Of a stretch of 61,504 nucleotides of DNA, positions 1 to 61,504 are shown piece by piece. This stretch comes from Pyrinomonadaceae bacterium (GTDB taxonomy: Bacteria; Acidobacteriota; Blastocatellia; Pyrinomonadales; Pyrinomonadaceae). Numbering within the stretch: the first letter of the stretch is position 1; each line of letters starts with the position of its first letter. The stretch is from positions 1 through 61,504 of the forward strand of contig DATNFX010000313.1 of assembly GCA_035606195.1 (NCBI GenBank). The letters run 5' to 3'. A program made the translations under genes and the position numbers. Below the pieces are notes generated by a model, which saw nothing but the letters and a program-made list of their open reading frames with translations, was not told the origin of the DNA and did no database searches.

Positions 1-57
1 CTATATTCTCGACAACTACCTCTCACAACCAACTCGGTTCGTTTCGAACTTGAGCCG

Positions 58-1500
58 ATGAGTTACGCTGACGAAGCCGCCGAAGTAAAGCGGCTTTCCG
101 ATCGGTTGGACGCGAAGCGCAACTGGCAGACCCAAGAGGAAGTTGGAAAGCTGTTGGCGTATCTTACCGGCGAACCGTCAACTCGCGAGAAGGTGCAGCG
201 TTTCCTGAATCAGGACGAGCGCAGCGGAAACCTCAACGCACAGCTGTGGCACGGATTATTTACTGCCAGCGATCGTCAGTTGGTGCTCAAACTCCTCGAA
301 GCAGGTCTGCGCGATCCGGACACTCCAGTAAGTTCGCAGTTGCTCATCGCAGTAACGCGGCTCCGCAAGTTGGTCACAGACGGCGTGAGGATGGACAAAC
401 ATGTCGTTCCGAATACTCCGCCAGAAGAAGATCCTCGCGCTCGTGAGATCCGGGATGCTTATGTCGTCGAGTTGTCAGCGGGTCTGGCCAAGCGAAAGGA
501 CAAAGCTTTAACGACGACGGCAATAACCATAGCCTCCAATCCGCCGAAAGATCCTCAGGCGGCGAGTGTCGGTTCGCGTGACGCGCGACGCGTCCTCATT
601 CAACAGTTCGAAGCACTACAGCCGATTAGTCAAGAGTGGCTTTTGCGGCAGGACTGGGAGGAACTGCGCGATCGTTCAATGATTCCTGTATTCAAGCGGA
701 TGCTATCGACTGGTCCTGGTCCAGCCCAGACGCAGCTGCACCAGGCGGCGCTGAAGTTACTAATTGAGACAGCGCCCGACGAAGCGCGCCCCTTTGTCGT
801 TGCCGAAATACGCGATCCTGGCTCGTTAGTCGATGTGAAGTTGCTGGGCAGCATCGAGACTAAGTCGTTGCCGGAAGCCGACTCAACTCTGCTCGAACAA
901 ATTCGTCGTTTTGCCATGCTGCCGGATAATGTCGGCTTTGTTTTTCTGAAACAAAAGACATCGCTGCTGGTGCGTTTTGGGACTGACGGAATCTATCAGG
1001 AGCTGATGGACCTTTATCAAACAGTCGGAGCAAAGTTGTATCCGGATTGCCGTGCAGGACTGCTCGCTTATTTTGCAAAGCACAATGAACGAGAAGCTCT
1101 TCCGCTAATAGAACAAGCAATATCTGAGTTGAAACCGGACCAGGATCCTGCTGTGCTTCGTGAGTTGACGAAGTTGCATTACTCAGAGGCGATCGCTGGT
1201 TTGGTAAAGAAGCTGTTGGCGACAGACGATCGCTCATATGCGAGTACTGCGGCCTATTTGCTTGGGCTGCATGGATCAGCCGATGACAAAGAGGTGCTGG
1301 AGGCGCGGTTGAAACGTTGGCAGGAGCAGTGGGGAAACCGAGTGGTAGAAGCCGACGATCAACAGCAGGGCCGAATCGAAACGGAACTCGTCTGGGCTTT
1401 GATTCACGGCACGTCGTGGAAACTTCCTCCCGAGCGTCTGCGCGAACTTCAGACGGGTTGCGTCACACAGATGTGCAAACGGAGCAACCCGCTACCGTGA
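58..1500 (+). CDS. hypothetical protein, helical-repeat-like
   Basis: 480-aa ORF with ATG start. Leu/Ala/Glu-rich sequence looks like HEAT/ARM-type helical repeats in the C-terminal half. Overlapping ORFs are short and low-complexity. No catalytic motif recognised. Confidence 0.5.
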   Translation: MSYADEAAEVKRLSDRLDAKRNWQTQEEVGKLLAYLTGEPSTREKVQRFLNQDERSGNLNAQLWHGLFTASDRQLVLKLLEAGLRDPDTPVSSQLLIAVTRLRKLVTDGVRMDKHVVPNTPPEEDPRAREIRDAYVVELSAGLAKRKDKALTTTAITIASNPPKDPQAASVGSRDARRVLIQQFEALQPISQEWLLRQDWEELRDRSMIPVFKRMLSTGPGPAQTQLHQAALKLLIETAPDEARPFVVAEIRDPGSLVDVKLLGSIETKSLPEADSTLLEQIRRFAMLPDNVGFVFLKQKTSLLVRFGTDGIYQELMDLYQTVGAKLYPDCRAGLLAYFAKHNEREALPLIEQAISELKPDQDPAVLRELTKLHYSEAIAGLVKKLLATDDRSYASTAAYLLGLHGSADDKEVLEARLKRWQEQWGNRVVEADDQQQGRIETELVWALIHGTSWKLPPERLRELQTGCVTQMCKRSNPLP

Positions 1501-1503
1501 GTC

Positions 1504-1618
1504 TAGCCTGCGAAGCAGGCAGGAGCATAAAGCCTGGGCGCGAGCCCCAGGGATCAAAGCACAACAGATGTTTGAAGCCCGTGAATGCGAGCGATAGCCC
1601 GAAGCGAGACAAAGCCGG
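1504..1618 (+). repeat. copy 1 of a dispersed structured repeat (other copies at 54365-54478 and, inverted, 54546-54595)
   Basis: By-eye alignment with 54365-54478 gives roughly four-fifths identity over ~110 nt. Contains a CCTGC-GAA-GCAGG hairpin and a CCTGGGC-GCGA-GCCCCAGG hairpin. ORF 1317..1688 reads through it and is probably spurious. Confidence 0.75.
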
Positions 1619-1773
1619 TAGGTCTCCAGGTCAAATTTACGCCAACATGCAAAACCGGCCGGGACTTGATGCTGCTCTAAGTCGTTGATTCTATTGGCGG
1701 AGCAGGGGGGCTCATTGCGAATTAGACGACCGGGTATAAGGTAAGTATTTGCCGGCGGACCCGAAATGAGTTA

Positions 1774-1802
1774 TTGACAAACCCCATTCTCGTCAACATA
1801 AT
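1774..1802 (+). promoter_or_regulatory. sigma70-type promoter candidate (TTGACA-N17-CATAAT)
   Basis: TTGACA at 1774-1779, 17-nt spacer, CATAAT at 1797-1802. Lies ~100 nt upstream of the RHH gene start at 1902. Confidence 0.55.
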
Positions 1803-1813
1803 GTCTGCATGAT

Positions 1814-1843
1814 ATGCGCATCCCATGCTCATTCCATGCGCAT
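1814..1843. promoter_or_regulatory. two copies of the 8-bp palindrome ATGCGCAT (candidate operator)
   Basis: ATGCGCAT at 1814-1821 and 1836-1843, 22 bp centre to centre. They sit between the -10 box and the RHH start codon. Confidence 0.5.
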
Positions 1844-1901
1844 CTAAGGAAGCGTTGGGGGCAAGTGCTTGAGCAATTCCCCCCTGAAAAGGAGGTTAGA
1901 T

Positions 1902-2156
1902 ATGGAATCACGAGCAGCAACAGATATGGAACCAAAAGTAGCAACAGAATTGAGACGACTCAATATAAACCTGCCGCCACCGGTGTATGAAATCCTGCAA
2001 GACTTAGCTACCCAGACAGGCCGGACGATGACAGATGTTGTGCGGACCGGTTTAAGTCTGGCCAAGATTGCGCTTGAGGCCGAAAAGGCGAAGAACAAAC
2101 TGGCCGTGGTGAGTCAGGATGGAACGATCTTAAAAGATATTGTGCTTGTAAGATAG
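1902..2156 (+). CDS. ribbon-helix-helix (CopG/Arc/MetJ-like) DNA-binding protein
   Basis: GGAGG at 1891-1895 lies 6 nt before ATG 1902; the track start TTG 1869 is less likely. LNINLPPPVYEILQDLATQTGRTMTDVVRTGLSLAKIA fits the strand-helix-helix pattern. Confidence 0.7.
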   Translation: MESRAATDMEPKVATELRRLNINLPPPVYEILQDLATQTGRTMTDVVRTGLSLAKIALEAEKAKNKLAVVSQDGTILKDIVLVR

Positions 2157-2579
2157 AACTCGTAGAGAAAGGACCGCAAAAATATTCTCATCACCCGTCA
2201 ACCAGGGCCCCGTCTGGAGCTCTGAATTCTTGCGGTTTCTCGAGTTTTTAAGTTGACAATGTCCAGCCCTCGGATTAGAGTTCCGCGGTCTCAAATTCAG
2301 AACCTGTGAACGGTGTCCTCTCGCCGGCATTTCAGCTTCACCAAGTGGGTTTCCGCGCGAGTCGATTCAGCAGAGAGTCTCCGTTCTGACCGGAACAATT
2401 GAACAAGGATTCGAACAAAGAGCTTATCGAGGATTTCGACGGCGAACTCGGGAACGTTACCGTAACCGAAGATGAGCTGCCGCCTGAGTCCGATCCGAAT
2501 GAAATCACGATCGAGGATCTCGATGCGGCGACGACGGTAGATCCAAACATCTATTAGCGTTGCTTCCTGGACGGATGAG

Positions 2580-2987
2580 GTGCAACCGATAGATGTAGTC
2601 GTAATTGACTTGGACGCGGCGCGGGCTGACGATCCGGCACCAAACCCGGGGCCACCACCTATGAATCCTAACCCTAACCCGCCAGAAGACGTAATTGTAC
2701 CCGACTTGTCGGCGGCTCGAACTGAATCTGCTCGAGTTATAGTGCAGGAGACGGCTGCGAAAGTCGTCGCTTACATTATCGTTGGGACTTTTGCGGCGAC
2801 TATTCTTGTAACGCTATTAATTTGTCTAGGTATTGTCTGGAAGAGTGGTGATCCAACTCGTGTAAAGCTTTTCGGCGACGCCGTTCTTCAAGTTTTTGAA
2901 GGCGTAGGCAAATTTGTTCCAGCAATCTTCGGTTCTCTTCTTGCCTTCATACTCGGTTACTATTTCAGCAAAGAGCAGAAGAAATAA
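2580..2987 (+). CDS. hypothetical membrane protein (Pro/Asn-rich N-terminus, two predicted TM helices)
   Basis: 135-aa ORF with GTG start. Hydrophobic stretches VVAYIIVGTFAATILVTLLICLGIVW and FVPAIFGSLLAFILGYYF. No family recognised. Confidence 0.45.
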   Translation: MQPIDVVVIDLDAARADDPAPNPGPPPMNPNPNPPEDVIVPDLSAARTESARVIVQETAAKVVAYIIVGTFAATILVTLLICLGIVWKSGDPTRVKLFGDAVLQVFEGVGKFVPAIFGSLLAFILGYYFSKEQKK

Positions 2988-3056
2988 CGTTGGTCTAACT
3001 TGAAATCGGACCGCAATCAACTAACCGAGTCGAACCTCTGAGATAATTTTCCTCGT

Positions 3057-4594
3057 ATGAAGCTTATCTTGACGGCCGGAACGTTGCTGTTGTTTTGCGC
3101 TTACTTCTTTAATGAGGCACATGCTTGCACGTGTCTCGACTACGGAGTTCCCACCTGCTCACTCTTTGCTGGAGCGGATGCAGTCTTTGTCGGGAAGATA
3201 GAGCGGATCACGTCGGCAATGGATGACAATGACGCAAGCGTGCAGCTCGGAGGCGTTGGTTCGATCTCATCGCGCGGCAGCGATTTGATCTGGGTGCACT
3301 TTACCCTCGAGCACGCGTTCAAAGGAGTTAGCGGAAAAATCATTAAGGCTCTGACCTACCGCGGCACGTCGTGCGATCTCGGTGTAAAGGAAGGGCAGCG
3401 ATGGTTGATCTTTGCACATCGTGATAAGCAAACCAGCAACCGGAGCTTCGGAGCTTGCGACGGAAATGGAGCTATCGAGAAAGACTCCCCATTGATCACC
3501 GAACTCGAAAAGCTTTCGAGACACAGCGGACCGATTTCAATTCGCGGACGAGTCGCTGAGCAGCGGTTCAACAACGTGAAAGGCGCAAAAGCGGTCATCA
3601 CGGGCAATGGACTTAACCTTGAGACTGTAACGGACTACGAGGGATCTTACAGTTTTGAGGTGCCCAGGGCGGGCCAATACACGGTCAAAGTCATCGTGCC
3701 TTTTAGTGCGAGTTTGATGCGCAGCCGCGACGACCGTCCGATCGATGAAAAGCCCGAGGAAACGCAAACTGTTTTTGAGTATTCTGCGACCGCCTCGCCA
3801 GACGCATGCGACTACCAACTTTTCGACACTTTCAAAATCGATCTAAAAGCAACGGCCAGTATTGCCGGAGTGTTTATTCTGGATAATTGGAAATATGTTC
3901 CGCGATTCAATCCGAGCGTTTGCCGGCTCATGCCGACCGAGAAGGAAACTCTCAGTGAATGCCGAACGGAATTCGACGGTCTTAATCCGGATGGCACCTT
4001 TAGGTTCGAAGGCTTACGTGATGGAACCTACACTATAGTTATGAATGACGATGACTTCCTGGATGGCAACTCGCCCTTCCCGCGTCATTACTACCCGGGC
4101 GTTCGAGACTTCTCAAAACCGAGCCCATCGTACTCGGACAGGGCGAAGAAAAAACGCAAATTCGATTCAAAGCCCTGCCGATGATTCCACTCCGAGCTGT
4201 ATCCGGCCAGGTTTTTCGCAAAGACGGAAACCCATTTTCGGCACCTGCAGGCCCAAAGCCTTTCATAAAGGTATACAGTTATGAAAAAGGAAAGGAGCCA
4301 AAGTACTTTTTCATGGATTCGTATATCCTCGATTGGGGCAAAGGGAAGGACGGACGTAAGGTGAAGTTGGTCGACGTCTCACCAGACGGAAAGATCTCAC
4401 TGAGTCTGTTCGAAGGATCTAGCTACATCGTAGTTGTTGAGACCAATCCGTGGGGGGATAAGGTCGAGTGCGGTATGGCGAAGGTTGATATCAGCTCTCA
4501 ACCAGCGAATCCGTTGCGAATCGTCATGGACAGGAAAGGGCGATGCGACGAAAAGGCGTTCGCTAAAGAGCTTGATGCGGGGATTAGGAAGTAG
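3057..4594 (+). pseudogene. secreted carboxypeptidase-regulatory-like (CarboxypepD_reg) repeat protein, split by a frameshift near 4115-4118
   Basis: ORFs 3057..4184 and 4181..4594 are consecutive. The -1 frame is open from 4055 and reads ...KTEPIVLGQGEEKTQIRFKALPMIPLRAVSGQVFRKDG, a sensible continuation of ...HYYPGVRDFSK. N-terminal signal peptide MKLILTAGTLLLFCAYFFNEAHA. The segment GRVAEQ..GAKAVITG..TVTDYEGSYSFEVPRAGQYTVKV is CarboxypepD_reg-like. Confidence 0.6.
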
Positions 4595-4703
4595 GTTGAG
4601 AAGAACTGGATAAGAAACTGGACATAGGGTTCAGGCCTGCCATTTGCAATTCTCGAAATTAAGTTCAGCAAAGCAGTATTTCGTTGTGGGGTATTAAAGT
4701 GTT

Positions 4704-4825
4704 GCTGGTTCCTTTTCAACCAGCGGGGCAAGCCCCTCTTCCTGACTTGTTTTATTTTCTGATTCAAGTTCCATTCGACGTTTGCGCAACTGAGAATAGA
4801 ACAAGTCAGGGGCTTGCCCCGGCTC
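4704..4825. terminator. convergent terminator region (hairpins plus T-rich tracts on both strands)
   Basis: GCTGGTT-N7-AACCAGC hairpin (4704-4724), then GGGGCAAGCCCC (4725-4736) followed by a T-rich run. The inverted partner AACAAGTCAGGGGCTTGCCCC (4800-4820) gives the same GC hairpin plus T-run on the minus strand. Lies between convergent genes ending at 4594 (+) and 4868 (-). Confidence 0.45.
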
Positions 4826-4867
4826 TAATCGATCCTGCGTGAATCCCTTACGCAACCCGATGGCCCA

Positions 4868-6448
4868 CTACTGGCGGCTCTGCCGTAGCTTCGGGGTCGT
4901 ACTGGGCGGATGCCTGTGATGTGTCAGTTGCTCATAGCCATATGCGAGCCTTATCAGCGTCGACTCATCCCATGCGCGGCCGAAGAAGGTTAGGCCAGCT
5001 GGTAACACGCCGTTGCGCGTGTAGCCCATCGGCACTTGGATAGCGGGGAAGCCCGAGGTCGGTGAAAAAATCTGGCTGTTGTCGCCGTGCGGAGTGTTAA
5101 GGTCACCTATGAGCCGCGGCGGGTTGCTCCACGTCGGATAGACAAATGCATCCAGCTTGAGCTTGTCCATCGTTTTAATCACTGCCTCGCCGAAGGCCTT
5201 GCGATACGCCATCTCAGACTTACACGCGTCACTATCCGGACCTTGTGGCGTTGATTGTTGCGCCCGTTCCAGTCGCAGTTGTACCGACGGGTGGAAGCGT
5301 TGTGATTTGATGATCTCGTCCAGGTTGTGCACCGGCACACGATTACCCTGCGCGGCCAGATATGCGTTGATGTCGTACTTGAATCCCATGCAGACGCCCG
5401 CAGTCTGGTCGCGTCGGACCTGACTCAGATCTACAGGTGCCGGATCGATGATCTCGGCGCCCGCCTTCTTCATATCTTCGATTGCTTTCATGAAGACCTT
5501 TACGACTTCGGGGTCTGTCGTGCTGCGCTCATACGCCTGACGTAGAACTCCGATGCGCGCCCTCTTTAAACCGTCGCGCTTGAGTGACGTTGCGTAGTTT
5601 GGGATCGGGTGGTTGCGACTAGCCGCGGTGACGGGGTCATTCGGGTCTTCGCCGGCTATTACTTGAAAGACCACGACAGCGTCCTCGACCGTGCGCGTGA
5701 TTGGACCAGCAATGTCCGCAAGCAGGTTGAGTGGCGCCACACCGGCTCGACTCGTCAGCCCCATCGTCGATCGGATCCCCACCAGCGCCTGATGAGACGA
5801 CGGCCCGCGAATGGAGTTTCCGGTGTCACTGCCAAGGCCGATGACACCAAAGTTTGCAGCGATCGCCGCCGCAGTGCCGCCGCTCGACCCGGCTGTCACG
5901 CGATCGAGCGCATGCGGATTGCGCGTGTAGCCAGGAAGGATCGAATTCACCGTCTCGTAAGGACTAAACGCGAACTCGGCCATGTTCGACTTGGCGAGCA
6001 CAATCGCGCCGGCTTCTTTGATTTTGCGAACCTGAAACGCGTCCTTGTTTGAAATGAATCCCTGGAGTGAGAGCGACCCGTCGGCACTCTGTAGTCCAAT
6101 CGTTTCGAAGTTATCCTTCACGATCGCGGGTATGCAGTGCAGTGGTCCAACGAAGCCACCTTGCGCAAAGCGGCGATCCAACTCGTCCGCCTCTCTAGTT
6201 GCGTTTGGATTGAGCACGACCAGAGAGTTGATGGCAGGACCGCGCTTGTCGTAAGCGTCGATGCGCTTGAGATAAGCCTCGACCAACTGACGGCAAGTCA
6301 CTTGGTGAGCGCGCATCGCCGCATGAATTTGAGCGATCGTGGTCTCTTCAACCGAGAACGACAGCGTCGCACGCTGCGCGAACACGGGCGTCGACGACGC
6401 GCCAATGCAGAGTAGAAAGGACAGTGCTACGTTTCTGAATCCGCGCAT
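4868..6448 (-). CDS. secreted amidase (amidase-signature family)
   Basis: 526 aa. Signal peptide MRGFRNVALSFLLCIGASSTPVFA. Amidase signature GSSGGTAAAIAANFGVIGLGSDTGNSIRGPSSHQALVGIRST. Confidence 0.85.
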   Translation of the reverse strand: MRGFRNVALSFLLCIGASSTPVFAQRATLSFSVEETTIAQIHAAMRAHQVTCRQLVEAYLKRIDAYDKRGPAINSLVVLNPNATREADELDRRFAQGGFVGPLHCIPAIVKDNFETIGLQSADGSLSLQGFISNKDAFQVRKIKEAGAIVLAKSNMAEFAFSPYETVNSILPGYTRNPHALDRVTAGSSGGTAAAIAANFGVIGLGSDTGNSIRGPSSHQALVGIRSTMGLTSRAGVAPLNLLADIAGPITRTVEDAVVVFQVIAGEDPNDPVTAASRNHPIPNYATSLKRDGLKRARIGVLRQAYERSTTDPEVVKVFMKAIEDMKKAGAEIIDPAPVDLSQVRRDQTAGVCMGFKYDINAYLAAQGNRVPVHNLDEIIKSQRFHPSVQLRLERAQQSTPQGPDSDACKSEMAYRKAFGEAVIKTMDKLKLDAFVYPTWSNPPRLIGDLNTPHGDNSQIFSPTSGFPAIQVPMGYTRNGVLPAGLTFFGRAWDESTLIRLAYGYEQLTHHRHPPSTTPKLRQSRQ

Positions 6449-6638
6449 TGGATCTGTTAGGGATTTGTTAAGTAGCGTCGTTTGATTTTTTACTCAGTCC
6501 GCCTTCGGAACCGGATTCGGCTCCCATGCTCTCGCTCCGAACTTCTCGAAGTTCTCCTACGTTGTACCCCATCCAAACGAGCGGCCACAAATGAAATACG
6601 GCCGCCAGTGCCGGCAGCCGTAAATGATTGAAACTAAA

Positions 6639-6685
<47 letters not shown>

Positions 6686-7093
6686 GCCAAATGGTTCACT
6701 GCATCTTTTGACACGCAATGACAGGCAGCGACATACCTTACAATTCTTCAACAGGTTGCAGCCGTAACAGCATTAATTTTTCTTGCATCCTTTGACATCG
6801 ATTTTCATCGATTTGCAGAGAGTCGAGTGACGAATCGGTGACATTTTTTCAGCTCTGATTCGCAGATCTTCCGCAGTTGGCGCTGATTTGCTTTGTTTCA
6901 TTCGGGCCTCGTTTCTTCCTAAGTTCAATCGTGATCGCTGTCTCGTAAATAACTAGCCGATCCGCACTGATCGGATTCCGAAAGGACTGCTCGCCGAAGT
7001 TGAAGAGCGGGGAATAGGCGTGACTTGAGTCCCACTTCACTCAACAGACATTGAGTGATCTCGTCAATATGCCGGACTGGACCAACACTCAAT

Positions 7094-7798
7094 CTAGAGC
7101 GTTCCACCCTCGGGCCAGTTTCGCCAGTGCGTATTCGGGTTGCGGGTGGGTCGATAGGCTGCAGCATCTCCGGTCGTAATACTTTGGGCGAGCATCTGGA
7201 AAGTTTCGCAATTACTTGGTAGTTCCCCCGCCGCCAAGTCGGGATGAAACCATTCGTCCAGCGAGATAAGCAATGGCAAATCGTGTTTGTTGCGAGCGGC
7301 GATTTCCTCCGGAGAGGCGAGCAATAGGTGTCGCTGCTCAGGTAAGAGACTGCGCATGACAACCACCGGATCGACATTCGGTGGCTCGATGAGTTCAAGA
7401 CCGCGCTGGGCCAATGCGTCGGCTGAAAGGTCCAAAGCGATGCGGTGACCTCGAATACTCAGTGCCTGGACTTGAGGCCTAACATACCAATCATACTCAT
7501 CCTCGAAAAGTGGATCATCCGGTAAGGAGTTGATTGGGTATAGGAAGTCCTCGTTCGCTGGTCCAGGTTCACGGTGGAGGTCGTTACCGAAAAGGTGAAG
7601 ACAGTTTTGAAAGACGTCGCAGCCAGAGACTTTAGGTACGTAGACACCCAATACCTCAACGATTATCAGCCAACGAACTTGGTCTCTGAAAATGGAAAGC
7701 CGAACATCTGCCGGATATACGTATCCATTATCCAACATCGGAAATGCGAAATTTTTAGCTGCAAGATCGAACTGGTCGAGGATCAAGTCAGGCGTCAT
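7094..7798 (-). CDS. hypothetical protein
   Basis: 234-aa ORF with ATG start and an AAGGGA-like RBS ~9 nt upstream. Non-repetitive, balanced composition. No family recognised. Confidence 0.6.
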   Translation of the reverse strand: MTPDLILDQFDLAAKNFAFPMLDNGYVYPADVRLSIFRDQVRWLIIVEVLGVYVPKVSGCDVFQNCLHLFGNDLHREPGPANEDFLYPINSLPDDPLFEDEYDWYVRPQVQALSIRGHRIALDLSADALAQRGLELIEPPNVDPVVVMRSLLPEQRHLLLASPEEIAARNKHDLPLLISLDEWFHPDLAAGELPSNCETFQMLAQSITTGDAAAYRPTRNPNTHWRNWPEGGTL

Positions 7799-7874
7799 TT
7801 TCGGTTGTCCCTTCTCGCGGCCGCTGGAGAGCGCGATTATACCGGTATGCTCGGGTCATAGAAGGCTTTGGCCA

Positions 7875-7927
7875 TTTTGGCGCGAAAGGGTTATTTGCGC
7901 CAAAACGAAGCCCAGTTTTGGCGCGAA
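7875..7927. promoter_or_regulatory. three copies of a 12-mer, TTTTGGCGCGAA / TTTTGGCGCAAA (direct, inverted, direct)
   Basis: TTTTGGCGCGAA at 7875-7886 and 7916-7927. The reverse complement of TTTTGGCGCAAA lies at 7894-7905. The cluster is 77-130 nt upstream of the minus-strand start at 7798. Confidence 0.4.
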
Positions 7928-8525
7928 TAGGCTTGGGGTCGTCTTGCTTGACTTTGAAGGGGTTGCCGCATCCGCTGGACGAGTGTAGCAATAAGGGGAA
8001 TCGTAATCCGTAATACCCTTCTTTATTTGTTTGTTGCAAAACGAAGAACGCGTGTTAATCGTGCCGAGAAAACTACTTCACCACTTATTAATCCTGTGGA
8101 GTTAACAAGCATTTAGCGCCTCAAACTCGAAGCTCGCGCATAGGCTAGCTCGCCCGCTGCCTAAATGAATCGAACAATGCAAATTGTTGAAGCAAACAAG
8201 GTTGACACTGGTGCCGAGGGCGGGGAGTCTAACACCTTAAAAGTGCTTGGCAATCAGGACAAATGGCAATATTCCTAAAAGGTTTTTAGTGGTTTGCGTA
8301 TTTTGAACGAATGGGTTCACGTAGTCATGATCATCGGCATCGGGTTCAAATAGAGTAACAGGCGATCCAATTAGTTCGCCCAGTCGGCCTGCCAACAGCG
8401 TTGACAGAGTAACCCCAAAAGTCCCATACTCCGCACAACCTCGCCTTGCTTCAGTGGTATCGTTTCAGCCCAGGTCGACAACTCCTATAGTAATTACATG
8501 GCCGATAACTCGGCAGGGGTGATCT

Positions 8526-9260
8526 ATGGTTGGGACATCGAAAAAGGTTGATATTGAAAACAAAATTCTCACTGCGCTACCTCATGAAGAGTTAGTGCGC
8601 ATTCTACCGCACCTCGTAAGTGCTCGCCTCGAAAAGGGGGAAGTGATTTATGTAACCGGGGACAGAATCCGCTATGTCTACTTTCCGAGCAACGGTTTGA
8701 TTTCATTGCGTTGTGTAAGCTCCTCAGGTTCCACGGTCGAAGTGGCAATGGTAGGTGATGAAGGTATTATTGGATATCCCGTGATTCTAGGTAATTGGTT
8801 GATGCCCTACGAGGTCACCGTTCAAATTACTACCGACGTATTAAGGATCAAAGCGGATGACTTCCAGGAAGAGTTCAATAAGAGAGGAGCGCTATACCAC
8901 CTCACCTTGCGTTATCTTAATTTAATTATTGCGGAAATCTCGCAGTCATCTCTCTGTCATCGTTTTCACACTGTCGAAGAAGGACTCATCCGCTGGTTGC
9001 TCATCGCTCACGATCGATTATTCTCGAGTAGCCTTAACGTCACGCACGAGACTATTTCGAACTCTCTGGGTGTGCCGAGGACAGGTGTGACAATGGCTGC
9101 AGGTGCGTTACAGCGCGCAGGGATAATTCGTTACACTCGTGGCAAGATTGTTATCCTCGATCGGGCTAGACTGGAGGCCAGCTCATGTGAGTGTTTTCGA
9201 ATAGTCCACGATGAGCTCAACCGCTTTTCGAAGGAACAAATTCCGTCCTCGATTTCTTAA
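8526..9260 (+). CDS. Crp/Fnr-family transcriptional regulator (cNMP-binding-like domain plus C-terminal HTH)
   Basis: 244 aa. The N-terminal beta-roll-like region (GEVIYVTGDRIRYVYFPSNGLISL) and C-terminal HTH (THETISNSLGVPRTGVTMAAGALQRAGIIRYTRGKIVILD) are typical of the family. Confidence 0.85.
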   Translation: MVGTSKKVDIENKILTALPHEELVRILPHLVSARLEKGEVIYVTGDRIRYVYFPSNGLISLRCVSSSGSTVEVAMVGDEGIIGYPVILGNWLMPYEVTVQITTDVLRIKADDFQEEFNKRGALYHLTLRYLNLIIAEISQSSLCHRFHTVEEGLIRWLLIAHDRLFSSSLNVTHETISNSLGVPRTGVTMAAGALQRAGIIRYTRGKIVILDRARLEASSCECFRIVHDELNRFSKEQIPSSIS

Positions 9261-9281
9261 CATGAAAAAACAACATCGTAC

Positions 9282-9400
9282 TTTGTCTAATTTCAGACTC
9301 AGTCGACTTCACGACAGACGAGACATCTCATCTGATGTAGAAAGTTCGTGCTCTGACTAAACGGAAGACTCCAAACCCAGAGGATTCCCCTCCCTTACCC
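9282..9400 (+). promoter_or_regulatory. conserved leader element, copy A (paralog at 46995-47112), containing TGTCT-N6-AGACT
   Basis: Shares with copy B the blocks TTTGTCT.ATTTCAGACTCAGTC, TTCACGACAGAC, GTAGAAAG and GCTCTGACTAA, plus a weaker ..GAGGA.TC...CCTCCC tail. Same order and orientation in both copies. Confidence 0.6.
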
Positions 9401-9589
9401 CCATTAGTCAAAAAGCAGTTCAAGTAAATAAGTTTCGCTGTTTTTAACTGACGGAGACGAGTCTGTGGGATAGCTTTAGGTTTCATGGCCTGTTTATTCG
9501 GGCCCCCCATCACTCTCATGCCTAGATACCGTCACTCGCAAATCAGAAATAAGTCCAGGGCAGGAATGTAAGTAAGGAGGCCAACTCTG

Positions 9590-10114
9590 ATGATTCAGGA
9601 CGTCAGCGATAGACCAACTTGGTACGCAATCTGCACAAATCCTCAGCAGGAAGACCGAGCTTGCAGTAATCTGCGCGCGTGGGGAGTAGAATGCTTGAAC
9701 CCCAAAATTAAGGAGTCTCGACGTAATCATTTCACGGGCATCGCCGAAGTCATTTCCAAACCATTGTTCCCGCGTTACATTTTCTCACGCTTCGAACTGA
9801 AAGGCGCATTTCACAAGATCAGTTTTACCAGGGGTGTCCATCGTGTGGTAAGTTTCGACGGTCGGCCCACTCCAATTGATGAAGACGTGATCGCGTTGAT
9901 TCAGTCGCGCGTAGGCAGCGATGGATTCGTCAAGATAGGTGCGAGCTTGAAACCTGGCGATGTGGTGCGAGTCAAAGATGGTCCGTGGAAGGCCCTGACC
10001 GGTGTAGTAGAGCGTGAGTTCAAGACAAACGAGAGGATCACGCTCCTATTGCAGTCCATCAAGTATCAGAGTCGCCTGACAATTGAAAGTCATTGGGTTG
10101 AGAAGATCAGTTGA
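9590..10114 (+). CDS. NusG-paralog transcription antiterminator (RfaH/LoaP/UpxY/TaA-like)
   Basis: 174 aa. AAGGAGG RBS at 9574-9580. NGN-like N-terminus (WYAICTNPQQE...KPLFPRYIF) and KOW motif (LKPGDVVRVKDGPWKALTGVVE). Confidence 0.8.
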   Translation: MIQDVSDRPTWYAICTNPQQEDRACSNLRAWGVECLNPKIKESRRNHFTGIAEVISKPLFPRYIFSRFELKGAFHKISFTRGVHRVVSFDGRPTPIDEDVIALIQSRVGSDGFVKIGASLKPGDVVRVKDGPWKALTGVVEREFKTNERITLLLQSIKYQSRLTIESHWVEKIS

Positions 10115-10290
10115 TTTACGTTAGGCCCTTCAGTCCTTGATTGAAGTAAATGATTTAAGCGTTCCCCATAGTGACCTCCCCGAACAGTGAACGAATATGA
10201 GTGAGTCCGCGCGGCTTTATGTCCGCGGTCTCATTCGAACCGGTTTCACCAGGTAATCCCAGTTTCGTAGATTGCACCTCTGGTGCAGAG

Positions 10291-10309
10291 TGCGGTAGCT
10301 CTGCCTGCC
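10291..10309 (+). promoter_or_regulatory. ops-like box TGCGGTAGCTCTGCCTGCC (copy 1)
   Basis: Contains GCGGTAGC, which matches positions 2-9 of E. coli ops (GGCGGTAGCGTG). 17/19 identical to 47271-47289. On the non-template strand of the leader, 65-71 nt before the first megasynthase start. Preceded by a TGCACC-TCT-GGTGCA hairpin (10273-10287). Confidence 0.5.
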
Positions 10310-10355
10310 CAACCTATCCTAGACAATCAAATTCATATTTTCGACCAGGCGACTT

Positions 10356-13300
10356 TTGTCAATGAGTACAAACACCCTCGCTATCCGTGAGCGCAACGCT
10401 GAAGTGCCGTCTACTTCGCTGACGCTCGTCGAGCTTCTAAGAAACCGAGCGCGGCTCCACGCCGATAGGGCTGCATATATCTTTCTCTCGGATGGAATCA
10501 CCGAAGAGACCACGCTGACCTGGGGAGATCTCGACCTCCAGGCGCGTGCCATGGGCGCATGGCTGCAATCGCTTACTGCTCGCCGAGAACGAGTACTCTT
10601 GCTTTACCCTGCCGGTCTCGAATACATCACCGCTTTCTTCGGGTGCTTGTATGCGGGTGTAATCGCTGTTCCAGCTTATCCGCCAAGGCAAAACCGGAAC
10701 CTGCGCCGCTTGCACTCGCTGATAATCGACGCGCAGCCGGCTGTCGCTTTAACTACCCGACCAATCTTGTCTCGAGTAATCAATTCATTCGGCAAAAATC
10801 CGGAGCTTGCAATGCTTCGCTGGGTTGCGTCTGAAGATAGACCAACCGCAGAACCGGAAAACTGGCAAGCGCCTGAAATCGCCCCGACTGACCTTGCGTT
10901 CTTGCAATACACATCAGGATCGACGTCGGCCCCCAAGGGCGTGATGCTGAGTCATAGCAATCTCGTCCAAAACGATCGTTTGATACATAAAGCTTTCGGC
11001 CAAACAGAACAGTCAGTCATAGTGAGTTGGCTGCCGCTTTATCACGACATGGGCCTTATCGGCGTCGTTCTTCACGCGTTGTCGGCCGGCGCGCGGTGCA
11101 TTCTCTTGTCGCCGACGGCGTTTTTGCAGCAGCCCTTTCAGTGGCTTCAGACTATCTCTCGCTATCGTGCCACCACGAGTGGTGGGCCAAACTTTTCCTA
11201 CGATCTCTGCGTGCGAAAGATTACCGATGAACAACGGGCCACGCTGGATCTGAGCTCGTGGAGTGTTGCCTTCAATGGCGCTGAAACTGTTCGCGCCGAA
11301 ACGATGGATAGGTTCGCCGCGGCCTTCGCCCCCTGCGGTTTTCGTCGCGAAGCGTTCCGGCCTTGTTACGGATTGGCCGAAGCAACGTTGATTGTGTCTG
11401 CTCGCGGCGAGTCCAGAGCTGAAGAGAACCGGCCTCTCGTCAAACACGTTTGCAAAACATCGCTGGAACAAAATCGCGTGATCGAGTTGGGGAAGAAAAC
11501 TCCAGACGCCCGCACAGTGGTCACGTGTGGTGCGCCGCTGTGCGCTCGGGAAGTGATCATCGCCAATCCCGATACATTGACGGGATGTGCGGCCAATGAG
11601 GTGGGTGAGATCTGGGTGTCAAGCCCAAGTGTCGCCGCCGGCTATTGGAACAACACCGAAGAGAGCGCGCGTACATTTCGAGCTGTTCCAAATGGTAGTA
11701 AAGCGACGTATCTGCGCACCGGCGACCTGGGCTTTCTTCTTGACGGTGAACTTTTTTTGACCGGTCGCCTCAAAGATTTGATCATCACGCGCGGGCGGAA
11801 CCTTTACCCTCAGGACATAGAAGGTACTGTTGAGCAGTGCGATCCGTCGCTTCGTCCGGGCTGTGGAGCTGCGTTCTCGGTAACGGTCGAGAGTGAGGAG
11901 CGCGTGGTCATAGTCCACGAGATAGAACCTCGGCGCACGGTGGAACTACAGTCTCTCATTACCTCAATACGCCAGGCCATTAGTGAAGAACATGAAGTAG
12001 TGGTGTATTCGGTTGCACTCGTCAAAGCTGGAATGGTCCCGAAGACATCCAGTGGCAAAATTCAGCGGAAAGCATGTCGCGAACTGTTTTTAGAAGGCGG
12101 ACTGGCGCCGATTGCCTATTGGCTGGAGACGCCTTTCGGCCATAAAGAAAACCTGTCCGATTCTCTGCGGCCCGCAGACTCTCTGAACGGAGCAGAGACG
12201 CTGAATTGGCTTCGCCTTCAGTTTGCGCAAGTTGTGAACATCAGCGCGGCCGAGATCGACATTCATCAGCCAATCCTGCGCTATGGTTTGGATTCACTGC
12301 TGGCGACTGAGTTGACACATCGCATTGAGTCAGAGCTGGGGATAGCAGTTCCGCTTACGAGTTTGTTGGAAAGCCCCACGATTGAGCAACTCGCAGCCAG
12401 TATTTGCGGCGAGGCTTTCGTCCGGGATAACGAAGAGCTGGTGGGACCTACACCTCTGACGAACACATCCTCAGAATATCCACTCTCATTCGGACAACAG
12501 TCACTCTGGTTTCAGCACCGCATGGCGCCGGACAGCGCCGCCTACAATCTCGCCAGTGCGTTGCGTCTCCGAGGACCTCTGAATGCGGTAGCTCTGGAGC
12601 GCGCCTTTGCATCTCTGGTGCAACGTCACGCGATGCTCAGGACCACCTTCTCTCAAAATAGCCTCGCTCCGCGCCAGCAAATACACGAAGAAATGCCCGT
12701 TTGCTTCGAGTTCGCTGACGCCTCATCGTGGAGCGAAGCCGCTGTACGCGAGTATTTGTTAAAGGAAGCGGAAGGGCCTTTCGACTTGTCCGCAGGACCA
12801 CTGCTACGGGTGAACCTGCTGAAGCGAGCTGACGATGAACACGTGTTGCTCGTCGCCGTTCATCACATCATCGTCGACTTCTGGTCCCTGTCAGTTTTGA
12901 TGAAGGAACTGGGTGTGCTCTACGAAGCGCACCGGAATGGTATGGATGCCAACCTGCCACCTTTGCAGTTGCAATACACGGATTACGTGCGCCACGAGAT
13001 GGAAGATCTCGAAGGGCCGCGCGGTAAGAGACTGTTGGAGTATTGGCAGCAACAGCTTGGTGGAGTGTTGCCGTTATTGAATCTCCAAACCGACTGGCCA
13101 AGACCCTCGCTGCAAACATTTCGCGGCTCTTCACAGAGTTTCAAGGTTAGCGCCGGCCTTACACACAAACTCAAAGAGCTTGGTCGAGAAACTGGCACAA
13201 CTCTGTACATGGTCCTGCTCGCGGCGTTTCAGCTGTTGCTCCATCGATACACGCAACAGAAGGAATTCCTGATCGGCTCACCGGTTGCGGGTCGTAACTC

Positions 13301-16300
13301 AGCGGCGCTCGCGTCTGTGATGGGATATTTCGTTAATCCTCTGGTTCTGCGAGCTGACATCTCCGGCGATCCCTCATTCATCGATTTGCTCGCGCGTGTG
13401 CGAGACACGGTGCTGAGCGCGCTGGCCCACCAGGATTGTCCCTTTGCTTTGCTTGTGGAACACCTCGAGCCAACACGTGACCCCAGCCGAAGTGCTCTGT
13501 TTCAACACATGTTTGTTATGCAGCAGTCCGCTATTGCGGGGGTGGGAGGACTATCGGAACAACTCGGCGAACTAGCCATGGAGCCAATCGCTTTGGATCG
13601 GCATGTTTCGATCTTCGATTTGAGGCTTGAGGTCGCACAAGCGGAAAAAACGCTGATCGGCTCGATGGAATACAACAGTGATTTGTTCGAGGCGACGACG
13701 ATCGAACGCATGCTGGGCCACTTTGAAACGTTGCTACAGAGCATTGTCGCGAACCCGGAAAAATGTGTTTCCAAACAAGCACTCCTCACGCCTGCCGAGA
13801 ATCAACAGTTGCTCGCTGAATGGAACGATACAACGGTGGATCGACCAGATAAGGCGCTGCATCAGCTCATTGAGGCCCAGGTCGCGCGGACGCACAATCT
13901 CGTCGCGGTGATCTTTGAAGATCAAAAGGTAACTTATGCTGAACTCGATCAACGGGCAAACGCGCTTGCCGCTGAATTGCGGCGGCGCGGGGTTGGACCA
14001 GACGTAATCGTCGCCATATGCATGGAGCGTTCAATCGAACTGGTGGTCGCTCTCCTTGGAGTATTGAAGGCCGGGGGGGCCTATTTGCCTCTCGATCCGG
14101 ATTATCCACGCGACCGGCTTCACTTCATGATTGAAGACTCGCGGCCCCCCGTGCTGCTGACGCAGAAACACGTGCGGCACAACCTGCCGAATTTCGCGGC
14201 ATGTCAAACGCTGTGTGTCGACGACGAAGTCTTCCCCGCAGCTCAAATAAACTCGGAAGTGACTGCCTCCAACCTGGCATACGTCATCTACACTTCGGGC
14301 TCTACGGGCTGGCCCAAAGGCGCGATGAACACGCACGCGGGTATCGTCAATCGTTTGCTGTGGATGCAGGAACAGTACGAATTGACCTCCACCGACTGTG
14401 TGCTCCAGAAAACGCCTTTCAGTTTTGATGTTTCGGTGTGGGAGTTTTTCTGGCCGCTGCTGACGGGCGCAAGGATGGTCCTGGCCAGGCCCGGTGGGCA
14501 CCAGGATCCCGCTTACCTCGCGGAGTTGATCGAGCGCGAGCATGTCACGACGATTCACTTCGTGCCGTCGATGTTGCAGATGTTTCTGGCAAACGCTGAC
14601 GCGAGCCGCTGCGACAGCTTGAAACGAGTGATCTGTAGTGGCGAGGCGTTGTCAAATGAACTGCAAGAGCGTTTCCACGCACGGCTCGGCGCGGAACTCC
14701 ACAACCTCTATGGCCCAACCGAAGCATCGGTAGATGTCACCTACTGGAAATGTGAGAGAGATGCGCGGCGGGCGGTAGTACCTATCGGACGGCCAATAGC
14801 CAACCTCGAGATCTTTTTGCTCGATGCGCTCGGCCATCCGGTTCCTGCCGGCGTTGTGGGTGAATTACACATAGGCGGCGTTGGGCTGGGCCGTGGTTAT
14901 TTCAATCGTCCTGAGTTGACCGCAGAACGTTTCCGACCGCACCCGTTTTCCAGCAAACCGGGAACTCAACTCTATCGCACAGGCGATCTCGGGCGCTATC
15001 GACCAGATGGTCAAATCGAGTTTCTGGGGAGGGTGGATCAGCAAGTTAAGCTGCGGGGCTTTCGCGTCGAGCTGGGCGAGGTTGAAGAGGCGCTCAGGGC
15101 GCACACTGCAGTGCGCGATTGTGTGGTAACAACAGCCGAAATCCTGCCCGGAGACATGAGGCTCGTCGCGTACGTGGTCCATGAAGGTAACGCCAGCGCA
15201 AACTCGGAAGAACTGCGGCGTCATTTGAGAGTAAGACTGCCGGAATACATGGTGCCGTCATATTTCGTGGCGCTCGAAACAATACCCCTTCTGCCAAATG
15301 CCAAGGTTGATCGTCGCAACCTGCCGCCGCCATCCGACCTGAGACTCGAGTTAACAAAAGAATTCGTTGCGCCTCGGAATCAGATCGAGAAGCAGTTGGC
15401 GGCGATCTGGGTTGAGGTCCTGGGCCTGGGGCAAGTGGGAGTTGATGACAACTTCTTCGAACTCGGCGGGCACTCGTTGCTGGCGATGCAGATAGTGGCT
15501 CGCATTAACCAGTTGTACCTGATCGATTTTCCACTGCGCAGGATGTTCGAAACTCCCACGGTCGCAGGAATCGCGCAATATCTTTCGGCGATGCGCCGCG
15601 CGGATGCGAAGCAGGAACAGCAACCGAGCAAACGCGCGCCGCGCCAGGTTGACTTACAACTCTCGTTTGCACAGGAGCGACTATGGTTTCTTGATCAGCT
15701 TGATCCTGTTAACTCAGCCTATAACATGCCAATCGTTCTTCGCATCCGCGGGCGACTAGACCTCGCTGTGTTGGAGCGTAGCGTGCAGGAAATCATCCGC
15801 CGCCATGAGATCTTGCGCGTGAGCCTCACCAACGTGAAGGGAAAGCCGGTGCAGGTGATTGCGCCGTTCGAAGAGTGGCGGTTGCGTGTGTTTGATCTGT
15901 TTGGTACCGCCAAATCGGACCGTTGGAATGAAGTGATTCGTTATGCGACGAAAGAAGCACAACGACCTTTCGATCTCACGCAAGGCCCACTGCTGCGCGC
16001 TGCCGCCTGGCAGATTGACGTGAATGACTATCTTCTTGTGCTCGTGATGCACCACATCGTCAGCGATGGCTGGTCGTTGGGAGTGTTCGCTAACGAATTG
16101 AAGACTCTCTACAAGGCCTATAGCGATGGCCGGCCTTCGCCGTTGCCCGATTTGTCGATTCATTACTCCGACTTCGTTCACTGGCAGCGTGAACGCCTTG
16201 CGAGTGAAGCAGCAGCCGAGCAACTTGATTACTGGAAGCGTCAACTTGCAGGACGTCTGCCGGCGCTCGTGTTGCCGGGCGAACATTTGCGCCGGCCGGC

Positions 16301-19300
16301 GCCGTCGGTCCAGGTTGCCGCCGAATCTTGCGCGCTTCAGTCACAATTGATCCAGAGGCTCAAAGAATTCAGTTGCGCGAGTGGGGTCACTCCGTTCATG
16401 ACTCTGCTGGCAGTCTTTCAGATCCTGCTGCAACGTTACACCGGGCTTGATGATGTTCTCGTAGGCACTCCGGTCGCCGGCCGCACGCGCGTCGAGACCG
16501 AAACCCTGATCGGATTGTTCACGAACACACTCGTTCTTCGTACCGATCTTTCGGGTAATCCGACGTTCCTTGAATTGCTCGGTAAAGTGCGCGAAACGAC
16601 ACTCGAAGCGCACGCGCACCAAGACGTTCCGTTTGAAATGCTCGTGGAGGTGTTACAACCGGAACGAGACTTAACCCGCACGCCTCTTTTTCAGGTGATG
16701 ATTGTGTTTGATCCACCTCTGCCGGAGGTCGATCTTCCTGGGTTGCAACTGGAACAGGTCGAACTGCCTGCCGCCGCACCCAAATTCGATTTGATTCTCT
16801 TTCTGAAGGAACGGGACGGTGAACTGATCGCGCGCTTTGAATATGACACCACACGTCTCGATCAAAAAACCGTGCAGCGTTTGGCGAGGCATTTCCAGAC
16901 TCTGCTGGTGAACGCGCTCGCGCACGCAGAAACGCACATCTCGGATCTCGAGCTAATGACCAAAACCGAGGCGCAGCGTCTCCGCAACGATTGGAACGAT
17001 ACGTACAAACAGTACCCGCGAGAGGTTTGCTTGCATCAGCTATTCGAAGCACAGGCGGCGCGTACACCGGAGCTCGTTGCTTTAGTTGCCGGCCGCGAAT
17101 GCTTGAGCTACCGCGAGTTGAATCAGCGTGCTAATCGGCTGGCCCATCATCTTCGCGCGCTGGGTGCCGGCCCGGAGTCTTTGGTGGGCGTGCTGCTAAA
17201 TCGCTCAACTTCGCTTGTGGTGGCGTTGCTTGGAGTGCTCAAAGCTGGAGCCGCGTATGTTCCACTCGATCCGGACTACCCGCGCGAGCGACTGCGTTTG
17301 ATGATCGACGCAAACATCAATGTGTTGGTCACGCAGGAGAACCTGAAATACAACTTGCCACCATACAACGCCAGCGTCACTTGTCTGGATGCAGAGTGGG
17401 GAAGTATTGCGCTCGAGAGCGGCGACGATCCCGTGTGTTTGAACACACTTTCACAGCTCGCCTATCTGATCTACACCTCCGGTTCCACTGGTAAACCCAA
17501 AGCTGCGGCTATTGAGCACCGTAATGTCGTCACGCTCATGCATTGGGCGCGCGAGCTGTTTACCACGATCGAGCTCGGGGGTGTGCTGGCTTCGACGTCC
17601 GTCTGCTTCGATCTATCAGTGTTCGAGATCTTCGTTCCTCTGTGTTGGGGCGGCAAGGTGATACTCGCTGCGAATGCGCTTGAGTTACCAACGCTCAACG
17701 CAGCGAGTGAAGTGACACTAATCAATACCGTGCCGTCGGCCATGACCGAACTGATCAGGATAAGCGGTGTTCCCAAATCTGTGCGGACGGTAAATCTCGC
17801 CGGCGAGGCGCTCCATCATTCGCTGGTGCAGCGGATTTACGAATTGGAAGGCGTGGAGCGAGTGCTAAACCTTTACGGCCCTTCAGAAGATACAACTTAC
17901 TCGACCGGGGCGACGATCGACAGATGTGACTCTCAAGCGCCCACGATAGGCCGGCCAATTGCCAACACGCAGGCTTACATACTCGATATTCATCAGAAGG
18001 CACTGCCGATCGGCGTCGCCGGCGAGCTTTACGTCGCGGGCGATGGACTTGCTCGCGGTTATTTCAATAGACCTGATCTCACGGCGGAAAAGTTCATTCC
18101 AAATCCGTTCGCAGGCGCACCGGGCATGCGCATGTACCGCACTGGCGATCTCGCACGCTATTTGTCAGACGGGCAAATCGAGTTTCTTGGACGCAGCGAT
18201 CATCAGGTGAAGCTACGCGGCTTTCGTATCGAACTCGGTGAGATTGAGACGATGCTTCGCGAACACCCTGAGATACGCGACGCGGTAGTTATCATGCGTC
18301 AACAGAATGAAGATCAAGTCCTTGTGGCGTACGTGGTGAATGAGAGCGAGCAAGCGGTGACGCCGAAGAAGTTAAAAGCATATCTTTCCAAACGTCTTCC
18401 AAAGCACATGGTACCGGCGTTCATCGTACCCCTCGCGGCACTGCCATTAACTCCGAACGGCAAGGTCGATCGCCGTGCTTTGCCTTCACTTGAAACCAGC
18501 GATGAGGTTCAGGAAGACGCGATTGTCTTGCCGCGCACAGATATTGAATCGAGGCTGACGGGCCTGTGGTCACAATTGCTAAAACGGCGACAGATCGGAG
18601 TCCACGACGACTTCTTCGCGCACGGTGGGCACTCACTACTCGCCGTTCAACTCGTCTCACGCATTCGTGATGAGTTTCAGGTTGACCTGCCACTGCGCAG
18701 TGTCTTCGAGACAGCGACGATCGCTGAGCTTGCGAGGCTTGTCGAAAATGCATCGCTGTTTTCCTCGCCGATTCCCAAAATTCAGCGGTCGAAGCCGGCG
18801 CCGCTATCGTTCGCTCAGCAGCGGCTCTGGTTTCTGGATCGACTGGCGCCTGGAAGTTCCGCGTACAACATCTTCGGCGGTATACGTTTACGCGGCGAAC
18901 TGGACCAGACGGCATTTGCGCAATCCCTGAACGCCATCGTCGAAAGACACGAGATTCTGCGCACGGCGTTCACCACAGTTGACTGGCAGCCTGCGCAGGT
19001 CGTCTCCGCGGCGCAACCGGTCTCGCTCAGTTTCATAGATCTGCCTGGCGCGACCGAAGACGAGCGGGAGACGAAACTGCGAACACTGGCGAATGACGAA
19101 CTGAGTCGTCCTTTCAATCTGTCCGATGGGCCTTTACTGCGCTTGATTCTCCTGCGACTTAATGAAGAAGAACACGTGGCGCTGGTGACAATGCACCACA
19201 TCGTCGCCGATGGATGGTCCCTGAACATCTTTGTGAAGGAGTTCGCCGAGTTTTATCGAGCGTTCCACACCGGTCAACCCGCGCAGCTCGCGACATTGCC

Positions 19301-20213
19301 GATTCAATATGCCGACTATGCTCACTGGCAGCGCGCATGGTTTGATGACGAGAGGCGGGAAATTCAGCTCGATTACTGGCTTCGCACGTTGACAGGCACA
19401 CTGCCTGTGCTCGAGCTTCCAGTGGACCACGCTCGTCCATCTGAGCCGACTTTGCGGGGCGAGAAACTGGTTCATAAGTTTTCCGCTGAACTTTCCGAAA
19501 AGCTGCGCGAACTCAGTCGTCGCGAAGGCGCGACGCTCTTCATGGTCCTGCTGGCCGCGTTCAAAACGCTGCTATACCGATACACGAACCAGGACGATTT
19601 GATCGTCGGCACCGCGGTGGCCGGGCGTAATCGATCCGAGCTCGAGGGTCTCATCGGGATCTTCATCAACATGCTCGTATTGCGAACAAACGTCTCGGGG
19701 AATCCGACATTCGTTGAGTTGCTGCGGCGCGTGCGCGAAGTGATGCTCGAGGCTTACGCACACCAGGACGTGCCGTTTGAGCGACTCGTCGAGAAGTTAC
19801 AGCCCAATCGCACACTGGCCCGCTCGCCGTTCTTTCAGGTTGCCTTTGGGCTGCAGCACGAGCGGATCCAAAATCTAGCTTTACCGCGACTCGAGCTGAG
19901 TCCTGTCAGCTTCGACACGGATCTGGCGAGGTACGACCTGACGTTGTGGGTCTTTGAAAACGAAAGCGAATTGGAAGCGTCCTGGACGTTCAGCAAGGAC
20001 CTCTTCCGGCCGGAAACGATCGGGCTTATGAACCTGCGCTTTCAGACGCTGCTGCTCAGTGTCGTCAAAGAGCCCGAGCTACGGCTTAGTGAATTGGAAA
20101 TGCATTCCGACGAAGAGCGAAGACACGTCGCGATTCGCGAGCGTGAGTCGGAAGCATTGAGTGTAAGTAAGTTACTTTCCGTCAAACGGCGGGCCGTCAG
20201 AGTAGGGCAGTGA
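10356..20213 (+). CDS. lipoinitiation NRPS: FAAL-ACP-C-A-T-C-A-T-C
   Basis: Track start is TTG 10356; ATG 10362 is an equally plausible start. FAAL motif YTSGSTSAPKG (from 10908). Carrier serines at 12294, 15474 and 18633. C motifs HHIIVDF (12861), HHIVSDG (16050) and HHIVADG (19194). A cores YTSGSTGWPKG (~14289) and YTSGSTGKPK (17472). Ends in a C domain with no cis A-T. Confidence 0.95.
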   Translation: MSMSTNTLAIRERNAEVPSTSLTLVELLRNRARLHADRAAYIFLSDGITEETTLTWGDLDLQARAMGAWLQSLTARRERVLLLYPAGLEYITAFFGCLYAGVIAVPAYPPRQNRNLRRLHSLIIDAQPAVALTTRPILSRVINSFGKNPELAMLRWVASEDRPTAEPENWQAPEIAPTDLAFLQYTSGSTSAPKGVMLSHSNLVQNDRLIHKAFGQTEQSVIVSWLPLYHDMGLIGVVLHALSAGARCILLSPTAFLQQPFQWLQTISRYRATTSGGPNFSYDLCVRKITDEQRATLDLSSWSVAFNGAETVRAETMDRFAAAFAPCGFRREAFRPCYGLAEATLIVSARGESRAEENRPLVKHVCKTSLEQNRVIELGKKTPDARTVVTCGAPLCAREVIIANPDTLTGCAANEVGEIWVSSPSVAAGYWNNTEESARTFRAVPNGSKATYLRTGDLGFLLDGELFLTGRLKDLIITRGRNLYPQDIEGTVEQCDPSLRPGCGAAFSVTVESEERVVIVHEIEPRRTVELQSLITSIRQAISEEHEVVVYSVALVKAGMVPKTSSGKIQRKACRELFLEGGLAPIAYWLETPFGHKENLSDSLRPADSLNGAETLNWLRLQFAQVVNISAAEIDIHQPILRYGLDSLLATELTHRIESELGIAVPLTSLLESPTIEQLAASICGEAFVRDNEELVGPTPLTNTSSEYPLSFGQQSLWFQHRMAPDSAAYNLASALRLRGPLNAVALERAFASLVQRHAMLRTTFSQNSLAPRQQIHEEMPVCFEFADASSWSEAAVREYLLKEAEGPFDLSAGPLLRVNLLKRADDEHVLLVAVHHIIVDFWSLSVLMKELGVLYEAHRNGMDANLPPLQLQYTDYVRHEMEDLEGPRGKRLLEYWQQQLGGVLPLLNLQTDWPRPSLQTFRGSSQSFKVSAGLTHKLKELGRETGTTLYMVLLAAFQLLLHRYTQQKEFLIGSPVAGRNSAALASVMGYFVNPLVLRADISGDPSFIDLLARVRDTVLSALAHQDCPFALLVEHLEPTRDPSRSALFQHMFVMQQSAIAGVGGLSEQLGELAMEPIALDRHVSIFDLRLEVAQAEKTLIGSMEYNSDLFEATTIERMLGHFETLLQSIVANPEKCVSKQALLTPAENQQLLAEWNDTTVDRPDKALHQLIEAQVARTHNLVAVIFEDQKVTYAELDQRANALAAELRRRGVGPDVIVAICMERSIELVVALLGVLKAGGAYLPLDPDYPRDRLHFMIEDSRPPVLLTQKHVRHNLPNFAACQTLCVDDEVFPAAQINSEVTASNLAYVIYTSGSTGWPKGAMNTHAGIVNRLLWMQEQYELTSTDCVLQKTPFSFDVSVWEFFWPLLTGARMVLARPGGHQDPAYLAELIEREHVTTIHFVPSMLQMFLANADASRCDSLKRVICSGEALSNELQERFHARLGAELHNLYGPTEASVDVTYWKCERDARRAVVPIGRPIANLEIFLLDALGHPVPAGVVGELHIGGVGLGRGYFNRPELTAERFRPHPFSSKPGTQLYRTGDLGRYRPDGQIEFLGRVDQQVKLRGFRVELGEVEEALRAHTAVRDCVVTTAEILPGDMRLVAYVVHEGNASANSEELRRHLRVRLPEYMVPSYFVALETIPLLPNAKVDRRNLPPPSDLRLELTKEFVAPRNQIEKQLAAIWVEVLGLGQVGVDDNFFELGGHSLLAMQIVARINQLYLIDFPLRRMFETPTVAGIAQYLSAMRRADAKQEQQPSKRAPRQVDLQLSFAQERLWFLDQLDPVNSAYNMPIVLRIRGRLDLAVLERSVQEIIRRHEILRVSLTNVKGKPVQVIAPFEEWRLRVFDLFGTAKSDRWNEVIRYATKEAQRPFDLTQGPLLRAAAWQIDVNDYLLVLVMHHIVSDGWSLGVFANELKTLYKAYSDGRPSPLPDLSIHYSDFVHWQRERLASEAAAEQLDYWKRQLAGRLPALVLPGEHLRRPAPSVQVAAESCALQSQLIQRLKEFSCASGVTPFMTLLAVFQILLQRYTGLDDVLVGTPVAGRTRVETETLIGLFTNTLVLRTDLSGNPTFLELLGKVRETTLEAHAHQDVPFEMLVEVLQPERDLTRTPLFQVMIVFDPPLPEVDLPGLQLEQVELPAAAPKFDLILFLKERDGELIARFEYDTTRLDQKTVQRLARHFQTLLVNALAHAETHISDLELMTKTEAQRLRNDWNDTYKQYPREVCLHQLFEAQAARTPELVALVAGRECLSYRELNQRANRLAHHLRALGAGPESLVGVLLNRSTSLVVALLGVLKAGAAYVPLDPDYPRERLRLMIDANINVLVTQENLKYNLPPYNASVTCLDAEWGSIALESGDDPVCLNTLSQLAYLIYTSGSTGKPKAAAIEHRNVVTLMHWARELFTTIELGGVLASTSVCFDLSVFEIFVPLCWGGKVILAANALELPTLNAASEVTLINTVPSAMTELIRISGVPKSVRTVNLAGEALHHSLVQRIYELEGVERVLNLYGPSEDTTYSTGATIDRCDSQAPTIGRPIANTQAYILDIHQKALPIGVAGELYVAGDGLARGYFNRPDLTAEKFIPNPFAGAPGMRMYRTGDLARYLSDGQIEFLGRSDHQVKLRGFRIELGEIETMLREHPEIRDAVVIMRQQNEDQVLVAYVVNESEQAVTPKKLKAYLSKRLPKHMVPAFIVPLAALPLTPNGKVDRRALPSLETSDEVQEDAIVLPRTDIESRLTGLWSQLLKRRQIGVHDDFFAHGGHSLLAVQLVSRIRDEFQVDLPLRSVFETATIAELARLVENASLFSSPIPKIQRSKPAPLSFAQQRLWFLDRLAPGSSAYNIFGGIRLRGELDQTAFAQSLNAIVERHEILRTAFTTVDWQPAQVVSAAQPVSLSFIDLPGATEDERETKLRTLANDELSRPFNLSDGPLLRLILLRLNEEEHVALVTMHHIVADGWSLNIFVKEFAEFYRAFHTGQPAQLATLPIQYADYAHWQRAWFDDERREIQLDYWLRTLTGTLPVLELPVDHARPSEPTLRGEKLVHKFSAELSEKLRELSRREGATLFMVLLAAFKTLLYRYTNQDDLIVGTAVAGRNRSELEGLIGIFINMLVLRTNVSGNPTFVELLRRVREVMLEAYAHQDVPFERLVEKLQPNRTLARSPFFQVAFGLQHERIQNLALPRLELSPVSFDTDLARYDLTLWVFENESELEASWTFSKDLFRPETIGLMNLRFQTLLLSVVKEPELRLSELEMHSDEERRHVAIRERESEALSVSKLLSVKRRAVRVGQ

Positions 20214-20256
20214 ATTAGGATTCTCCGGGCAAGAGCTGCAGAGAAGAAATTCGAAT

Positions 20257-21294
20257 ATGAGTAGTCCGGCTCAATTCAAACGGGCGCGCAATGCTGTCCG
20301 GTTGATGTCGTCATCACTCGTCAGGCCCTACTACCTTGACGATGAGCGGAGAATGCCGCTGGTGATTGAACCCTCCTCGACCGACCTCGATCTCGTTTCA
20401 TGGGCCAGCGATCGCCGCCAGTTCATTGCGGACGAGTTATCACGTCACGGTGCGTTGTTGCTGCGCGGTTTCAGCATCCGCTCTGTGCAGCAGTTTGAGC
20501 AGTTTATTGACGTGACATCGGGTGGCGCGCTGCCGTACAGTGAACGCTCATCTCCACGCAGCCAGGTCAGTGGCAACATTTTTACGTCGACTGACTATCC
20601 CGCATCGGAAAAGATATTTCTGCACAATGAGCAGTCATATAACCTCCAGTTTCCTCTGAAGATTTATTTCTTTTGCCTCTTGCCCGCGGAAGTCGGGGGC
20701 GAAACGCCCGTGGCCGATACGCGACAACTTCTCGCTTCGATCCGGCCCGATATTCGCCGCCGCTTTTCAGAACAGGGCTACCTGTACGTTAGAAATTTCG
20801 GCAACGGCTTTGGGCTGTCATGGCAGGAGACCTTCCAAACGAGCAGCAAAACTGAAGTTGAGCAGTATTGTCGACAGCACCAGATCGGGTGCCAGTGGTT
20901 GGCCGGCAACCGATTAAGAACGTCGCAGCGACGCGACGCGATCGCCACACACCCGCGGACGGGAGAACAAGCGTGGTTCAATCATGCGACCTTTTTCCAC
21001 GTCTCGACTCTGGAACCGGTAATCCGTGAACGCGTGCTGGCGGAGTTTCCGGAAGTCGCTCTCCCAAACAACACCTACTACGGTGACGGCTCGCGTATTG
21101 AAGCTGAAACGATGGACCACCTTCAAGGCGTTTACCTGCAACACAAGATCCCCTTCACGTGGCAACAGTTTGATGTGCTGATGCTCGACAATATGCTCGC
21201 CGCGCACGGACGTGAAGCGTTCAAGGGACAGCGAAAAGTCGTAACCGGCATGGCCGATCCTAATCTCTGGAAAGATTGTAAAGCGAAAGACTGA
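20257..21294 (+). CDS. TauD/TfdA-family (SyrP-like) Fe(II)/2-oxoglutarate hydroxylase, paralog 1
   Basis: 345 aa. HxE facial-triad motif FLHNEQSY and distal LAAHGREAF. Size and genomic context are typical of hydroxylases acting on carrier-bound amino acids. Confidence 0.8.
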   Translation: MSSPAQFKRARNAVRLMSSSLVRPYYLDDERRMPLVIEPSSTDLDLVSWASDRRQFIADELSRHGALLLRGFSIRSVQQFEQFIDVTSGGALPYSERSSPRSQVSGNIFTSTDYPASEKIFLHNEQSYNLQFPLKIYFFCLLPAEVGGETPVADTRQLLASIRPDIRRRFSEQGYLYVRNFGNGFGLSWQETFQTSSKTEVEQYCRQHQIGCQWLAGNRLRTSQRRDAIATHPRTGEQAWFNHATFFHVSTLEPVIRERVLAEFPEVALPNNTYYGDGSRIEAETMDHLQGVYLQHKIPFTWQQFDVLMLDNMLAAHGREAFKGQRKVVTGMADPNLWKDCKAKD

Positions 21295-21299
21295 AAACT

Positions 21300-22325
21300 A
21301 TGAGCGGGAGTTTCGTAGCCGTCAGACGCAAGACGGTAAGGTTGAGTAGCGCGGAACTGGTAACGACCGGTTACCTCTCGGCTGGCGCCAGGAATCTTCC
21401 TTTAGTGATCCAGCCAAAGGTTGAGGGAGTTGACCTCATCGGTTGGACTGAATCGCAGCGCGCTCTTATCGAATCAGAGTTGTTGGGACATGGCGCCATC
21501 CTGTTTCGCGATTTCGGCGTCGAGTCTGAGACGCACTTCGAAAAGTTCGCCCGCACGCTCACTCCGGAATTGATCGACTATCTGGAGCGCGCCGCGGCAC
21601 GACGCGAGGTCGCCCCGAACATTTTTACCTCGACCGAATATCCGGCCGACCAGGCAATCCCGCTGCATCATGAGATGTCGTACTCGCACAACTGGCCCGG
21701 CAAGATTTACTTCTACTGCGCGCAACCAGCGTTAAGTGGAGGGGCAACTCCGATATCGAACGACCGCGTAGTGATCAACCGCATCGACCCGGCGATCAAA
21801 GAGCAGTTCAGACGGAAGAAGGTCATGTACGTCCGAAACTTCGGTGTGGGACTCGACCTTTCATGGCAGGAAGCTTTTCAGACTACTGATCGCGCCGTCG
21901 TGGAAAGATACTGCGCCGGCGTGCACATGACGTGCGAGTGGCGCGACGGGGATCGACTGCGAACGCGATCTGTGCGGCAGACGTTCGCGACTCATCCTGT
22001 TACTGGCGAGATTGTCTGGTTCAATCACGCACACATGTTCCACATCTCAAACGTGGAGCATTCGGCCCGCGAGGCTTTGCTGGCCCACTTCCGTGAAGAC
22101 GAACTGCCGCGAAATGCGTTCTACGGTGATGGTTCACCGATTGAAAGCTCAGTGCTCAGCGAGATTAGAGAAGTTTACGCTGAGGCGGCCGTACGTTTTT
22201 GCTGGGAGGAAGGCGACGTGCTTTTACTCGACAACTTCCTTACCTCACATGGTCGTGAGGCCTTCACCGGGCCTCGCCGGATCCTGGTTGCAATGGCCGA
22301 TCTCTTTACCCCGAGCACGGTCTAA
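21300..22325 (+). CDS. TauD/TfdA-family (SyrP-like) Fe(II)/2-oxoglutarate hydroxylase, paralog 2
   Basis: 341 aa. PLHHEMSY and LTSHGREAF motifs. Collinear similarity to the preceding gene, which ends 5 nt upstream. Confidence 0.8.
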   Translation: MSGSFVAVRRKTVRLSSAELVTTGYLSAGARNLPLVIQPKVEGVDLIGWTESQRALIESELLGHGAILFRDFGVESETHFEKFARTLTPELIDYLERAAARREVAPNIFTSTEYPADQAIPLHHEMSYSHNWPGKIYFYCAQPALSGGATPISNDRVVINRIDPAIKEQFRRKKVMYVRNFGVGLDLSWQEAFQTTDRAVVERYCAGVHMTCEWRDGDRLRTRSVRQTFATHPVTGEIVWFNHAHMFHISNVEHSAREALLAHFREDELPRNAFYGDGSPIESSVLSEIREVYAEAAVRFCWEEGDVLLLDNFLTSHGREAFTGPRRILVAMADLFTPSTV

Positions 22326-22383
22326 CCACAAAAGCCACATAACTCACATTAATTGAAGATCTAATCGGAAGGACAAGAGACAC

Positions 22384-23700
22384 GTGACAGAACAAGTCGT
22401 GGAGGGGTTCGAACTCTCGAGGCAACAACGGCGCATATGGTCTATGCAAGATAACGGCGACGCCTTTCAATCGCAGTGCGCGATCCTGCTCGAAGGCGCT
22501 TTGAATAAACGGGCGCTGCGTCAAGCCCTGCAAATAGCCATCGCGAGTCACGAAATTTTGCGCACTTCGTTCCGCTCGTTGTCCGGCATGAAGTTTCCCA
22601 TCCAGGTGATTAGCGAAGATGCAGATGCACCAGCTCTAAATGAGTGTGATCTGAACTGCGAACTCGAAGAACTCCTGTTGGAAGAACTTCGTACGCCTTT
22701 CGATCTGGATGCCCCCTCTCTGATTCGCTGCAAGCTACTGAATCTTTCGCAGGACAGGCATGTATTGATTTTGGGGCAGCCGGCGTTGTGCGCCGACGCC
22801 GAATCGCTCGTTCAGTTGTTTATCAAGCTGGGCCGCTTCTACGCATCATCTGTAACGGGCAAGGCCATTGTTGAGGAGCCCGTGCAGTTTGTGGACTTTT
22901 CAGAGTGGCAACGCGAACTGCAGACCTCCGCGGATGCGGCAGCCCAGAGAGAGTACTGGAGCCGGCAGATCACGACGGCAAACCCGGATTCACTGGTGCT
23001 TCCGACGGAAAGTAGTGAACGAACGGAAAATTTTGCGCCACGCCCGTTTAATTTCGAGATCCCCCGGGACATATCACAAAGCAGCGAAGCTCTCGCGCTT
23101 GCGCTTGATGCGTCAATCGAGACGCTGTTGTCGTCATGCTTACAAATCCTGCTGTGGCGTCTCACCGGACAGTCAGAAATTGTGACGGGCCATTTTTCGA
23201 ATGGCCGGCGGATCTCACACCTGCGTGAATGTCTCGGCCCGGCCGGCGATTATTTACCTCTTGCTGGTCGCTTCGATCGAAAGCTCCGATTCTCCGAGGT
23301 GGTGAAGCGCAACCATGAGGCAGTAAAAGCAAATCGCATCCACGAAGAATACTTCTCGCAAACAGACGAGAGCCAACTTCCTTTGCTCGCGAAGTTCGAT
23401 TTCATGGAATGGCCCAAACCATCGCTGGCTGCTGACGTGCGTTTCTCTCTCCTCAGAGTTTATAGCACCGCCGATCGGTACAAAGTGAGACTTTCCGTGA
23501 CGCGCCGGGATTCGACGCTAATGGCCGTGCTTCACCACGACGAGGCTTTGTATACATCGGAGTTCGCCGAACGCTTCGCGGGTCAATTCACAGCTCTCAT
23601 GCAAAGCGCATTGGCGCAGCCGGATTCGTCGATTGCCGATCTTGATGTGCTCGGCGAAGAGGAACGCCGGTTGGTGATCGATCAGTGGAACGATACCGCC
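22384..23700 (+). other. condensation-like domain lacking both catalytic histidines
   Basis: Collinear with C domains (N-terminal LSRQQRRIW), but the DRHVLILGQPALCADAESL segment replaces ..HHxxxDGWS. The 3' boundary is approximate. Confidence 0.7.
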
Positions 23701-26457
23701 ATCGAATGCCGCCGGGACGTCTGCTGGCACGAGTTGTTTGAGGAGCAGGTGGAACGCACACCTGGCGCGACCGCGGCGATCTTTCGCGAAGAAGAAATCA
23801 GCTTTACTGAACTGAACGCGCGCGCAAATCAGTTGGCCCATTACCTGCGATACTTGGGGGTCGGCCCGGAAACCAAAGTGGCGCTTTGCGTTGAGCGCAG
23901 CGTCGAGCTGATAGTGGGACTGCTCGCGATCCTCAAAGCCGGTGGCGCGTACGTGCCGCTGGACATTGCACAGCCGCCGCAGCGGCTCGCGAGGATGTTT
24001 AAAGATGCAAATGTAAGTGTGGTACTCACGCAGAGCGAGTTCGCGGAATCCCTCCCGCCACATAACGCAGCCGTCGTTTGCCTCGACGACAGCGCAGCGC
24101 TATTGGCAGACGAGAGCACCGATAACCTTGTCGCGACGGCGACTGCTGAAAATCTCGCTTATATCATCTACACATCGGGCTCAACGGGCACACCGAAGGG
24201 TGTGATGGTCGCTCATAGCTCCGTGGTGAACCTGGTGTTGGCATTGCGGCGCACGGTCTATGCGTCCTCGTCAACGTCTCTACGCGTCGGAGTGAATGCG
24301 CAAATCACGTTCGACGCATCAGTCAAGCAGTTAATACAACTGCTGTTCGGTCATACGCTGGTGTTCATCCCGCAGGAAGTGCGACTGACCGGCGACGCGT
24401 TGCTGGCATACACGGCGGAGAAGCAGGTGAACGCACTCGATTGCACGCCTGCGCAACTGCAATTGATGCTGGCTGAGGAGCGGCAGTTCAAATCTTTCCC
24501 CTCGTTGATGCTGGTCGGCGGTGAAGCGATCGACCACGATCTCTGGCATCGCATTGCCGCACAAACCGAACTCAGTTGCTACAACCTTTATGGACCAACG
24601 GAATGCACCGTGGATACCACTATCGCGCGCGTCGAAGGCGAAACGCCAACGATCGGACGCCCGATCGACAACGTGCGGGTCTACCTGCTCGACGAGCAGC
24701 TACGTCCGGCGCCCATCGGTGTGCGCGGTGAGATCTGCGTCGCAGGCGACGGGTTGTCGCGCGGTTATCTGCATCGACCAGACAAAACTGCGGAGAAGTT
24801 CGTCCCCGATGCATTCTCGAATATCTCCGGCGCGCGGTTGTATCGCACCGGCGACATGGCGCGGTTCCGATCTGACGGCCAGTTGGAATTTTTAGGCCGG
24901 GTAGACCATCAGGTGAAGCTGCGCGGTGTGAGAATCGAGCTCGGAGAAATCGAAGCTGCAATAAAACAAAACCACGCAGTGCGCGATGCCGTCGTACAAA
25001 TGCATGAGGACGCGCCGGGTTGCGCTCGGCTCGTCGCGTACGTCGCAGTGCACCGCCGGCACTTGCCTGTGGTGAGTGGCCGCGCACGATATCAATTGCC
25101 AAACGGCATGGCCATTCTGCATCAGAACAAGAACGAGACCGATTACCTCTACCATGAGATTTTTGAGCACCGGACCTACCTCAAGCATGGCATTGAATTA
25201 TCCGGGGAAGCCTGCGTCTTCGACGTCGGAGCAAACATCGGGCTCTTCACTTTGTTTGTTCTCGAACACTGCTCCAACGCGCGGATTTATGCCTTCGAGC
25301 CCATCCAACCGATCTTCGAAACGCTGAAGATCAATGTCGATCTTTACGGCGGGAAGGTGAGGCTCTTTCCCTTCGGTCTTTCCGCGAAAGCCGGTGTGGC
25401 CGCGTTTACGTTCTACCCGCATTACTCGATGATGTCTGGGTTAAGCGACTACGCGCTCGCTCGCAACGACGTCGAGGTGGTGAAGCGATACTTACTGAAC
25501 CAACAACGCGAGGGCACAGAAGGGGCCGACTTCCTGTTGCAGCATGCAGAGGAGTTTTTGCCTGAACGCTTCGTGGGCCACACGCACCAATCTCAACTCC
25601 AAACACTTTCAGAAGTTATCCGTGCGGAGAAAATTGACCGCATCGATCTGCTGAAGATCGACGTCCAGCGCGCCGAACTTGACGTGCTCAATGGAATCGA
25701 TGACAGCGATTGGGACAAGATTCAGCAAGTCGTGTTGGAGGCCCACCAGGAAGAAGGTGAGACCACGCATCGACGCCTGGATCAAATCTCTAGCCTGCTC
25801 GAGCGTCATGGATTCAAGGTAACGGCGGAACAGGACGATCTCTTGAGCGGAACCGATCGCCACAACGTCTACGCGAAACGAAGCGGCAGCCAAAAAAATA
25901 CATACGTTAGTATCGATCGCGACACGGCTCAACCATCACGCCTCGTTCCGCTCGTTTCGGCGACCGATCTTCGCCATTCACTGCAACCCCTTTTGCCCGA
26001 GTACATGATTCCGTCTGCGTTTGTCCTGCTCGAAGAGTTGCCACTGACACGCAACGGAAAGATAGATCGTGCAGCGTGCGCGGCTTTGGATGTCCGGCTT
26101 ACACCGGAAAACACGGCCTACGTCGCTCCACAGAACGAGATGGAAAAGATCGTCGCCCGCATCTGGCAGGAAGCACTCGGGGTCGAGCGGGTCGGGGCGC
26201 ACGACAACTTTTTCGAGTTGGGTGGCCATTCACTACTGCTGGCCCACGTTCATAACAGGCTCGTAACCACTCTCGACAGGCAAATCTCCATGGTCGAGAT
26301 GTTTCAGCACCCGACTGTCAGCACTTTGGCCCAACGCCTGAGTCAGCATGGACCACGCCCGCGTTCACTGCAAGCCGCGCACGAACGAGCGGCCCGTCAA
26401 AAGGAAGCAATGGAGCACCAGAAGATGATGATGAGGAAGGCAGGCACGGCTGTATGA
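22384..26457 (+). CDS. NRPS module: (His-less C-like)-A[FkbM-type methyltransferase insert]-T
   Basis: GTG start. QPALCAD (22777-22797) occupies the position of HHxxxDG. A core YTSGSTGTPKG (~24169). FkbM-like VFDVGANIGLFTLF sits between the A8 region (RLVAYVAV) and A9/A10 (LPEYMIPSAFVLLEELPLTRNGKIDR). T serine at 26230. Confidence 0.95.
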   Translation: MTEQVVEGFELSRQQRRIWSMQDNGDAFQSQCAILLEGALNKRALRQALQIAIASHEILRTSFRSLSGMKFPIQVISEDADAPALNECDLNCELEELLLEELRTPFDLDAPSLIRCKLLNLSQDRHVLILGQPALCADAESLVQLFIKLGRFYASSVTGKAIVEEPVQFVDFSEWQRELQTSADAAAQREYWSRQITTANPDSLVLPTESSERTENFAPRPFNFEIPRDISQSSEALALALDASIETLLSSCLQILLWRLTGQSEIVTGHFSNGRRISHLRECLGPAGDYLPLAGRFDRKLRFSEVVKRNHEAVKANRIHEEYFSQTDESQLPLLAKFDFMEWPKPSLAADVRFSLLRVYSTADRYKVRLSVTRRDSTLMAVLHHDEALYTSEFAERFAGQFTALMQSALAQPDSSIADLDVLGEEERRLVIDQWNDTAIECRRDVCWHELFEEQVERTPGATAAIFREEEISFTELNARANQLAHYLRYLGVGPETKVALCVERSVELIVGLLAILKAGGAYVPLDIAQPPQRLARMFKDANVSVVLTQSEFAESLPPHNAAVVCLDDSAALLADESTDNLVATATAENLAYIIYTSGSTGTPKGVMVAHSSVVNLVLALRRTVYASSSTSLRVGVNAQITFDASVKQLIQLLFGHTLVFIPQEVRLTGDALLAYTAEKQVNALDCTPAQLQLMLAEERQFKSFPSLMLVGGEAIDHDLWHRIAAQTELSCYNLYGPTECTVDTTIARVEGETPTIGRPIDNVRVYLLDEQLRPAPIGVRGEICVAGDGLSRGYLHRPDKTAEKFVPDAFSNISGARLYRTGDMARFRSDGQLEFLGRVDHQVKLRGVRIELGEIEAAIKQNHAVRDAVVQMHEDAPGCARLVAYVAVHRRHLPVVSGRARYQLPNGMAILHQNKNETDYLYHEIFEHRTYLKHGIELSGEACVFDVGANIGLFTLFVLEHCSNARIYAFEPIQPIFETLKINVDLYGGKVRLFPFGLSAKAGVAAFTFYPHYSMMSGLSDYALARNDVEVVKRYLLNQQREGTEGADFLLQHAEEFLPERFVGHTHQSQLQTLSEVIRAEKIDRIDLLKIDVQRAELDVLNGIDDSDWDKIQQVVLEAHQEEGETTHRRLDQISSLLERHGFKVTAEQDDLLSGTDRHNVYAKRSGSQKNTYVSIDRDTAQPSRLVPLVSATDLRHSLQPLLPEYMIPSAFVLLEELPLTRNGKIDRAACAALDVRLTPENTAYVAPQNEMEKIVARIWQEALGVERVGAHDNFFELGGHSLLLAHVHNRLVTTLDRQISMVEMFQHPTVSTLAQRLSQHGPRPRSLQAAHERAARQKEAMEHQKMMMRKAGTAV
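25051..25980 (+). other. FkbM-family methyltransferase domain embedded in an A domain (between A8 and A9)
   Basis: VFDVGANIGLFTLFVLEH...YAFEP...FGLS...LLKIDVQRAELDVLNG is flanked by A-domain core motifs. Boundaries approximate. Confidence 0.8.
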
Positions 26458-29400
26458 GTAACAACGACGTGATCGGAGCAACGCAAGGCATCGCTATCGT
26501 CGGCCTGGCCGGCCGGTTTCCGCGTGCCGGGACGGTCGCGGAGTTTTGGCGAAATCTCGTTGCAGGCACGAAGACCATTTCGTTCTTTAACGACGAGGAG
26601 TTGCGTGGGGAAGGAATTGCAAAGCACGTCATCGCCGATCCTTCTTACGTAAAGGCCAAGGGAATGCTCGAGGACATCGAGTGGTTCGACGCCCCGTTCT
26701 TTGGCATCACACCCAAGGAAGCCGAGCTGATGGATCCGCAACAGCGCCTTTTTCTTGAGTGTTGCTGGACCGCGCTTGAGGTTGCAGGCTACGACGCGGA
26801 ACAGTTCGCCGGCGCGATCGGGCTGTTTGCCGGCGCCAGCATCAACAGCTATCTGCTGCTGAATCTCTTATCAAATACGGGCCTGATCGATCGGACCGGC
26901 ATACTTCAGTCGTCAATTCCGAATCGCACCGATCATCTGACCACCAGGTCAGCCTACAAGCTGAATCTGAAAGGCCCTGCGGTTACGGTCCAAACGGCTT
27001 GTTCGACGTCGCTGGTCGCGGTGCATCTTGCTTGTCAAAGCTTGTCCAGTTACCAGTCAGACATTGCGCTAGCGGGCGGAGTTACGATCAGCGTTCCCGG
27101 TAAGTCGGGTTACTACTATCAGGAGGGCGGCGTGCTTTCGCCCGATGGTTACTGTCGTCCTTTCGATCACAAAGCGAAGGGCACTGTTGTCGGCAATGGA
27201 GTTGGAGTAGTCGTTCTCAAACGGCTTGTGGATGCGCTTGCTGATGGCGACTCGATTCACGCAGTAATCAAAGGTTCGGCGATCAATAACGACGGCTCGC
27301 TGAAGGTCGGCTACACGGCGCCAAGTCTCGAGGGCCAATTAGAAGTGATCGCCACGGCACAGGCGGTGGCGGCCATCAGTCCTGACACAGTCTCCTATGT
27401 TGAGGCACACGGGACCGGTACTGCGCTCGGAGATCCGATCGAGATCGCGGCGCTCACCGAAGTTTTCCGCGCGAGCACGGACCGCAAAAACTTCTGTGCA
27501 ATCGGATCGGTAAAGGCAAACATCGGACATCTCGACGTAGCTGCCGGTATTGCGGGCCTGATCAAGACAACACTCGCGCTTGAACACGGCGTGATCCCGC
27601 CAGTGCTGAATTTTGAGCAGCCAAATCTGCAGATAGATCTCGCGACCAGTCCTTTTTACATCAACCCTGCGCCAGTTGAGTGGAAGAGTAACGGCAAACC
27701 GAGACGCGCGGGCGTCAGTTCATTCGGCATCGGCGGCACAAATGCGCATGTCGTGCTTGAAGAAGCGCCGGCACGCGCCAAATCTGTTGCGTCACGTCCG
27801 AGTCAGTTGCTGTTGCTCTCCGCCGCGACCTCTTCGGCGCTGGAAACTGCAACCGCGAATCTCAGTACGTACCTTGAAAAGAACACCACTGTAGATCTTG
27901 CGGACGTTGCCCACACGCTTGCGCTTGGGCGCAAAGCTTTTCGTCATCGCCGCGTGCTTGCGGCCCAGGATGTGGGAGATGCAGTCCAGGCGCTAAATGC
28001 GCTTGATCCGCGGCGCGTCATGACCGCGTTGCAGGAACCACGAAACCGTCCGGTGATGTTCATGTTTCCGGGCCAGGGGGCGCAGTTCGTCAACATGGGG
28101 CGCGAGCTTTACGAAACAGAAGTTACCTTCCGCGCCGAAGTCGATTGTTGCGTTGAGCAACTGCGGCCGCACCTTGGACTCGATCTGCGCGAGATTCTCT
28201 ATCCGAAAGCCGGCGCGCTTGCATGGAGTGCAGAACAGTTGCGACAGACTGCGATCACGCAACCGGCACTTTTCGTCACGGAATATGCGCTCACGAAATT
28301 GTTCATGGAGTGGGGCGTACATCCTGCCGGAATGATCGGTCATAGCATCGGCGAGTTTGTCGCCGCCTGTCTCGCCGGGGTGCTTTCGTTGCCCGATGCC
28401 ATTGCTCTCGTAGCAAGCAGAGGCCGCCTGATGCAATCGGCTGAAAAAGGCGAGATGCTAATTGTGCCACTACCTGAAAGCGATCTTCAGGCGCTGCTTG
28501 GTCCGGACCTCTCAATCGCGTCCGTAAATGCTCCTTCACTTTGCGTAGTCGCTGGTCCAACAACTGCGATCGCCCGCCTGGACGAGACGTTGAGGGCCCA
28601 GGACGTGTCGTGTCGTCGCCTGGAAACTTCCCACGCGTTTCACTCGCAAATGATGGATCCGATTCTCGACGCGTTCCGGTCTGAAGTCGATCGAGCGAAG
28701 CTCAAGGCTCCCACAATCCCTTATGTTTCCAACCTGACGGGTACCTGGATCCGCGCCGAAGAGGCCACTGATCCGAACTATTGGGTAAGACAATTAAGGC
28801 AGACGGTGCGTTTCGGCGAAGGCGTGCTGCGGTTGTTCGAACAGCCTGATTCGATCCTCCTTGAAGTTGGACCAGGGAAGATGCTGATGACGATCGCGCG
28901 CTGGCATCCCGCAAAAACTGCCGGGCAGACAGTTTTAACTTCGCTGTCCGCTCCGAATGAACCCGCCTCGGATCTGATCGCGCTGCAAAACAGTTTGGGC
29001 AAACTTTGGCTCGCCGGCGTGAATATCAGTTGGCGCGACTTTTATGCGCACGAGCGGCGGCAGCGTATCTCCCTGCCAACTTATCCGTTTGAGCGTCGTC
29101 GTTACTGGATCGACCCTGCGAACCAAAACACGGCGTCGGCCGCTGAGTTTAACCTGCGGAAAAAATCTCATATCAGCGAGTGGTTTTACGTTCCCGGCTG
29201 GAAGAGTTCGGCGTTACCGGCACGTCTGGAATCAATCGCTGCGGATAAAAAAGACTCCGCATGGGTGTTGCTTGTCGACGAGTGCGGCATGGGCCAACGT
29301 CTCGCAGAGAAACTCAAGACCGCTGGTTGCGAAGTGATAACCGTGCCCGCCGGCGATCAATTCGCCGCGCGTGGTGAGAGAGAATTCGTAATCGCGCCGT

Positions 29401-32400
29401 CGTCCCGGCAAGACTTCGAACTGCTCCTGCAAAAACTCGATGAGCGCGGAACTCAGCCGGCGGGGTTCGTCCATCTTTGGAATGTGACGCCCGCGTTCGA
29501 TTCGCTCGACGACGTCGAGCAAGCGATTGACTGCGGCCGGCGCGGCTTTTACTCCCTGCTTTCACTTGCACAAGCACTCGGAAATCAAAACGAGTCGAAT
29601 CCGACCGAAGTAATAGTGGTGACCAATGATTTGCACCGCGTTACGGGCGACGAGACGTTATGTTCTGACAAGGCCACAGTCCTTGGCCCGTGTCGCGTCA
29701 TTCCACAGGAGTACAAACATGTCACCTGTCGCAGTGTCGATGTCACGTTGGACCATAACCAGGATCGGCTGGCCGAGTTGCTCGCGATTGAACTCTTAGC
29801 AAGACCGCCTGATAACACGATTGCCTACCGCAATCAGCAACGATGGGTACAAACATTCGAGCCATACCCGTTGCCGAAACCCGCTCACGAGGGCACACGG
29901 CTACGACAAAAAGGTGTGTACCTCGTCACGGGTGGTCTCGGCGGTATGGGTCTGGTTTTTGCCGAGCACTTTGCGAAAACGATGGGTGCCCGACTCGCGC
30001 TCGTTGGCCGTTCGGCTTTTCCCGCGCGCGAACGCTGGCGGCGCTGGCTTGGCACTCACGACGAACACGACGAAGTCTCCCAAAAAATTCGCCGAATACA
30101 GGAGTTAGAAACATACGGCGCGCGGGTGGAGGTCTTTAGTGCTGACGTAACCGATCTCGAGCAGATGAGAGCCGTGGTTGCGCAGGTCAATGAGCAGTTT
30201 GGACCAATCAATGGAGTCATTCACGCGGCCGGTGTTCCCGGCGGCGGCATGATCCAGCTCAAGACCGCGGAAAAAGCGGCGGCGATTCTCGCGCCGAAAG
30301 TTGAAGGCACACGAGTACTCGGCCAACTGTTCCAAAAGGCCGAACTGGATTTTCTTTTTCTCTGTTCGTCAAGAAGCTCCACTCTCGGTGGATATGGTCA
30401 GATCGATTATTGCGCTGCCAACAACTTCCTCGACGCTTTCGCGCATTACTACACTGCGAAGACCGGGACGTTTACTGTCGCAGCTGCCTGGGACGGCTGG
30501 CAGGAAGTGGGAATGCTGGTCAAAACAGCGTCGCAATACGGCGTCGCAAAACTATCGAAGCAGAGCACCAATCATCCATTACTGGCCCAACGAATTGCCC
30601 AGCCGGACGGCCGCGAAACTTACATTACTCGGTTCGGCGTAGCGGACAGTTGGATACTTGAAGAGCACCGTATCGGCGGGAGAGCCGTGTTGCCCGGCGT
30701 CACTTATCTGGAGATGGCGCGCGCCGCCTTCGAGCAACTCAGTGGTGTCGCGGGACCAATCGAGTTGCGCGACGTATTTTTCGTCACGCCCATGAGTCTC
30801 GCTGATGACGAGAAGAGAGACGTGCGTCTTGTGCTCGAGCGAAAAGGTGAAGGTTACAAATTCCTGGCGTCGAGTAAAGCGTCGGGCAACGGCGACACGG
30901 AGCTGGATTGGCAGGACCACGCCGTCGGTGAAGTCGGACTGGCAGACTCCAGAGCGCCGCGTCAGCACGATCTACAGGAAATCATCAGGCGCTGCAACAA
31001 GCAGGAGTTTCTCGTCAGTGACGACGAACGCGATCCGGACCTCGGACCACGTTGGCAGAACATCAGGAAAGTCTATCTCGGCGAGCGCGAGATGGTCGTC
31101 ATCTTCGAGCTGAACGAAGTTTTCGCGGCTGACCTGGACCAATTAAAGCTCCATCCTTCACTCCTCGATCGAGCGGCCGGCACGGGAATGCTCTACATGG
31201 AGCTCGAAGGCATCTACCTCCCGATGTCTTACAAACGACTGCGCGTCGAACGTCCTCTGCCGCGACGGATCTTCGCGCACATCAGGGAGTCTGAAGACAA
31301 TTATTCCAAACGAGAGACGATTACATTTGACGTTTTCATCATGGACGAGAACGGCAATGAGCTGGTCGAGATTGCAGAGTTTAGCGAGAAGCGAATCAAC
31401 GACTTGACCCAGCAGGTGCGCGCGATGGGCGATAAGAACGCCAGCGTTAACCTCAGTGAAACGGTGGCTGCCGCTGCCGGAAACATTTACGAAGAAAGTC
31501 TTCGTGAAGGAATCACGTCGCGCGAAGGTGTTGACGTTCTGACGCGCATTCTTGATGGTGCGACCGTTCCTCACGTGATTGTTTCGACAAAGGACCTCGC
31601 AGCTTCGATAGCCGAAGCCAATGCGTTCGTCGAAACGAAAGTCTCGGCGGAGATCGCCAGGCTCCAGGTCGCACGCCCGTCGCACCCACGGCCGGATTTG
31701 CAAGCCGACTATGCGCCGCCCCGTAACGAAGTCGAAGCGATGCTTGCGGGCATCATGCAGGAAGCGCTCGGCGTGGATCGTGTCGGTATCAACGACAACT
31801 TCTTTGAGCTGGGCGGCGATTCGGTCCTCAGCATTCAAATTATCGCCCGCGTGAATCGCGCCGGATGGCGCATAACGCCGCAGCAGCTCTTCCAACACCA
31901 AACGATAGCTGAACTTGCCACCGTCACTGTCAAAACGGACGAGCCGGCCGCGCCGCCCGACGCCACTCCGCCGAAAGGAGTGCCCACCGGTTTCGGAGTA
32001 GCGGGCCTTGCAGGACGAAAGCTCAACAAGCTGTCGCGACTGCTGGAAGAGGAAGATGATTTCGACGATCAAGAAGAAGACGGATCGGTTGCTGAACCGT
32101 TCACGCAAGTCATTTCTGTTCCGGGTAACGGCTCAGGATCGATCCCAACGAGGAAAATCGATTTCAGTCTCTTCTATTTTGCCGCCGACAACAGCAAATC
32201 GGGCGCGGACAAATATCGACTCTATCTTGAGGGGGCAAAGTTTGCCGACGAGAACAACTTCGAGGCAGTGTGGACACCGGAACGTCATTTTCACGAAAGC
32301 GGCGGACTCTACCCAAATCCTTCTGTCTTGAGTGCCGCGCTCGCCGCGGTCACGAAACGGATCAAGCTGCGCGCCGGAAGTGTGGTGTTACCACTGCACC

Positions 32401-33242
32401 ACTCGATACGCGTCGCGGAGGAGTGGTCCGTCGTCGACAACCTTTCGAACGGACGCGTCGGAGTGTCGTTTACGTCGGGTTGGATTCCAAACGACTTCGC
32501 ATTTTTCCCCGAACGCTTCGCCAACAAACGCGAGGAAATGCTGCACGGAATCCGGGAAGTACAACAACTCTGGCGCGGCGAGACGATTGCCGCAATCGAC
32601 GGTGCAGGGAAGAGTCGAGAACTCAGAATTTTGCCGCGACCAATTCAACCTGAGTTGCCGATCTGGCTTACGTGCAGCGGAGATCCACAAATGTTCGTCA
32701 AGGCGGGTGAGTTAGGACTCAACGTTTTGACCGCGCTGCTCTCTCAATCGGTGGAAGAGGTAGCGAGCAAGATAAAACTCTATCGCGATGCCCGGGCCCG
32801 CCACGCACACGATCCTGATACCGGCCGTGTCACGCTAATGCTTCACACCTTCGTGGGAAAGGAAGAGCAGACCGTCGTGGATATCACGCGTGGTCCTTTG
32901 AGCGAGTACCTCAACGCGCATGTGGGTTTGATCGAAACGATGACACAGAGTCTCGACATCAAGCTCGACATTAATAAGGAGCAATATCTCGACTCGCTCA
33001 TCGATTTCGCTCTTGAGCGCTATTACCACATTGCCTCTTTGATCGGCACGCCGCAGAAATGCCTGCCCCTGGTTAACCGGCTCCGCGATATCGGCGTGGA
33101 CGAGCTGGCTTGCTTCATCGATTTCGGTGTCCAGGTAGACGCGGTGCTCGATGCGTTGAGGCCTTTGCATGAGCTCAAGGAGCTCAGTGAAACAGCCGTC
33201 CCTAAGCAGAATTCGCAGCTTGCGCGATCGGAATCTGCGTAA
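26454..33242 (+). CDS. PKS module with NRPS-type carrier and terminal monooxygenase: KS-AT-KR-DH-T-LLM
   Basis: The ATGA start overlaps the upstream stop. KS Cys at 27000 (TACSTSL), plus EAHGTGT and KANIGH. AT GHSIGE (Ser 28344) with HAFH (malonyl-type). KR GVYLVTGGLGGMG (~29912). DH HPLL...EEHRIGGRAVLPG (His 30666) and LHPSLLD. T GGDS (Ser 31821). Luciferase-like monooxygenase domain from ~32154 (FSLFYFA...WTPERHF...). Confidence 0.95.
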   Translation: MSNNDVIGATQGIAIVGLAGRFPRAGTVAEFWRNLVAGTKTISFFNDEELRGEGIAKHVIADPSYVKAKGMLEDIEWFDAPFFGITPKEAELMDPQQRLFLECCWTALEVAGYDAEQFAGAIGLFAGASINSYLLLNLLSNTGLIDRTGILQSSIPNRTDHLTTRSAYKLNLKGPAVTVQTACSTSLVAVHLACQSLSSYQSDIALAGGVTISVPGKSGYYYQEGGVLSPDGYCRPFDHKAKGTVVGNGVGVVVLKRLVDALADGDSIHAVIKGSAINNDGSLKVGYTAPSLEGQLEVIATAQAVAAISPDTVSYVEAHGTGTALGDPIEIAALTEVFRASTDRKNFCAIGSVKANIGHLDVAAGIAGLIKTTLALEHGVIPPVLNFEQPNLQIDLATSPFYINPAPVEWKSNGKPRRAGVSSFGIGGTNAHVVLEEAPARAKSVASRPSQLLLLSAATSSALETATANLSTYLEKNTTVDLADVAHTLALGRKAFRHRRVLAAQDVGDAVQALNALDPRRVMTALQEPRNRPVMFMFPGQGAQFVNMGRELYETEVTFRAEVDCCVEQLRPHLGLDLREILYPKAGALAWSAEQLRQTAITQPALFVTEYALTKLFMEWGVHPAGMIGHSIGEFVAACLAGVLSLPDAIALVASRGRLMQSAEKGEMLIVPLPESDLQALLGPDLSIASVNAPSLCVVAGPTTAIARLDETLRAQDVSCRRLETSHAFHSQMMDPILDAFRSEVDRAKLKAPTIPYVSNLTGTWIRAEEATDPNYWVRQLRQTVRFGEGVLRLFEQPDSILLEVGPGKMLMTIARWHPAKTAGQTVLTSLSAPNEPASDLIALQNSLGKLWLAGVNISWRDFYAHERRQRISLPTYPFERRRYWIDPANQNTASAAEFNLRKKSHISEWFYVPGWKSSALPARLESIAADKKDSAWVLLVDECGMGQRLAEKLKTAGCEVITVPAGDQFAARGEREFVIAPSSRQDFELLLQKLDERGTQPAGFVHLWNVTPAFDSLDDVEQAIDCGRRGFYSLLSLAQALGNQNESNPTEVIVVTNDLHRVTGDETLCSDKATVLGPCRVIPQEYKHVTCRSVDVTLDHNQDRLAELLAIELLARPPDNTIAYRNQQRWVQTFEPYPLPKPAHEGTRLRQKGVYLVTGGLGGMGLVFAEHFAKTMGARLALVGRSAFPARERWRRWLGTHDEHDEVSQKIRRIQELETYGARVEVFSADVTDLEQMRAVVAQVNEQFGPINGVIHAAGVPGGGMIQLKTAEKAAAILAPKVEGTRVLGQLFQKAELDFLFLCSSRSSTLGGYGQIDYCAANNFLDAFAHYYTAKTGTFTVAAAWDGWQEVGMLVKTASQYGVAKLSKQSTNHPLLAQRIAQPDGRETYITRFGVADSWILEEHRIGGRAVLPGVTYLEMARAAFEQLSGVAGPIELRDVFFVTPMSLADDEKRDVRLVLERKGEGYKFLASSKASGNGDTELDWQDHAVGEVGLADSRAPRQHDLQEIIRRCNKQEFLVSDDERDPDLGPRWQNIRKVYLGEREMVVIFELNEVFAADLDQLKLHPSLLDRAAGTGMLYMELEGIYLPMSYKRLRVERPLPRRIFAHIRESEDNYSKRETITFDVFIMDENGNELVEIAEFSEKRINDLTQQVRAMGDKNASVNLSETVAAAAGNIYEESLREGITSREGVDVLTRILDGATVPHVIVSTKDLAASIAEANAFVETKVSAEIARLQVARPSHPRPDLQADYAPPRNEVEAMLAGIMQEALGVDRVGINDNFFELGGDSVLSIQIIARVNRAGWRITPQQLFQHQTIAELATVTVKTDEPAAPPDATPPKGVPTGFGVAGLAGRKLNKLSRLLEEEDDFDDQEEDGSVAEPFTQVISVPGNGSGSIPTRKIDFSLFYFAADNSKSGADKYRLYLEGAKFADENNFEAVWTPERHFHESGGLYPNPSVLSAALAAVTKRIKLRAGSVVLPLHHSIRVAEEWSVVDNLSNGRVGVSFTSGWIPNDFAFFPERFANKREEMLHGIREVQQLWRGETIAAIDGAGKSRELRILPRPIQPELPIWLTCSGDPQMFVKAGELGLNVLTALLSQSVEEVASKIKLYRDARARHAHDPDTGRVTLMLHTFVGKEEQTVVDITRGPLSEYLNAHVGLIETMTQSLDIKLDINKEQYLDSLIDFALERYYHIASLIGTPQKCLPLVNRLRDIGVDELACFIDFGVQVDAVLDALRPLHELKELSETAVPKQNSQLARSESA
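32154..33239 (+). other. C-terminal luciferase-like monooxygenase (LLM) domain
   Basis: KIDFSLFYFAADNS...AKFADENNFEAVWTPERHFHESGGLYPNPSVLSAALA...GRVGVSFTSGW resembles the FMN-dependent LLM domains fused to NRPS/PKS (MupA/MtaG-Ox type). Confidence 0.75.
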
Positions 33243-33281
33243 ATTTTCACGGGGTTCTGGGTAGTGCCTCAATTTCAATTG

Positions 33282-33380
33282 TTCTCTTTGCAACCTCTGT
33301 GTTCTCTGTGCCTCTGTGGTCATAGGAATGCACGATACAACAACCACAAGACACAGAGAGCACAGAGGTTGCAAAGAGAA
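33282..33380. repeat. long imperfect inverted repeat (39/38-nt arms, 22-nt loop) with internal CTCTGTG tandem units
   Basis: Left arm 33282-33320 (TTCTCTTTGCAACCTCTGTGTTCTCTGTGCCTCTGTGGT). Right arm 33343-33380 is its near-perfect reverse complement: the first 20 nt are identical, followed by 2 mismatches and a 1-nt gap. Confidence 0.85.
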
Positions 33381-33420
33381 GTTCAGCAAGAGACTTAAAG
33401 GGTAAATCAGGTTTCGAACA

Positions 33421-36400
33421 ATGAAAATGAAGAACGTCGAAGATATCTATCCGCTTTCGCCGATGCAGGAAGGAATTCTCTTCCACACGCGACACGATCC
33501 GGCGTTTGCGATGTACTTCGAAATTATCACCGGCACAATGCACGGTGAGGTGGATCTCAGTGCGTTCGCACGCGCCTGGCAGTCGGTGGTAGACCGCCAC
33601 GCGGTATTGCGAACGGCTTTCGTCTGGGAAGGACTAGACGAGCCCATCCAGGTGGTACGAAGGCGCGCGAAGTTGACCGTGACTAATCACGACTGGCGAT
33701 CTTTGACCATCGACGAACAGTCGAATGCGCTCGCGGAACTGTTTGCGGCTGAACGTGCGCTTGGTTTTGATCTCTCCAAAGCCCCATTGATGCGCGTTGC
33801 CCTCATTCAGACTGGCGCCGGCTCTTACCGTTTTGTTTGGACTTACTATCACGGTCTGGTCGATGGTTGGTCAGGCTCGCTTGTTTTCAACGACGTTCTT
33901 CTCTTCTACGAAGCGTTGACTAACGGCGTCGAGATCAACTTACCGGCCGCCCCTTCTTTTCGCAGCTACATTGATTGGGTCCGCAGCCATGACTTCGCTG
34001 AAGCCCGCGAGTACTGGCGGCGCACGTTGAGAGGATTCAAGGCCGCGACGCCCATAGATTTTGTAAGCCCGCATGAGACCAGCTCCTCGGATAGGACAAC
34101 GAGTTATCGCGAACGGGAGTTTAACCTAAACGCAGAAACAACCGCCCGCCTGCTGCGACTGTCACGTCAGGAGCGGTTGACGTTGAACACAATCTGCCAG
34201 GGCGCGTGGGCCATTTTGCTGCATCGCTACAGCGGCCAGCGAGACGTCGTGTTTGGTGTGACCGTGTCGGGTCGTCCGCCGGAGCTCGAACACATCGAAA
34301 CGATGATCGGCATGCTCATCAATACGCTGCCCGCGCGTATTGAAGTGACGCCCGATGCGAAGTTAGTCCCCTGGCTCAAGGACATTCAGGCGCGGCAGTG
34401 GGAAATGCGGCAGTACGAATACAGTCCGCTGGTTGAAGTCCAGGGTTTGAGCGATGTGCCTCGCACCAATCCACTGTTCGATTCGATCGTCTCTTTTGAA
34501 AACCATCCGATCGATCATTCGCTCTTGAAGAGGAATGACCGCGCTCAGGTGCGCGACGTGGTCCACTATCACACCGCCACCGGTTACCCAATCAATATCA
34601 TCATCGAACCCGGCGCCGAGCTGTCGGTAAAACTGCTGTACGACTTTGGCCGAATTGACGATGCCAGAGTGGATCGCATCCTGGGCCATCTCGGACATTT
34701 GCTGACGGACATTGCCGCCGATCCGGATCGAATAATTTCGAAATTCGCAGTACTTACGCCTCACGAACAACAAGAACTGCTCGTCGAGTGGAATATGACG
34801 GCAGCGGAATACCGCCGCGACGTTTGTTTGCACGAGTTGTTTGAGGAGCAGGTGGAACGCGCGCCTGAGAGGCCCGCAGTTGTCTTTCGTGACCGGCAAT
34901 TGAGCTTTTCAGAATTGAACGCGCAGGCCAATCAGCTCGCCCGTTACCTGCGGCGACTGGGTGTGGGCCCGGAAGTCAGAGTCGCTGTGTGCATGGAACG
35001 TTCGGTGGAAATGGTCCTGGGAATGATCGCCACTCTGAAAGCCGGCGGCGTTTATGTGCCGCTCGATCCGTCACAGCCTACACAACGCCTGAAGTTCTTG
35101 TTTGGCGATGCAAATGTTCGCGTCGTACTGACGCAGAAAGCGCTCACGGAACTGCTGCCGGCGTGTGATTCAGAAATCGTTTGCCTGGACGAATGCCTGA
35201 CACAACCCGAGTACACGACAAATCTGCCGGTCAGCACGACAGCGGAAAGTCTCGCTTACGTGATTTACACGTCAGGCTCAACGGGTACGCCGAAAGGCGT
35301 GATGGTCCAGCATCGCTCCGCAGTCAATCTGGTAGGCGCGTTACAACAAGAAATCTACCAGGATCAGAACGATGCGTTGCGCGTGGGCCTGAATGCACAG
35401 GTGATATTCGACGCGTCAATCAAGCAACTGTTGCAACTTCTTTCCGGCCATACGTTGGTAGTGGTTCCCGAAGAAATACGGGCGAATCCGGATGAGTTAC
35501 TGGGCCACGTCGCTGAGCAGCAGTTGGACGTGCTTGATTGCACACCATCACAACTGCAACTGCTTTTAACTTCGAAATCGTGGCGTGAGAGGCGACCAAA
35601 GTTGATGCTAATTGGCGGCGAATCGTTGCGCAGCCATCTCTGGGACCGTCTTGCCGCGGAACAGGGTACAGAGTTCTACAACGTCTATGGTCCAACCGAG
35701 TGTACGGTTGATGCCGCGATCGGTCACATCCGTACCGCCGGTGAGCCGCCCAACATCGGACGCCCGATAAACAATACGAGAATCTATCTGCTCGACGATC
35801 GACAACAGCCGGCGCCGTTGGGAGTGCGTGGTGAGATCTGTGTCGCCGGTGAGTGTCTCGCGCGCGGCTATCTGAATGGGCCGGAGTCAACGGCGGAGAA
35901 GTTCATCCCTGAACCGTTTTCGGGAGCGGCAGGCGCGCGAATGTATCGCACTGGCGATGTGGGCCGCTATCTCGAAGACGGGCGTTTGCAGTTTGTAGGA
36001 CGCGCCGACCACCAGGTGAAGGTACGTGGCGTGCGCATCGAGCTGGGCGAGATTGAGACCGCTCTTAGACAACACCACGGCGTGCGCGACGCGGTGGTCC
36101 AGGCCCACGGCGAGTCTTCGGAAGATCGACGCCTGGTTGCTTATGTTGTGCCGGAGCGTACCCGAAGTTTGCCGCTCGTAGCAAAATCCAATGGAGACGA
36201 TCTCTTAGCCGGCAAACAAGTATCGAAACTCCCGAACGGCATGGTCATAGCGGGCCACGGCAGTCTGCAGGCGAGTGGCGTGTATCGCGAGATCTTCGAA
36301 GACAGGATCTACATGAAGCACGGCATTCGCCTGGACGAAAACGCCTGTGTCTTCGATGTAGGCGCAAACATCGGTCTCTTCACGTTGTTTGTAAAGCAAC

Positions 36401-39400
36401 AGTCGCCAGGCGCTCGCGTTTACTCTTTTGAACCGCTGCCGCCGAACTTCGAAGCGTTGCAGACGAACGTAAAGTTCTATGGCCTCGACGTCGAGCTTTT
36501 TGAGTGTGGACTTTCGAGCCGGCGTGAGACGGCGACTTTCACTTTTTATCCCCATGCAGCGGCGATGTCGGGCAAGGGTAGCCGCGTCGATGAAGACAAG
36601 GCCGCGGCCCGCGCGAACGTGGGCAGTTGGCTTAAGACCTTTGAGCACAATTCTCAGACGCCGGGTCAGTACGATCTCGATAGTTTTGTCGAACACTACC
36701 TGATTGGCGAGTCGTATACCTGCCAGCTCCGCACCCTTTCCGAGGTCATTCGTGAAAACGAAATTGAGCGTATCGATCTGTTGAAGCTCGACGTAGAACG
36801 AAGCGAGTTTGACGTGGTTTTGGGAATTGAGGACGAGGATTGGAAGAAGATCAGACAGTTTGTGATCGAAGTCCATTCCGATGGGCTGCTGGAGCAGATC
36901 ACAGCGCTCTTGCGCACACGCGGATTCACGTTTGTAGTGGAGAAGAGTGCGATCGTGGAAACGACCAGCCAGGACATCGTTCGGGGTTACATGCTTTATG
37001 CGTGGGACCCGGAGCAGCGGGCCGCTAGCAATGGTAATGGCGCGAATCCTGCACCCGAGGTCCCCGAATTGTCGCCGGACGATTTGCGAAATTTCCTGCG
37101 GGAACATCTGCCGATCCAGATGATCCCGTCGGCGTTTGTTTTGCTGAAAGAGCTGCCGTTAATGGCCAGCGGCAAAGTTGACCGCTGCGCACTACCTGCG
37201 CCGGATGGCCCAATAATCCTGACGGACGAACACGTCGCGCCGCGAACTCCCGTTGAAGAGATCGTCGCGGGAATCTGCGCCTCGGTCCTGCGCCTCGATG
37301 ACATCAGTGTGACCGGCAACTTTTTCGATCTCGGCGGTCATTCACTCCTGGCGGCGCAGGTGATTTCTCGCGTACGTGAGACATTTCATATCGAACTGAG
37401 TCTCCGCAATCTGTTCCTGAAGCCGACGGTCGAGGGGCTTGCAGAGAACATCGAAAGATCGCTGAAGGCCGGCGAACAGGTAGCGGTCGGGACTATCGCG
37501 CGAGTTTCCCGTGCGGTCGACCTGCCACTTTCCTTCTCGCAGCAGCGGATCTGGTTCCTGGACCAGATGGCCGGCGGCACGCCTTACTACAACATTATTT
37601 CGCGCGTGCGTCTGCAGGGAGAATTGAATCTCGACGCACTGCAAAGGGCGTTCGCGGAGATCGTCCGGCGTCATGAGATTCTCCGCACGACGTTTGCAAA
37701 CTTTAGAGGTCGCCCAACGCAGATCGTCAGTCCGTGGACGCCGTCAACGTTGGAGATCGAAGAGATTGCGGGCGAAACGGACGAGGAACGAGCAGAAAAT
37801 GCTCGTTTGCTTGCACGGCAAGAGGCCATGGAGCCGTTTGATTTGAGCAGCGGCCCGCTGTTACGCGTTCGCATTCTGCGTCTTAGCGACGCAGAGCACC
37901 TCGCTATTCTCAAGCTGCACCACGTGATCTCGGACGGATGGTCCACCAGTGTGCTCGTGAATGAGCTCTCGACGCTTTACTCGGCTTTCTTGCAGGACCA
38001 ACCGTCGCCGCTGGCTGAGTTGCCGTTTCAATATAGCGATTACGCAGTTTGGCAACGCGGATGGTTGCAGGGCGAAGTGCTCGAAACGCAACTGAACTAC
38101 TGGCGCCGGCAACTCAAGGACGCTCCGGCATTGCTCGAGCTGCCCACAGACAAGCCACGCCCTGCGATTCAAACTTTCAACGGCGCTCCCGAGCACTTCG
38201 AGATTGGACCAGAGCTGGCGGCGCGACTGCGTGGACTCTCCCGGGACGAAGGCGCAACGCTCTTCATGACATTGCTGGCGGCGTTTACGACGCTGCTCTA
38301 TCGCTACTCCAATCAAAACGACATCGTAATTGGCACCGACATCGCCAACCGCACGCGCGCTGACATCGAAAACCTGATCGGTTTCTTCGCAAACATGGTG
38401 CTGTTGCGCAGCAACGTGTCTGATAATCCGACTTTTGCGGAACTGCTGGGCCGGATTCGCGAAACTGCTCTCGGCGCTTATGCGCATCAGGATCTGCCTT
38501 TCGAAAAACTGGTTGAGGAACTGCAGCCGGAACGCAGCCTGAGCCACGCGCCGTTCTTCAATGTGGTTTTCGTTCTGCAGAACACGCCGCGGAACGCGCT
38601 TGAGCTGCCCGGCCTCAAAGTCACGCCCGAACCGTTTGAGAGCAACTTCACGCGCTTCGATCTCGAGTTTCATCTCTGGGAAAGCGAAGAGCGGCTGAGC
38701 GGATTTCTCATTTCAAACACCGATCTGTTCGAACCTGACACGATACGACGGTTACTCAACCACTTCACTAATTTGCTCGAAGGAATTGTCGCTGATCCGG
38801 ATCGCCGGATTGCCAGCTTGCCCTTGCTCTCAGTGGACGAGCGCTGTCGCTTCTTGACGACTGCGAACAACACAACCGCCGATTACCCGCGAAACGGACT
38901 CATTGCGCAACACTTTGAGTCACAGTGTGCGCGAACACCGGAGGCCACAGCACTGATTTTCGGCGAACGCGAGATGACTTACCACGAACTCAATCGCCGT
39001 GCTAATCAGCTGGCGCACCATCTCAAGTCGCTTGGCGTCGGGCCGGAGATCCCGGTCGCGCTCTGCATTGAACGTTCGTTTGAAATGGTCGTCGCGCTGC
39101 TGGCGATTATCAAAGCAGGTGGTTACTACGTGCCGCTGGATCCTGAATATCCGATCGGCGGGTTGGAGTTCATATTTAACGACCTGGCGATCCCCGTCGT
39201 GGTAACGCAAGAGTCGCTGTTGGGCGTGCTGCCTGCGCACTGGTCGCACGTGTTGAGTTTGGATACCGATTGGGACGCCATCGCTCGGAAGAGTGATGAG
39301 AATCTCCGCCTTGAGGGAATAGCCGAGCACCTTGCCTATGTGATGTACACGTCAGGTTCGACGGGCCAGCCGAAAGGTGTCGCGGTCACGCACCGCGGCG

Positions 39401-42400
39401 TTTTGCGTCTCGTAAAAGAAACCAACTATGCAAGCTTCGGAAGCGACGAAGTATTTTTGCAATTGGCGCCAATCACATTCGACGCTTCAACGTTCGAAGT
39501 ATGGGGCAGTCTGCTTAACGGCGGGCGGCTTGTGATCTTTCCTCCGAAAGCGCCTGCATTGGAAGAAGTGGGCGCAGCGTTGCGACGTCATGGTGTGACA
39601 ACTTTATGGCTCACAGCCGGCCTGTTTCACCTGATGGTGGATCAACGGCCCGATGATTTGCGCGAGTTGCGTCAACTCCTTGCGGGTGGCGATATATTGT
39701 CGGCTGCGCACGTGCAAAAAGTGCTGAGAAGTTTTCCCGGTCGCTTGATAAATGGCTATGGACCAACTGAAAACACCACCTTCACGTGCTGTTATCCAAT
39801 GATGAGGGGGGAGGAGTCTCGCGACGTGGTTCCCATTGGTCGCCCGATCTCAAACACGCAAGTCTATTTGCTGAATCGAGATCTCGAGCCGGTACCTCCC
39901 GGAGTAGCAGCCGAGCTTTACACTGGCGGCGACGGCCTGGCGCGTGGCTACCATTATCGACCAGAGCTAACGGCCGAGCGTTTCATTCCGCATCCCTGCG
40001 GCAAACCCGGTGAACGGCTCTATCGCACTGGTGATCTGGCGCGTTACCTGCCGGACGGCCGGATAGAGTTTGCCGGCCGGTTGGACCATCAGGTCAAGGT
40101 ACGCGGCTTCCGCATTGAGCTGGAAGAGATCGAGGGTGTGTTGGCAGCACATCCGGCCGTGCGGCAATGTGTAGTCCTCGCGCGTGCAGATGCCGGACTT
40201 GAAAAGCAGTTGGTCGCATACGTCGTGCTCGAAGACGAGCGAGAGTTGATCGCGACCGGCATGCGAAGTTACCTCGGCCAGCACCTGCCGGATTACATGG
40301 TTCCTTCGCAGCTCGTCATACTTGATTCTTTTCCGCTAACGGCGAACGGCAAAGTCGACCGGCAGGCGCTGCCTGCGCCCGGCGAAGTGCGAGACAAGGT
40401 GAAGGAGGAGTATGTTCCGGCGCGCACTCCCGCGGAGAAGGCACTCGTCGAAATTTGGCAGGACGTGCTGGGAGTCGAGCGTGTCAGTGTTAACGACAAT
40501 TTCTTCGATCTCGGCGGAGATTCAATTCGCAGTATTCAAGTACACGCAAGGGCGGAGGAGCATGGCTATCAGGTTTCGGTGCGGGAGATCCTCCAGCTTC
40601 AGACAATTGCCGAACTGGCGCGTGTCGCTGAAAGAACTGATTCCGGTGTGGCTGAATCCTGCAAGAGCGATGCGTTCGGCCTGGTCGGCATCGATGATCG
40701 CCACAGGCTGCCTGAAAGTATCGAAGACGCGTATCCACTCTCGTTCCTTCAGCGCGGAATGTTGTATCACACGAATTTGAGTGGAGAGTTGGCGCTCTAT
40801 CATGTGATCTTCAGTTGCGTCGTTCGTGGTTCACTCGAAATCGAGGCGCTAAAGGGAGTGCTGCAACGTGTGACGGAGCAGCATCCGATTTTACGTACCT
40901 CCTTCGATCTACACAGTTACAGCGAACCGCTACAACTCGTACACGATCGCGTGACCGTGCCGTTTGAGGTGGTGGATTTAGCGTATTTGGCGGCGACCGA
41001 TCGGAAACAGGCGTTCGCCGAGTGGCAGGAAGAAGAGAAGAGGCGTGGTTTTGATTGGTCTTCACCGCCCATCATGCGTCTAAGGCTCTTTGTCCACGGC
41101 GAAACCGAGTTTCGCATCGCGCTCAGTTTTCACCATGCGATTCTCGATGGGTGGAGTTTGAGTTCGATGTTGTCAGAGCTCTTCTCGCTCTATCAGGAAC
41201 TCCGTGATAGGGAGGAGCCTGCGACTAGCTTCAGAGACTTCATTGCTCTCGAACAGCAAGCGTTGCATTCGGAGGAAAACCAGCGCTACTGGTCGGAAAA
41301 ACTATCAACTCTGCCATTCACTATGTTGCCGCCGCGGGAAGGATCCGCGCCACCTGACGCAAGCAGAAATATTTTGCAGGTGCGTTTTGATAGTGAGTTA
41401 GCCGGTGGTTTGAAATCGTTTGCGCGTCGCGCTGGAGTGCCACTCAAGTCAGTGCTGCTGGCGGCGCACTGCAAGATACTTGGGGTGCTTACCGGGCAGC
41501 CCGAGGTCACAACAGGTCTTGTCTCCAACGGTCGCCCTGAAGCGGGCGGTGGAGATCGAGCGCTCGGCCTGTTTTTGAACACGGTTCCATTCTCAACGCG
41601 GATCCAGGACAAGTCGTGGCTCGATCTGGCCCAGGCCGTCGCTGCTGAGGAGAATGAGCTTTCAGCATTTCGCCGCTATCCGCTCGCGGAACTGCAAAGA
41701 GCACGTGGCGGTGAACCGCTTTTTGAGGCGACATTCAATTACACACACTTCCACATTCTCGAAAACGTGCATGAAAGCAATGACTTCAAGGTCGTCGATG
41801 CCGAAGTGTTTAGCCAGATCAACTTTCCATTCAGCGCCGGGTTCGATCTAAACAATTCGGAACTGGTGTTGATACTCGAACACGATCTCTCGCGGATAAG
41901 CCTCCAACAGATCGACGAGATCAAGAACTACTATGCCGGGGCGCTGCACGCGATCGTCTCGAATCCAGCCGGCAAGGACAATTCCTGGGCGCTCGTTGAA
42001 GCCGAGCGTCGCCGGCTGCTGGTCCAGTGGAACGAGACAAGCGCTGATTACCCTCGCGAAGTTTGTTTGTATGAATTGATCGAGGCGCAGGTAGAGCGTA
42101 CGCCCGCTGCGGTGGCCCTCATTTCAGGTGACGAGCAAACGAGCTATCGCGAATTGAATGAACGCGCGAACCAGTTCGCGCACTATCTCGAGTCATTGGG
42201 CGCAGGGCCGGACGTCCTCGTTGGCGTCATGCTGAATCGTTCAGTCGATATGATCGTGGCGCTGCTCGCGGTGTTAAAGGCGGGTGCAGCATATGTACCG
42301 CTCGATCCGGCCTACCCGCGCGAACGTTTGCGCTTCATGATCGAAGACGCAGGAGTGTCGATTTTGCTGACCGAACAGGCCCTGGTTGACAGGTTGCCCG

Positions 42401-45400
42401 AGAATGGGCCAAAGCGAGTACTTATCGATACGGACAAGACAGCGATTCAACCACACAGCCGAATGAGCCCGTTAAGTGGCGTGAGCGCCGGCAACCTCGT
42501 CTACATAATCTATACCTCCGGGACAACGGGGCGACCGAAAGGTGTAATGTTGGACCACCGCGAAGTCGTGAATTGTGTGCTGTGGATGCAAAGCACCTAC
42601 GCATTAACGCCGCAAGACTCCATGCTGTGTAAGACAACACTCAACTTCGATCCGTCGATTTGGGAGATCTTTTGGCCGTTGCTGACCGGCGGTCGGGTAG
42701 TACTGACCCGGTCAGAGGACCAGCACGACAGCGCTGCCCTTTTGCAAATAATTATCGATCGTCACGTGACCATCGCGTATTTTGTGCCTGCGATGCTGAG
42801 GCTCTTTCTGTCTGAGGACGGCGTCGCACAAGCGAGGTCTCTGCGAAAAGTGATCTGCGGCGGGGAGTCTTTGCCTCACGATCTGGTGAAGTTGTTTTAT
42901 CAACGCCTGCCGCAGGCGACACTGCATCACTCGTACGGACCGACGGAAACGGCCATTGCGTCTGTAGAGACGATCTGCGCGCCGGATTCCCCGTACGGAG
43001 TGACGCCGATAGGCCGTCCGCTGGCAAACACCGAGTTATATGTGTTGGATCAGCAGATGCAACCCGTTCCGCGCGGCGTGATTGGAGAACTGTTTATTGG
43101 TGGAGAGGGATTAGGTCGCGGTTATCTCAAGCGACCGGACCTGACGGCTGAAAGGTTTGTGCCGGATCCTTTCGGACCCAGACCGCATGGCCGCCTGTAT
43201 CGCACCGGCGACATGGTCCGCTACCTGCCATGCGGGAACCTCGAGTTTCACGGGCGCCGTGACGAGCAGGTGAAATTGCGCGGCCTTCGCATCGAGCTGG
43301 GAGAGATTCAAGCCGCTATCACAGTCGAGCAGGACGTGGAGACGGCGCTTGTTACGTTGCGTCACGATCATTCGGGAGGGAGCAGTCTGATCGCCTATGT
43401 TGTTCCGAAACCCGGCTCTGAGTTAGTCGTTGCCGAACTCCGGCAAAGAGTTGCGCAACGTCTGCCCGCCGCGATGGTCCCCACGGCATTCATGATTATC
43501 GAGACGCTTCCGCTGTTGCCGAACGGCAAGGTGGATCGCGCGGCGCTACCGAATCCGGAGTTTGAAGTTGCGAATGACTACCTCGTTCCGCGCGACGCCG
43601 TAGAAGAATTGATCGCGGGTATTTGGGCTGAGCTTCTCGATCTCGAGCGCGTCGGCGTACACGACGACTTTTTCACGATAGGTGGACACTCTTTAATCGC
43701 CACGCAAGTGATGGCGAGACTATTTGACGTGTTCCACGTCGACCTCGGTCTGCGCAGTTTGTTTGAGACACCGACGGTCGCCGCGCTCGCACAAAGAATT
43801 AACTGCGCTATGCGCGAAGGAAGGTTGAGCCAGCCGTTCGAAATTGGACCGTGGCCGCGGCCGCAGCCGCTGCCTCTGTCGTTTGCGCAGCAGCGACTCT
43901 GGTTCCTGGAACAATTGGGATCGCCCGGGGCCGCTTATCACATTCCAGTCATCTTCCGCATTCGCGGCCGGCTCGACGTCGAGGTGCTTGCACGAGTTGT
44001 GAACGAGATCATGCAGCGTCACGAGTCGCTGCGCACAAGTTTCCACGTCGTTGACGGTGCCCCTGTGCAGGTGATCAACCGTTATCAAGAAGTGTCGCTA
44101 CCACTTATCGACTTGAGCGACCTGCCAGAAGAGCAACGAGAAGCTGACGCAGTGTTGCTTTCGAGCCAGCAGTCACAACTGAGGTTTGACTTGTCTGCTG
44201 GTCCGCTTATGCGCGTTTGTCTGCTGCGGTTGAATCAACAGGAGCATGTGCTGCAACTCACGCTGCATCATTTGATCGCTGACGGTTGGTCAGTGGCCGT
44301 ACTGGCCCGCGAGACTCGCGCGCTGTACGAAGCAGTCTGTCAGGATCAGCCGTCGCCTCTGCCTGCGCTCGAGATACAGTACGCCGACTTCGCTTTGTGG
44401 CAACGCGAGTGGTTACAGGGCGATCTGCTTGCTGGACAGATCGACTATTGGCGCCGGCAACTGGCCGGCGCGCCCCCGGCGCTCGAACTCCCCACGGACC
44501 AGACGCGTCCGGCACTGCAGAGCTTCCGAGGCTCGCAAATCGGGTTCACACTGGCGCGCGCATTAACACAAGAGTTGCACAGCTTGAGCCGGCGTGAGGG
44601 CACGACAATCTTTATGACGTTGCTAGCCGCGTACGCTGTGCTGCTGTCGCGTTATGCAAATCAGGCGGACGTCGTGGTGGGCACTCCAATCGCAAATCGC
44701 AGGCAAACTGAACTCGAAGGCCTCATCGGATTCTTCGCCAACACACTTGCCCTTCGCGTTAAGGTACATCCGGAGCTCACGTTCCGCGCGTTGCTGCGCA
44801 ACGTTCGTGAAGTGACTCTCGGGGCTTATGCTAATCAGGACGTGCCGTTCGAAAGACTCGTTGAAGAGTTACGCCCGGCTCGCGAACTGAATCGAAACCC
44901 GTTCTTCCAGGTGACGTTTGGGGTGCAGAACATTCCGCACGCGCAACTAAATCTACCGGGGCTCGAAATCGGGGTGCAGGAGTTCGTTACGGGTGCGACA
45001 AGATTTGATCTCGAATGTTTTCTACGCGAGGAAGACGGCGAGTTACGCGGCAATTTTACCTACAGCACGGATCTGTTCGAACAACAAACGATCGAGAGCA
45101 TGCTGCGTCACTTCGAGCGACTGCTGGAACTCGTGGTCGCTGATCCAAAACAGCAGCTTTGCGAGATTCAGCTATTGACGCCTGAGGAAGAGCAACAATT
45201 GATTCGGCGGCGTGATGCTCAGTTGAAGCGCGGCGGTAATCAGGTTGAGGCCGCAGACAAGGGACCGCCACAAGCACCCGCATCGACCGCGGCGACAGAG
45301 TTAGTCGCTGAGATCTGGGCTGAAGTGCTGGGCCTCGAACGCGTTGGTTTGCACCAGGACTTCTTCGAGCTCGGAGGCCATTCGCTGCTCGCAACACGAG

Positions 45401-46902
45401 TCGTTTCGCGTCTGCGCGAAGCGTACAAACTAGAGGTGCCGCTCCGCCGGCTGTTCGAATTGCCAACCGTGTTTGAGCTCGCGACACACATCGACAGTCT
45501 GCTTCGTGACGGCAAGGATCTGGCCCAACCACCTATTCGGCGTCAGGCACAAGATGGTCCGCGGCCACTCTCGTTTGCGCAGCAGCGTCTGTGGTTCTGG
45601 GAGCAACTGGAACCAAACACTCCAACTTATAACCTCACGTCAGCGTTTCGACTCGAAGGAGATCTCGATCGCGCCGTCCTCGAGCGGACGCTGAACGAGA
45701 TCGTGCGCCGGCACGAGATTCTGCGGACCTCGTTTATGGCAGTTGACGGTGAACCGGTACAGGTCGTGGCTCCGCGCAAGACTCTTCGTGTGAACCTCTT
45801 AGACATCGGTTGGTTGCCGGCGGAAGAGCGCGAAGCTGAGGCGCGGCGTTTGACAGCAGAGGAAGCGTCGCGCCCGTTTGCCTTAAATAAAGCTCCGCTG
45901 CTGCGTGTGAAGCTGCTGCGCCTGAGTCCGCAGGAACACGTCGCACTGGTCGTGATGCACCACATCATTTCCGACGGCTGGTCGATGGGAGTTCTTATCG
46001 ACGAGGTAACGGCCTTGTACGAAGCTTTTCGTTCAAATCAGCCATCACCGTTGCCGGATTTGCCAGTGCAGTATGCCGACTTCGCTGAGTGGCAACTCGA
46101 GCTGTTACGCACGGAGAGCGAAGTCCTCGAGTCGCAGCTCAACTATTGGGCCGAAAAACTCCGCGAGGCGCCAAACCTGGAACTGCCTACCGATCGGCCA
46201 CGACCGCGTGTCTACAATCCGCGTGGGGCGATCATTCCTTTCAAGCTGTCAGCAGAATTGTTGCAGGAGCTGAAGACGTTAAACCGTCGAGAACACGTGA
46301 CTCTGTTCATGACTCTGCTCGCCGCGTTCAACATCCTGCTCCGCTCACGCGCTCGACAGGACGACATCGTTGTTGGCGCGGATATCGCTAATCGAACGCG
46401 TGTGGAAACGGAAGGCCTGATCGGGTTCTTCGTGAACATGTTGGTGCTGCGAACAGATCTCAGCGGCGACCCGACGTTCGGCGAGTTGCTGCAAAGAGTA
46501 CGCGAAGTCACGCTTGGCGCTTACGCGCACCAGGATGTGCCGTTCGCCAAACTCGTAAGTCAATTGCAAGTAAAGCGCGACTTGAGTCGCAACCCGCTTT
46601 TCCAGGTTGTGTTTGTGTTGCAAAACGCTTCTATGAAAACGCTGGAGCTGCCTGGGTTGAAGCTGAGTCCGTTCGAGTTTGGAATGACGAACGCGCCCTT
46701 CGACATTGTCCTATCGCTCAACGAGACTCCGGACGGATTGCTTGGCTCCATTACTTACAACACAGAACTTTTCGACGAGCAGACAGCGCGGCGACTGTTA
46801 GACGATTACGAGAATATGCTCGAACGCCTGGTAAAAGATCCAGCTCAACGGATCTCAAGTCTCGAGCTTTTTCGCCCGCGTGAGTTGGGCCAACATGCGT
46901 GA
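33421..46902 (+). CDS. NRPS: C-A[FkbM MT insert]-T-C-A-T-C-A-T-C-T-C
   Basis: C motifs YHGLVDG (33847), HHVISDG (37918), HHAILDG (41131), HHLIADG (44266) and HHIISDG (45958). A cores near 35270, 39346 and 42511. T serines at 37342, 40522 (GGDS), 43690 and 45382. FkbM-like insert at ~36151-37090. No A domain between the C at 44266 and the T at 45382. Confidence 0.95.
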   Translation: MKMKNVEDIYPLSPMQEGILFHTRHDPAFAMYFEIITGTMHGEVDLSAFARAWQSVVDRHAVLRTAFVWEGLDEPIQVVRRRAKLTVTNHDWRSLTIDEQSNALAELFAAERALGFDLSKAPLMRVALIQTGAGSYRFVWTYYHGLVDGWSGSLVFNDVLLFYEALTNGVEINLPAAPSFRSYIDWVRSHDFAEAREYWRRTLRGFKAATPIDFVSPHETSSSDRTTSYREREFNLNAETTARLLRLSRQERLTLNTICQGAWAILLHRYSGQRDVVFGVTVSGRPPELEHIETMIGMLINTLPARIEVTPDAKLVPWLKDIQARQWEMRQYEYSPLVEVQGLSDVPRTNPLFDSIVSFENHPIDHSLLKRNDRAQVRDVVHYHTATGYPINIIIEPGAELSVKLLYDFGRIDDARVDRILGHLGHLLTDIAADPDRIISKFAVLTPHEQQELLVEWNMTAAEYRRDVCLHELFEEQVERAPERPAVVFRDRQLSFSELNAQANQLARYLRRLGVGPEVRVAVCMERSVEMVLGMIATLKAGGVYVPLDPSQPTQRLKFLFGDANVRVVLTQKALTELLPACDSEIVCLDECLTQPEYTTNLPVSTTAESLAYVIYTSGSTGTPKGVMVQHRSAVNLVGALQQEIYQDQNDALRVGLNAQVIFDASIKQLLQLLSGHTLVVVPEEIRANPDELLGHVAEQQLDVLDCTPSQLQLLLTSKSWRERRPKLMLIGGESLRSHLWDRLAAEQGTEFYNVYGPTECTVDAAIGHIRTAGEPPNIGRPINNTRIYLLDDRQQPAPLGVRGEICVAGECLARGYLNGPESTAEKFIPEPFSGAAGARMYRTGDVGRYLEDGRLQFVGRADHQVKVRGVRIELGEIETALRQHHGVRDAVVQAHGESSEDRRLVAYVVPERTRSLPLVAKSNGDDLLAGKQVSKLPNGMVIAGHGSLQASGVYREIFEDRIYMKHGIRLDENACVFDVGANIGLFTLFVKQQSPGARVYSFEPLPPNFEALQTNVKFYGLDVELFECGLSSRRETATFTFYPHAAAMSGKGSRVDEDKAAARANVGSWLKTFEHNSQTPGQYDLDSFVEHYLIGESYTCQLRTLSEVIRENEIERIDLLKLDVERSEFDVVLGIEDEDWKKIRQFVIEVHSDGLLEQITALLRTRGFTFVVEKSAIVETTSQDIVRGYMLYAWDPEQRAASNGNGANPAPEVPELSPDDLRNFLREHLPIQMIPSAFVLLKELPLMASGKVDRCALPAPDGPIILTDEHVAPRTPVEEIVAGICASVLRLDDISVTGNFFDLGGHSLLAAQVISRVRETFHIELSLRNLFLKPTVEGLAENIERSLKAGEQVAVGTIARVSRAVDLPLSFSQQRIWFLDQMAGGTPYYNIISRVRLQGELNLDALQRAFAEIVRRHEILRTTFANFRGRPTQIVSPWTPSTLEIEEIAGETDEERAENARLLARQEAMEPFDLSSGPLLRVRILRLSDAEHLAILKLHHVISDGWSTSVLVNELSTLYSAFLQDQPSPLAELPFQYSDYAVWQRGWLQGEVLETQLNYWRRQLKDAPALLELPTDKPRPAIQTFNGAPEHFEIGPELAARLRGLSRDEGATLFMTLLAAFTTLLYRYSNQNDIVIGTDIANRTRADIENLIGFFANMVLLRSNVSDNPTFAELLGRIRETALGAYAHQDLPFEKLVEELQPERSLSHAPFFNVVFVLQNTPRNALELPGLKVTPEPFESNFTRFDLEFHLWESEERLSGFLISNTDLFEPDTIRRLLNHFTNLLEGIVADPDRRIASLPLLSVDERCRFLTTANNTTADYPRNGLIAQHFESQCARTPEATALIFGEREMTYHELNRRANQLAHHLKSLGVGPEIPVALCIERSFEMVVALLAIIKAGGYYVPLDPEYPIGGLEFIFNDLAIPVVVTQESLLGVLPAHWSHVLSLDTDWDAIARKSDENLRLEGIAEHLAYVMYTSGSTGQPKGVAVTHRGVLRLVKETNYASFGSDEVFLQLAPITFDASTFEVWGSLLNGGRLVIFPPKAPALEEVGAALRRHGVTTLWLTAGLFHLMVDQRPDDLRELRQLLAGGDILSAAHVQKVLRSFPGRLINGYGPTENTTFTCCYPMMRGEESRDVVPIGRPISNTQVYLLNRDLEPVPPGVAAELYTGGDGLARGYHYRPELTAERFIPHPCGKPGERLYRTGDLARYLPDGRIEFAGRLDHQVKVRGFRIELEEIEGVLAAHPAVRQCVVLARADAGLEKQLVAYVVLEDERELIATGMRSYLGQHLPDYMVPSQLVILDSFPLTANGKVDRQALPAPGEVRDKVKEEYVPARTPAEKALVEIWQDVLGVERVSVNDNFFDLGGDSIRSIQVHARAEEHGYQVSVREILQLQTIAELARVAERTDSGVAESCKSDAFGLVGIDDRHRLPESIEDAYPLSFLQRGMLYHTNLSGELALYHVIFSCVVRGSLEIEALKGVLQRVTEQHPILRTSFDLHSYSEPLQLVHDRVTVPFEVVDLAYLAATDRKQAFAEWQEEEKRRGFDWSSPPIMRLRLFVHGETEFRIALSFHHAILDGWSLSSMLSELFSLYQELRDREEPATSFRDFIALEQQALHSEENQRYWSEKLSTLPFTMLPPREGSAPPDASRNILQVRFDSELAGGLKSFARRAGVPLKSVLLAAHCKILGVLTGQPEVTTGLVSNGRPEAGGGDRALGLFLNTVPFSTRIQDKSWLDLAQAVAAEENELSAFRRYPLAELQRARGGEPLFEATFNYTHFHILENVHESNDFKVVDAEVFSQINFPFSAGFDLNNSELVLILEHDLSRISLQQIDEIKNYYAGALHAIVSNPAGKDNSWALVEAERRRLLVQWNETSADYPREVCLYELIEAQVERTPAAVALISGDEQTSYRELNERANQFAHYLESLGAGPDVLVGVMLNRSVDMIVALLAVLKAGAAYVPLDPAYPRERLRFMIEDAGVSILLTEQALVDRLPENGPKRVLIDTDKTAIQPHSRMSPLSGVSAGNLVYIIYTSGTTGRPKGVMLDHREVVNCVLWMQSTYALTPQDSMLCKTTLNFDPSIWEIFWPLLTGGRVVLTRSEDQHDSAALLQIIIDRHVTIAYFVPAMLRLFLSEDGVAQARSLRKVICGGESLPHDLVKLFYQRLPQATLHHSYGPTETAIASVETICAPDSPYGVTPIGRPLANTELYVLDQQMQPVPRGVIGELFIGGEGLGRGYLKRPDLTAERFVPDPFGPRPHGRLYRTGDMVRYLPCGNLEFHGRRDEQVKLRGLRIELGEIQAAITVEQDVETALVTLRHDHSGGSSLIAYVVPKPGSELVVAELRQRVAQRLPAAMVPTAFMIIETLPLLPNGKVDRAALPNPEFEVANDYLVPRDAVEELIAGIWAELLDLERVGVHDDFFTIGGHSLIATQVMARLFDVFHVDLGLRSLFETPTVAALAQRINCAMREGRLSQPFEIGPWPRPQPLPLSFAQQRLWFLEQLGSPGAAYHIPVIFRIRGRLDVEVLARVVNEIMQRHESLRTSFHVVDGAPVQVINRYQEVSLPLIDLSDLPEEQREADAVLLSSQQSQLRFDLSAGPLMRVCLLRLNQQEHVLQLTLHHLIADGWSVAVLARETRALYEAVCQDQPSPLPALEIQYADFALWQREWLQGDLLAGQIDYWRRQLAGAPPALELPTDQTRPALQSFRGSQIGFTLARALTQELHSLSRREGTTIFMTLLAAYAVLLSRYANQADVVVGTPIANRRQTELEGLIGFFANTLALRVKVHPELTFRALLRNVREVTLGAYANQDVPFERLVEELRPARELNRNPFFQVTFGVQNIPHAQLNLPGLEIGVQEFVTGATRFDLECFLREEDGELRGNFTYSTDLFEQQTIESMLRHFERLLELVVADPKQQLCEIQLLTPEEEQQLIRRRDAQLKRGGNQVEAADKGPPQAPASTAATELVAEIWAEVLGLERVGLHQDFFELGGHSLLATRVVSRLREAYKLEVPLRRLFELPTVFELATHIDSLLRDGKDLAQPPIRRQAQDGPRPLSFAQQRLWFWEQLEPNTPTYNLTSAFRLEGDLDRAVLERTLNEIVRRHEILRTSFMAVDGEPVQVVAPRKTLRVNLLDIGWLPAEEREAEARRLTAEEASRPFALNKAPLLRVKLLRLSPQEHVALVVMHHIISDGWSMGVLIDEVTALYEAFRSNQPSPLPDLPVQYADFAEWQLELLRTESEVLESQLNYWAEKLREAPNLELPTDRPRPRVYNPRGAIIPFKLSAELLQELKTLNRREHVTLFMTLLAAFNILLRSRARQDDIVVGADIANRTRVETEGLIGFFVNMLVLRTDLSGDPTFGELLQRVREVTLGAYAHQDVPFAKLVSQLQVKRDLSRNPLFQVVFVLQNASMKTLELPGLKLSPFEFGMTNAPFDIVLSLNETPDGLLGSITYNTELFDEQTARRLLDDYENMLERLVKDPAQRISSLELFRPRELGQHA
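36151..37090 (+). other. second FkbM-family methyltransferase domain embedded in an A domain
   Basis: VFDVGANIGLFTLFVKQQSPGARVYSFEP...LLKLDVERSEFDVVLG lies between RRLVAYVV and LPIQMIPSAFVLLKELPLMASGKVDR. Collinear with the 25051-25980 insert. Confidence 0.8.
45172..45300 (+). other. C-to-T junction where an A domain is missing (~43 codons)
   Basis: LLTPEEEQQLI (the normal C-A linker) runs straight into RRRDAQLKRGGNQVEAADKGPPQAPASTAATELVAEIWAEVLG...FFELGGHSLL (the normal pre-T segment). Confidence 0.85.
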
Positions 46903-46994
46903 ACAGCTATCGGTTGAAATAGGACCTCATAAGGACCAATAAAGCATAAAAGATCCGAAATTATTTTAGAAAAACCACAATGATGGAGAATTGG

Positions 46995-47112
46995 TTTGTC
47001 TGATTTCAGACTCAGTCCGATTCACGACAGACAGCAACGTCTCAGGTTGGGTAGAAAGGGGCGGCTCTGACTAATAGATGTTCTATCCGAGGACTCGCTC
47101 CGACCTCCCCAG
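46995..47112 (+). promoter_or_regulatory. conserved leader element, copy B (paralog of 9282-9400), containing TGTCT-N6-AGACT
   Basis: Same conserved blocks as copy A, in the same order and orientation. Sits in the 433-nt gap between the NRPS stop (46902) and the MbtH-like gene. Confidence 0.6.
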
Positions 47113-47270
47113 TAGAGAGAAAGCCCTGAGCAACTACGTAGTACCTATGTTGTTGTGTGGACACTTCATGCTTACGAGCTCTCGGTAATTAGAACAAGCC
47201 TGCGGACGACTTGTCCGAGTAGGCATCCACACATTTTGTCTTCTCATTTAAGATGCCACTTGGCTTCGGA

Positions 47271-47289
47271 TGCGGTAGCTGTGCCGGCC
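47271..47289 (+). promoter_or_regulatory. ops-like box TGCGGTAGCTGTGCCGGCC (copy 2)
   Basis: 17/19 identical to 10291-10309 and contains GCGGTAGC. Lies 65 nt upstream of ATG 47336. Confidence 0.5.
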
Positions 47290-47335
47290 ACTTGCAATTG
47301 CAGATTTCGCACAAAATAAAATCGGAGGGAAAAAG

Positions 47336-47569
47336 ATGGACCGAGATGACGCAGAAGATCAAACAATCTATAAAGTTGTGCTCAACCACGAAGAGCAGTA
47401 CTCGATTTGGCCTGCCGATCGCGAGAATGCACTCGGTTGGTTTGACGCCGGTAAAACCGGTATGAAGGCCGAATGTCTGGAGTACATCAAAGAGGTCTGG
47501 ACTGACATGAGACCTCTGAGCCTGCGCAAGCATATGGAGGAAGCTGCCGCAAAGCAGTCGAGCGCGTAG
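47336..47569 (+). CDS. mbtH: MbtH-like protein
   Basis: 77 aa. GGAGGG RBS at 47324-47329. Hallmark [24 protein letters not shown]...AECLEYI with the conserved Trp residues. Confidence 0.9.
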
Positions 47570-47655
47570 CCCGGCATGAACTCCTGAGCTCGATCGTTTA
47601 CGCTGCGCCTACCCGCACCCACCTGAGTTGTTTAAGTTCCACAACGGTAAAGACA

Positions 47656-48657
47656 ATGAAAAAGTTTGCCAATGTTGCGGCTTCGCCTGCTCCTGTGAGC
47701 GCTAATAGTTTCAAAGACGAAACGAAGATCCGGCATCTGCTTTCGATCCACGACTGCACGCCGGGTCAGTTACGAAAGCTCGTCGAAACGGCAGTCGCTT
47801 TCGCGGCCGGAGAGGAGATTGGTCACTCTTCTCTGAGCGGGAGCACGGTTGGCATCTATTTTCGTCGTGCCTCTACGCGCACGCGGACGTCATTCTCAGT
47901 GGCCGCGCATCGCCTCGGGGCGAAAACAATTCACTATGGACCATCCGATCTACAACTCACAACCGGCGAAACTGTTGAGGACACCACCAGGGTGTTGTCC
48001 GGTTTTCTTAAAGCACTCGTTATTCGTACCAACGACTCAGTTTCTGAAATGGAGCTCTTTGCAACGCAGCACAGGATGCCCGTTATCAATGCCATGAGTG
48101 AGAACGAGCATCCCACGCAGGCGATTGCGGATCTGGCGGCGATGCGAGAGACGTTGGGCCGGCTCGAAGACGTTCACGTGCTTTATCTGGGCGAGGGAAA
48201 CAACACGGCAGCGTCATTAGCGTTTGGCATTGCGATGTTTGCAGGAATGAGACTTACGCTGGTGACTCCTGCCGGTTATGGATTGGCTGACGCTCAACTT
48301 GAGACCGCAAAAATAATGGCACGCAAGACCGGAGCTGAGATCGAACAGCACCACCGGATCGATCGGTTACCGCGTAACGTTGACGTCGTCTACACCACGA
48401 GATGGCAGACGATGGGAGTGCCTAAGGCGGACCCCGATTGGAAGGCGAAGTTCAGACCTTACAGCGTGACCCTGGAGCTCATGGCGAACGTCTCAAAACC
48501 TTCAGGCACGATCTTTCTTCACGACTTGCCGGCCGTGCGCGGAGACGAAGTAACGAACGAAGTCCTTGATGGACCGCAAAGCAAGGCTTTCCGGCAAGCT
48601 GAATACAAACTGTTTGGAGCGATGGCAACGCTCTGCTGGTGTGTTGGTGACCTCTGA
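47656..48657 (+). CDS. carbamoyltransferase of the ATC/OTC superfamily with non-canonical second-substrate motifs
   Basis: Carbamoyl-phosphate motifs STRTR and HPTQ are present. The OTC-like GEGNNTAASL is present. However, DxxxSMG is replaced by TRWQTMG and HCLP by HDLP. Confidence 0.8.
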   Translation: MKKFANVAASPAPVSANSFKDETKIRHLLSIHDCTPGQLRKLVETAVAFAAGEEIGHSSLSGSTVGIYFRRASTRTRTSFSVAAHRLGAKTIHYGPSDLQLTTGETVEDTTRVLSGFLKALVIRTNDSVSEMELFATQHRMPVINAMSENEHPTQAIADLAAMRETLGRLEDVHVLYLGEGNNTAASLAFGIAMFAGMRLTLVTPAGYGLADAQLETAKIMARKTGAEIEQHHRIDRLPRNVDVVYTTRWQTMGVPKADPDWKAKFRPYSVTLELMANVSKPSGTIFLHDLPAVRGDEVTNEVLDGPQSKAFRQAEYKLFGAMATLCWCVGDL

Positions 48658-48736
48658 ACCGGATCTTCTCTGAGGCTTGCACCAGAGAATAAGCACCTTC
48701 ATGCAATCGAACCCAAAGCTAAAGGAGCCGCTCTCG

Positions 48737-49558
48737 ATGTCAATCACTGACGAGCAGTTGCGCGAGTATGGAGACCGCGGTCTTCTGTTTCTGCCCGGTT
48801 ATTTCTCCGCTGCCGAAGTTGACATTATGAAAGCGGAGCTTCCTCACCTCTTCGCCGCCACCTCATTGGGAAAAGTCATGGAAGACGGAGGCCGTGACGT
48901 GCGTTCCGTATATGGAGCACAGTTCACTAGTAAGACTTTCCAACGGCTAACAAGGCATGCGCGAATCGCAGAGCCGATCATGAAAATTCTCGACAGCCAG
49001 GTGTACGTCTACCAGTTTAAGATCAACGCCAAGGCAGCGTTCGGTGGTGATATTTGGGAGTGGCACCAGGATTACATCTACTGGCAGAAAGAGGATGGCA
49101 TGCCGTCAGCTCGTGCCTCCAACGTCATAATTTTTCTCGATGACGTGAATGAATTCAACGGACCTTTGTTCTTCATCCCCGGCTCACACAAGGAAGGCGT
49201 GATTGAAACGCCGGTCTGTGACCCCGGGCCAGAAGTCAGCAACGAGAACAACCCGGGCTGGCTCTCTTCCCGGCTCAAGTACGCTCTTGATCGGGGGACG
49301 GTCGCGCAACGAATCGCCACCTACGGCATTATCGCACCCAAGGGTCCCGCGGGTTCAATGCTCTTTACACATCCGAATATCATTCATTGCTCGCCTAGTA
49401 ACATGTCTCCTTTTGATCGCGTCGTCGCGATCATCACCTACAACAGCGTCGAGAATATTCCCACTCAAACCAATCAGCGACCGGAGTTCCTGTCCAGTCG
49501 CGACTTGACACCCGTTGTGCCGTTGCCTGAAGACAGTTGGGCCAAAGCGGCGTACTGA
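48737..49558 (+). CDS. PhyH/EctD-like Fe(II)/2-oxoglutarate hydroxylase
   Basis: AAGGAG at 48722-48727 lies 9 nt before ATG 48737; the track start 48677 is possible. IWEWHQDYIYWQKEDGMP resembles the EctD signature F-x-WHSDFETWH-x-EDG-M/L-P. HxD (WHQD) and a distal His (NIIHCSP) are present. Confidence 0.8.
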   Translation: MSITDEQLREYGDRGLLFLPGYFSAAEVDIMKAELPHLFAATSLGKVMEDGGRDVRSVYGAQFTSKTFQRLTRHARIAEPIMKILDSQVYVYQFKINAKAAFGGDIWEWHQDYIYWQKEDGMPSARASNVIIFLDDVNEFNGPLFFIPGSHKEGVIETPVCDPGPEVSNENNPGWLSSRLKYALDRGTVAQRIATYGIIAPKGPAGSMLFTHPNIIHCSPSNMSPFDRVVAIITYNSVENIPTQTNQRPEFLSSRDLTPVVPLPEDSWAKAAY

Positions 49559-49576
49559 GCACGATCAGATAACGAG

Positions 49577-51982
49577 ATGATGGAACAATCGGCTGCAGCT
49601 ACCGCTGAGGCTTGCGAACCTGTTTCGGCGGACTCAGCGAACACACCGGCGCATTTGATCAGGCTTGACGAAACGTGGGCGCTGTGGCGTTGGGTCGGTC
49701 TCAGAGGTGCGGGGTTTCCGATTGCTCAGCTCTCAAAACTAGCCGCGCCGGAGACAGCCAAGGCGGCGGACGCAATTCTGGAAGCAGAAAGCGCAGGCAA
49801 CAACGGACGCGAACAACCAGCACCGCTCTGGTCCGATTTCAAGGCAAACTTCAAAGCGGAAGCTTTGCTAATTTCGCAGGCAATCAAGGATGCGGCGACG
49901 TCGAAAACTTTTCGTGAGGCAATCATTTGGCAGAACCGAAACGCATTACACGGCAGCATTGAAGCTTTGCTCCGCATGCCGGAGCAGCGCGACGTCGGAG
50001 TGAGAGACCGGCGGCGGCGCGAAGAGGCGGTCGCCAGTTACGTCCAGCGTTATTGTGCGAAGAATGACACCATTGGCTTTTTCGGACCCGTCGGCTGGGC
50101 CGAGCTTGCTTCAACGGGAGATTTGATTCAAGCGCAACCCGGTGAGACGCTGCTGGCGCAACGTGATGTGTACTTCGAAGTCTGGTGTATTGACAAGTTG
50201 GCCCAGGTGCTCGCGGCAAATGGTACGTCTCGCGAGTGGATTGCGCCACGCCGCGCTTCTTACATCGATCTCGCGGGAACTCGCCTGTATTTACCGTCGC
50301 GTGGAGCGATCAATCTGCCGCTCAACGAGGCTGCTGCACTAAGAGCATGTGACGGTTGCCGAACTGCTAAAGAGATCGCGAAAGTGCTCGTCGCCAATCC
50401 TCTGATTGGAATCAAAAGTGCGGCAGAAGCATACGCCCTACTTGAGAAGCTTGAGCAACGGGCATGGATTGTCTGGAAGTTCGAAGTTCCGATGGAACTA
50501 TTTCCAGAACGGACTCTGCGTCGAGGCCTTGAGCAAATTGCCGACGACGCAAAGCGGGAACTTTCATTAGCCGCACTCACCGAGCTTGAGTTGGCCCGTG
50601 ATTGCGTTGCGAGAGCGGCTGGCGACGATCAAGAGTTAGACGCGGCGATTGGAAATCTGGAAGAAACGTTTACGCGATTGACCGGCTCGGCCTCGACGCG
50701 ATCGCCAGGAGAGATGTATGCGGCGAGGACGCTGGTTTACGAGGATTGCCGCCGTGATCTAGATCTCGAGCTCGGCCCACAAGTCACGGCTTCTTTGGCG
50801 CCGTCTCTTTGCCTGCTTCTGACGAGCGCAAGGTGGTTTAGTTACCAGATCGCCAACATCGCGAGAGGTTGGTTTAATAAGTTGTACGCCGAAATCTCCG
50901 CACGCACGCGATCGCGGACGATTGACTTCACAACTTTCTGGTATCAAATCTCGCCACTAGTGTTGACCGATCAACGCGCACCGCTCAACGTGGTACTGCT
51001 CGAAGTCCAGAAGAAGTGGGACCAAATACTCTCTTTGCCGGCTGGAACAAGCCGCGTCGAATATACGAGCGAAGAGCTTCGCGAAGCAGTCGCTACGGCG
51101 TTCGACTCACCACGCGCCGGATGGGAAGCGGCGATCTATCACAGTCCGGACATCATGATCGCAGCGGAAAGCATCGACGCAATTCGGCGCGGTGATTATC
51201 AGTTCGTTTTGGGCGAGATACACGCAACGGTCAACACTATAGGCACCCATGTTTTTGTCGAGCATCATCCGCAGCCCCGAGAGTTCTTGCGCAATTTCGT
51301 TTTGGATCGGGCTGAACCGAAGGCAGTGCCGCTCGTACCTAAGGTGGTTTGGCCGTCGCAGTCTTCACGTCTGATGCCGGTTTATTCTCCGCATGACTAT
51401 ATTATTGAGTTTGTGCCCGAACCTGCCGACGTGCCTCACTCGCAGATAGTCCAGTTCGGTTCGCTGGTCGTTGAGGATCAGGGCAAGGGGCCGATGGTCC
51501 GCACCCGCGATGGAAGGTTGCAGTTCGATCCGTTGGACCTACTCACTGTTACACCAACTCTGAGCGTCGGAAACGATTTCAAGCTGCTTGCCCGGGTGAA
51601 ACACCGGCCGAGAATTACGATCGATCGGCTGGTGGTCGAGCGCGAGACATGGTGTTTCCAAGCTGCGGAAATCGAGTTCGCCGAGGAAAAAGACGAAGCC
51701 TCGCGATTTCTGGCAGCGCGACGTTGGGCCCGTGAGCAAGGCATGCCGCGATTTGTTTTTATAAAATCGCCGATTGAAGTCAAACCGGTATTCGTGGATT
51801 TTGACAGTCCTGTCTACCTCAACATCCTGAGTAAAATGGTGCGCAAAGGCCTCAGGAATGATTGTTCGGACTTCGTCTTCACGGAGATGCTTCCGACTCC
51901 GGGGCAATGTTGGTTGCCTGACGCAAATGGTCAAAAGTATGCGAGCGAGTTGAGGTTTATTGCGGTGGATCTAGGTTATTAG
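49577..51982 (+). CDS. small LanB-like protein (lantibiotic-dehydratase N-terminal/glutamylation-type domain only)
   Basis: 801 aa. LIRLDETWALWRWVGLRGAGFP, FREAIIWQN and VQRYCAKNDTIGFFGPVGWAEL resemble conserved N-terminal blocks of LanB / split LanB / PEARL proteins. No SpaB_C-type elimination domain recognised. Called from memory of the family, not from a search. Confidence 0.6.
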   Translation: MMEQSAAATAEACEPVSADSANTPAHLIRLDETWALWRWVGLRGAGFPIAQLSKLAAPETAKAADAILEAESAGNNGREQPAPLWSDFKANFKAEALLISQAIKDAATSKTFREAIIWQNRNALHGSIEALLRMPEQRDVGVRDRRRREEAVASYVQRYCAKNDTIGFFGPVGWAELASTGDLIQAQPGETLLAQRDVYFEVWCIDKLAQVLAANGTSREWIAPRRASYIDLAGTRLYLPSRGAINLPLNEAAALRACDGCRTAKEIAKVLVANPLIGIKSAAEAYALLEKLEQRAWIVWKFEVPMELFPERTLRRGLEQIADDAKRELSLAALTELELARDCVARAAGDDQELDAAIGNLEETFTRLTGSASTRSPGEMYAARTLVYEDCRRDLDLELGPQVTASLAPSLCLLLTSARWFSYQIANIARGWFNKLYAEISARTRSRTIDFTTFWYQISPLVLTDQRAPLNVVLLEVQKKWDQILSLPAGTSRVEYTSEELREAVATAFDSPRAGWEAAIYHSPDIMIAAESIDAIRRGDYQFVLGEIHATVNTIGTHVFVEHHPQPREFLRNFVLDRAEPKAVPLVPKVVWPSQSSRLMPVYSPHDYIIEFVPEPADVPHSQIVQFGSLVVEDQGKGPMVRTRDGRLQFDPLDLLTVTPTLSVGNDFKLLARVKHRPRITIDRLVVERETWCFQAAEIEFAEEKDEASRFLAARRWAREQGMPRFVFIKSPIEVKPVFVDFDSPVYLNILSKMVRKGLRNDCSDFVFTEMLPTPGQCWLPDANGQKYASELRFIAVDLGY

Positions 51983-51992
51983 GAGAGCAGAC

Positions 51993-54338
51993 ATGGCCCA
52001 GTCGTCGGTATCAGTAAAAGCCGGTCCGGTGGTGTCCGCCAAGCCGTTCGATAGCGCCGCACTTTTTAATGTCCTTAGCTTGCTGTTCGTCGTCTTTGTA
52101 GTGTTTGTCGCTGTACACCTGCAAAAGGCGCCGGCAGCGGTACCACAAAGCGCTCCGCTGGATGTTTTCTCTTCGGGCCGTGCAATGAATGATCTCAAGG
52201 TCATTGCTGCTGGTCCACGTCCTATCGGAACAGCTCAACAGGCGGCAGTAAGACAGCATATCGTTCAGCGCTTGAGCAGCCTGGGTCTCGAGCCGCAGGT
52301 GCAAACGACCACCGCCGTTAATAGCGCCTACAGTCAGGCCGGAACAGTAAACAACATCGTTGCGAGAATAAAAGGCTCGAATGGCGCCAAAGCGTTGGTG
52401 CTGTCAACGCACTACGACTCTGTGCCGTACGGTCCCGGCGCGAACGACGCGGGCACTGCCGTTGCCGCCTTACTCGAAACCGCGCGCGCGTTGAAAACCG
52501 GTGGGCTGCTAAAGAACGACCTGATCTTCCTGTTTACCGATGGTGAGGAAACTGGACTTCTGGGCGCGCAGGCTTTCGCGAGCGAGCACCCCTGGGCCAA
52601 AGACGTTGGTTTGGTTTTGAACTTCGAGGCGCGCGGCAACACGGGTCCTTCAATAATGTTCGAGAGCAGTAATAATAATGCCTGGCTAATCGACGGTTTG
52701 GACCAGGCGGCGCCCGCTCCAATATCCAACTCTCTGGCGAATGAAGTCTACCGGCTCTTGCCCAACGATACGGATCTGACAGTATTCAAAAAGGCGGGCT
52801 GGGCGGGTCTGAACTTTGCTTACATCGATGGCCTGACACATTATCATACGCGCCTCGATGACCTCGGAAACACAGATGAGCGTAGTTTGCAGCATCAAGG
52901 TTCTTACGCGCTCGCACTCGCGCGATATTTTGGCAATGTCGACCTGACGCGCGGCGGTCAGGGCAATGCTGTGTACTTCAATATCCTCGGCACTGCGTTG
53001 CTTCATTACTCTTATGCATGGAACATCCCGCTGGCCATCTTCACTCTGCTAATCACGATCGCGGTTTTAACTATCGGAATTCGTAAAGGTGAGCTAACGC
53101 TGCGAGGTATTGCGTGGGGGACACTGACCTTCGTAGTCGCACTTGCCGTGAGCTGGTTCGTCGTGACGGGTTTGTGGTGGTTGATAAACCTGGTGGCGAA
53201 TTGGACTGGTTCGATATTTCAGAACAGAGCCTCTCGCAGTGAGTACTATTTTTTAAGTTTCGTGGCGCTGTCCGCGGCACTGTTTGCGGGCATGATCCAA
53301 TGGTTACGAAAGAAAACTGCGGATGCAAACCTGTTCGCGGGAGTTTTGGTTTTATATGCGTTACTGCTGTTACCCGCGACGTTGTTCCTCCCGGGCGTGA
53401 GTTATCTTTTTGTCTGGCCGCTGCTGGGTGCAGCCGTGTCGCTACTAATCGCCTTCGTGACTACTGACAAGGAAAGCGAATCACCACAACGACTTGGCAT
53501 TCTCACGCTCGGCGCGCTGCCTGGTCTGCTCCTCCTTGCTCCAACAGTCTACTTCTTGTATACCGCTCTGGTTTTGAGTATGCCGGCGGTATTGATTGTC
53601 CTGGCGGTGTTAGCGCTTGGTTTGTTGGCGCCCGCTCTGGCGCTGCCGGCAGTTTCAAAGCGATGGCTATTGCCGGTCGGTCTCGCAATCGCCGGCGTGG
53701 TGTTGCTGGCTATCGCTGGTTTGAACTCCAACTTCGACCACGACCAACCGCAAAAATCAGATCTCTTTTATGCCATGAACGCCGGCACCGGCAAAGCCAT
53801 TTGGGCCAGTGCGGACGTCCGGCTAAACGACTGGACCCGGCAATTCCTCGCGCAGGGAAACAGAGGAGACGTCAATCAATTCTTTCCCTCGCGCAATCGC
53901 TCGTTTCTACAAAGCGAGGCGCCTGCGATCCAGGAACCAGCGCCTGGCCTGCAAGTGCTGAAAGATGAAAACGGTTCTGACGTTCGCCGAGTGCAGTTAA
54001 AAATTACCTCGCCGCGTCAGGCCCCGAGCCTTGTAGTCTTTGTCGATGCCGACGTGCTGAAGGCAACAGTCAACGGCAGAGAAATTACGACTCCAGCCTC
54101 TCTGCGTGTTGGATCTGGTAGCGGTTGGTCCATGCAGTACAGCGGGACGCCTGTCGAAGGCTTTGATCTAGCGCTTGAGTTAAAACCATCGCAGCCGCTC
54201 AAGATCACGATAGTTGACCGCACCGATGGCTTGCCACAGTCATTAATTGGGAATTTCAAGTCACGCCCTGCTGACTTGGCGCCGTCTTCAAACCCATTCA
54301 GTGATGCGACTTTCATAAGCCGCTATTTCACACTCTGA
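51993..54338 (+). CDS. membrane-embedded M28-family metallopeptidase
   Basis: AGGAGAG RBS overlaps the upstream stop. M28 motifs STHYDSVPYGPGANDAGTAVAALLE and LFTDGEETGLLGA. N-terminal anchor plus a block of ~8 hydrophobic helices (about aa 330-560) and a C-terminal soluble domain. Confidence 0.8.
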   Translation: MAQSSVSVKAGPVVSAKPFDSAALFNVLSLLFVVFVVFVAVHLQKAPAAVPQSAPLDVFSSGRAMNDLKVIAAGPRPIGTAQQAAVRQHIVQRLSSLGLEPQVQTTTAVNSAYSQAGTVNNIVARIKGSNGAKALVLSTHYDSVPYGPGANDAGTAVAALLETARALKTGGLLKNDLIFLFTDGEETGLLGAQAFASEHPWAKDVGLVLNFEARGNTGPSIMFESSNNNAWLIDGLDQAAPAPISNSLANEVYRLLPNDTDLTVFKKAGWAGLNFAYIDGLTHYHTRLDDLGNTDERSLQHQGSYALALARYFGNVDLTRGGQGNAVYFNILGTALLHYSYAWNIPLAIFTLLITIAVLTIGIRKGELTLRGIAWGTLTFVVALAVSWFVVTGLWWLINLVANWTGSIFQNRASRSEYYFLSFVALSAALFAGMIQWLRKKTADANLFAGVLVLYALLLLPATLFLPGVSYLFVWPLLGAAVSLLIAFVTTDKESESPQRLGILTLGALPGLLLLAPTVYFLYTALVLSMPAVLIVLAVLALGLLAPALALPAVSKRWLLPVGLAIAGVVLLAIAGLNSNFDHDQPQKSDLFYAMNAGTGKAIWASADVRLNDWTRQFLAQGNRGDVNQFFPSRNRSFLQSEAPAIQEPAPGLQVLKDENGSDVRRVQLKITSPRQAPSLVVFVDADVLKATVNGREITTPASLRVGSGSGWSMQYSGTPVEGFDLALELKPSQPLKITIVDRTDGLPQSLIGNFKSRPADLAPSSNPFSDATFISRYFTL

Positions 54339-54364
54339 GAGGCTTTGCACAAAAATTACGGTCT

Positions 54365-54595
54365 TAGCCTGCGAAGCAGGCGGAAGCATAAAGCCTGGGG
54401 CGTAAGCCCCAAGGTCAAAGCGAAACAGATTTTCAAGCCCGCGAATGCGGGCGACAGAGCAAGCGCAGTCAAAATGGGACCGAATTTTGTTGCCCATGAG
54501 CTGCCGCCCATTTCATGGGCTCGCAAATTTAATTTTAATCCTCCTCCTGGGGCTTGCGCCCCAGGCTTTATGCTTCCGCCTGCTTCGCAGGCAAG
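54365..54595. repeat. composite palindromic (MITE-like) element: repeat copy 2 (54365-54478) plus inverted partial copy 3 (54546-54595) flanking a central hairpin
   Basis: CCTGC-GAA-GCAGG (54368-54380). CCTGGGGC-GTAA-GCCCCAAGG (54394-54414). GCCCGC-GAAT-GCGGGC. Central CCCATGA-N13-TCATGGG (54493-54519). The inverted copy contains CCTGGGGCTTGCGCCCCAGG (54546-54565) and CCTGCTTCGCAGG (54579-54591). Confidence 0.8.
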
Positions 54596-54686
54596 GTCCA
54601 CTTTTTGTGCAAAGCCACTCTGAGACAGCTCTCGTATCTTAACCTCGCAGAGAAAAGCGCGTAGGCCGACCAGCTAAGCGAAACCC

Positions 54687-57600
54687 ATGACAGTCAGTGT
54701 AAGCCCGGTCTCCGAAGAGAGGACACGGAATAGCATCGCTCGTAATCTGGTTGAACTCCTGATCTCGAGAGCGCAGGAGCAGCCGGATCGCGTGGCCTAT
54801 ACGTTTGTCGCGCAGGATGGCGCCGAAGAGCTCAGCGTCACCTACGAGGAGCTCGATCAAAAAGCCAGAAAGATCGCAGCAGCGATTCGGACGCGGGAAC
54901 TCAGCGGCGCGCACGTTTTGTTGGTTTATCCATTTGGACTCGAATACGTCGCAGCCTTCTTCGGCTGTTTGTATGCCGGTGCGGTCGCAGTGCCTGCGTA
55001 TCCGCCTCGTTCGAACCGCAACGTGACGCGGTTGAGATCGATCATCGTCGACGCGCAAGCGCGACTAATCCTCACCACAGAGACGTTGCGCAGCAGGCTC
55101 GAAAGTCTCTTGGGTGAAGAGTGCGATCTCGAGTGTTTGATCACGCCAGGCATTGACGATCGACTCGCTGAGGATTGGACGCCTGATCCAATCGATGGCG
55201 ATAGCGTGTGTCTTCTTCAGTACACGTCTGGCTCAACTTCGATACCGCGCGGCGTGCTGGTGACGCACAGTAACCTTTTGCACAATGAAGCACTGATTGC
55301 CGAAGCGTTCGAGCAGCGGCCTGAGTCAGTGATTGTGAGCTGGTTGCCGCTTTACCACGATATGGGGCTGATTGGGGGCGTGTTGCAGCCACTCTATCTG
55401 GGTGCGCGCTGCATACTTTTCTCGCCGTTGAGTTTCCTGCAACGTCCTTCCTTGTGGCTTGAACTGATCACGCGCTATCGCGCAACGACGAGCGGTGGGC
55501 CAAATTTCGCCTACGATTTATGTTTGCGAAAGATTCCGGCGGAAGCGCGCGCGACGTTTGATCTTCGCAGTTGGCAGGTCGCGTTCAATGGCGCTGAACC
55601 CGTGCGGCAGGAAACGCTCGAACGATTTGCTGAAGCATTTGCGCCCGCGGGATTCCGGCAGGAGGTTTTCTTCCCTTGTTATGGCCTCGCAGAGGCGACT
55701 TTGCTTGTTTCCGGAGGCAAGGCGAAAGACGCCGCACCGGTTATCAAGCCATTGCAGAGCAGTGAACTCGAACGAAACCGGGTCGTCGAGGGAAGGCCTG
55801 ACGAAGGACTGCGATATCTCGCCAGTTGTGGCATCCATGCGCGCGGACAAAAGGTTGTTGTGGTCAATCCCGAAACTCTGTTTGAGTGCCCGCGCGGGGA
55901 AATTGGCGAAGTGTGGGTGGCTGGGCCAAGTGTAGCGCTCGGTTATTGGAACCAGCCCGATCTGACGGCACAGACTTTCCGCGCTTATCTCTCCGGCACT
56001 GGCGCAGGACCTTTCTTACGCACTGGAGATCTCGGCTTTGTCGATGATGGAGAACTATTCATCACGGGCCGGCTAAAGGATCTCGTCATCGTTCGCGGTC
56101 TGAACTACTACCCACAGGACATCGAACTGGTGGCCGAGCATTGCCATCCGTCATTGCGTGCCGGTTGCGGCGCTGCGTTCACCGCTGACGTTGAAGGCGC
56201 CGAAGAGTTGGTTGTTGTGTACGAGGTGGATCGCCGTCGCACGGTCGAGATTGACAAAGTGCTCGTGGCAATTCACGAAGCGATTGCAGAAGAACTGGAG
56301 CTACAGGTTTCGACTGTTCTCCTGACAACGACTGGTTCGATACCAAAGACCTCGAGCGGGAAGATTCAACGAAGTCTTTGCCGCGAAATGTTTTTGGCGG
56401 GCGAGTTGAAGACAGTGGGTGCGTGGAGTGCGCGTTCGGGGCCCGGCGCCGTCGCTGGTGCTGACGATGTTGAGTCGATCGAGGAGTGGCTGATAAAGCA
56501 ACTGGCGCAGAGACTCGGTGTAGAACGATCGAGCATCGACGTCGAGCAGCCGATCGTGCGCTACGGGATTGATTCACTGGCGGCAGTAGAGTTGGCCCAC
56601 CTGATCGAGAGCCGCTTTGGGATCGTCGTGCCCATGGTTCGCTTTCTCCAGGATTCTTCTGTTCGTGAGTTGGCTACCTTTGCGCGGTCACAGCCGGAGG
56701 GGCCCGAGTTCTCCGCCGAGGATTTTCAACATTCAGAACAGCCGTTGTCTTCCGGGCAGCAATCTCTCTGGTTCATGCAAAAGCTGGCGCCGGAAAGCAC
56801 GGCCTACAACCTGGCCCGCGCGTTCCGAGTGAGGTCTCGGCTGGACCAGGAGGCGTTGCGGCGAGCGTTGAAAAAGTTAGTTGCTCGCCACGCTGCGCTT
56901 CGTACTACGTTCCACGAATCGCATGGCCGGCCGGTGCAAAGGATTCATGAGTTCGCGGAGATCTCTTTCCACGAGCTTGACGCCTTATCGATGAGCGAAC
57001 TTGCTTTTCAAGAGCGACTCACTGAAGAAACTAAAAAGCCGTTCAATCTCGAAACCGGGCCGCTGCTGCACGTGACTCTCTTTCGGAGAGCGCATGACGA
57101 GCACGTCCTGCTAATCGTAATTCATCACATCGTCTCTGATTTTTGGTCGTTCGCGCTTGTCATGAAAGAGCTGAGCGCGCTATATGCGGCAGAGGTAAAT
57201 GGTCAGGTTGCTAAGCTCGATCCGCTGCACGGGCAGTACGCGGAGTACGTAGCATCGCAGACCGATTTTATTGTTAACGGCAGGGGCCGATGTTGCGAGG
57301 AGTACTGGCAGCAGCAGCTCTCGGGCGAGTTGCCTCGGCTCAATCTACCTGGCGCTAATCCACGCCCGGCATTCAAGACGTTCGCCGGCCGATCGGCACT
57401 TTTAAAGTTCGACGCGGATTTTGGAGCACGCGTCAAAGCTCTCAGTAAAGAGTACGGCGCGACTCCGTACATGATCTTACTGGCGGGCTTCTACACGTTG
57501 CTGCACCGGCTCACGGGTGAGCACGATTTGATCGTTGGCACACTTACTTCGGGGAGAAGTCGTCCGCAGTTTGCCGGCAACGTTGGTTATTTTGTTAATC

Positions 57601-60023
57601 CGCTACCGCTGCGGGCCGATCTCAGTGGTCAGCCAACGTTCGCCGGCGTAATGCAACGCATGCGCGCGCTTGTATTGTCTGCATTTGAGCACCAGGACTG
57701 GCCCTTTCCGCAACTCGTCAACCAGGTACAACCACAACGCGATCCGGCGCGGTCGCCGATCTTCGACGTTGTGTTCGTGCTTCAGAAAACGCAATTGTTG
57801 GACGATCAGGATCTCTCTGCTTTTGCACTCGAACAGCCCGGAGCGCAATTGGAATTGAATGGATTGCGGCTTGAAACCGTGCCGCTGGAGAGTTGCACTG
57901 CTCAGTTCGATCTCATGCTTCTGATGGCGGAAACAGAGGCGGGAATAGTTGGGCGACTGGAGTACAACTCCGATCTCTACGAGCCGGAAGTAATCGAACG
58001 AATGCGAGCGCAGTACGAGCGGTTGCTGCGTGAAGCAGTTAGTGCGCCCTCGCACCGTGTGTCGCAGTTGCCCTTGCTCGGTGAGGCGGAGAAACAGCAG
58101 TTACTGGTGAATTGGAACCCGGGTGGAGCAGCACCCAATCAAGGACGCACGCTGAACGAAATGTTTTGGGCGCAGGCGCAACGAACACCTGAGGCGGTGG
58201 CGGTGCGTGGCCGGAATGGCGAGGGACTGAGTTATGCCGCTCTCGAAACGCAAGCTCGCGTGGTAGCTGAGTATCTGCGGCGGCAGGGGATTGGACCAGA
58301 GCAGTTAGTGGGAGTTTGTCTGCAACGCACGCCACAGTTGCTGGTTGGATTGCTGGGAATTCTGGAAGCCGGAGCCGCGTACGTCCCGTTAGATCCGCAT
58401 TATCCGAGTGAACGGCTGCGTTGGATGCTGGCCGACGCGGGAGCGAAATGGGTGTTGACTGAAGAAGCACTCATGGAAACAGTCCGCGCTATTGGCAGTG
58501 AAAGTGAAAGCATCAATCTGGATGCACTGTTGTCGGGATTGCCTGAACCGGCAGCCGAAGGTGCGAGCGGAGTCGCGCCGGCGAATCTCGCATATGTGCT
58601 TTACACGTCTGGATCCACGGGCAGGCCGAAGGGAGTCATGCTGACGCATGAGAGTGCAGTCGCGTTGCTGGGCTGGGCCCATGAGCAGTATGACGCAGCA
58701 GAGTTGAGCGCGGTGCTGGCGAGCACGTCAATCTGTTTCGACTTGTCTATCTTCGAACTGTTTGTGCCGCTGACGTGTGGCGGGACAGTCGTGCTGGTTG
58801 AAAACGTGCTGGAGCTGGGCGAGCTGAGGGGACGCGATGAGGTGCGATTAATCAACACGGTGCCTTCGGCGATGAAGGAGTTGTTGCGATTGCACGGGGC
58901 GTCGGGGAGTGTTCAAGTTGTGAATCTTGCTGGTGAAACGCTCGACGGCGGGCTGGTTGGAGAAATCTACGAACAGTTGCCGCATGTGAAAGCTGTTTGG
59001 AACCTGTATGGGCCAACAGAGGACACCACCTACTCGACGGGAGGAGTAGTTGAGCGCGGGACCGCAAGGCCGAATATCGGCCGAGTGCTGGCTGGAGAAC
59101 GGCTCTACATTGTCGATGCGCAGCAGCAGTTGAGGCCGATTGGCGCCACCGGGGAAGTGGTGTTGGGCGGCGTTGGGCTGGCGCGGGGTTATTTAGGCCG
59201 GCCGGAGATGACAGCGGAGCGGTTTGTACCCGACGGCATCAGTGGCGAGGCCGGAGCGCGTTTGTATCGCACGGGAGATCTCGGGCGGTATCAGCGCGAT
59301 GGCGCAGTCGAGTTTCTGGGGCGAATGGACCAGCAAATGAAACTGCGTGGATTTCGAATTGAGTTGGAGGAGATAGAGTCGGCCTTGCTGGGCCACGATT
59401 GGGTGAGTGAAGCCGCGGTCGTTGCGCAAACAGTGATCAAAGAGCAACGGCTGGTGGCCTATGTGGCGCTGACTGGAGCGGTTGATCGGAGCGTGAGTGA
59501 AGTGACGGAGGAGTTGCAAGGCCATCTTTCCGGGCTGTTGCCGGAGTTCATGTTGCCCGCGGCGTTGCTGGTGTTGCCTGCACTGCCGCGCACACCCAAC
59601 GGAAAGTTGGATCGAAAACAGTTACCGCCGGTCACGGAGTGGGGGGCGCCGCATACGCCTGACGCCAGCCTGCCCTTGAACCCCGTTGAGCAGTTGGTGG
59701 CGGAAATCTGGAGCGAGGTGTTGGGTCGCAGTGTAGTCGGTGCGGAGGACAACTTCTTCGCACTGGGTGGCCATTCGTTACTGGCAACTCAGGTGCTGTC
59801 GCGTTTGCGAGAAACCTTTGCCGTCGATCTTCCACTGCGAGTGATGTTTGAAGCACCGGTGCTCTCGGCGCTGGCGCGGACTGTTCAAGAACGGCTCAAT
59901 GGCGAGCAGGCTTCGCGCAAGTCTGCCGAAACGGTCAAGCGAGCGAGCCGCGATCTCTATCGCGTGAAATTGACCGGAACAGAGCAATTGACATTGCCCG
60001 AGAGCGTGAAGCGTTTCTTGTGA
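54687..60023 (+). CDS. second lipoinitiation NRPS: FAAL-ACP-C-A-T
   Basis: 1778 aa, collinear with the first ~1750 aa of the 10356 gene. FAAL LQYTSGSTSIPRG; ACP GIDSL; C HHIVSDF (57123); A YTSGSTGRPKG; T FFALGGHSLL. Confidence 0.95.
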   Translation: MTVSVSPVSEERTRNSIARNLVELLISRAQEQPDRVAYTFVAQDGAEELSVTYEELDQKARKIAAAIRTRELSGAHVLLVYPFGLEYVAAFFGCLYAGAVAVPAYPPRSNRNVTRLRSIIVDAQARLILTTETLRSRLESLLGEECDLECLITPGIDDRLAEDWTPDPIDGDSVCLLQYTSGSTSIPRGVLVTHSNLLHNEALIAEAFEQRPESVIVSWLPLYHDMGLIGGVLQPLYLGARCILFSPLSFLQRPSLWLELITRYRATTSGGPNFAYDLCLRKIPAEARATFDLRSWQVAFNGAEPVRQETLERFAEAFAPAGFRQEVFFPCYGLAEATLLVSGGKAKDAAPVIKPLQSSELERNRVVEGRPDEGLRYLASCGIHARGQKVVVVNPETLFECPRGEIGEVWVAGPSVALGYWNQPDLTAQTFRAYLSGTGAGPFLRTGDLGFVDDGELFITGRLKDLVIVRGLNYYPQDIELVAEHCHPSLRAGCGAAFTADVEGAEELVVVYEVDRRRTVEIDKVLVAIHEAIAEELELQVSTVLLTTTGSIPKTSSGKIQRSLCREMFLAGELKTVGAWSARSGPGAVAGADDVESIEEWLIKQLAQRLGVERSSIDVEQPIVRYGIDSLAAVELAHLIESRFGIVVPMVRFLQDSSVRELATFARSQPEGPEFSAEDFQHSEQPLSSGQQSLWFMQKLAPESTAYNLARAFRVRSRLDQEALRRALKKLVARHAALRTTFHESHGRPVQRIHEFAEISFHELDALSMSELAFQERLTEETKKPFNLETGPLLHVTLFRRAHDEHVLLIVIHHIVSDFWSFALVMKELSALYAAEVNGQVAKLDPLHGQYAEYVASQTDFIVNGRGRCCEEYWQQQLSGELPRLNLPGANPRPAFKTFAGRSALLKFDADFGARVKALSKEYGATPYMILLAGFYTLLHRLTGEHDLIVGTLTSGRSRPQFAGNVGYFVNPLPLRADLSGQPTFAGVMQRMRALVLSAFEHQDWPFPQLVNQVQPQRDPARSPIFDVVFVLQKTQLLDDQDLSAFALEQPGAQLELNGLRLETVPLESCTAQFDLMLLMAETEAGIVGRLEYNSDLYEPEVIERMRAQYERLLREAVSAPSHRVSQLPLLGEAEKQQLLVNWNPGGAAPNQGRTLNEMFWAQAQRTPEAVAVRGRNGEGLSYAALETQARVVAEYLRRQGIGPEQLVGVCLQRTPQLLVGLLGILEAGAAYVPLDPHYPSERLRWMLADAGAKWVLTEEALMETVRAIGSESESINLDALLSGLPEPAAEGASGVAPANLAYVLYTSGSTGRPKGVMLTHESAVALLGWAHEQYDAAELSAVLASTSICFDLSIFELFVPLTCGGTVVLVENVLELGELRGRDEVRLINTVPSAMKELLRLHGASGSVQVVNLAGETLDGGLVGEIYEQLPHVKAVWNLYGPTEDTTYSTGGVVERGTARPNIGRVLAGERLYIVDAQQQLRPIGATGEVVLGGVGLARGYLGRPEMTAERFVPDGISGEAGARLYRTGDLGRYQRDGAVEFLGRMDQQMKLRGFRIELEEIESALLGHDWVSEAAVVAQTVIKEQRLVAYVALTGAVDRSVSEVTEELQGHLSGLLPEFMLPAALLVLPALPRTPNGKLDRKQLPPVTEWGAPHTPDASLPLNPVEQLVAEIWSEVLGRSVVGAEDNFFALGGHSLLATQVLSRLRETFAVDLPLRVMFEAPVLSALARTVQERLNGEQASRKSAETVKRASRDLYRVKLTGTEQLTLPESVKRFL

Positions 60024-60068
60024 AGAAGTCTTTCAAGAGACTCAATCGGTCAAAGCTGAGTAACCTCA

Positions 60069-61504
60069 ATGAGTTTGATGGAAGCTGATCTGACGGAGAG
60101 GGAAGTCCACGTCTTTCCTACCTCCCTGGCCCAGCAGCGACTCTGGTTTCTAAATCAATTAGAACCGGACAGCGTGGCCTACAATATTAGTTTCGCCATT
60201 CGAATCGCCGGCGACCTCAAGGTGCATGCGCTTGAAAAAAGCCTGCGCGCCCTCGTAAACCGCCACGAGATTCTGCGGACCACGTTTTGCGCTGTTGAGG
60301 GACGACCGGTGCAGGTCGTTGCTCCTCACGCCGAATTGATCCTGCCGATTATCGATATCAGCGGCTGGCCGAAAGCTGTACGCGAAGATCGCGCGCGGGG
60401 ATTGGCGCGCGACGAGGCGCAGCGACTGTTCGATCTTGCTCGTGGTCCACTGCTTCGTACCACGCTGCTGCGATTAGCGGAAGCTGAGTGCATCTTGTTG
60501 CTCAGTATGCATCACATCGTCGCCGACGGATGGTCTATGAACGTCTTCGTCAATGAGACGGCCGCACTCTACGATAGTTTCAGACGAGACGAATCGTCGC
60601 CGCTCGCAGAGTTGCCGCTTCAGTATTCCGACTATTCGATCTGGCAGCGAGAGTGGCTCGAGAGCGGGGCAGCCGAATCTCAACTTTCATACTGGCGGCA
60701 GCATTTGAACAGTAGACCGGCGCTACTCGACCTGCAGTTCGATCATCCACGCACCGCGGTTGAATCCTCTCCGGGACTCAAGCAGTCGATTGTTCTGGAT
60801 GCGGAACTTACCGAACGTCTGCGGAGATTGAGCCGGCAGGAACACGTCACGATCTTCATGACGCTGCTCGCCGCGTTCCAAACGTTGCTTTACCGCTACA
60901 CGAACCAGGTAGATATCAGCGTTGGATCTACCATCGCCGGTCGCGATCGGAAAGAAATTGAGGGCCTCATCGGCTGCTTCCTCAATACGCTCGTGCTACG
61001 GACAGATCTTTCCGGCGATCCGACTTTCCGCGAACTGCTGCATCGCGTGCGTGAAGTGGCGCTCGCGGCTTATGCGAACCAGGACGTGCCGGTCGAGATG
61101 TTGTTGGATGAACTTCGGCCTGAGCGGCATCTCAATCTCAATCCACTCTTCCAGGTGATGTTCATTCTCCAGAACACGCCACACACTCAGTTACAACTCG
61201 CGGACGTCACGCTTAGCCTGCTGCCGAATGACTACAGCACGCCGAAGTTTGATCTGACACTTGATCTGACCGAAAGGCCTCAAGACATTTCTGGTTTCAT
61301 CGAGTACCGGACGGAGCTGTTCGAGACAGAGAGCATCGCCCGCTTTGCGCAACAGTTCCGGACGCTGCTGGGGGCGATTGTAGAGTGTCCTGAGAGGCGG
61401 GTGTCGCAGCTGCGGCTGCTGACGGCAGCGGAGGAGCAGCAGTTGCTGGTGGAGTTTGCTTCGTCAGGGAAGAGCGCGGGCGGTTCCTCCGGTCTTTGTT
61501 TGCA
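60069..61504 (+). CDS. NRPS (partial, runs off the window): C domain and start of an A domain
   Basis: ATG 60069. SLAQQRLWFLNQLEP, HHIVADGWS, then the C-A linker LLTAAEEQQLLVEF. The frame is open to the window end, so it is absent from the ORF track. Confidence 0.9.
   Translation, partial: MSLMEADLTEREVHVFPTSLAQQRLWFLNQLEPDSVAYNISFAIRIAGDLKVHALEKSLRALVNRHEILRTTFCAVEGRPVQVVAPHAELILPIIDISGWPKAVREDRARGLARDEAQRLFDLARGPLLRTTLLRLAEAECILLLSMHHIVADGWSMNVFVNETAALYDSFRRDESSPLAELPLQYSDYSIWQREWLESGAAESQLSYWRQHLNSRPALLDLQFDHPRTAVESSPGLKQSIVLDAELTERLRRLSRQEHVTIFMTLLAAFQTLLYRYTNQVDISVGSTIAGRDRKEIEGLIGCFLNTLVLRTDLSGDPTFRELLHRVREVALAAYANQDVPVEMLLDELRPERHLNLNPLFQVMFILQNTPHTQLQLADVTLSLLPNDYSTPKFDLTLDLTERPQDISGFIEYRTELFETESIARFAQQFRTLLGAIVECPERRVSQLRLLTAAEEQQLLVEFASSGKSAGGSSGLCL

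Follow-up and report, generated by a model that had tools for sequence, protein, structure and literature searches.

NRPS modules without an adenylation (A) domain break the one-module-one-residue rule. In the kutzneride pathway, the KtzH module, whose A domain is truncated (A*), is reportedly loaded in trans by KtzN. The WS9326A synthetase contains an A-less C-PCP module, with trans-acting A domains encoded downstream of the NRPS genes, and trans-acting A domains have also been proposed for viomycin and syringomycin (PMC7539972). In yersiniabactin synthesis, a single A domain, that of HMWP2, incorporates three cysteines (PMC7539972). The ferrichrome synthetases are proposed to make up for lost A domains by charging T-C units iteratively, and the predicted residue is the same for the A domains that were lost and those that were kept (PMC2644324).

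A-less units may also serve chain release. According to work cited in PMC11942691, the terminal C-T couplet of GliP is needed for diketopiperazine release. Two further elements of NRPS systems are relevant here, the ureido-forming condensation (C) domain (Curea), with the signature EHHxxHDG, and a characterised PEARL-like enzyme of an NRPS cluster, for which extension of a free carboxylate has been proposed (PMC11212132). Here we describe an A-less module followed by a terminal C domain in a Pyrinomonadaceae bacterium, encoded in a 61,504-nucleotide stretch of DNA that was analysed as a whole (the window).

The last elongation module has lost its A domain

The open reading frame 33421-46902 (4493 aa) is organized as C-A(MT)-T-C-A-T-C-A-T-C-T-C, and across its whole length Pfam detects five Condensation, three AMP-binding and four PP-binding domains. 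Within segment 44800-45600, the Condensation match extends to residue 134 and the PP-binding match covers residues 168-231, while a Pfam search of the segment for AMP-binding gives no match. Residues 3927-3961, between C4 and the carrier T4, likewise have no AMP-binding match by Pfam or phmmer, and a phmmer search in which the window's own A3 was the query detects nothing A-like beyond residue 3385. Since at most 33 residues separate the C and T domains, and given the HMM result, the linker holds no A fold. This confirms the missing A domain that had been proposed in an earlier sequence-only reading, whose motif positions for HHLIADG, LLTPEEEQQL, the T4 serine, HHIISDG and the stop codon are all correct.

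The remaining domains keep their active-site motifs. C4 has an intact HHxxxDG motif and is followed directly, with no A domain, by a GGxS carrier. This carrier, to which the sequence-only reading ascribed an intact serine, looks competent; it does possess the serine of FFELGGHSLL and is the top-scoring PP-binding stretch of the whole open reading frame. C5 is, as had been claimed, an intact terminal C domain with no acceptor in cis. The linker itself had been called low-complexity, but it is not featureless, as 19 of its codons match the A8 core motif of the dead A domain in a syntenic ortholog, L164 (Table 1). This A8 remnant is all that is left of the module's A domain. The stretch LLTPEEEQQL aligns to LLTPAEDHQQL in a second relative, P0001, and to LLMSDEEQQL in L164, both of which run on into VEWN and an A domain.

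Table 1. Coordinates in the window of the domains around the C4-T4 junction and of the border elements
Feature	Position	Strand	Basis
A3, adenylation domain of the preceding module	42031..43575	+	limits by phmmer
T3, carrier of the preceding module, FFTIGGHSLI	43585..43830	+	phmmer
C4, LCL-type condensation domain, HHLIADG at 44266-44286	43831..45171	+	Pfam Condensation, residues 3484-3927; phmmer
Retained C-A linker LLTPEEEQQL, left edge of the deletion	45172..45201	+	alignment with P0001 and L164
A8 core motif remnant RRDAQLKRGGNQVEAADKG	45208..45264	+	aligns to GRRDGQLKLRGHGVEAGKAE (L164) and GRRDGQLKIRGYRVEIGEIE (P0001)
T4, carrier without its own A domain, FFELGGHSLL, phosphopantetheine Ser3988 at 45382-45384	45271..45525	+	Pfam PP-binding, 3961-4024
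C5, terminal condensation domain, HHIISDG at 45958-45978	45532..46899	+	Pfam, phmmer
Border element copy 1, palindrome GTCTAA-TT-TCAGAC	9282..9319	+	repeat family D11; alignment with L164, L165 and L166
Border element copy 2, 89% identical	46995..47032	+	repeat family D11; alignment

The junction is also found outside this assembly. For a 1-kb stretch around it, 77-100% of the sampled words are present in 22 soil or rhizosphere metagenome runs, and contigs from four independent runs cover the junction itself. Two of these contigs reach to 45594 (X1 and X8) and one to 45388 (X11), whereas a single 9.4-kb contig (X2) spans 44400-46000; an alternative joint occurs in none of them. An assembly artefact at the junction is thus ruled out.

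To judge how unusual the arrangement is, we used a background of 159 unrelated NRPS loci (L005-L163), represented by generic C domains with at most 55% identity to T4-C5. Of the 474 C domains there that have a next domain, 462 are followed by an A domain and only 2 lie at true C-T junctions, one of which (L110) is likewise C-T-C. The C-T-C arrangement is therefore rare, yet of a kind already known. When orthologs of T4-C5 were sought in genome and metagenome contigs, none was returned, only generic C domains with no more than 55% identity. When the T4 region by itself was searched against proteins, mostly short fragments came back, and the best long-contig match, P0122 (L167), was set aside as an unrelated PKS-NRPS with a TE domain.

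Relatives retain successive stages of A-domain loss

Relatives of the module, which are partial metagenomic contigs, differ in what they retain between C4 and T4. In P0001, the A domain at this very site is intact, with the Pro-like code DVQFVGHVVK. In L164, which shares with the window the order NRPS, MbtH, OTCase-like, PhyH, LanB-like and FAAL-NRPS, the A core is dead and the C-terminal subdomain is gone, so that A9-A10 are missing. Its core motifs have changed from TSGSTGxPKG to TSDTSGMPNG, from FD to CE, from GPTE to GPTA and from YRTGD to YRTGE, and the code that can still be read, EVQFISHVA-, is Pro-like. Three further relatives (P0046, P0006 and P0003) have small A remnants, each different. 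The intact A domain of P0001 and the dead, truncated one of L164 bear out the proposal that the A-less module arose by in-frame loss of an ancestral A domain; they show that an A domain once stood here and that its code was Pro-like.

The tree of T4+C5 has the form ((((P0006,(window,L164)),P0001),P0046),P0003), with bootstrap values of 94.5% for the window and L164, 100% for this pair with P0006 and 99.5% for all sequences except P0003. This tree and the differing breakpoints imply that the A domain was inactivated independently at least twice and probably three times, and that the A core itself was deleted independently in the window and in P0006. For the window, loss proceeded in two steps. 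The C-terminal subdomain disappeared in an ancestor that the window shared with L164 and P0006, and the window later lost the A core, ~410 codons, when an in-frame deletion occurred at a Gln-Leu microhomology. The event had been described as a clean in-frame loss, a description that this two-step history refines.

Selection on C4, T4 and C5

Despite this turnover of the A domain, the flanking domains are well preserved. All four sequences that extend over C4 have an undamaged HHLIADG, and the serine of GGHSL is present in all six lineages. By the NG86 method, whose values are approximate where dS is about 1 or more, dN/dS in pairs containing the window is 0.08-0.17 for C4 and 0.08-0.15 for C5, with 0.11-0.22 for T4; the full T4 range is 0.10-0.24. 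The A remnants have higher values (0.17-0.29). The divergence between the window and L164 lies wholly after the death of the A domain, and for this pair dN/dS is 0.12 for C4, 0.22-0.24 for T4 and 0.14 for C5, compared with 0.17 for A3 and 0.09 for T3. By these estimates, purifying selection on C4, T4 and C5 since the loss of the A domain is as strong as on active domains and, because of it, the C4-T4 module is probably still in use. C4 is 72% identical to its P0001 ortholog and has not accelerated (dN against P0001 is 0.19, compared with 0.23 for C5), which argues that it still performs the same reaction.

We also considered whether C4-T4 is an inert, decaying leftover that the assembly line skips and that survives solely because C5 would be lost with any frameshift there. 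Decay of the A domain is evident, and the linker tolerates in-frame deletions, its identity between the window and L164 being just 33%. However, C4 and T4 have dN/dS values as low as active domains and below those of the A remnants, their catalytic motifs are intact throughout, and neither has suffered an in-frame deletion, though the adjoining A domain has been deleted at least four times. We regard a skipped leftover as very unlikely.

Charging of T4

We tentatively favor a model, at slightly under an even chance of being right, in which C4-T4 is a working elongation module whose own A domain was first inactivated and then deleted, T4 being charged from elsewhere and the chain off-loaded by C5. 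The selection on the module suggests that T4 would be aminoacylated by an A domain other than its own. The most likely charger is the adjacent A3, which would serve both T3 and T4 so that its residue is added twice; an A domain encoded outside the window is less likely. C4 would then form the usual peptide bond with the T4-bound residue, and C5 would release the chain through attack by an internal or a free nucleophile. Of the suppliers named in the sequence-only reading, a neighboring A domain acting twice is viable. The pair of options it offered for T4, loading in trans or a shuttle role, remains the correct one, and the selection on C4, T4 and C5 is compatible with either.

The specificity code of A3, derived by alignment to GrsA (with the GrsA control read correctly), is DPWYIGSIAK and is identical in three A-less lineages (the window, L164 and P0003). 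Codes read in the same way from the window's A domains include none that is Pro-like, and the window encodes no stand-alone A domain of the KtzN kind. A literature search for DPWYIGSIAK and DVQFVGHVVK gave no match. Since the lost A domain was Pro-like and the A3 code is different, double use of A3 would alter the product, which counts against this model.

The sequence-only reading had also named two downstream proteins as suppliers, the FAAL-ACP-C-A(Ala)-T protein at 54687 and, more speculatively, the LanB-like aminoacyl-tRNA-using enzyme at 49577. Both genes lie close to the NRPS gene in the window and in L164, the LanB-like protein has an N-terminal PF04738 domain alone, as in PEARL-like enzymes, and one characterised LanB-like member works in nonribosomal peptide synthesis (PMC11212132). 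The gene context nevertheless places them in a separate downstream cluster. A conserved intergenic border element is duplicated on both sides of the window's 37.7-kb cluster (Table 1): copy 1 lies after a Crp-like gene and before an RfaH/LoaP-like gene, at the left border of the inserted cluster, and copy 2 lies after the NRPS stop codon and before the MbtH-like gene, at the right border of the A-less NRPS cluster. In L165 and L166, the MbtH, OTCase-like, PhyH and LanB-like genes come immediately after the ortholog of the Crp-like regulator gene, and no copy of this NRPS cluster separates Crp from MbtH; an M28 peptidase gene follows the LanB-like gene in L166, and later genes in these two loci are cut off or unannotated. 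Because the downstream genes form a separate cluster that occurs elsewhere without this one, the FAAL protein and the LanB-like enzyme are unlikely suppliers.

Other observations agree. The FAAL protein is followed by an NRPS gene of its own, starting at ~60070, and neither P0006, with its A-less C-T-C end, nor P0001, which ends in C-A-T-C, has such genes downstream. Co-occurrence of a LanB-like loader with the A-less module thus breaks down in both directions, in L165 and L166 one way and in P0006 the other. Moreover, the chemistry proposed for the characterised PEARL-like enzyme is phosphorylation of a carboxylate, to which an aminoacyl-tRNA is added, rather than acylation of a thiol (PMC11212132). 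Supply of T4 by either protein is extremely improbable.

A PEARL carrier peptide was sought in the intergenic region 46902-47656 and none was found, the sole credible open reading frame there, 47336-47569, being MbtH-like, a call backed by the Pfam annotation of its orthologs. Rfam gave no family over the window, including the repeated border element. The PhyH protein was considered as a SyrB2-type halogenase working on a carrier domain and rejected, as it possesses the His-x-Asp motif (WHQDY); it resembles ectoine hydroxylase, below the curated cut-off.

C5 and chain release

The fungal macrocyclising CT domain has a divergent SHxxxD active site and belongs to a clade apart from elongation C domains. 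C5 lacks this signature, its active site being HHIISDG. Its nearest solved relatives are the elongation C domains Txo2, Txo1 and TycC, and its identity to the LCL domains inside this cluster is 45-50%. The subtyping called for by the sequence-only reading therefore gives a canonical LCL-type domain and not the fungal CT type. The Curea signature EHHxxHDG occurs in none of the window's C domains; C4 has LHHLIADG and C5 has MHHIISDG. Neither a TE or R domain nor a free hydrolase is encoded in the cluster, and its gene content leaves C5 as the only candidate release catalyst.

This similarity to elongation C domains is one reason to ask whether C5 instead elongates in trans with a carrier on another polypeptide. 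A precedent lies within the window, where the open reading frame 10356-20213 likewise ends in an LCL-type C domain (HHIVADG). This orphan C domain appears to work with the open reading frame 22384-26457, and the NRPS protein after 10356-20213 starts with a dead C domain in which QPALCADAES replaces HHxxxDG. In L002 (P0003), furthermore, a tail of 35 residues extends C5 of the C-T-C protein, and the next gene encodes C-A(Val)-T-C. Because of this tail and a next gene that starts with a C domain, C5 is perhaps not always a release domain. In the window, by contrast, only about 10 residues lie between C5 and the stop codon (46900-46902), and the protein ends ~10-15 residues past C5 also in L164, P0001, P0006 and P0046, with no docking tail in any of the five. 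No NRPS gene follows C5 in P0001 or P0006, all carriers of the cluster already have a donor-side C domain, and no other release function is encoded. We consider elongation in trans by C5 improbable.

A further alternative is that T4 is never aminoacylated and that the module acts as a relay, the chain passing from T3 to the T4 thiol with C4 as scaffold or transthiolase and C5 releasing or cyclising it. Repeated, independent loss of the A domain is most easily explained if the line makes its product without a loader, and the window has no compatible (Pro-like) A domain. C-T-C is maintained by selection as a block, the background A-less case L110 is also C-T-C, and the A-less C-T couplet of fungal GliP is required for release, as cited in PMC11942691. 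Against this, C4 is a canonical LCL domain without acceleration and highly similar to its P0001 counterpart, whose partner T4 is loaded, and the fungal CT signature is missing from C5. In addition, we know of no demonstration of transthiolation by a bacterial LCL domain, which counts against a relay. Such a relay is unlikely, though it deserves consideration; if it operates, the A loss would mark the step by which an elongating module became part of a release unit, and the product would lack one residue relative to the P0001 product. It is still less probable that C4-T4-C5 is a dedicated bacterial off-loading unit, the counterpart of fungal terminal C-T couplets, in which case the recurrent loss of A domains in this acidobacterial NRPS family would document how a module once used for elongation turned into one for release.

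Implications

Because the one-module-one-residue rule is broken, product prediction fails at the last step of this uncultured acidobacterial lipopeptide-polyketide cluster. Running from intact through dead and remnant to absent, the series documents with unusual clarity how, in nature, an A domain is lost in frame while C-T-C is kept. It reveals natural breakpoints that tolerate domain excision, at QQL in the C-A linker and at the A8 hinge, which are useful in engineering. The family also provides a compact system for testing whether a downstream carrier domain can come to be served by a neighboring A domain, and for testing chain release by a bacterial terminal C domain.

Comparison with described A-less systems

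The LanB-like gene 49577-51982 resembles the SnaE type of PEARL-like enzyme in having PF04738 only and no precursor peptide in sight, but it lies in the adjacent cluster and the window has no Curea-type C domain. The resemblance to GliP consists of a terminal C-T pair that has no A domain and that in GliP, as cited, is needed for off-loading rather than residue addition. GliP differs in being fungal and in ending in C-T, whereas the window has C-T-C and no sign of a diketopiperazine.

The kutzneride system, which had been offered as the precedent for trans loading, is apt for L164, where a truncated, inactive A domain lies between C and T as in KtzH. It fits the window less well, which has no A*, not even a truncated A domain, but only the 19-residue A8 remnant, and no KtzN-like stand-alone A domain. 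Both clusters contain TauD-type hydroxylases, and both have a methyltransferase embedded in an A domain. The window and the WS9326A group share a C-T didomain within a bacterial NRPS and, by analogy, a dependence on an A domain located elsewhere. They differ in that no downstream A gene is visible here and the synthetase closes with its A-less module and a terminal C domain, in place of another module or a TE.

A further parallel is with the ferrichrome-type synthetases Sib1, SidC and NPS2. These are fungal, whereas the window is bacterial (Acidobacteriota), has one A-less unit only and ends in an ordinary LCL domain. Nor did the lost A domain share the specificity of its neighbor, being Pro-like (DVQFVGHVVK in P0001, EVQFISHVA- in L164) next to an A3 with DPWYIGSIAK. 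As in the ferrichrome type, however, the T-C unit derives from A loss in a complete module, as the intact, dead and remnant relatives attest. The two also have in common repeated, independent loss of A domains from complete modules, degenerate A domains as intermediates, retention of C and T, and a C-T-C end (PMC2644324), and for both the proposed compensation is a neighboring A domain that would charge several T domains.

Domain organization of the A-less module

The domain limits of the 4493-aa protein from ORF 33421-46902 were set with Pfam and with phmmer using the window's own domains as queries. The sequence-only reading had described an A-less C-T module and a terminal orphan C domain; every motif it named is found at its quoted position, and Pfam on 44800-45600 gives no AMP-binding hit between C4 and T4, with Condensation extending to residue 134 of the segment and PP-binding starting at residue 168. 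The 1-kb surroundings of the junction are present in 22 soil or rhizosphere metagenome runs, and contigs of four independent runs cover the junction itself, none with an alternative joint. The C4-T4 junction is real DNA.

C-T junctions are uncommon: across 159 unrelated NRPS loci, an A domain follows 462 of the 474 C domains that have a following domain, and true A-less C-T junctions number two, with a third case carrying an FkbH-like insert. A-less C-T units also occur in other phyla, in proteins P0002 (Thermoanaerobaculia), P0004, P0028, P0070 (Streptomyces) and at locus L110. P0070 has the N-terminal order C-T-C-A-T, and P0002 contains near-identical tandem C-T repeats (A-T-C-T-C-T-C), which look like products of duplication rather than A loss.

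Features of the window, with adenylation codes (predicted substrate) and dN/dS against the syntenic contig L164
Feature	Position	Strand	Remarks
Crp-like regulator	8526-9260	+	
Conserved intergenic element (~85 nt), copy 1	9282-9365 (repeat core 9282-9319)		
RfaH/LoaP-like NusG paralog	9590-10114	+	
FAAL-ACP-C-A-T-C-A-T-C NRPS	ORF 10356-20213	+	A1 DVWHISLVDK (Ser); A2 DLFNNALTYK (Ala)
TauD-type oxygenases, tandem pair	20257 and 21300 (span 20257-22325)	+	
C-A(FkbM-type MT)-T NRPS	ORF 22384-26457	+	DAKDLGLVDK (Glu)
PKS: KS, AT, KR, DH, ACP, luciferase-like monooxygenase domain	26454-33242	+	
NRPS with A-less module, 4493 aa	ORF 33421-46902	+	
C1	residues 7-459		
A1	residues 458-943 and 1165-1266		MT between both parts; DAKDLGVVDK (Glu)
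T1	residues 1272-1355		
C2	residues 1358-1816		
A2	residues 1816-2324		DAFWLGGTFK (Val)
T2	residues 2331-2409		
C3	residues 2431-2851		dN/dS 0.14
A3	residues 2871-3385		DPWYIGSIAK (no predicted substrate); dN/dS 0.17
T3	residues 3389-3470		dN/dS 0.09
C4	residues 3471 to ~3927		dN/dS 0.12
T4	residues 3951-4035		dN/dS 0.22-0.24
C5	residues 4038-4492		stop codon next; dN/dS 0.14
Conserved intergenic element, copy 2	46985-47075 (repeat core 46995-47032)		
MbtH-like gene	47336-47569		downstream of ORF 33421-46902
OTCase-like, PhyH, LanB-like, M28 peptidase genes	47656-54338		downstream of MbtH-like gene
Second FAAL-ACP-C-A-T protein	54687-60023		after M28 peptidase gene; DLFNNALTYK (Ala)
Further NRPS gene	start ~60070, extends past window end		after second FAAL protein

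Stepwise and recurrent loss of the A domain

The in-frame loss of an A domain proposed from the window is borne out by relatives, in which the domain is intact (P0001), dead (L164) or reduced to remnants. Of the new results, this comparative loss series is the most useful. In P0001, a Pyrinomonadaceae protein whose C4 and C5 are 68-72% identical to the window's, the corresponding C/T site holds a complete A domain with every core motif intact and a Pro-like code (DVQFVGHVVK); the extraction procedure returned the correct code for GrsA as a control. L164, a 62-kb metagenome contig with the window's gene order and 80% identity in C4 and C5, retains a dead A core of ~430 residues between C4 and T4. 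Its core motif A3 reads TSDTSGMPNG, with the Lys substituted, FD is changed to CE, GPTE to GPTA and YRTGD to YRTGE, the A8 motif is degenerate, and the A10 lysine is missing because the C-terminal subdomain is absent. The remnant code, EVQFISHVA-, is still Pro-like.

The window linker RRDAQLKRGGNQVEAADKG aligns to the A8 remnant of L164, GRRDGQLKLRGHGVEAGKAE, so the subdomain truncation is common to both. A further ~410 codons were lost in frame in the window, between EEQQL and MQLL, at a site with CA(A/G)(C/T)T(G/C) Gln-Leu microhomology. In P0006, PNPFS and a few further residues are all that is left, with the same downstream boundary as in the window and L164; the A-core deletions in the window and P0006 were independent. 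P0046 retains patches (part of core motif A3; A5 to A8) with a different downstream boundary, and P0003 only the A10 motif, FPITPDGKIDRRRLP.

A neighbour-joining tree of T4 plus C5 has the form ((((P0006,(window,L164)),P0001),P0046),P0003), with bootstrap values of 94.5% for the window and L164, 100% when P0006 joins them and 99.5% for the group of all but P0003. Since the intact A domain of P0001 falls among A-less lineages in this tree and the breakpoints vary, the A domain was inactivated at least twice, and probably three times.

Selection on C4, T4 and C5

The divergence of the window and L164 (dS 0.6-1.0) postdates the death of the A domain entirely. Nei-Gojobori dN/dS values over all pairs are 0.08-0.24 for C4 and C5 (all but one at or below 0.17), 0.10-0.24 for T4 and 0.17-0.29 for the A remnants; absolute values are rough because dS lies near or above 1, and the comparison between domains is robust. 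Linker identity between the window and L164 is only 33%. HHLIADG is kept in all four sequences covering the C4 site, and the GGHSL serine and HHI(I/V)SDG in 6/6. Judging from these comparisons, the C-T-C unit is evidently under selection, and we conclude that C4, T4 and C5 are most likely functional. The A-less module is confirmed as a real, selected feature.

The dN to P0001 is 0.19 for C4 vs 0.23 for C5, with no relative acceleration of C4. The simplest reading is that C4 would still do the job it has in P0001, condensing the chain onto aminoacyl-S-T4. The main rival takes T4 to be an uncharged relay within a C-T-C off-loading unit, by analogy with GliP (PMC11942691). The favoured reading is that C4-T4 would be a working elongation module, its T4 charged by a foreign A domain, after which C5 would off-load the chain.

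Gene setting and the inserted block

The module lies in a hybrid NRPS/PKS region on the + strand, and the closest protein matches are from Pyrinomonadaceae (Acidobacteriota) metagenome-assembled genomes. The related contigs L165 and L166 carry the orthologous Crp-like gene with MbtH, OTCase-like, PhyH and LanB-like genes immediately behind it (in L166 the M28 peptidase comes next, later genes being cut off or unannotated), and the A-less-module NRPS cluster is absent between Crp and MbtH. In the window, two copies of the intergenic element (89% identical over the repeat cores) flank a 37.7-kb block running from the NusG paralog through ORF 33421-46902. The element contains the palindrome GTCTGA-TT-TCAGAC (GTCTAA in copy 1), has no Rfam match, and is single in the aligned contig parts of each relative (L165 ~890-975, L166 ~730-815, L164 ~7360-7450). 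Because L165 and L166 lack the block at this site and the element stands on both of its sides in the window, we read the block as a separate unit inserted between the Crp-like regulator and a second cluster; with Crp directly next to MbtH in these relatives, the insertion looks like one into the second cluster's promoter region. A role of the element as operator or leader is possible, for either the Crp-like regulator or the RfaH/LoaP-like antiterminator.

The genes at 47656-54338 form a conserved set ahead of the second lipo-initiation NRPS. They encode an OTCase-family protein (257 bits vs a cut-off of 281), an ectoine-hydroxylase-like PhyH protein with an HxD motif, a PEARL-like LanB homolog of 801 aa with the PF04738 N-terminal domain only, and a 781-aa M28 peptidase whose gene is missing from L164. 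A SnaE-like function of the set, extending a free carboxylate, is possible; neither a carrier peptide nor an EHHxxHDG ureido-forming C domain is seen in the window.

Several other features accompany these genes. In the PKS, the luciferase-like monooxygenase domain is C-terminal, behind the ACP, and KR precedes DH by Pfam hits, an unusual order. The C-A-T modules at 22384-26457 and 33421-37200 are paralogous, with Glu codes and an FkbM-type methyltransferase within the A domain, and adjoin the tandem TauD-type oxygenases. This arrangement is reminiscent of kutzneride tailoring, which comprises beta-hydroxy-Glu formation and O-methylation by an interrupted A domain. T2 carries LGGDSI and C3 HHAILDG (40400-42000); GGDSI is typical of carrier domains ahead of epimerising domains. 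No separate E domain is present, the DCL-like N-terminal motif YPLS(P/F)(M/L)Q is shared by C3 and C1, and C3 may epimerise the Val residue. In a 2-kb composition profile, GC skew is 0.21 in bin 58001-60000, within the second FAAL-NRPS gene, and 0.07 or less elsewhere.

Candidate loaders of T4

No stand-alone A or A-T gene occurs in the window, and none of its seven A-domain codes is Pro-like. A3, the A domain nearest T4, has an identical code in three A-less lineages, and we infer that T4 would be loaded by an A domain not its own, with A3 in cis the leading candidate, and that C5 would release the chain.

Two other suppliers had been suggested from the window. The second FAAL protein is the initiation module of a separate second line, and the LanB-like enzyme is part of the second cluster. 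A single LanB-like enzyme from an NRPS cluster has been characterised; its proposed reaction, the extension of an unactivated carboxylate with ATP and aminoacyl-tRNA (PMC11212132), differs from thiol acylation. Both candidates were set aside on these grounds, on the gene order in L165 and L166, and because the A-less C-T-C end of P0006 and the C-A-T-C end of P0001 have unrelated downstream genes.

The terminal C domain and release

C5 is 45-50% identical to the cluster's internal LCL domains; among solved structures it best matches the elongation C domains of Txo2, Txo1 and TycC, and it has neither the fungal CT nor the ureido signature. As TE, R and free hydrolase functions are all missing from the inserted cluster, C5 is the only release candidate. 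The protein ends 10-15 residues past C5 in five of six relatives.

Alternatively, C5 may not release the chain and may work in trans instead, for which two observations speak. ORF 10356-20213 ends in a second orphan LCL C (HHIVADG), and the N-terminal C of ORF 22384-26457 has lost its active site (QPALCADAES instead of HHxxxDG), so that a terminal C acting in trans seems to occur within the same cluster; the pair points to a split module, whose upstream C would work in trans while the dead C would be a docking scaffold. At L002, the locus of P0003, a tail of 35 residues ends the C-T-C protein, and the next gene encodes C-A(Val)-T-C, its first C sharing 52% identity with C1 of ORF 33421.

Comparison with known systems

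KtzH of the kutzneride system carries a truncated A* domain, which the L164 stage resembles. A-less modules are already known, and the window adds another case: it resembles the missing or trans-acting A domains of bacterial WS9326A, viomycin, syringomycin and yersiniabactin (PMC7539972). The evolutionary pattern is that of fungal ferrichrome synthetases, in which A domains were lost repeatedly and independently, a degenerate A domain persists and T-C units stand at the end; there the loss is thought to be compensated via iterative charging by a neighbouring A domain (PMC2644324). The window differs in that the lost A domain and its neighbour have different specificities, the A-less unit forms the final module with a terminal LCL C domain behind it, and the lineage is Acidobacteriota.

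What the first reader, a model, noticed from the sequence alone, without database searches (positions are those of the whole stretch)
49577..51982. Small LanB-like (glutamylation-type) enzyme without an elimination partner or precursor peptide in an NRPS-PKS cluster
The 801-aa protein carries N-terminal blocks reminiscent of lantibiotic dehydratase N-domains. Its length matches split LanBs and PEARLs rather than full-length LanB (~1000 aa). These enzymes use aminoacyl-tRNA. Split LanBs glutamylate Ser/Thr ahead of elimination, while PEARLs append amino acids to a peptide C-terminus. I saw no SpaB_C-type elimination protein, no LanC, and no obvious small precursor-peptide gene in the window.

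A tRNA-dependent enzyme working with a thiotemplate assembly line would be unusual. It might form Dha/Dhb on the NRP, or supply the A-less T module or the orphan terminal C domains.

The family call is from memory and needs an HMM check.
Basis: partly seen in the sequence, partly recalled or inferred. Interest (0 to 1): 0.7.

Follow-up and report, generated by a model that had tools for sequence, protein, structure and literature searches.

The report
tRNA-dependent amide ligase in NRPS cluster
The gene is real, but by its sequence signatures it is not a lantibiotic dehydratase: it looks like a PEARL-type enzyme that adds an amino acid from a charged tRNA to a nonribosomal peptide, a kind first described in 2024 (SnaE), so this is a new example rather than a new principle.

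Summary
ORF 49577-51982 (801 aa) matches Pfam Lant_dehydr_N only (E 1.4e-34). Its model folds like the TbtB, NisB and MibB glutamylation domains. The window has no elimination domain, no LanC, no tRNA gene and no conserved small ORF.

The sequence signatures are those of PEARLs (ATP- and aminoacyl-tRNA-dependent amide ligases), not dehydratases. It has Y-x-Q-R-x3-K-N-D-T (residues 155-165) and a C-terminal E791-x-R793. Of eleven published reference enzymes it is closest to SnaE, the only characterised NRPS-associated PEARL.

SnaE extends the free carboxylate left when a ureido-forming condensation (Curea) domain, signature EHHxxHDG, reverses the chain. The window has no such domain. However, a contig 99.97% identical to window 54617-61504 runs past the window end. 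It shows the next NRPS to be C-A-T-Curea(EHHLVHDG)-A-T-C, about 2.2 kb beyond the end. Two related clusters (PEARL 76% and 54% identical) have the same layout.

The Dha/Dhb idea is argued against, and the A-less-module idea has nothing for it. The missing partner is a window-edge effect.

Novelty: a new member of a known kind, from a large, almost unstudied family found mostly in Acidobacteriota.

The parts
49577..51982 (+). PEARL-type (SnaE-like) LanB-N-only protein, 801 aa
   Evidence: PF04738 only. TbtB-like fold. PEARL motifs are invariant in the 30-sequence family alignment. Closest to SnaE in the published blocks.
50039..50083 (+). Residues 155-169, YVQRYCAKNDTIGFF: the helix that in PEARLs binds the tRNA 3' end (BhaB7 Y205/R208 equivalents), followed by KNDT
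   Evidence: Y155, Q157, R158, K162, N163 and D164 are invariant in A1. They match the PEARL rows, not the LanB rows, of Fig. S12 in PMC11212132. The roles of Y205/R208 are taken from PMC11962472.
51947..51955 (+). E791-L-R793: C-terminal E-x-R motif, required in TglB (E801/R803) for ATP-dependent phosphorylation of the substrate carboxylate
   Evidence: Invariant in A1. Aligns with SnaE 'SELRFVAV'. Function of the TglB/BhaB7 residues.
50258..50476 (+). Residues 228-300: RRE-like (PqqD-like) winged-helix region, possibly vestigial
   Evidence: Strand and three-helix pattern in the model. Weak profile hit to PqqD 5sxy, E 0.13, not significant. PEARL RREs were reported as dispensable.
47336..47569 (+). 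MbtH-like protein
   Evidence: PF03621, E 8.6e-20.
47656..48657 (+). Divergent ornithine-carbamoyltransferase-like protein (HDLP instead of HCLP, TTRWQTMG instead of the DxxxSMG loop)
   Evidence: Pfam OTCace_N/OTCace. Below every NCBIfam equivalog cut-off. The same variant motifs occur in the OTC-like genes next to PEARL genes in 7 other distinct loci.
48677..49558 (+). PhyH/ectoine-hydroxylase-like Fe/2OG dioxygenase
   Evidence: PF05721, E 6e-26. TIGR02408 scores 152.8 bits, below its cut-off of 336.5.
51993..54338 (+). Membrane-anchored M28 metallopeptidase, 781 aa
   Evidence: PF04389, E 2.5e-47. The hydrophobic central region is visible in the translation. The same two-part protein lies near PEARL genes in 5 other loci. 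It is absent from the 76%-identical cluster L001.
54687..60023 (+). NRPS5: FAAL-ACP-C(starter, IHHIVSDF)-A(code DLFNNALTYK, Ala-like)-T
   Evidence: Pfam and NCBIfam. Motifs. Specificity code read by hand.
60069..61504 (+). Start of NRPS6 (first C domain, MHHIVADG). The gene runs off the window. On contig L086 it continues as C-A-T-Curea(EHHLVHDG at residue 1215)-A-T-C.
   Evidence: PF00668. L086 is 99.97% identical to window 54617-61504, and its domain motifs were read. The Curea motif would lie at about window-equivalent position 63711.

Best explanation
The 801-aa protein is a PEARL-type amide ligase of the SnaE kind, not a dehydratase.

Inferred mechanism, taken from TglB, BhaB and SnaE:
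1. It binds ATP in an ATP-grasp-like site and phosphorylates a free carboxylate on a nonribosomal peptide intermediate.
2. The alpha-amine of an aminoacyl-tRNA attacks the acyl phosphate.
3. The tRNA ester is hydrolysed, which adds one proteinogenic amino acid.

The carboxylate is most likely the one set free by chain reversal in the downstream assembly line. NRPS5 (FAAL-ACP-C-A(Ala)-T) feeds NRPS6 (C-A-T-Curea-A(Val)-T-C...). The Curea domain joins the amine of the residue on the first T domain of NRPS6 to the Val amine through a ureido carbonyl. That leaves the donor residue's carboxylate out of reach of thiotemplate chemistry. The donor A domain has an acidic specificity pocket, which suggests a basic or diamino acid. 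The PEARL then extends the peptide at that point, in the direction opposite to the assembly line.

Shown here: the fold, the PEARL motifs, the absence of elimination, LanC and precursor genes, the presence of a Curea-signature domain in the same gene array, and conserved synteny.

Inferred: ATP and aminoacyl-tRNA use, which carboxylate is extended, and which amino acid is added (unknown).
For: Fold: PF04738 only, and the model matches the TbtB glutamylation domain over its full length.

PEARL-versus-dehydratase motifs: Fig. S12 of PMC11212132 separates the two classes. The window protein has SYVQRYCAKNDTIGFF and SELRFIAV. R43, Y155, Q157, R158, K162, N163, D164, E547, E791 and R793 are invariant in 30 homologues of 45-82% identity.

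Similarity to references: local alignment scores to the published blocks are SnaE 127+77, next best TglB 81.5+44, and dehydratases 26-60 + 15-25.

No RiPP parts: the window has no PF14028 or LanC protein and no tRNA gene. Across 80 loci, the only small ORF conserved within 4 kb of the PEARL gene is MbtH. In a Pfam census of 139 nearest neighbour ORFs, PF14028 and LanC are not among the families hit two or more times.

Curea partner: contig L086 carries the identical NRPS5 protein and is 99.97% identical in DNA to window 54617-61504. It shows NRPS6 with EHHLVHDG at residue 1215. This is the same 9-mer (EHHLVHDGW) as the mutated active site of SnaA. The layout PEARL, then FAAL-ACP-C-A-T, then C-A-T-Curea, recurs at the same spacing (+9124 and +9125 nt) in L001 and L005, whose PEARLs are 76% and 54% identical. 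In L041 and L056 the PEARL gene is followed directly by A-T-Curea, as in sna. C domains with the Curea motif form their own cluster, 60-65% mutual identity against about 40% to other C domains.

Precedent: SnaE adds Thr to the terminal carboxylate of a bis-arginyl ureido intermediate.
Against: No experiment was done, so ATP use, tRNA use and the substrate are all inferred.

The full SnaE sequence could not be retrieved. Similarity to SnaE therefore rests on two published blocks totalling about 96 residues.

In known Curea systems the donor is a loading A-T didomain with a free alpha-amine. Here the donor module has its own intact C domain and is preceded by a lipoinitiation module. Ureido formation would then need a diamino-acid donor or an unusual order of events.

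Only 4 of the 85 related loci, plus this cluster (seen on L086), show a Curea motif within reach. Curea is thus not a general companion of the family. In many loci, though, the 10-kb flank ends before the position where it would be expected.

The gene sits between two lipopeptide-type assembly lines. In the window it is spaced most tightly with the OTC-like, PhyH and M28 genes, not with NRPS5.
Confidence: 0.6

Rival explanations
1. It is a PEARL-type ligase, but it acts on a different carboxylate. Candidates are the C-terminus of a released lipopeptide, a Glu/Asp side chain, or an intermediate linked to the upstream NRPS4, which ends in C-T-C (an A-less module plus a terminal C domain).
For: Most related loci show NRPS genes but no Curea motif within 10 kb. 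The window has no thioesterase domain. NRPS4 ends C-T-C. Two Glu-type A domains are present. All genes from 10356 onward are on one strand behind an RfaH/LoaP-like antiterminator, so the PEARL could serve either line.
Against: The conserved unit across 54-76% identity is the PEARL plus the downstream FAAL-NRPS plus the Curea NRPS, whereas upstream genes vary. In L005 an ABC transporter lies between the upstream NRPS and the PEARL. No enzyme of this family is known to load carrier proteins.
Confidence: 0.2
2. It is a canonical scaffold-type PEARL pathway. The enzyme attaches an amino acid to a carrier, the OTC-like and PhyH-like enzymes tailor it, and the membrane M28 peptidase releases it, as TglG does in 3-thiaglutamate biosynthesis. 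The released product could be a building block for the NRPS. The carrier would be an unrecognised ribosomal peptide or the nonribosomal peptide itself.
For: The OTC-like, PhyH, PEARL and M28 genes are spaced 19, 18 and 10 nt apart. The same OTC-like clade neighbours PEARL genes in 7 other distinct loci, and the same membrane M28 does so in 5 others. TglG is a membrane-associated protease that releases the tailored residue. An RRE-like region is retained.
Against: No conserved small ORF exists other than MbtH. M28 is missing from the 76%-identical cluster L001, and PhyH is found only in the window and L001. The frequent neighbours PALP and OCD suggest supply of free diamino acids instead.
Confidence: 0.1
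3. It is a split LanB-type glutamyl-tRNA-dependent enzyme that glutamylates a Ser/Thr of the nonribosomal peptide. Elimination to Dha/Dhb would be done by another protein or occur spontaneously.
For: It has a Lant_dehydr_N fold, and its best structural match is the split LanB TbtB. NRPS1 has a Ser-type A domain, code DVWHISLVDK.
Against: The window has no PF14028 protein, and it is not among the families hit two or more times in the neighbour census of 78 related loci. The dehydratase motif R-x3-R/K-x-TP[FY]G is replaced by QR-x3-KNDT. The Arg of the E-x-R motif, which dehydratases lack, is invariant.
Confidence: 0.05

Closest known systems
SnaE of Stackebrandtia nassauensis (ADD43711.1), the PEARL-like enzyme of the threopeptin NRPS-PKS cluster (Yu & van der Donk 2024, PMC11212132)
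   Same: Both have only PF04738 and similar size (845 vs 801 aa). Both sit in an NRPS(-PKS) cluster with an MbtH-like protein, without a precursor peptide or elimination domain. The diagnostic blocks are near-identical: AVASYxQRYxxKNDTIGFF and WLPxxxGxxYxSELRFxAV. Both clusters hold a C domain with the same EHHLVHDGW active site.
   Different: Full-length identity is unknown, because the sequence could not be fetched. In sna the Curea donor is a loading A-T and the product is a short bis-arginyl ureidopeptide. Here the donor module is C-A-T behind a FAAL-ACP-C-A-T lipoinitiation module, and the line continues for several more modules. The phylum also differs: the closest relatives here are Acidobacteriota. 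The neighbours differ too (OTC-like, PhyH, M28). The window's clade lacks about 55-70 residues of the helical hairpin after residue 74.
Scaffold-peptide PEARLs (TglB, BhaB1/5/7, AmmB2)
   Same: They share the YxQRxxxKN[DE]T and C-terminal ExR motifs and the N-terminal Arg. The presumed chemistry is the same: ATP-dependent carboxylate phosphorylation, then attack by aminoacyl-tRNA.
   Different: Those enzymes act on the C-terminus of a ribosomal peptide of about 40-50 aa encoded nearby. No such gene is found here or in related loci. Block similarity is clearly lower than to SnaE.
Split LanB glutamylation enzymes (TbtB, 6EC7/6EC8) and full-length class I dehydratases (NisB, MibB, MadB)
   Same: The overall fold is the same (TM 0.59-0.65), and there is a remote sequence relation to TbtB (profile E 2.9e-7). 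The acidic residue equivalent to TbtB E851 / NisB D700 is present (E791).
   Different: There is no elimination domain or partner. The TP[FY]G motif is absent. The Arg of ExR is present. By signature the enzyme is ATP-dependent.

Membership tests
PEARL (peptide aminoacyl-tRNA ligase, LanB-like) | Homology to the LanB glutamylation domain (PF04738) with no elimination domain (PF14028) in the protein or nearby | tested here: met
PEARL (peptide aminoacyl-tRNA ligase, LanB-like) | tRNA 3'-end-binding helix motif Y-x-Q-R-x3-K-N-[DE]-T instead of the dehydratase motif R-x3-[RK]-x-TP[FY]G | tested here: met
   Residues 155-165, YVQRYCAKNDT. Y155, Q157, R158, K162, N163 and D164 are invariant in the family alignment; T165 is nearly invariant (90% or more).
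PEARL (peptide aminoacyl-tRNA ligase, LanB-like) | C-terminal E-x-R needed for ATP-dependent phosphorylation (TglB E801/R803, BhaB7 E813/R815) | tested here: met
   E791 and R793 are invariant.
PEARL (peptide aminoacyl-tRNA ligase, LanB-like) | Third phosphorylation residue (TglB E542 / BhaB7 D558) and N-terminal Arg (TglB R10 / BhaB7 R34) | tested here: inconclusive
   Invariant D525, E547 and R43 are candidates. No reference alignment of these regions was available.
PEARL (peptide aminoacyl-tRNA ligase, LanB-like) | Ribosomally made scaffold peptide encoded in the cluster | tested here: not met
   No conserved small ORF except MbtH. The same is true of SnaE, so this excludes the scaffold-type subclass, not the enzyme class.
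PEARL (peptide aminoacyl-tRNA ligase, LanB-like) | ATP- and aminoacyl-tRNA-dependent amide bond formation | not testable with these tools
   Needs a biochemical assay.
SnaE-type NRPS-associated PEARL | Encoded within an NRPS/PKS cluster | tested here: met
   64 of the 85 related loci have an A domain within 10 kb.
SnaE-type NRPS-associated PEARL | Ureido-forming C domain (EHHxxHDG) in the same cluster, which supplies a free carboxylate | tested here: met
   Absent from the window. Present at NRPS6 residue 1215 on the 99.97%-identical contig L086, about 2.2 kb past the window end. Also present in L001 and L005 at the same spacing. These domains cluster as a distinct subtype.
SnaE-type NRPS-associated PEARL | Closer in sequence to SnaE than to scaffold-type PEARLs or dehydratases | tested here: met
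   Tested on the two published blocks only. A full-length comparison was not possible.
SnaE-type NRPS-associated PEARL | Product carries a tRNA-derived residue on the ureido-terminal carboxylate | not testable with these tools
   Needs product isolation and a gene knockout.
Class I lanthipeptide dehydratase / split LanB (Glu-tRNA glutamylation) | Elimination domain or partner (PF14028), a Ser/Thr-rich precursor peptide, and a LanC or thiopeptide gene set | tested here: not met
Class I lanthipeptide dehydratase / split LanB (Glu-tRNA glutamylation) | R-x3-[RK]-x-TP[FY]G motif, and no Arg two residues after the C-terminal acidic residue | tested here: not met

The most novel reading that the evidence does not exclude
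The PEARL and its conserved companions (the variant OTC-like transcarbamylase, the PhyH-like hydroxylase and the membrane M28 peptidase) may form a module that builds on a nonribosomal branch point. A diamino-acid residue would be acylated on one amine by the lipid-Ala starter and ureido-linked on the other by Curea. Its carboxylate would be extended by a tRNA-derived residue. That residue would then be carbamoylated or hydroxylated and either kept, giving a three-way branched lipo-ureidopeptide, or clipped off by M28. In the second case the lipopeptide would serve as a nonribosomal scaffold for amino-acid tailoring, a thiotemplate analogue of the TglA/TglB/TglG logic.
Probability: 0.12. Interest if true: 0.7.

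Novelty: new member of a known kind. Interest (0 to 1): 0.4.

Why it matters
Only one NRPS-associated PEARL (SnaE) has been characterised, and its authors proposed it as the founder of a wider class. This locus is a second, phylogenetically distant cluster type with the same PEARL plus Curea pairing. That supports a usable rule for genome mining: a Lant_dehydr_N-only gene with KNDT and ExR motifs next to an NRPS with an EHHxxHDG C domain predicts a peptide extended at both ends of a ureido linkage.

The family is large. At least 565 matched stretches in 185,579 GTDB species genomes encode a relative of the query. It is concentrated in Acidobacteriota, Ktedonobacteria, Sorangium and Streptomyces, and the NRPS products of the first two groups are almost unknown.

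There is also a practical point. Automated annotation calls these genes lantibiotic dehydratases, which would mislead product prediction.

Tried and rejected
1. Curea motif in the window. A search for EHHxxHDG in the window's C domains found none. This first looked like a real difference from SnaE. It turned out to be a window-edge effect once contig L086 was read.

2. Fetching SnaE. A protein-database search with the 58-residue published fragment returned nothing, because the word index found no candidate. One capped search was wasted, so no full-length comparison or tree with SnaE, TglB or BhaB could be made.

3. Direct sequence search of the PDB. phmmer gave no hit at E<=1. The family profile hit only TbtB, and only in part. 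The relation to LanBs is therefore shown mainly by Pfam and by fold.

4. Precursor-peptide search. Translated matches of the 54339-54673 intergenic stretch in other loci proved to be a MITE-like repeat that matches on both strands. The first clustering of small ORFs was dominated by shadow ORFs inside coding genes. After those were removed, only MbtH remained.

5. Promoter and terminator scan of 46500-55000. Counts did not differ from shuffled sequence, so it says nothing about operon boundaries.

6. OTC-like gene as a self-resistance copy of OTCase (ArgK-like). I consider this unlikely, because the ornithine-binding motifs are altered in a conserved way. It was not tested.

7. A-domain specificity codes were read by hand from motif anchors. 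The assignments Ser, Ala, Glu and Val rest on my memory of Stachelhaus codes. The donor code DTEDIGTVVK could not be assigned beyond an acidic pocket, which suggests a basic substrate.
Full report
**1. What is at the coordinates**

ORF 49577-51982 (+ strand, ATG start, 801 aa) is present as described.
- Pfam-A gives a single family, PF04738 Lant_dehydr_N: E 1.4e-34, 119.7 bits against a gathering score of 28, in two stretches. Nothing else passes E 0.01.
- No NCBIfam model matches.
- phmmer against all PDB sequences finds nothing at E<=1.
- A profile of 30 family members reaches only TbtB (E 2.9e-7, partial). It also gives a non-significant hit to PqqD over window residues about 228-296, an RRE-like region.
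- An AlphaFold2 model built on those 30 sequences is confident (mean pLDDT 86.2, pTM 0.85).
- Foldseek against the PDB returns the LanB glutamylation fold over the whole length. TbtB 6ec7 scores E 1.8e-25 with TM 0.65 normalised by either length. MadB, MibB, NisB and GodF follow. For the full-length dehydratases only about half of the target is covered, which means the elimination domain has no counterpart here.

**2. What is not there**

All non-overlapping ORFs of 150 aa or more in the window were scanned.

| Coordinates | Assignment |
|---|---|
| 58-1500 | Weak HEAT-repeat match, below the Pfam cut-off; function unassigned |
| 3057-4184 | CarboxypepD_reg protein |
| 4868-6448 (- strand) | Amidase |
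| 7094-7798 (- strand) | DUF7003 protein |
| 8526-9260 | Crp-type regulator |
| 9590-10114 | NusG paralogue of RfaH/LoaP type |
| 10356-20213 | NRPS1: FAAL-ACP-C-A-T-C-A-T-C |
| 20257-22325 | Two TauD dioxygenases |
| 22384-26457 | NRPS2: C-A(FkbM methyltransferase insert)-T |
| 26454-33242 | PKS: KS-AT-KR-DH-ACP-luciferase-like monooxygenase |
| 33421-46902 | NRPS4: C-A(MT)-T-C-A-T-C-A-T-C-T-C |
| 47336-47569 | MbtH |
| 47656-48657 | OTC-like protein |
| 48677-49558 | PhyH-like dioxygenase |
| 49577-51982 | The LanB-N protein |
| 51993-54338 | Membrane M28 peptidase |
| 54687-60023 | NRPS5: FAAL-ACP-C-A-T |
| 60069 to window end | Start of NRPS6 |

- There is no PF14028 (SpaB_C) protein, no LanC and no tRNA gene.
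- Translated comparison of the window's intergenic stretches with related loci found only two short repeated non-coding elements.
- Small intergenic ORFs within 4 kb of the homologous gene in 80 loci were clustered. The only conserved family is MbtH. A first attempt was dominated by shadow ORFs inside coding genes.
- A Pfam census of the 139 nearest non-NRPS neighbour ORFs from 78 loci lists no PF14028 or LanC family among those hit twice or more.

**3. Dehydratase or PEARL?**

The literature search found Yu & van der Donk 2024 (PMC11212132). They characterised SnaE, a 'lantibiotic dehydratase' encoded in an NRPS-PKS cluster that has no precursor peptide. SnaE adds Thr to the carboxylate left at the start of the chain when the C domain of SnaA forms a ureido bond ('chain reversal').

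Their Fig. S12, readable in the supplement, separates the two enzyme classes:

| Feature | Dehydratases | PEARLs and SnaE |
|---|---|---|
| Helix motif | R-x3-R/K-x-TP[FY]G | Y-x-Q-R-x3-K-N-[DE]-T |
| C-terminus | A lone acidic residue | E-x-R, where Glu and Arg are needed for ATP-dependent phosphorylation (TglB E801/R803) |

The PNAS 2025 study of BhaB7 assigns Y205 and R208 of that helix to the tRNA CCA end. It assigns R34, D558, E575, E813 and R815 to ATP, Mg and the substrate carboxylate.

The window protein reads SYVQRYCAKNDTIGFF (residues 154-169) and SELRFIAV (790-797). In an alignment of 30 homologues (45-82% identical to it), R43, Y155, Q157, R158, K162, N163, D164, E547, E791 and R793 are invariant.

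Local alignment against the published fragments of eleven reference enzymes puts SnaE first, with scores of 127 and 77 for the two blocks. TglB follows at 81.5 and 44. The dehydratases score 26-60 and 15-25. By signature the enzyme is a PEARL of the SnaE type. The full SnaE sequence could not be obtained, so this comparison covers about 96 residues only.

**4. The missing partner lies just outside the window**

No C domain in the window carries the Curea signature EHHxxHDG. I looked up the exact NRPS5 protein in public assemblies, which returned contig L086 (JGI Ga0070702_100000259).
- L086 is 99.97% identical to window 54617-61504 and 99.85% identical to 49535-54340, and it continues 6.3 kb further.
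- On it NRPS6 reads C(MHHIVADG, residue 147)-A-T-C(EHHLVHDG, residue 1215)-A-T-C(MHHIVSDG, residue 2293).
- The EHHLVHDGW 9-mer is identical to the SnaA active site that was mutated in the 2024 study.
- Its window-equivalent position is about 63711, which is 2.2 kb past the window end.

The same order recurs at the same spacing in two related clusters: PEARL, then FAAL-ACP-C-A-T, then C-A-T-Curea. In L001 (PEARL 76% identical) the motif is at +9124 nt. In L005 (54% identical) it is at +9125 nt.

In a Gammaproteobacteria MAG (L041) and a Parvularcula MAG (L056), the PEARL gene is followed directly by A-T-Curea, as in sna. The Curea-motif domains from these five loci share 60-65% identity with each other. 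They share about 40% with all other C domains, so they form a distinct subtype rather than sharing the motif by chance.

**5. Likely mechanism**

Specificity codes were read by hand from motif anchors. The assignments rest on Stachelhaus-type rules recalled from memory.
- NRPS5: DLFNNALTYK, Ala-like.
- Donor module before Curea: DTEDIGTVVK. The equivalents are DTEDIGTIVK in L001 and DAEDIGTIVK in L005. Two acidic pocket residues point to a basic or diamino acid.
- Acceptor module: DAFWLGGTFK, Val-like.

The best-supported reading has four steps:
1. A fatty-acyl-Ala starter is passed to the donor residue.
2. Curea bridges an amine of that residue to Val through a carbonyl.
3. The donor's carboxylate is left free.
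4. The PEARL phosphorylates that carboxylate with ATP and couples an aminoacyl-tRNA to it.

The fold, the motifs and the gene arrangement are shown here. The chemistry, the acceptor carboxylate and the identity of the added residue are inferred.

One difference from all described Curea systems is that the donor is normally a loading A-T didomain. Here it is a C-A-T module behind a lipoinitiation module. This implies either a diamino-acid branch point or an unusual order of events.

**6. Family and context**

- The protein search gave 1506 hits among 8000 scored candidates. Most are about 860 aa and 43-50% identical.
They come mostly from Acidobacteriota (Pyrinomonadaceae, Blastocatellia, Terriglobia), Ktedonobacteria, Herpetosiphonaceae, Sorangium and Streptomyces.
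- Of the 85 loci examined, 64 have an A domain and 54 a C domain within 10 kb.
- A Curea motif is visible in 4 of those 85, plus this cluster (seen on L086). In several others the flank ends before the position where it would be expected. The pairing is therefore established for this cluster type, not for the whole family.
- Recurrent non-NRPS neighbours are OCD/mu-crystallin (10) and PALP (5), which together resemble the SbnA/SbnB route to 2,3-diaminopropionate. Others are OTC-like (5 in the census; 8 loci by BLAST, 7 of them distinct), ABC and MFS exporters, TauD and FemAB-like proteins.
- The OTC-like proteins next to PEARL genes form one clade (51-78% identical to the window's). All carry TTRWQTMG-type and HDLPA(V/M)R motifs in place of the ornithine-binding DxxxSMG and HCLP motifs. 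The canonical motifs are quoted from memory.
- The membrane M28 peptidase recurs near PEARL genes in five other loci from three phyla, but it is absent from L001.

These associations leave room for a tailoring or release role on the appended residue. That is the novel reading, and I rate it at low probability.

**7. Verdict**

The finding is real. The dehydration alternative is argued against by the signatures; the A-less-module alternative was not tested and nothing supports it. The 'no partner' puzzle is explained by the window edge. The system is a new member of the SnaE kind of NRPS-associated PEARL, with variant architecture (lipoinitiation, non-loading donor module, OTC-like and M28 companions) and from an under-explored phylum. 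Interest is moderate at 0.4. It is useful for annotation and genome mining and supports the generality proposed in 2024, but it is not a new principle.

Noticed in passing
window 54341-54616 (arms 54333-54355/54602-54624 and 54360-54411/54548-54599): A 276-bp MITE-like insertion with nested inverted repeats (52-nt arms, 92% complementary) sits between the M28 gene and NRPS5. It is absent from the otherwise 99.9%-identical contig L086. Related copies lie in an unrelated intergenic region of L002/L006 (3784-4198).
   Followed up: partly
window 9590-10114 (+): A NusG paralogue of the RfaH/LoaP antiterminator type (TIGR01955 99.5 bits, below its cut-off) lies directly upstream of more than 51 kb of same-strand NRPS/PKS genes. 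This fits processive antitermination of one very long transcription unit.
   Followed up: no
window 47656-48657 (+); L001, L002/L006, L007, L011, L020, L036, L037: A conserved clade of OTC-like transcarbamylases neighbours PEARL genes. STRTR is kept in all but L036 (in L007 the gene is split into two ORFs) and HPTQ in all, but the ornithine-binding motifs are altered (TTRWQTMG, HDLPAVRG). This suggests an amine substrate other than free ornithine. In L020 and L037 the gene order is PALP-PEARL-OCD-OTC.
   Followed up: partly
window 51993-54338 (+); L009, L014, L023, L026, L055: A 781-aa membrane M28 peptidase (N-terminal anchor, M28 domain, polytopic middle, C-terminal domain) recurs near PEARL genes in Acidobacteriota, a cyanobacterium and a Gemmatimonadetes MAG. 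It is missing from the 76%-identical cluster L001. It recalls the membrane protease TglG of the 3-thiaglutamate PEARL pathway.
   Followed up: partly
window 33421-46902 (+), residues about 3480-4493: NRPS4 ends in C-T-C, that is, an A-less module followed by a terminal C domain with an intact MHHIISDG motif. No thioesterase is present in the window, and how this chain is loaded and released is unexplained.
   Followed up: no
window 22384-26457 and 33421-37400 (+): Two Glu-type A domains (codes DAKDLGLVDK and DAKDLGVVDK) each carry an inserted FkbM-family methyltransferase domain. The C domain of NRPS2 has no recognisable HHxxxDG motif.
   Followed up: no
window 26454-33242 (+): The PKS module has the order KS-AT-KR-DH-ACP followed by a C-terminal luciferase-like monooxygenase domain.
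   Followed up: no
window 49577-51982, after residue 74: The window's PEARL clade (P0001-P0004, 800-801 aa) lacks about 55-70 residues of the helical hairpin present in the rest of the family (about 860 aa). In AlphaFold3 models of BhaB7 that helical bundle was proposed, at low confidence, to touch the tRNA anticodon arm.
   Followed up: partly
window 61293-61405 and L086 17920-18032: A 113-bp stretch at the end of the first C domain of NRPS6 is repeated exactly at the end of its third C domain, and contig L086 stops there. This is a module-level repeat that probably breaks assemblies.
   Followed up: no
window 33243-33395; L001 9017-9124: A short intergenic element (translated match of 25 aa, 60% identity) is shared between non-homologous intergenic positions of the window and L001. 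It is probably another small repeat.
   Followed up: no
A2 neighbour census (L002-L085): FemAB-like (3 loci) and LPG_synthase_C (2 loci) proteins lie within 2.5 kb of PEARL genes. These are other families that use aminoacyl-tRNA. OCD/mu-crystallin is the single most frequent neighbour (10 of 139 ORFs).
   Followed up: no
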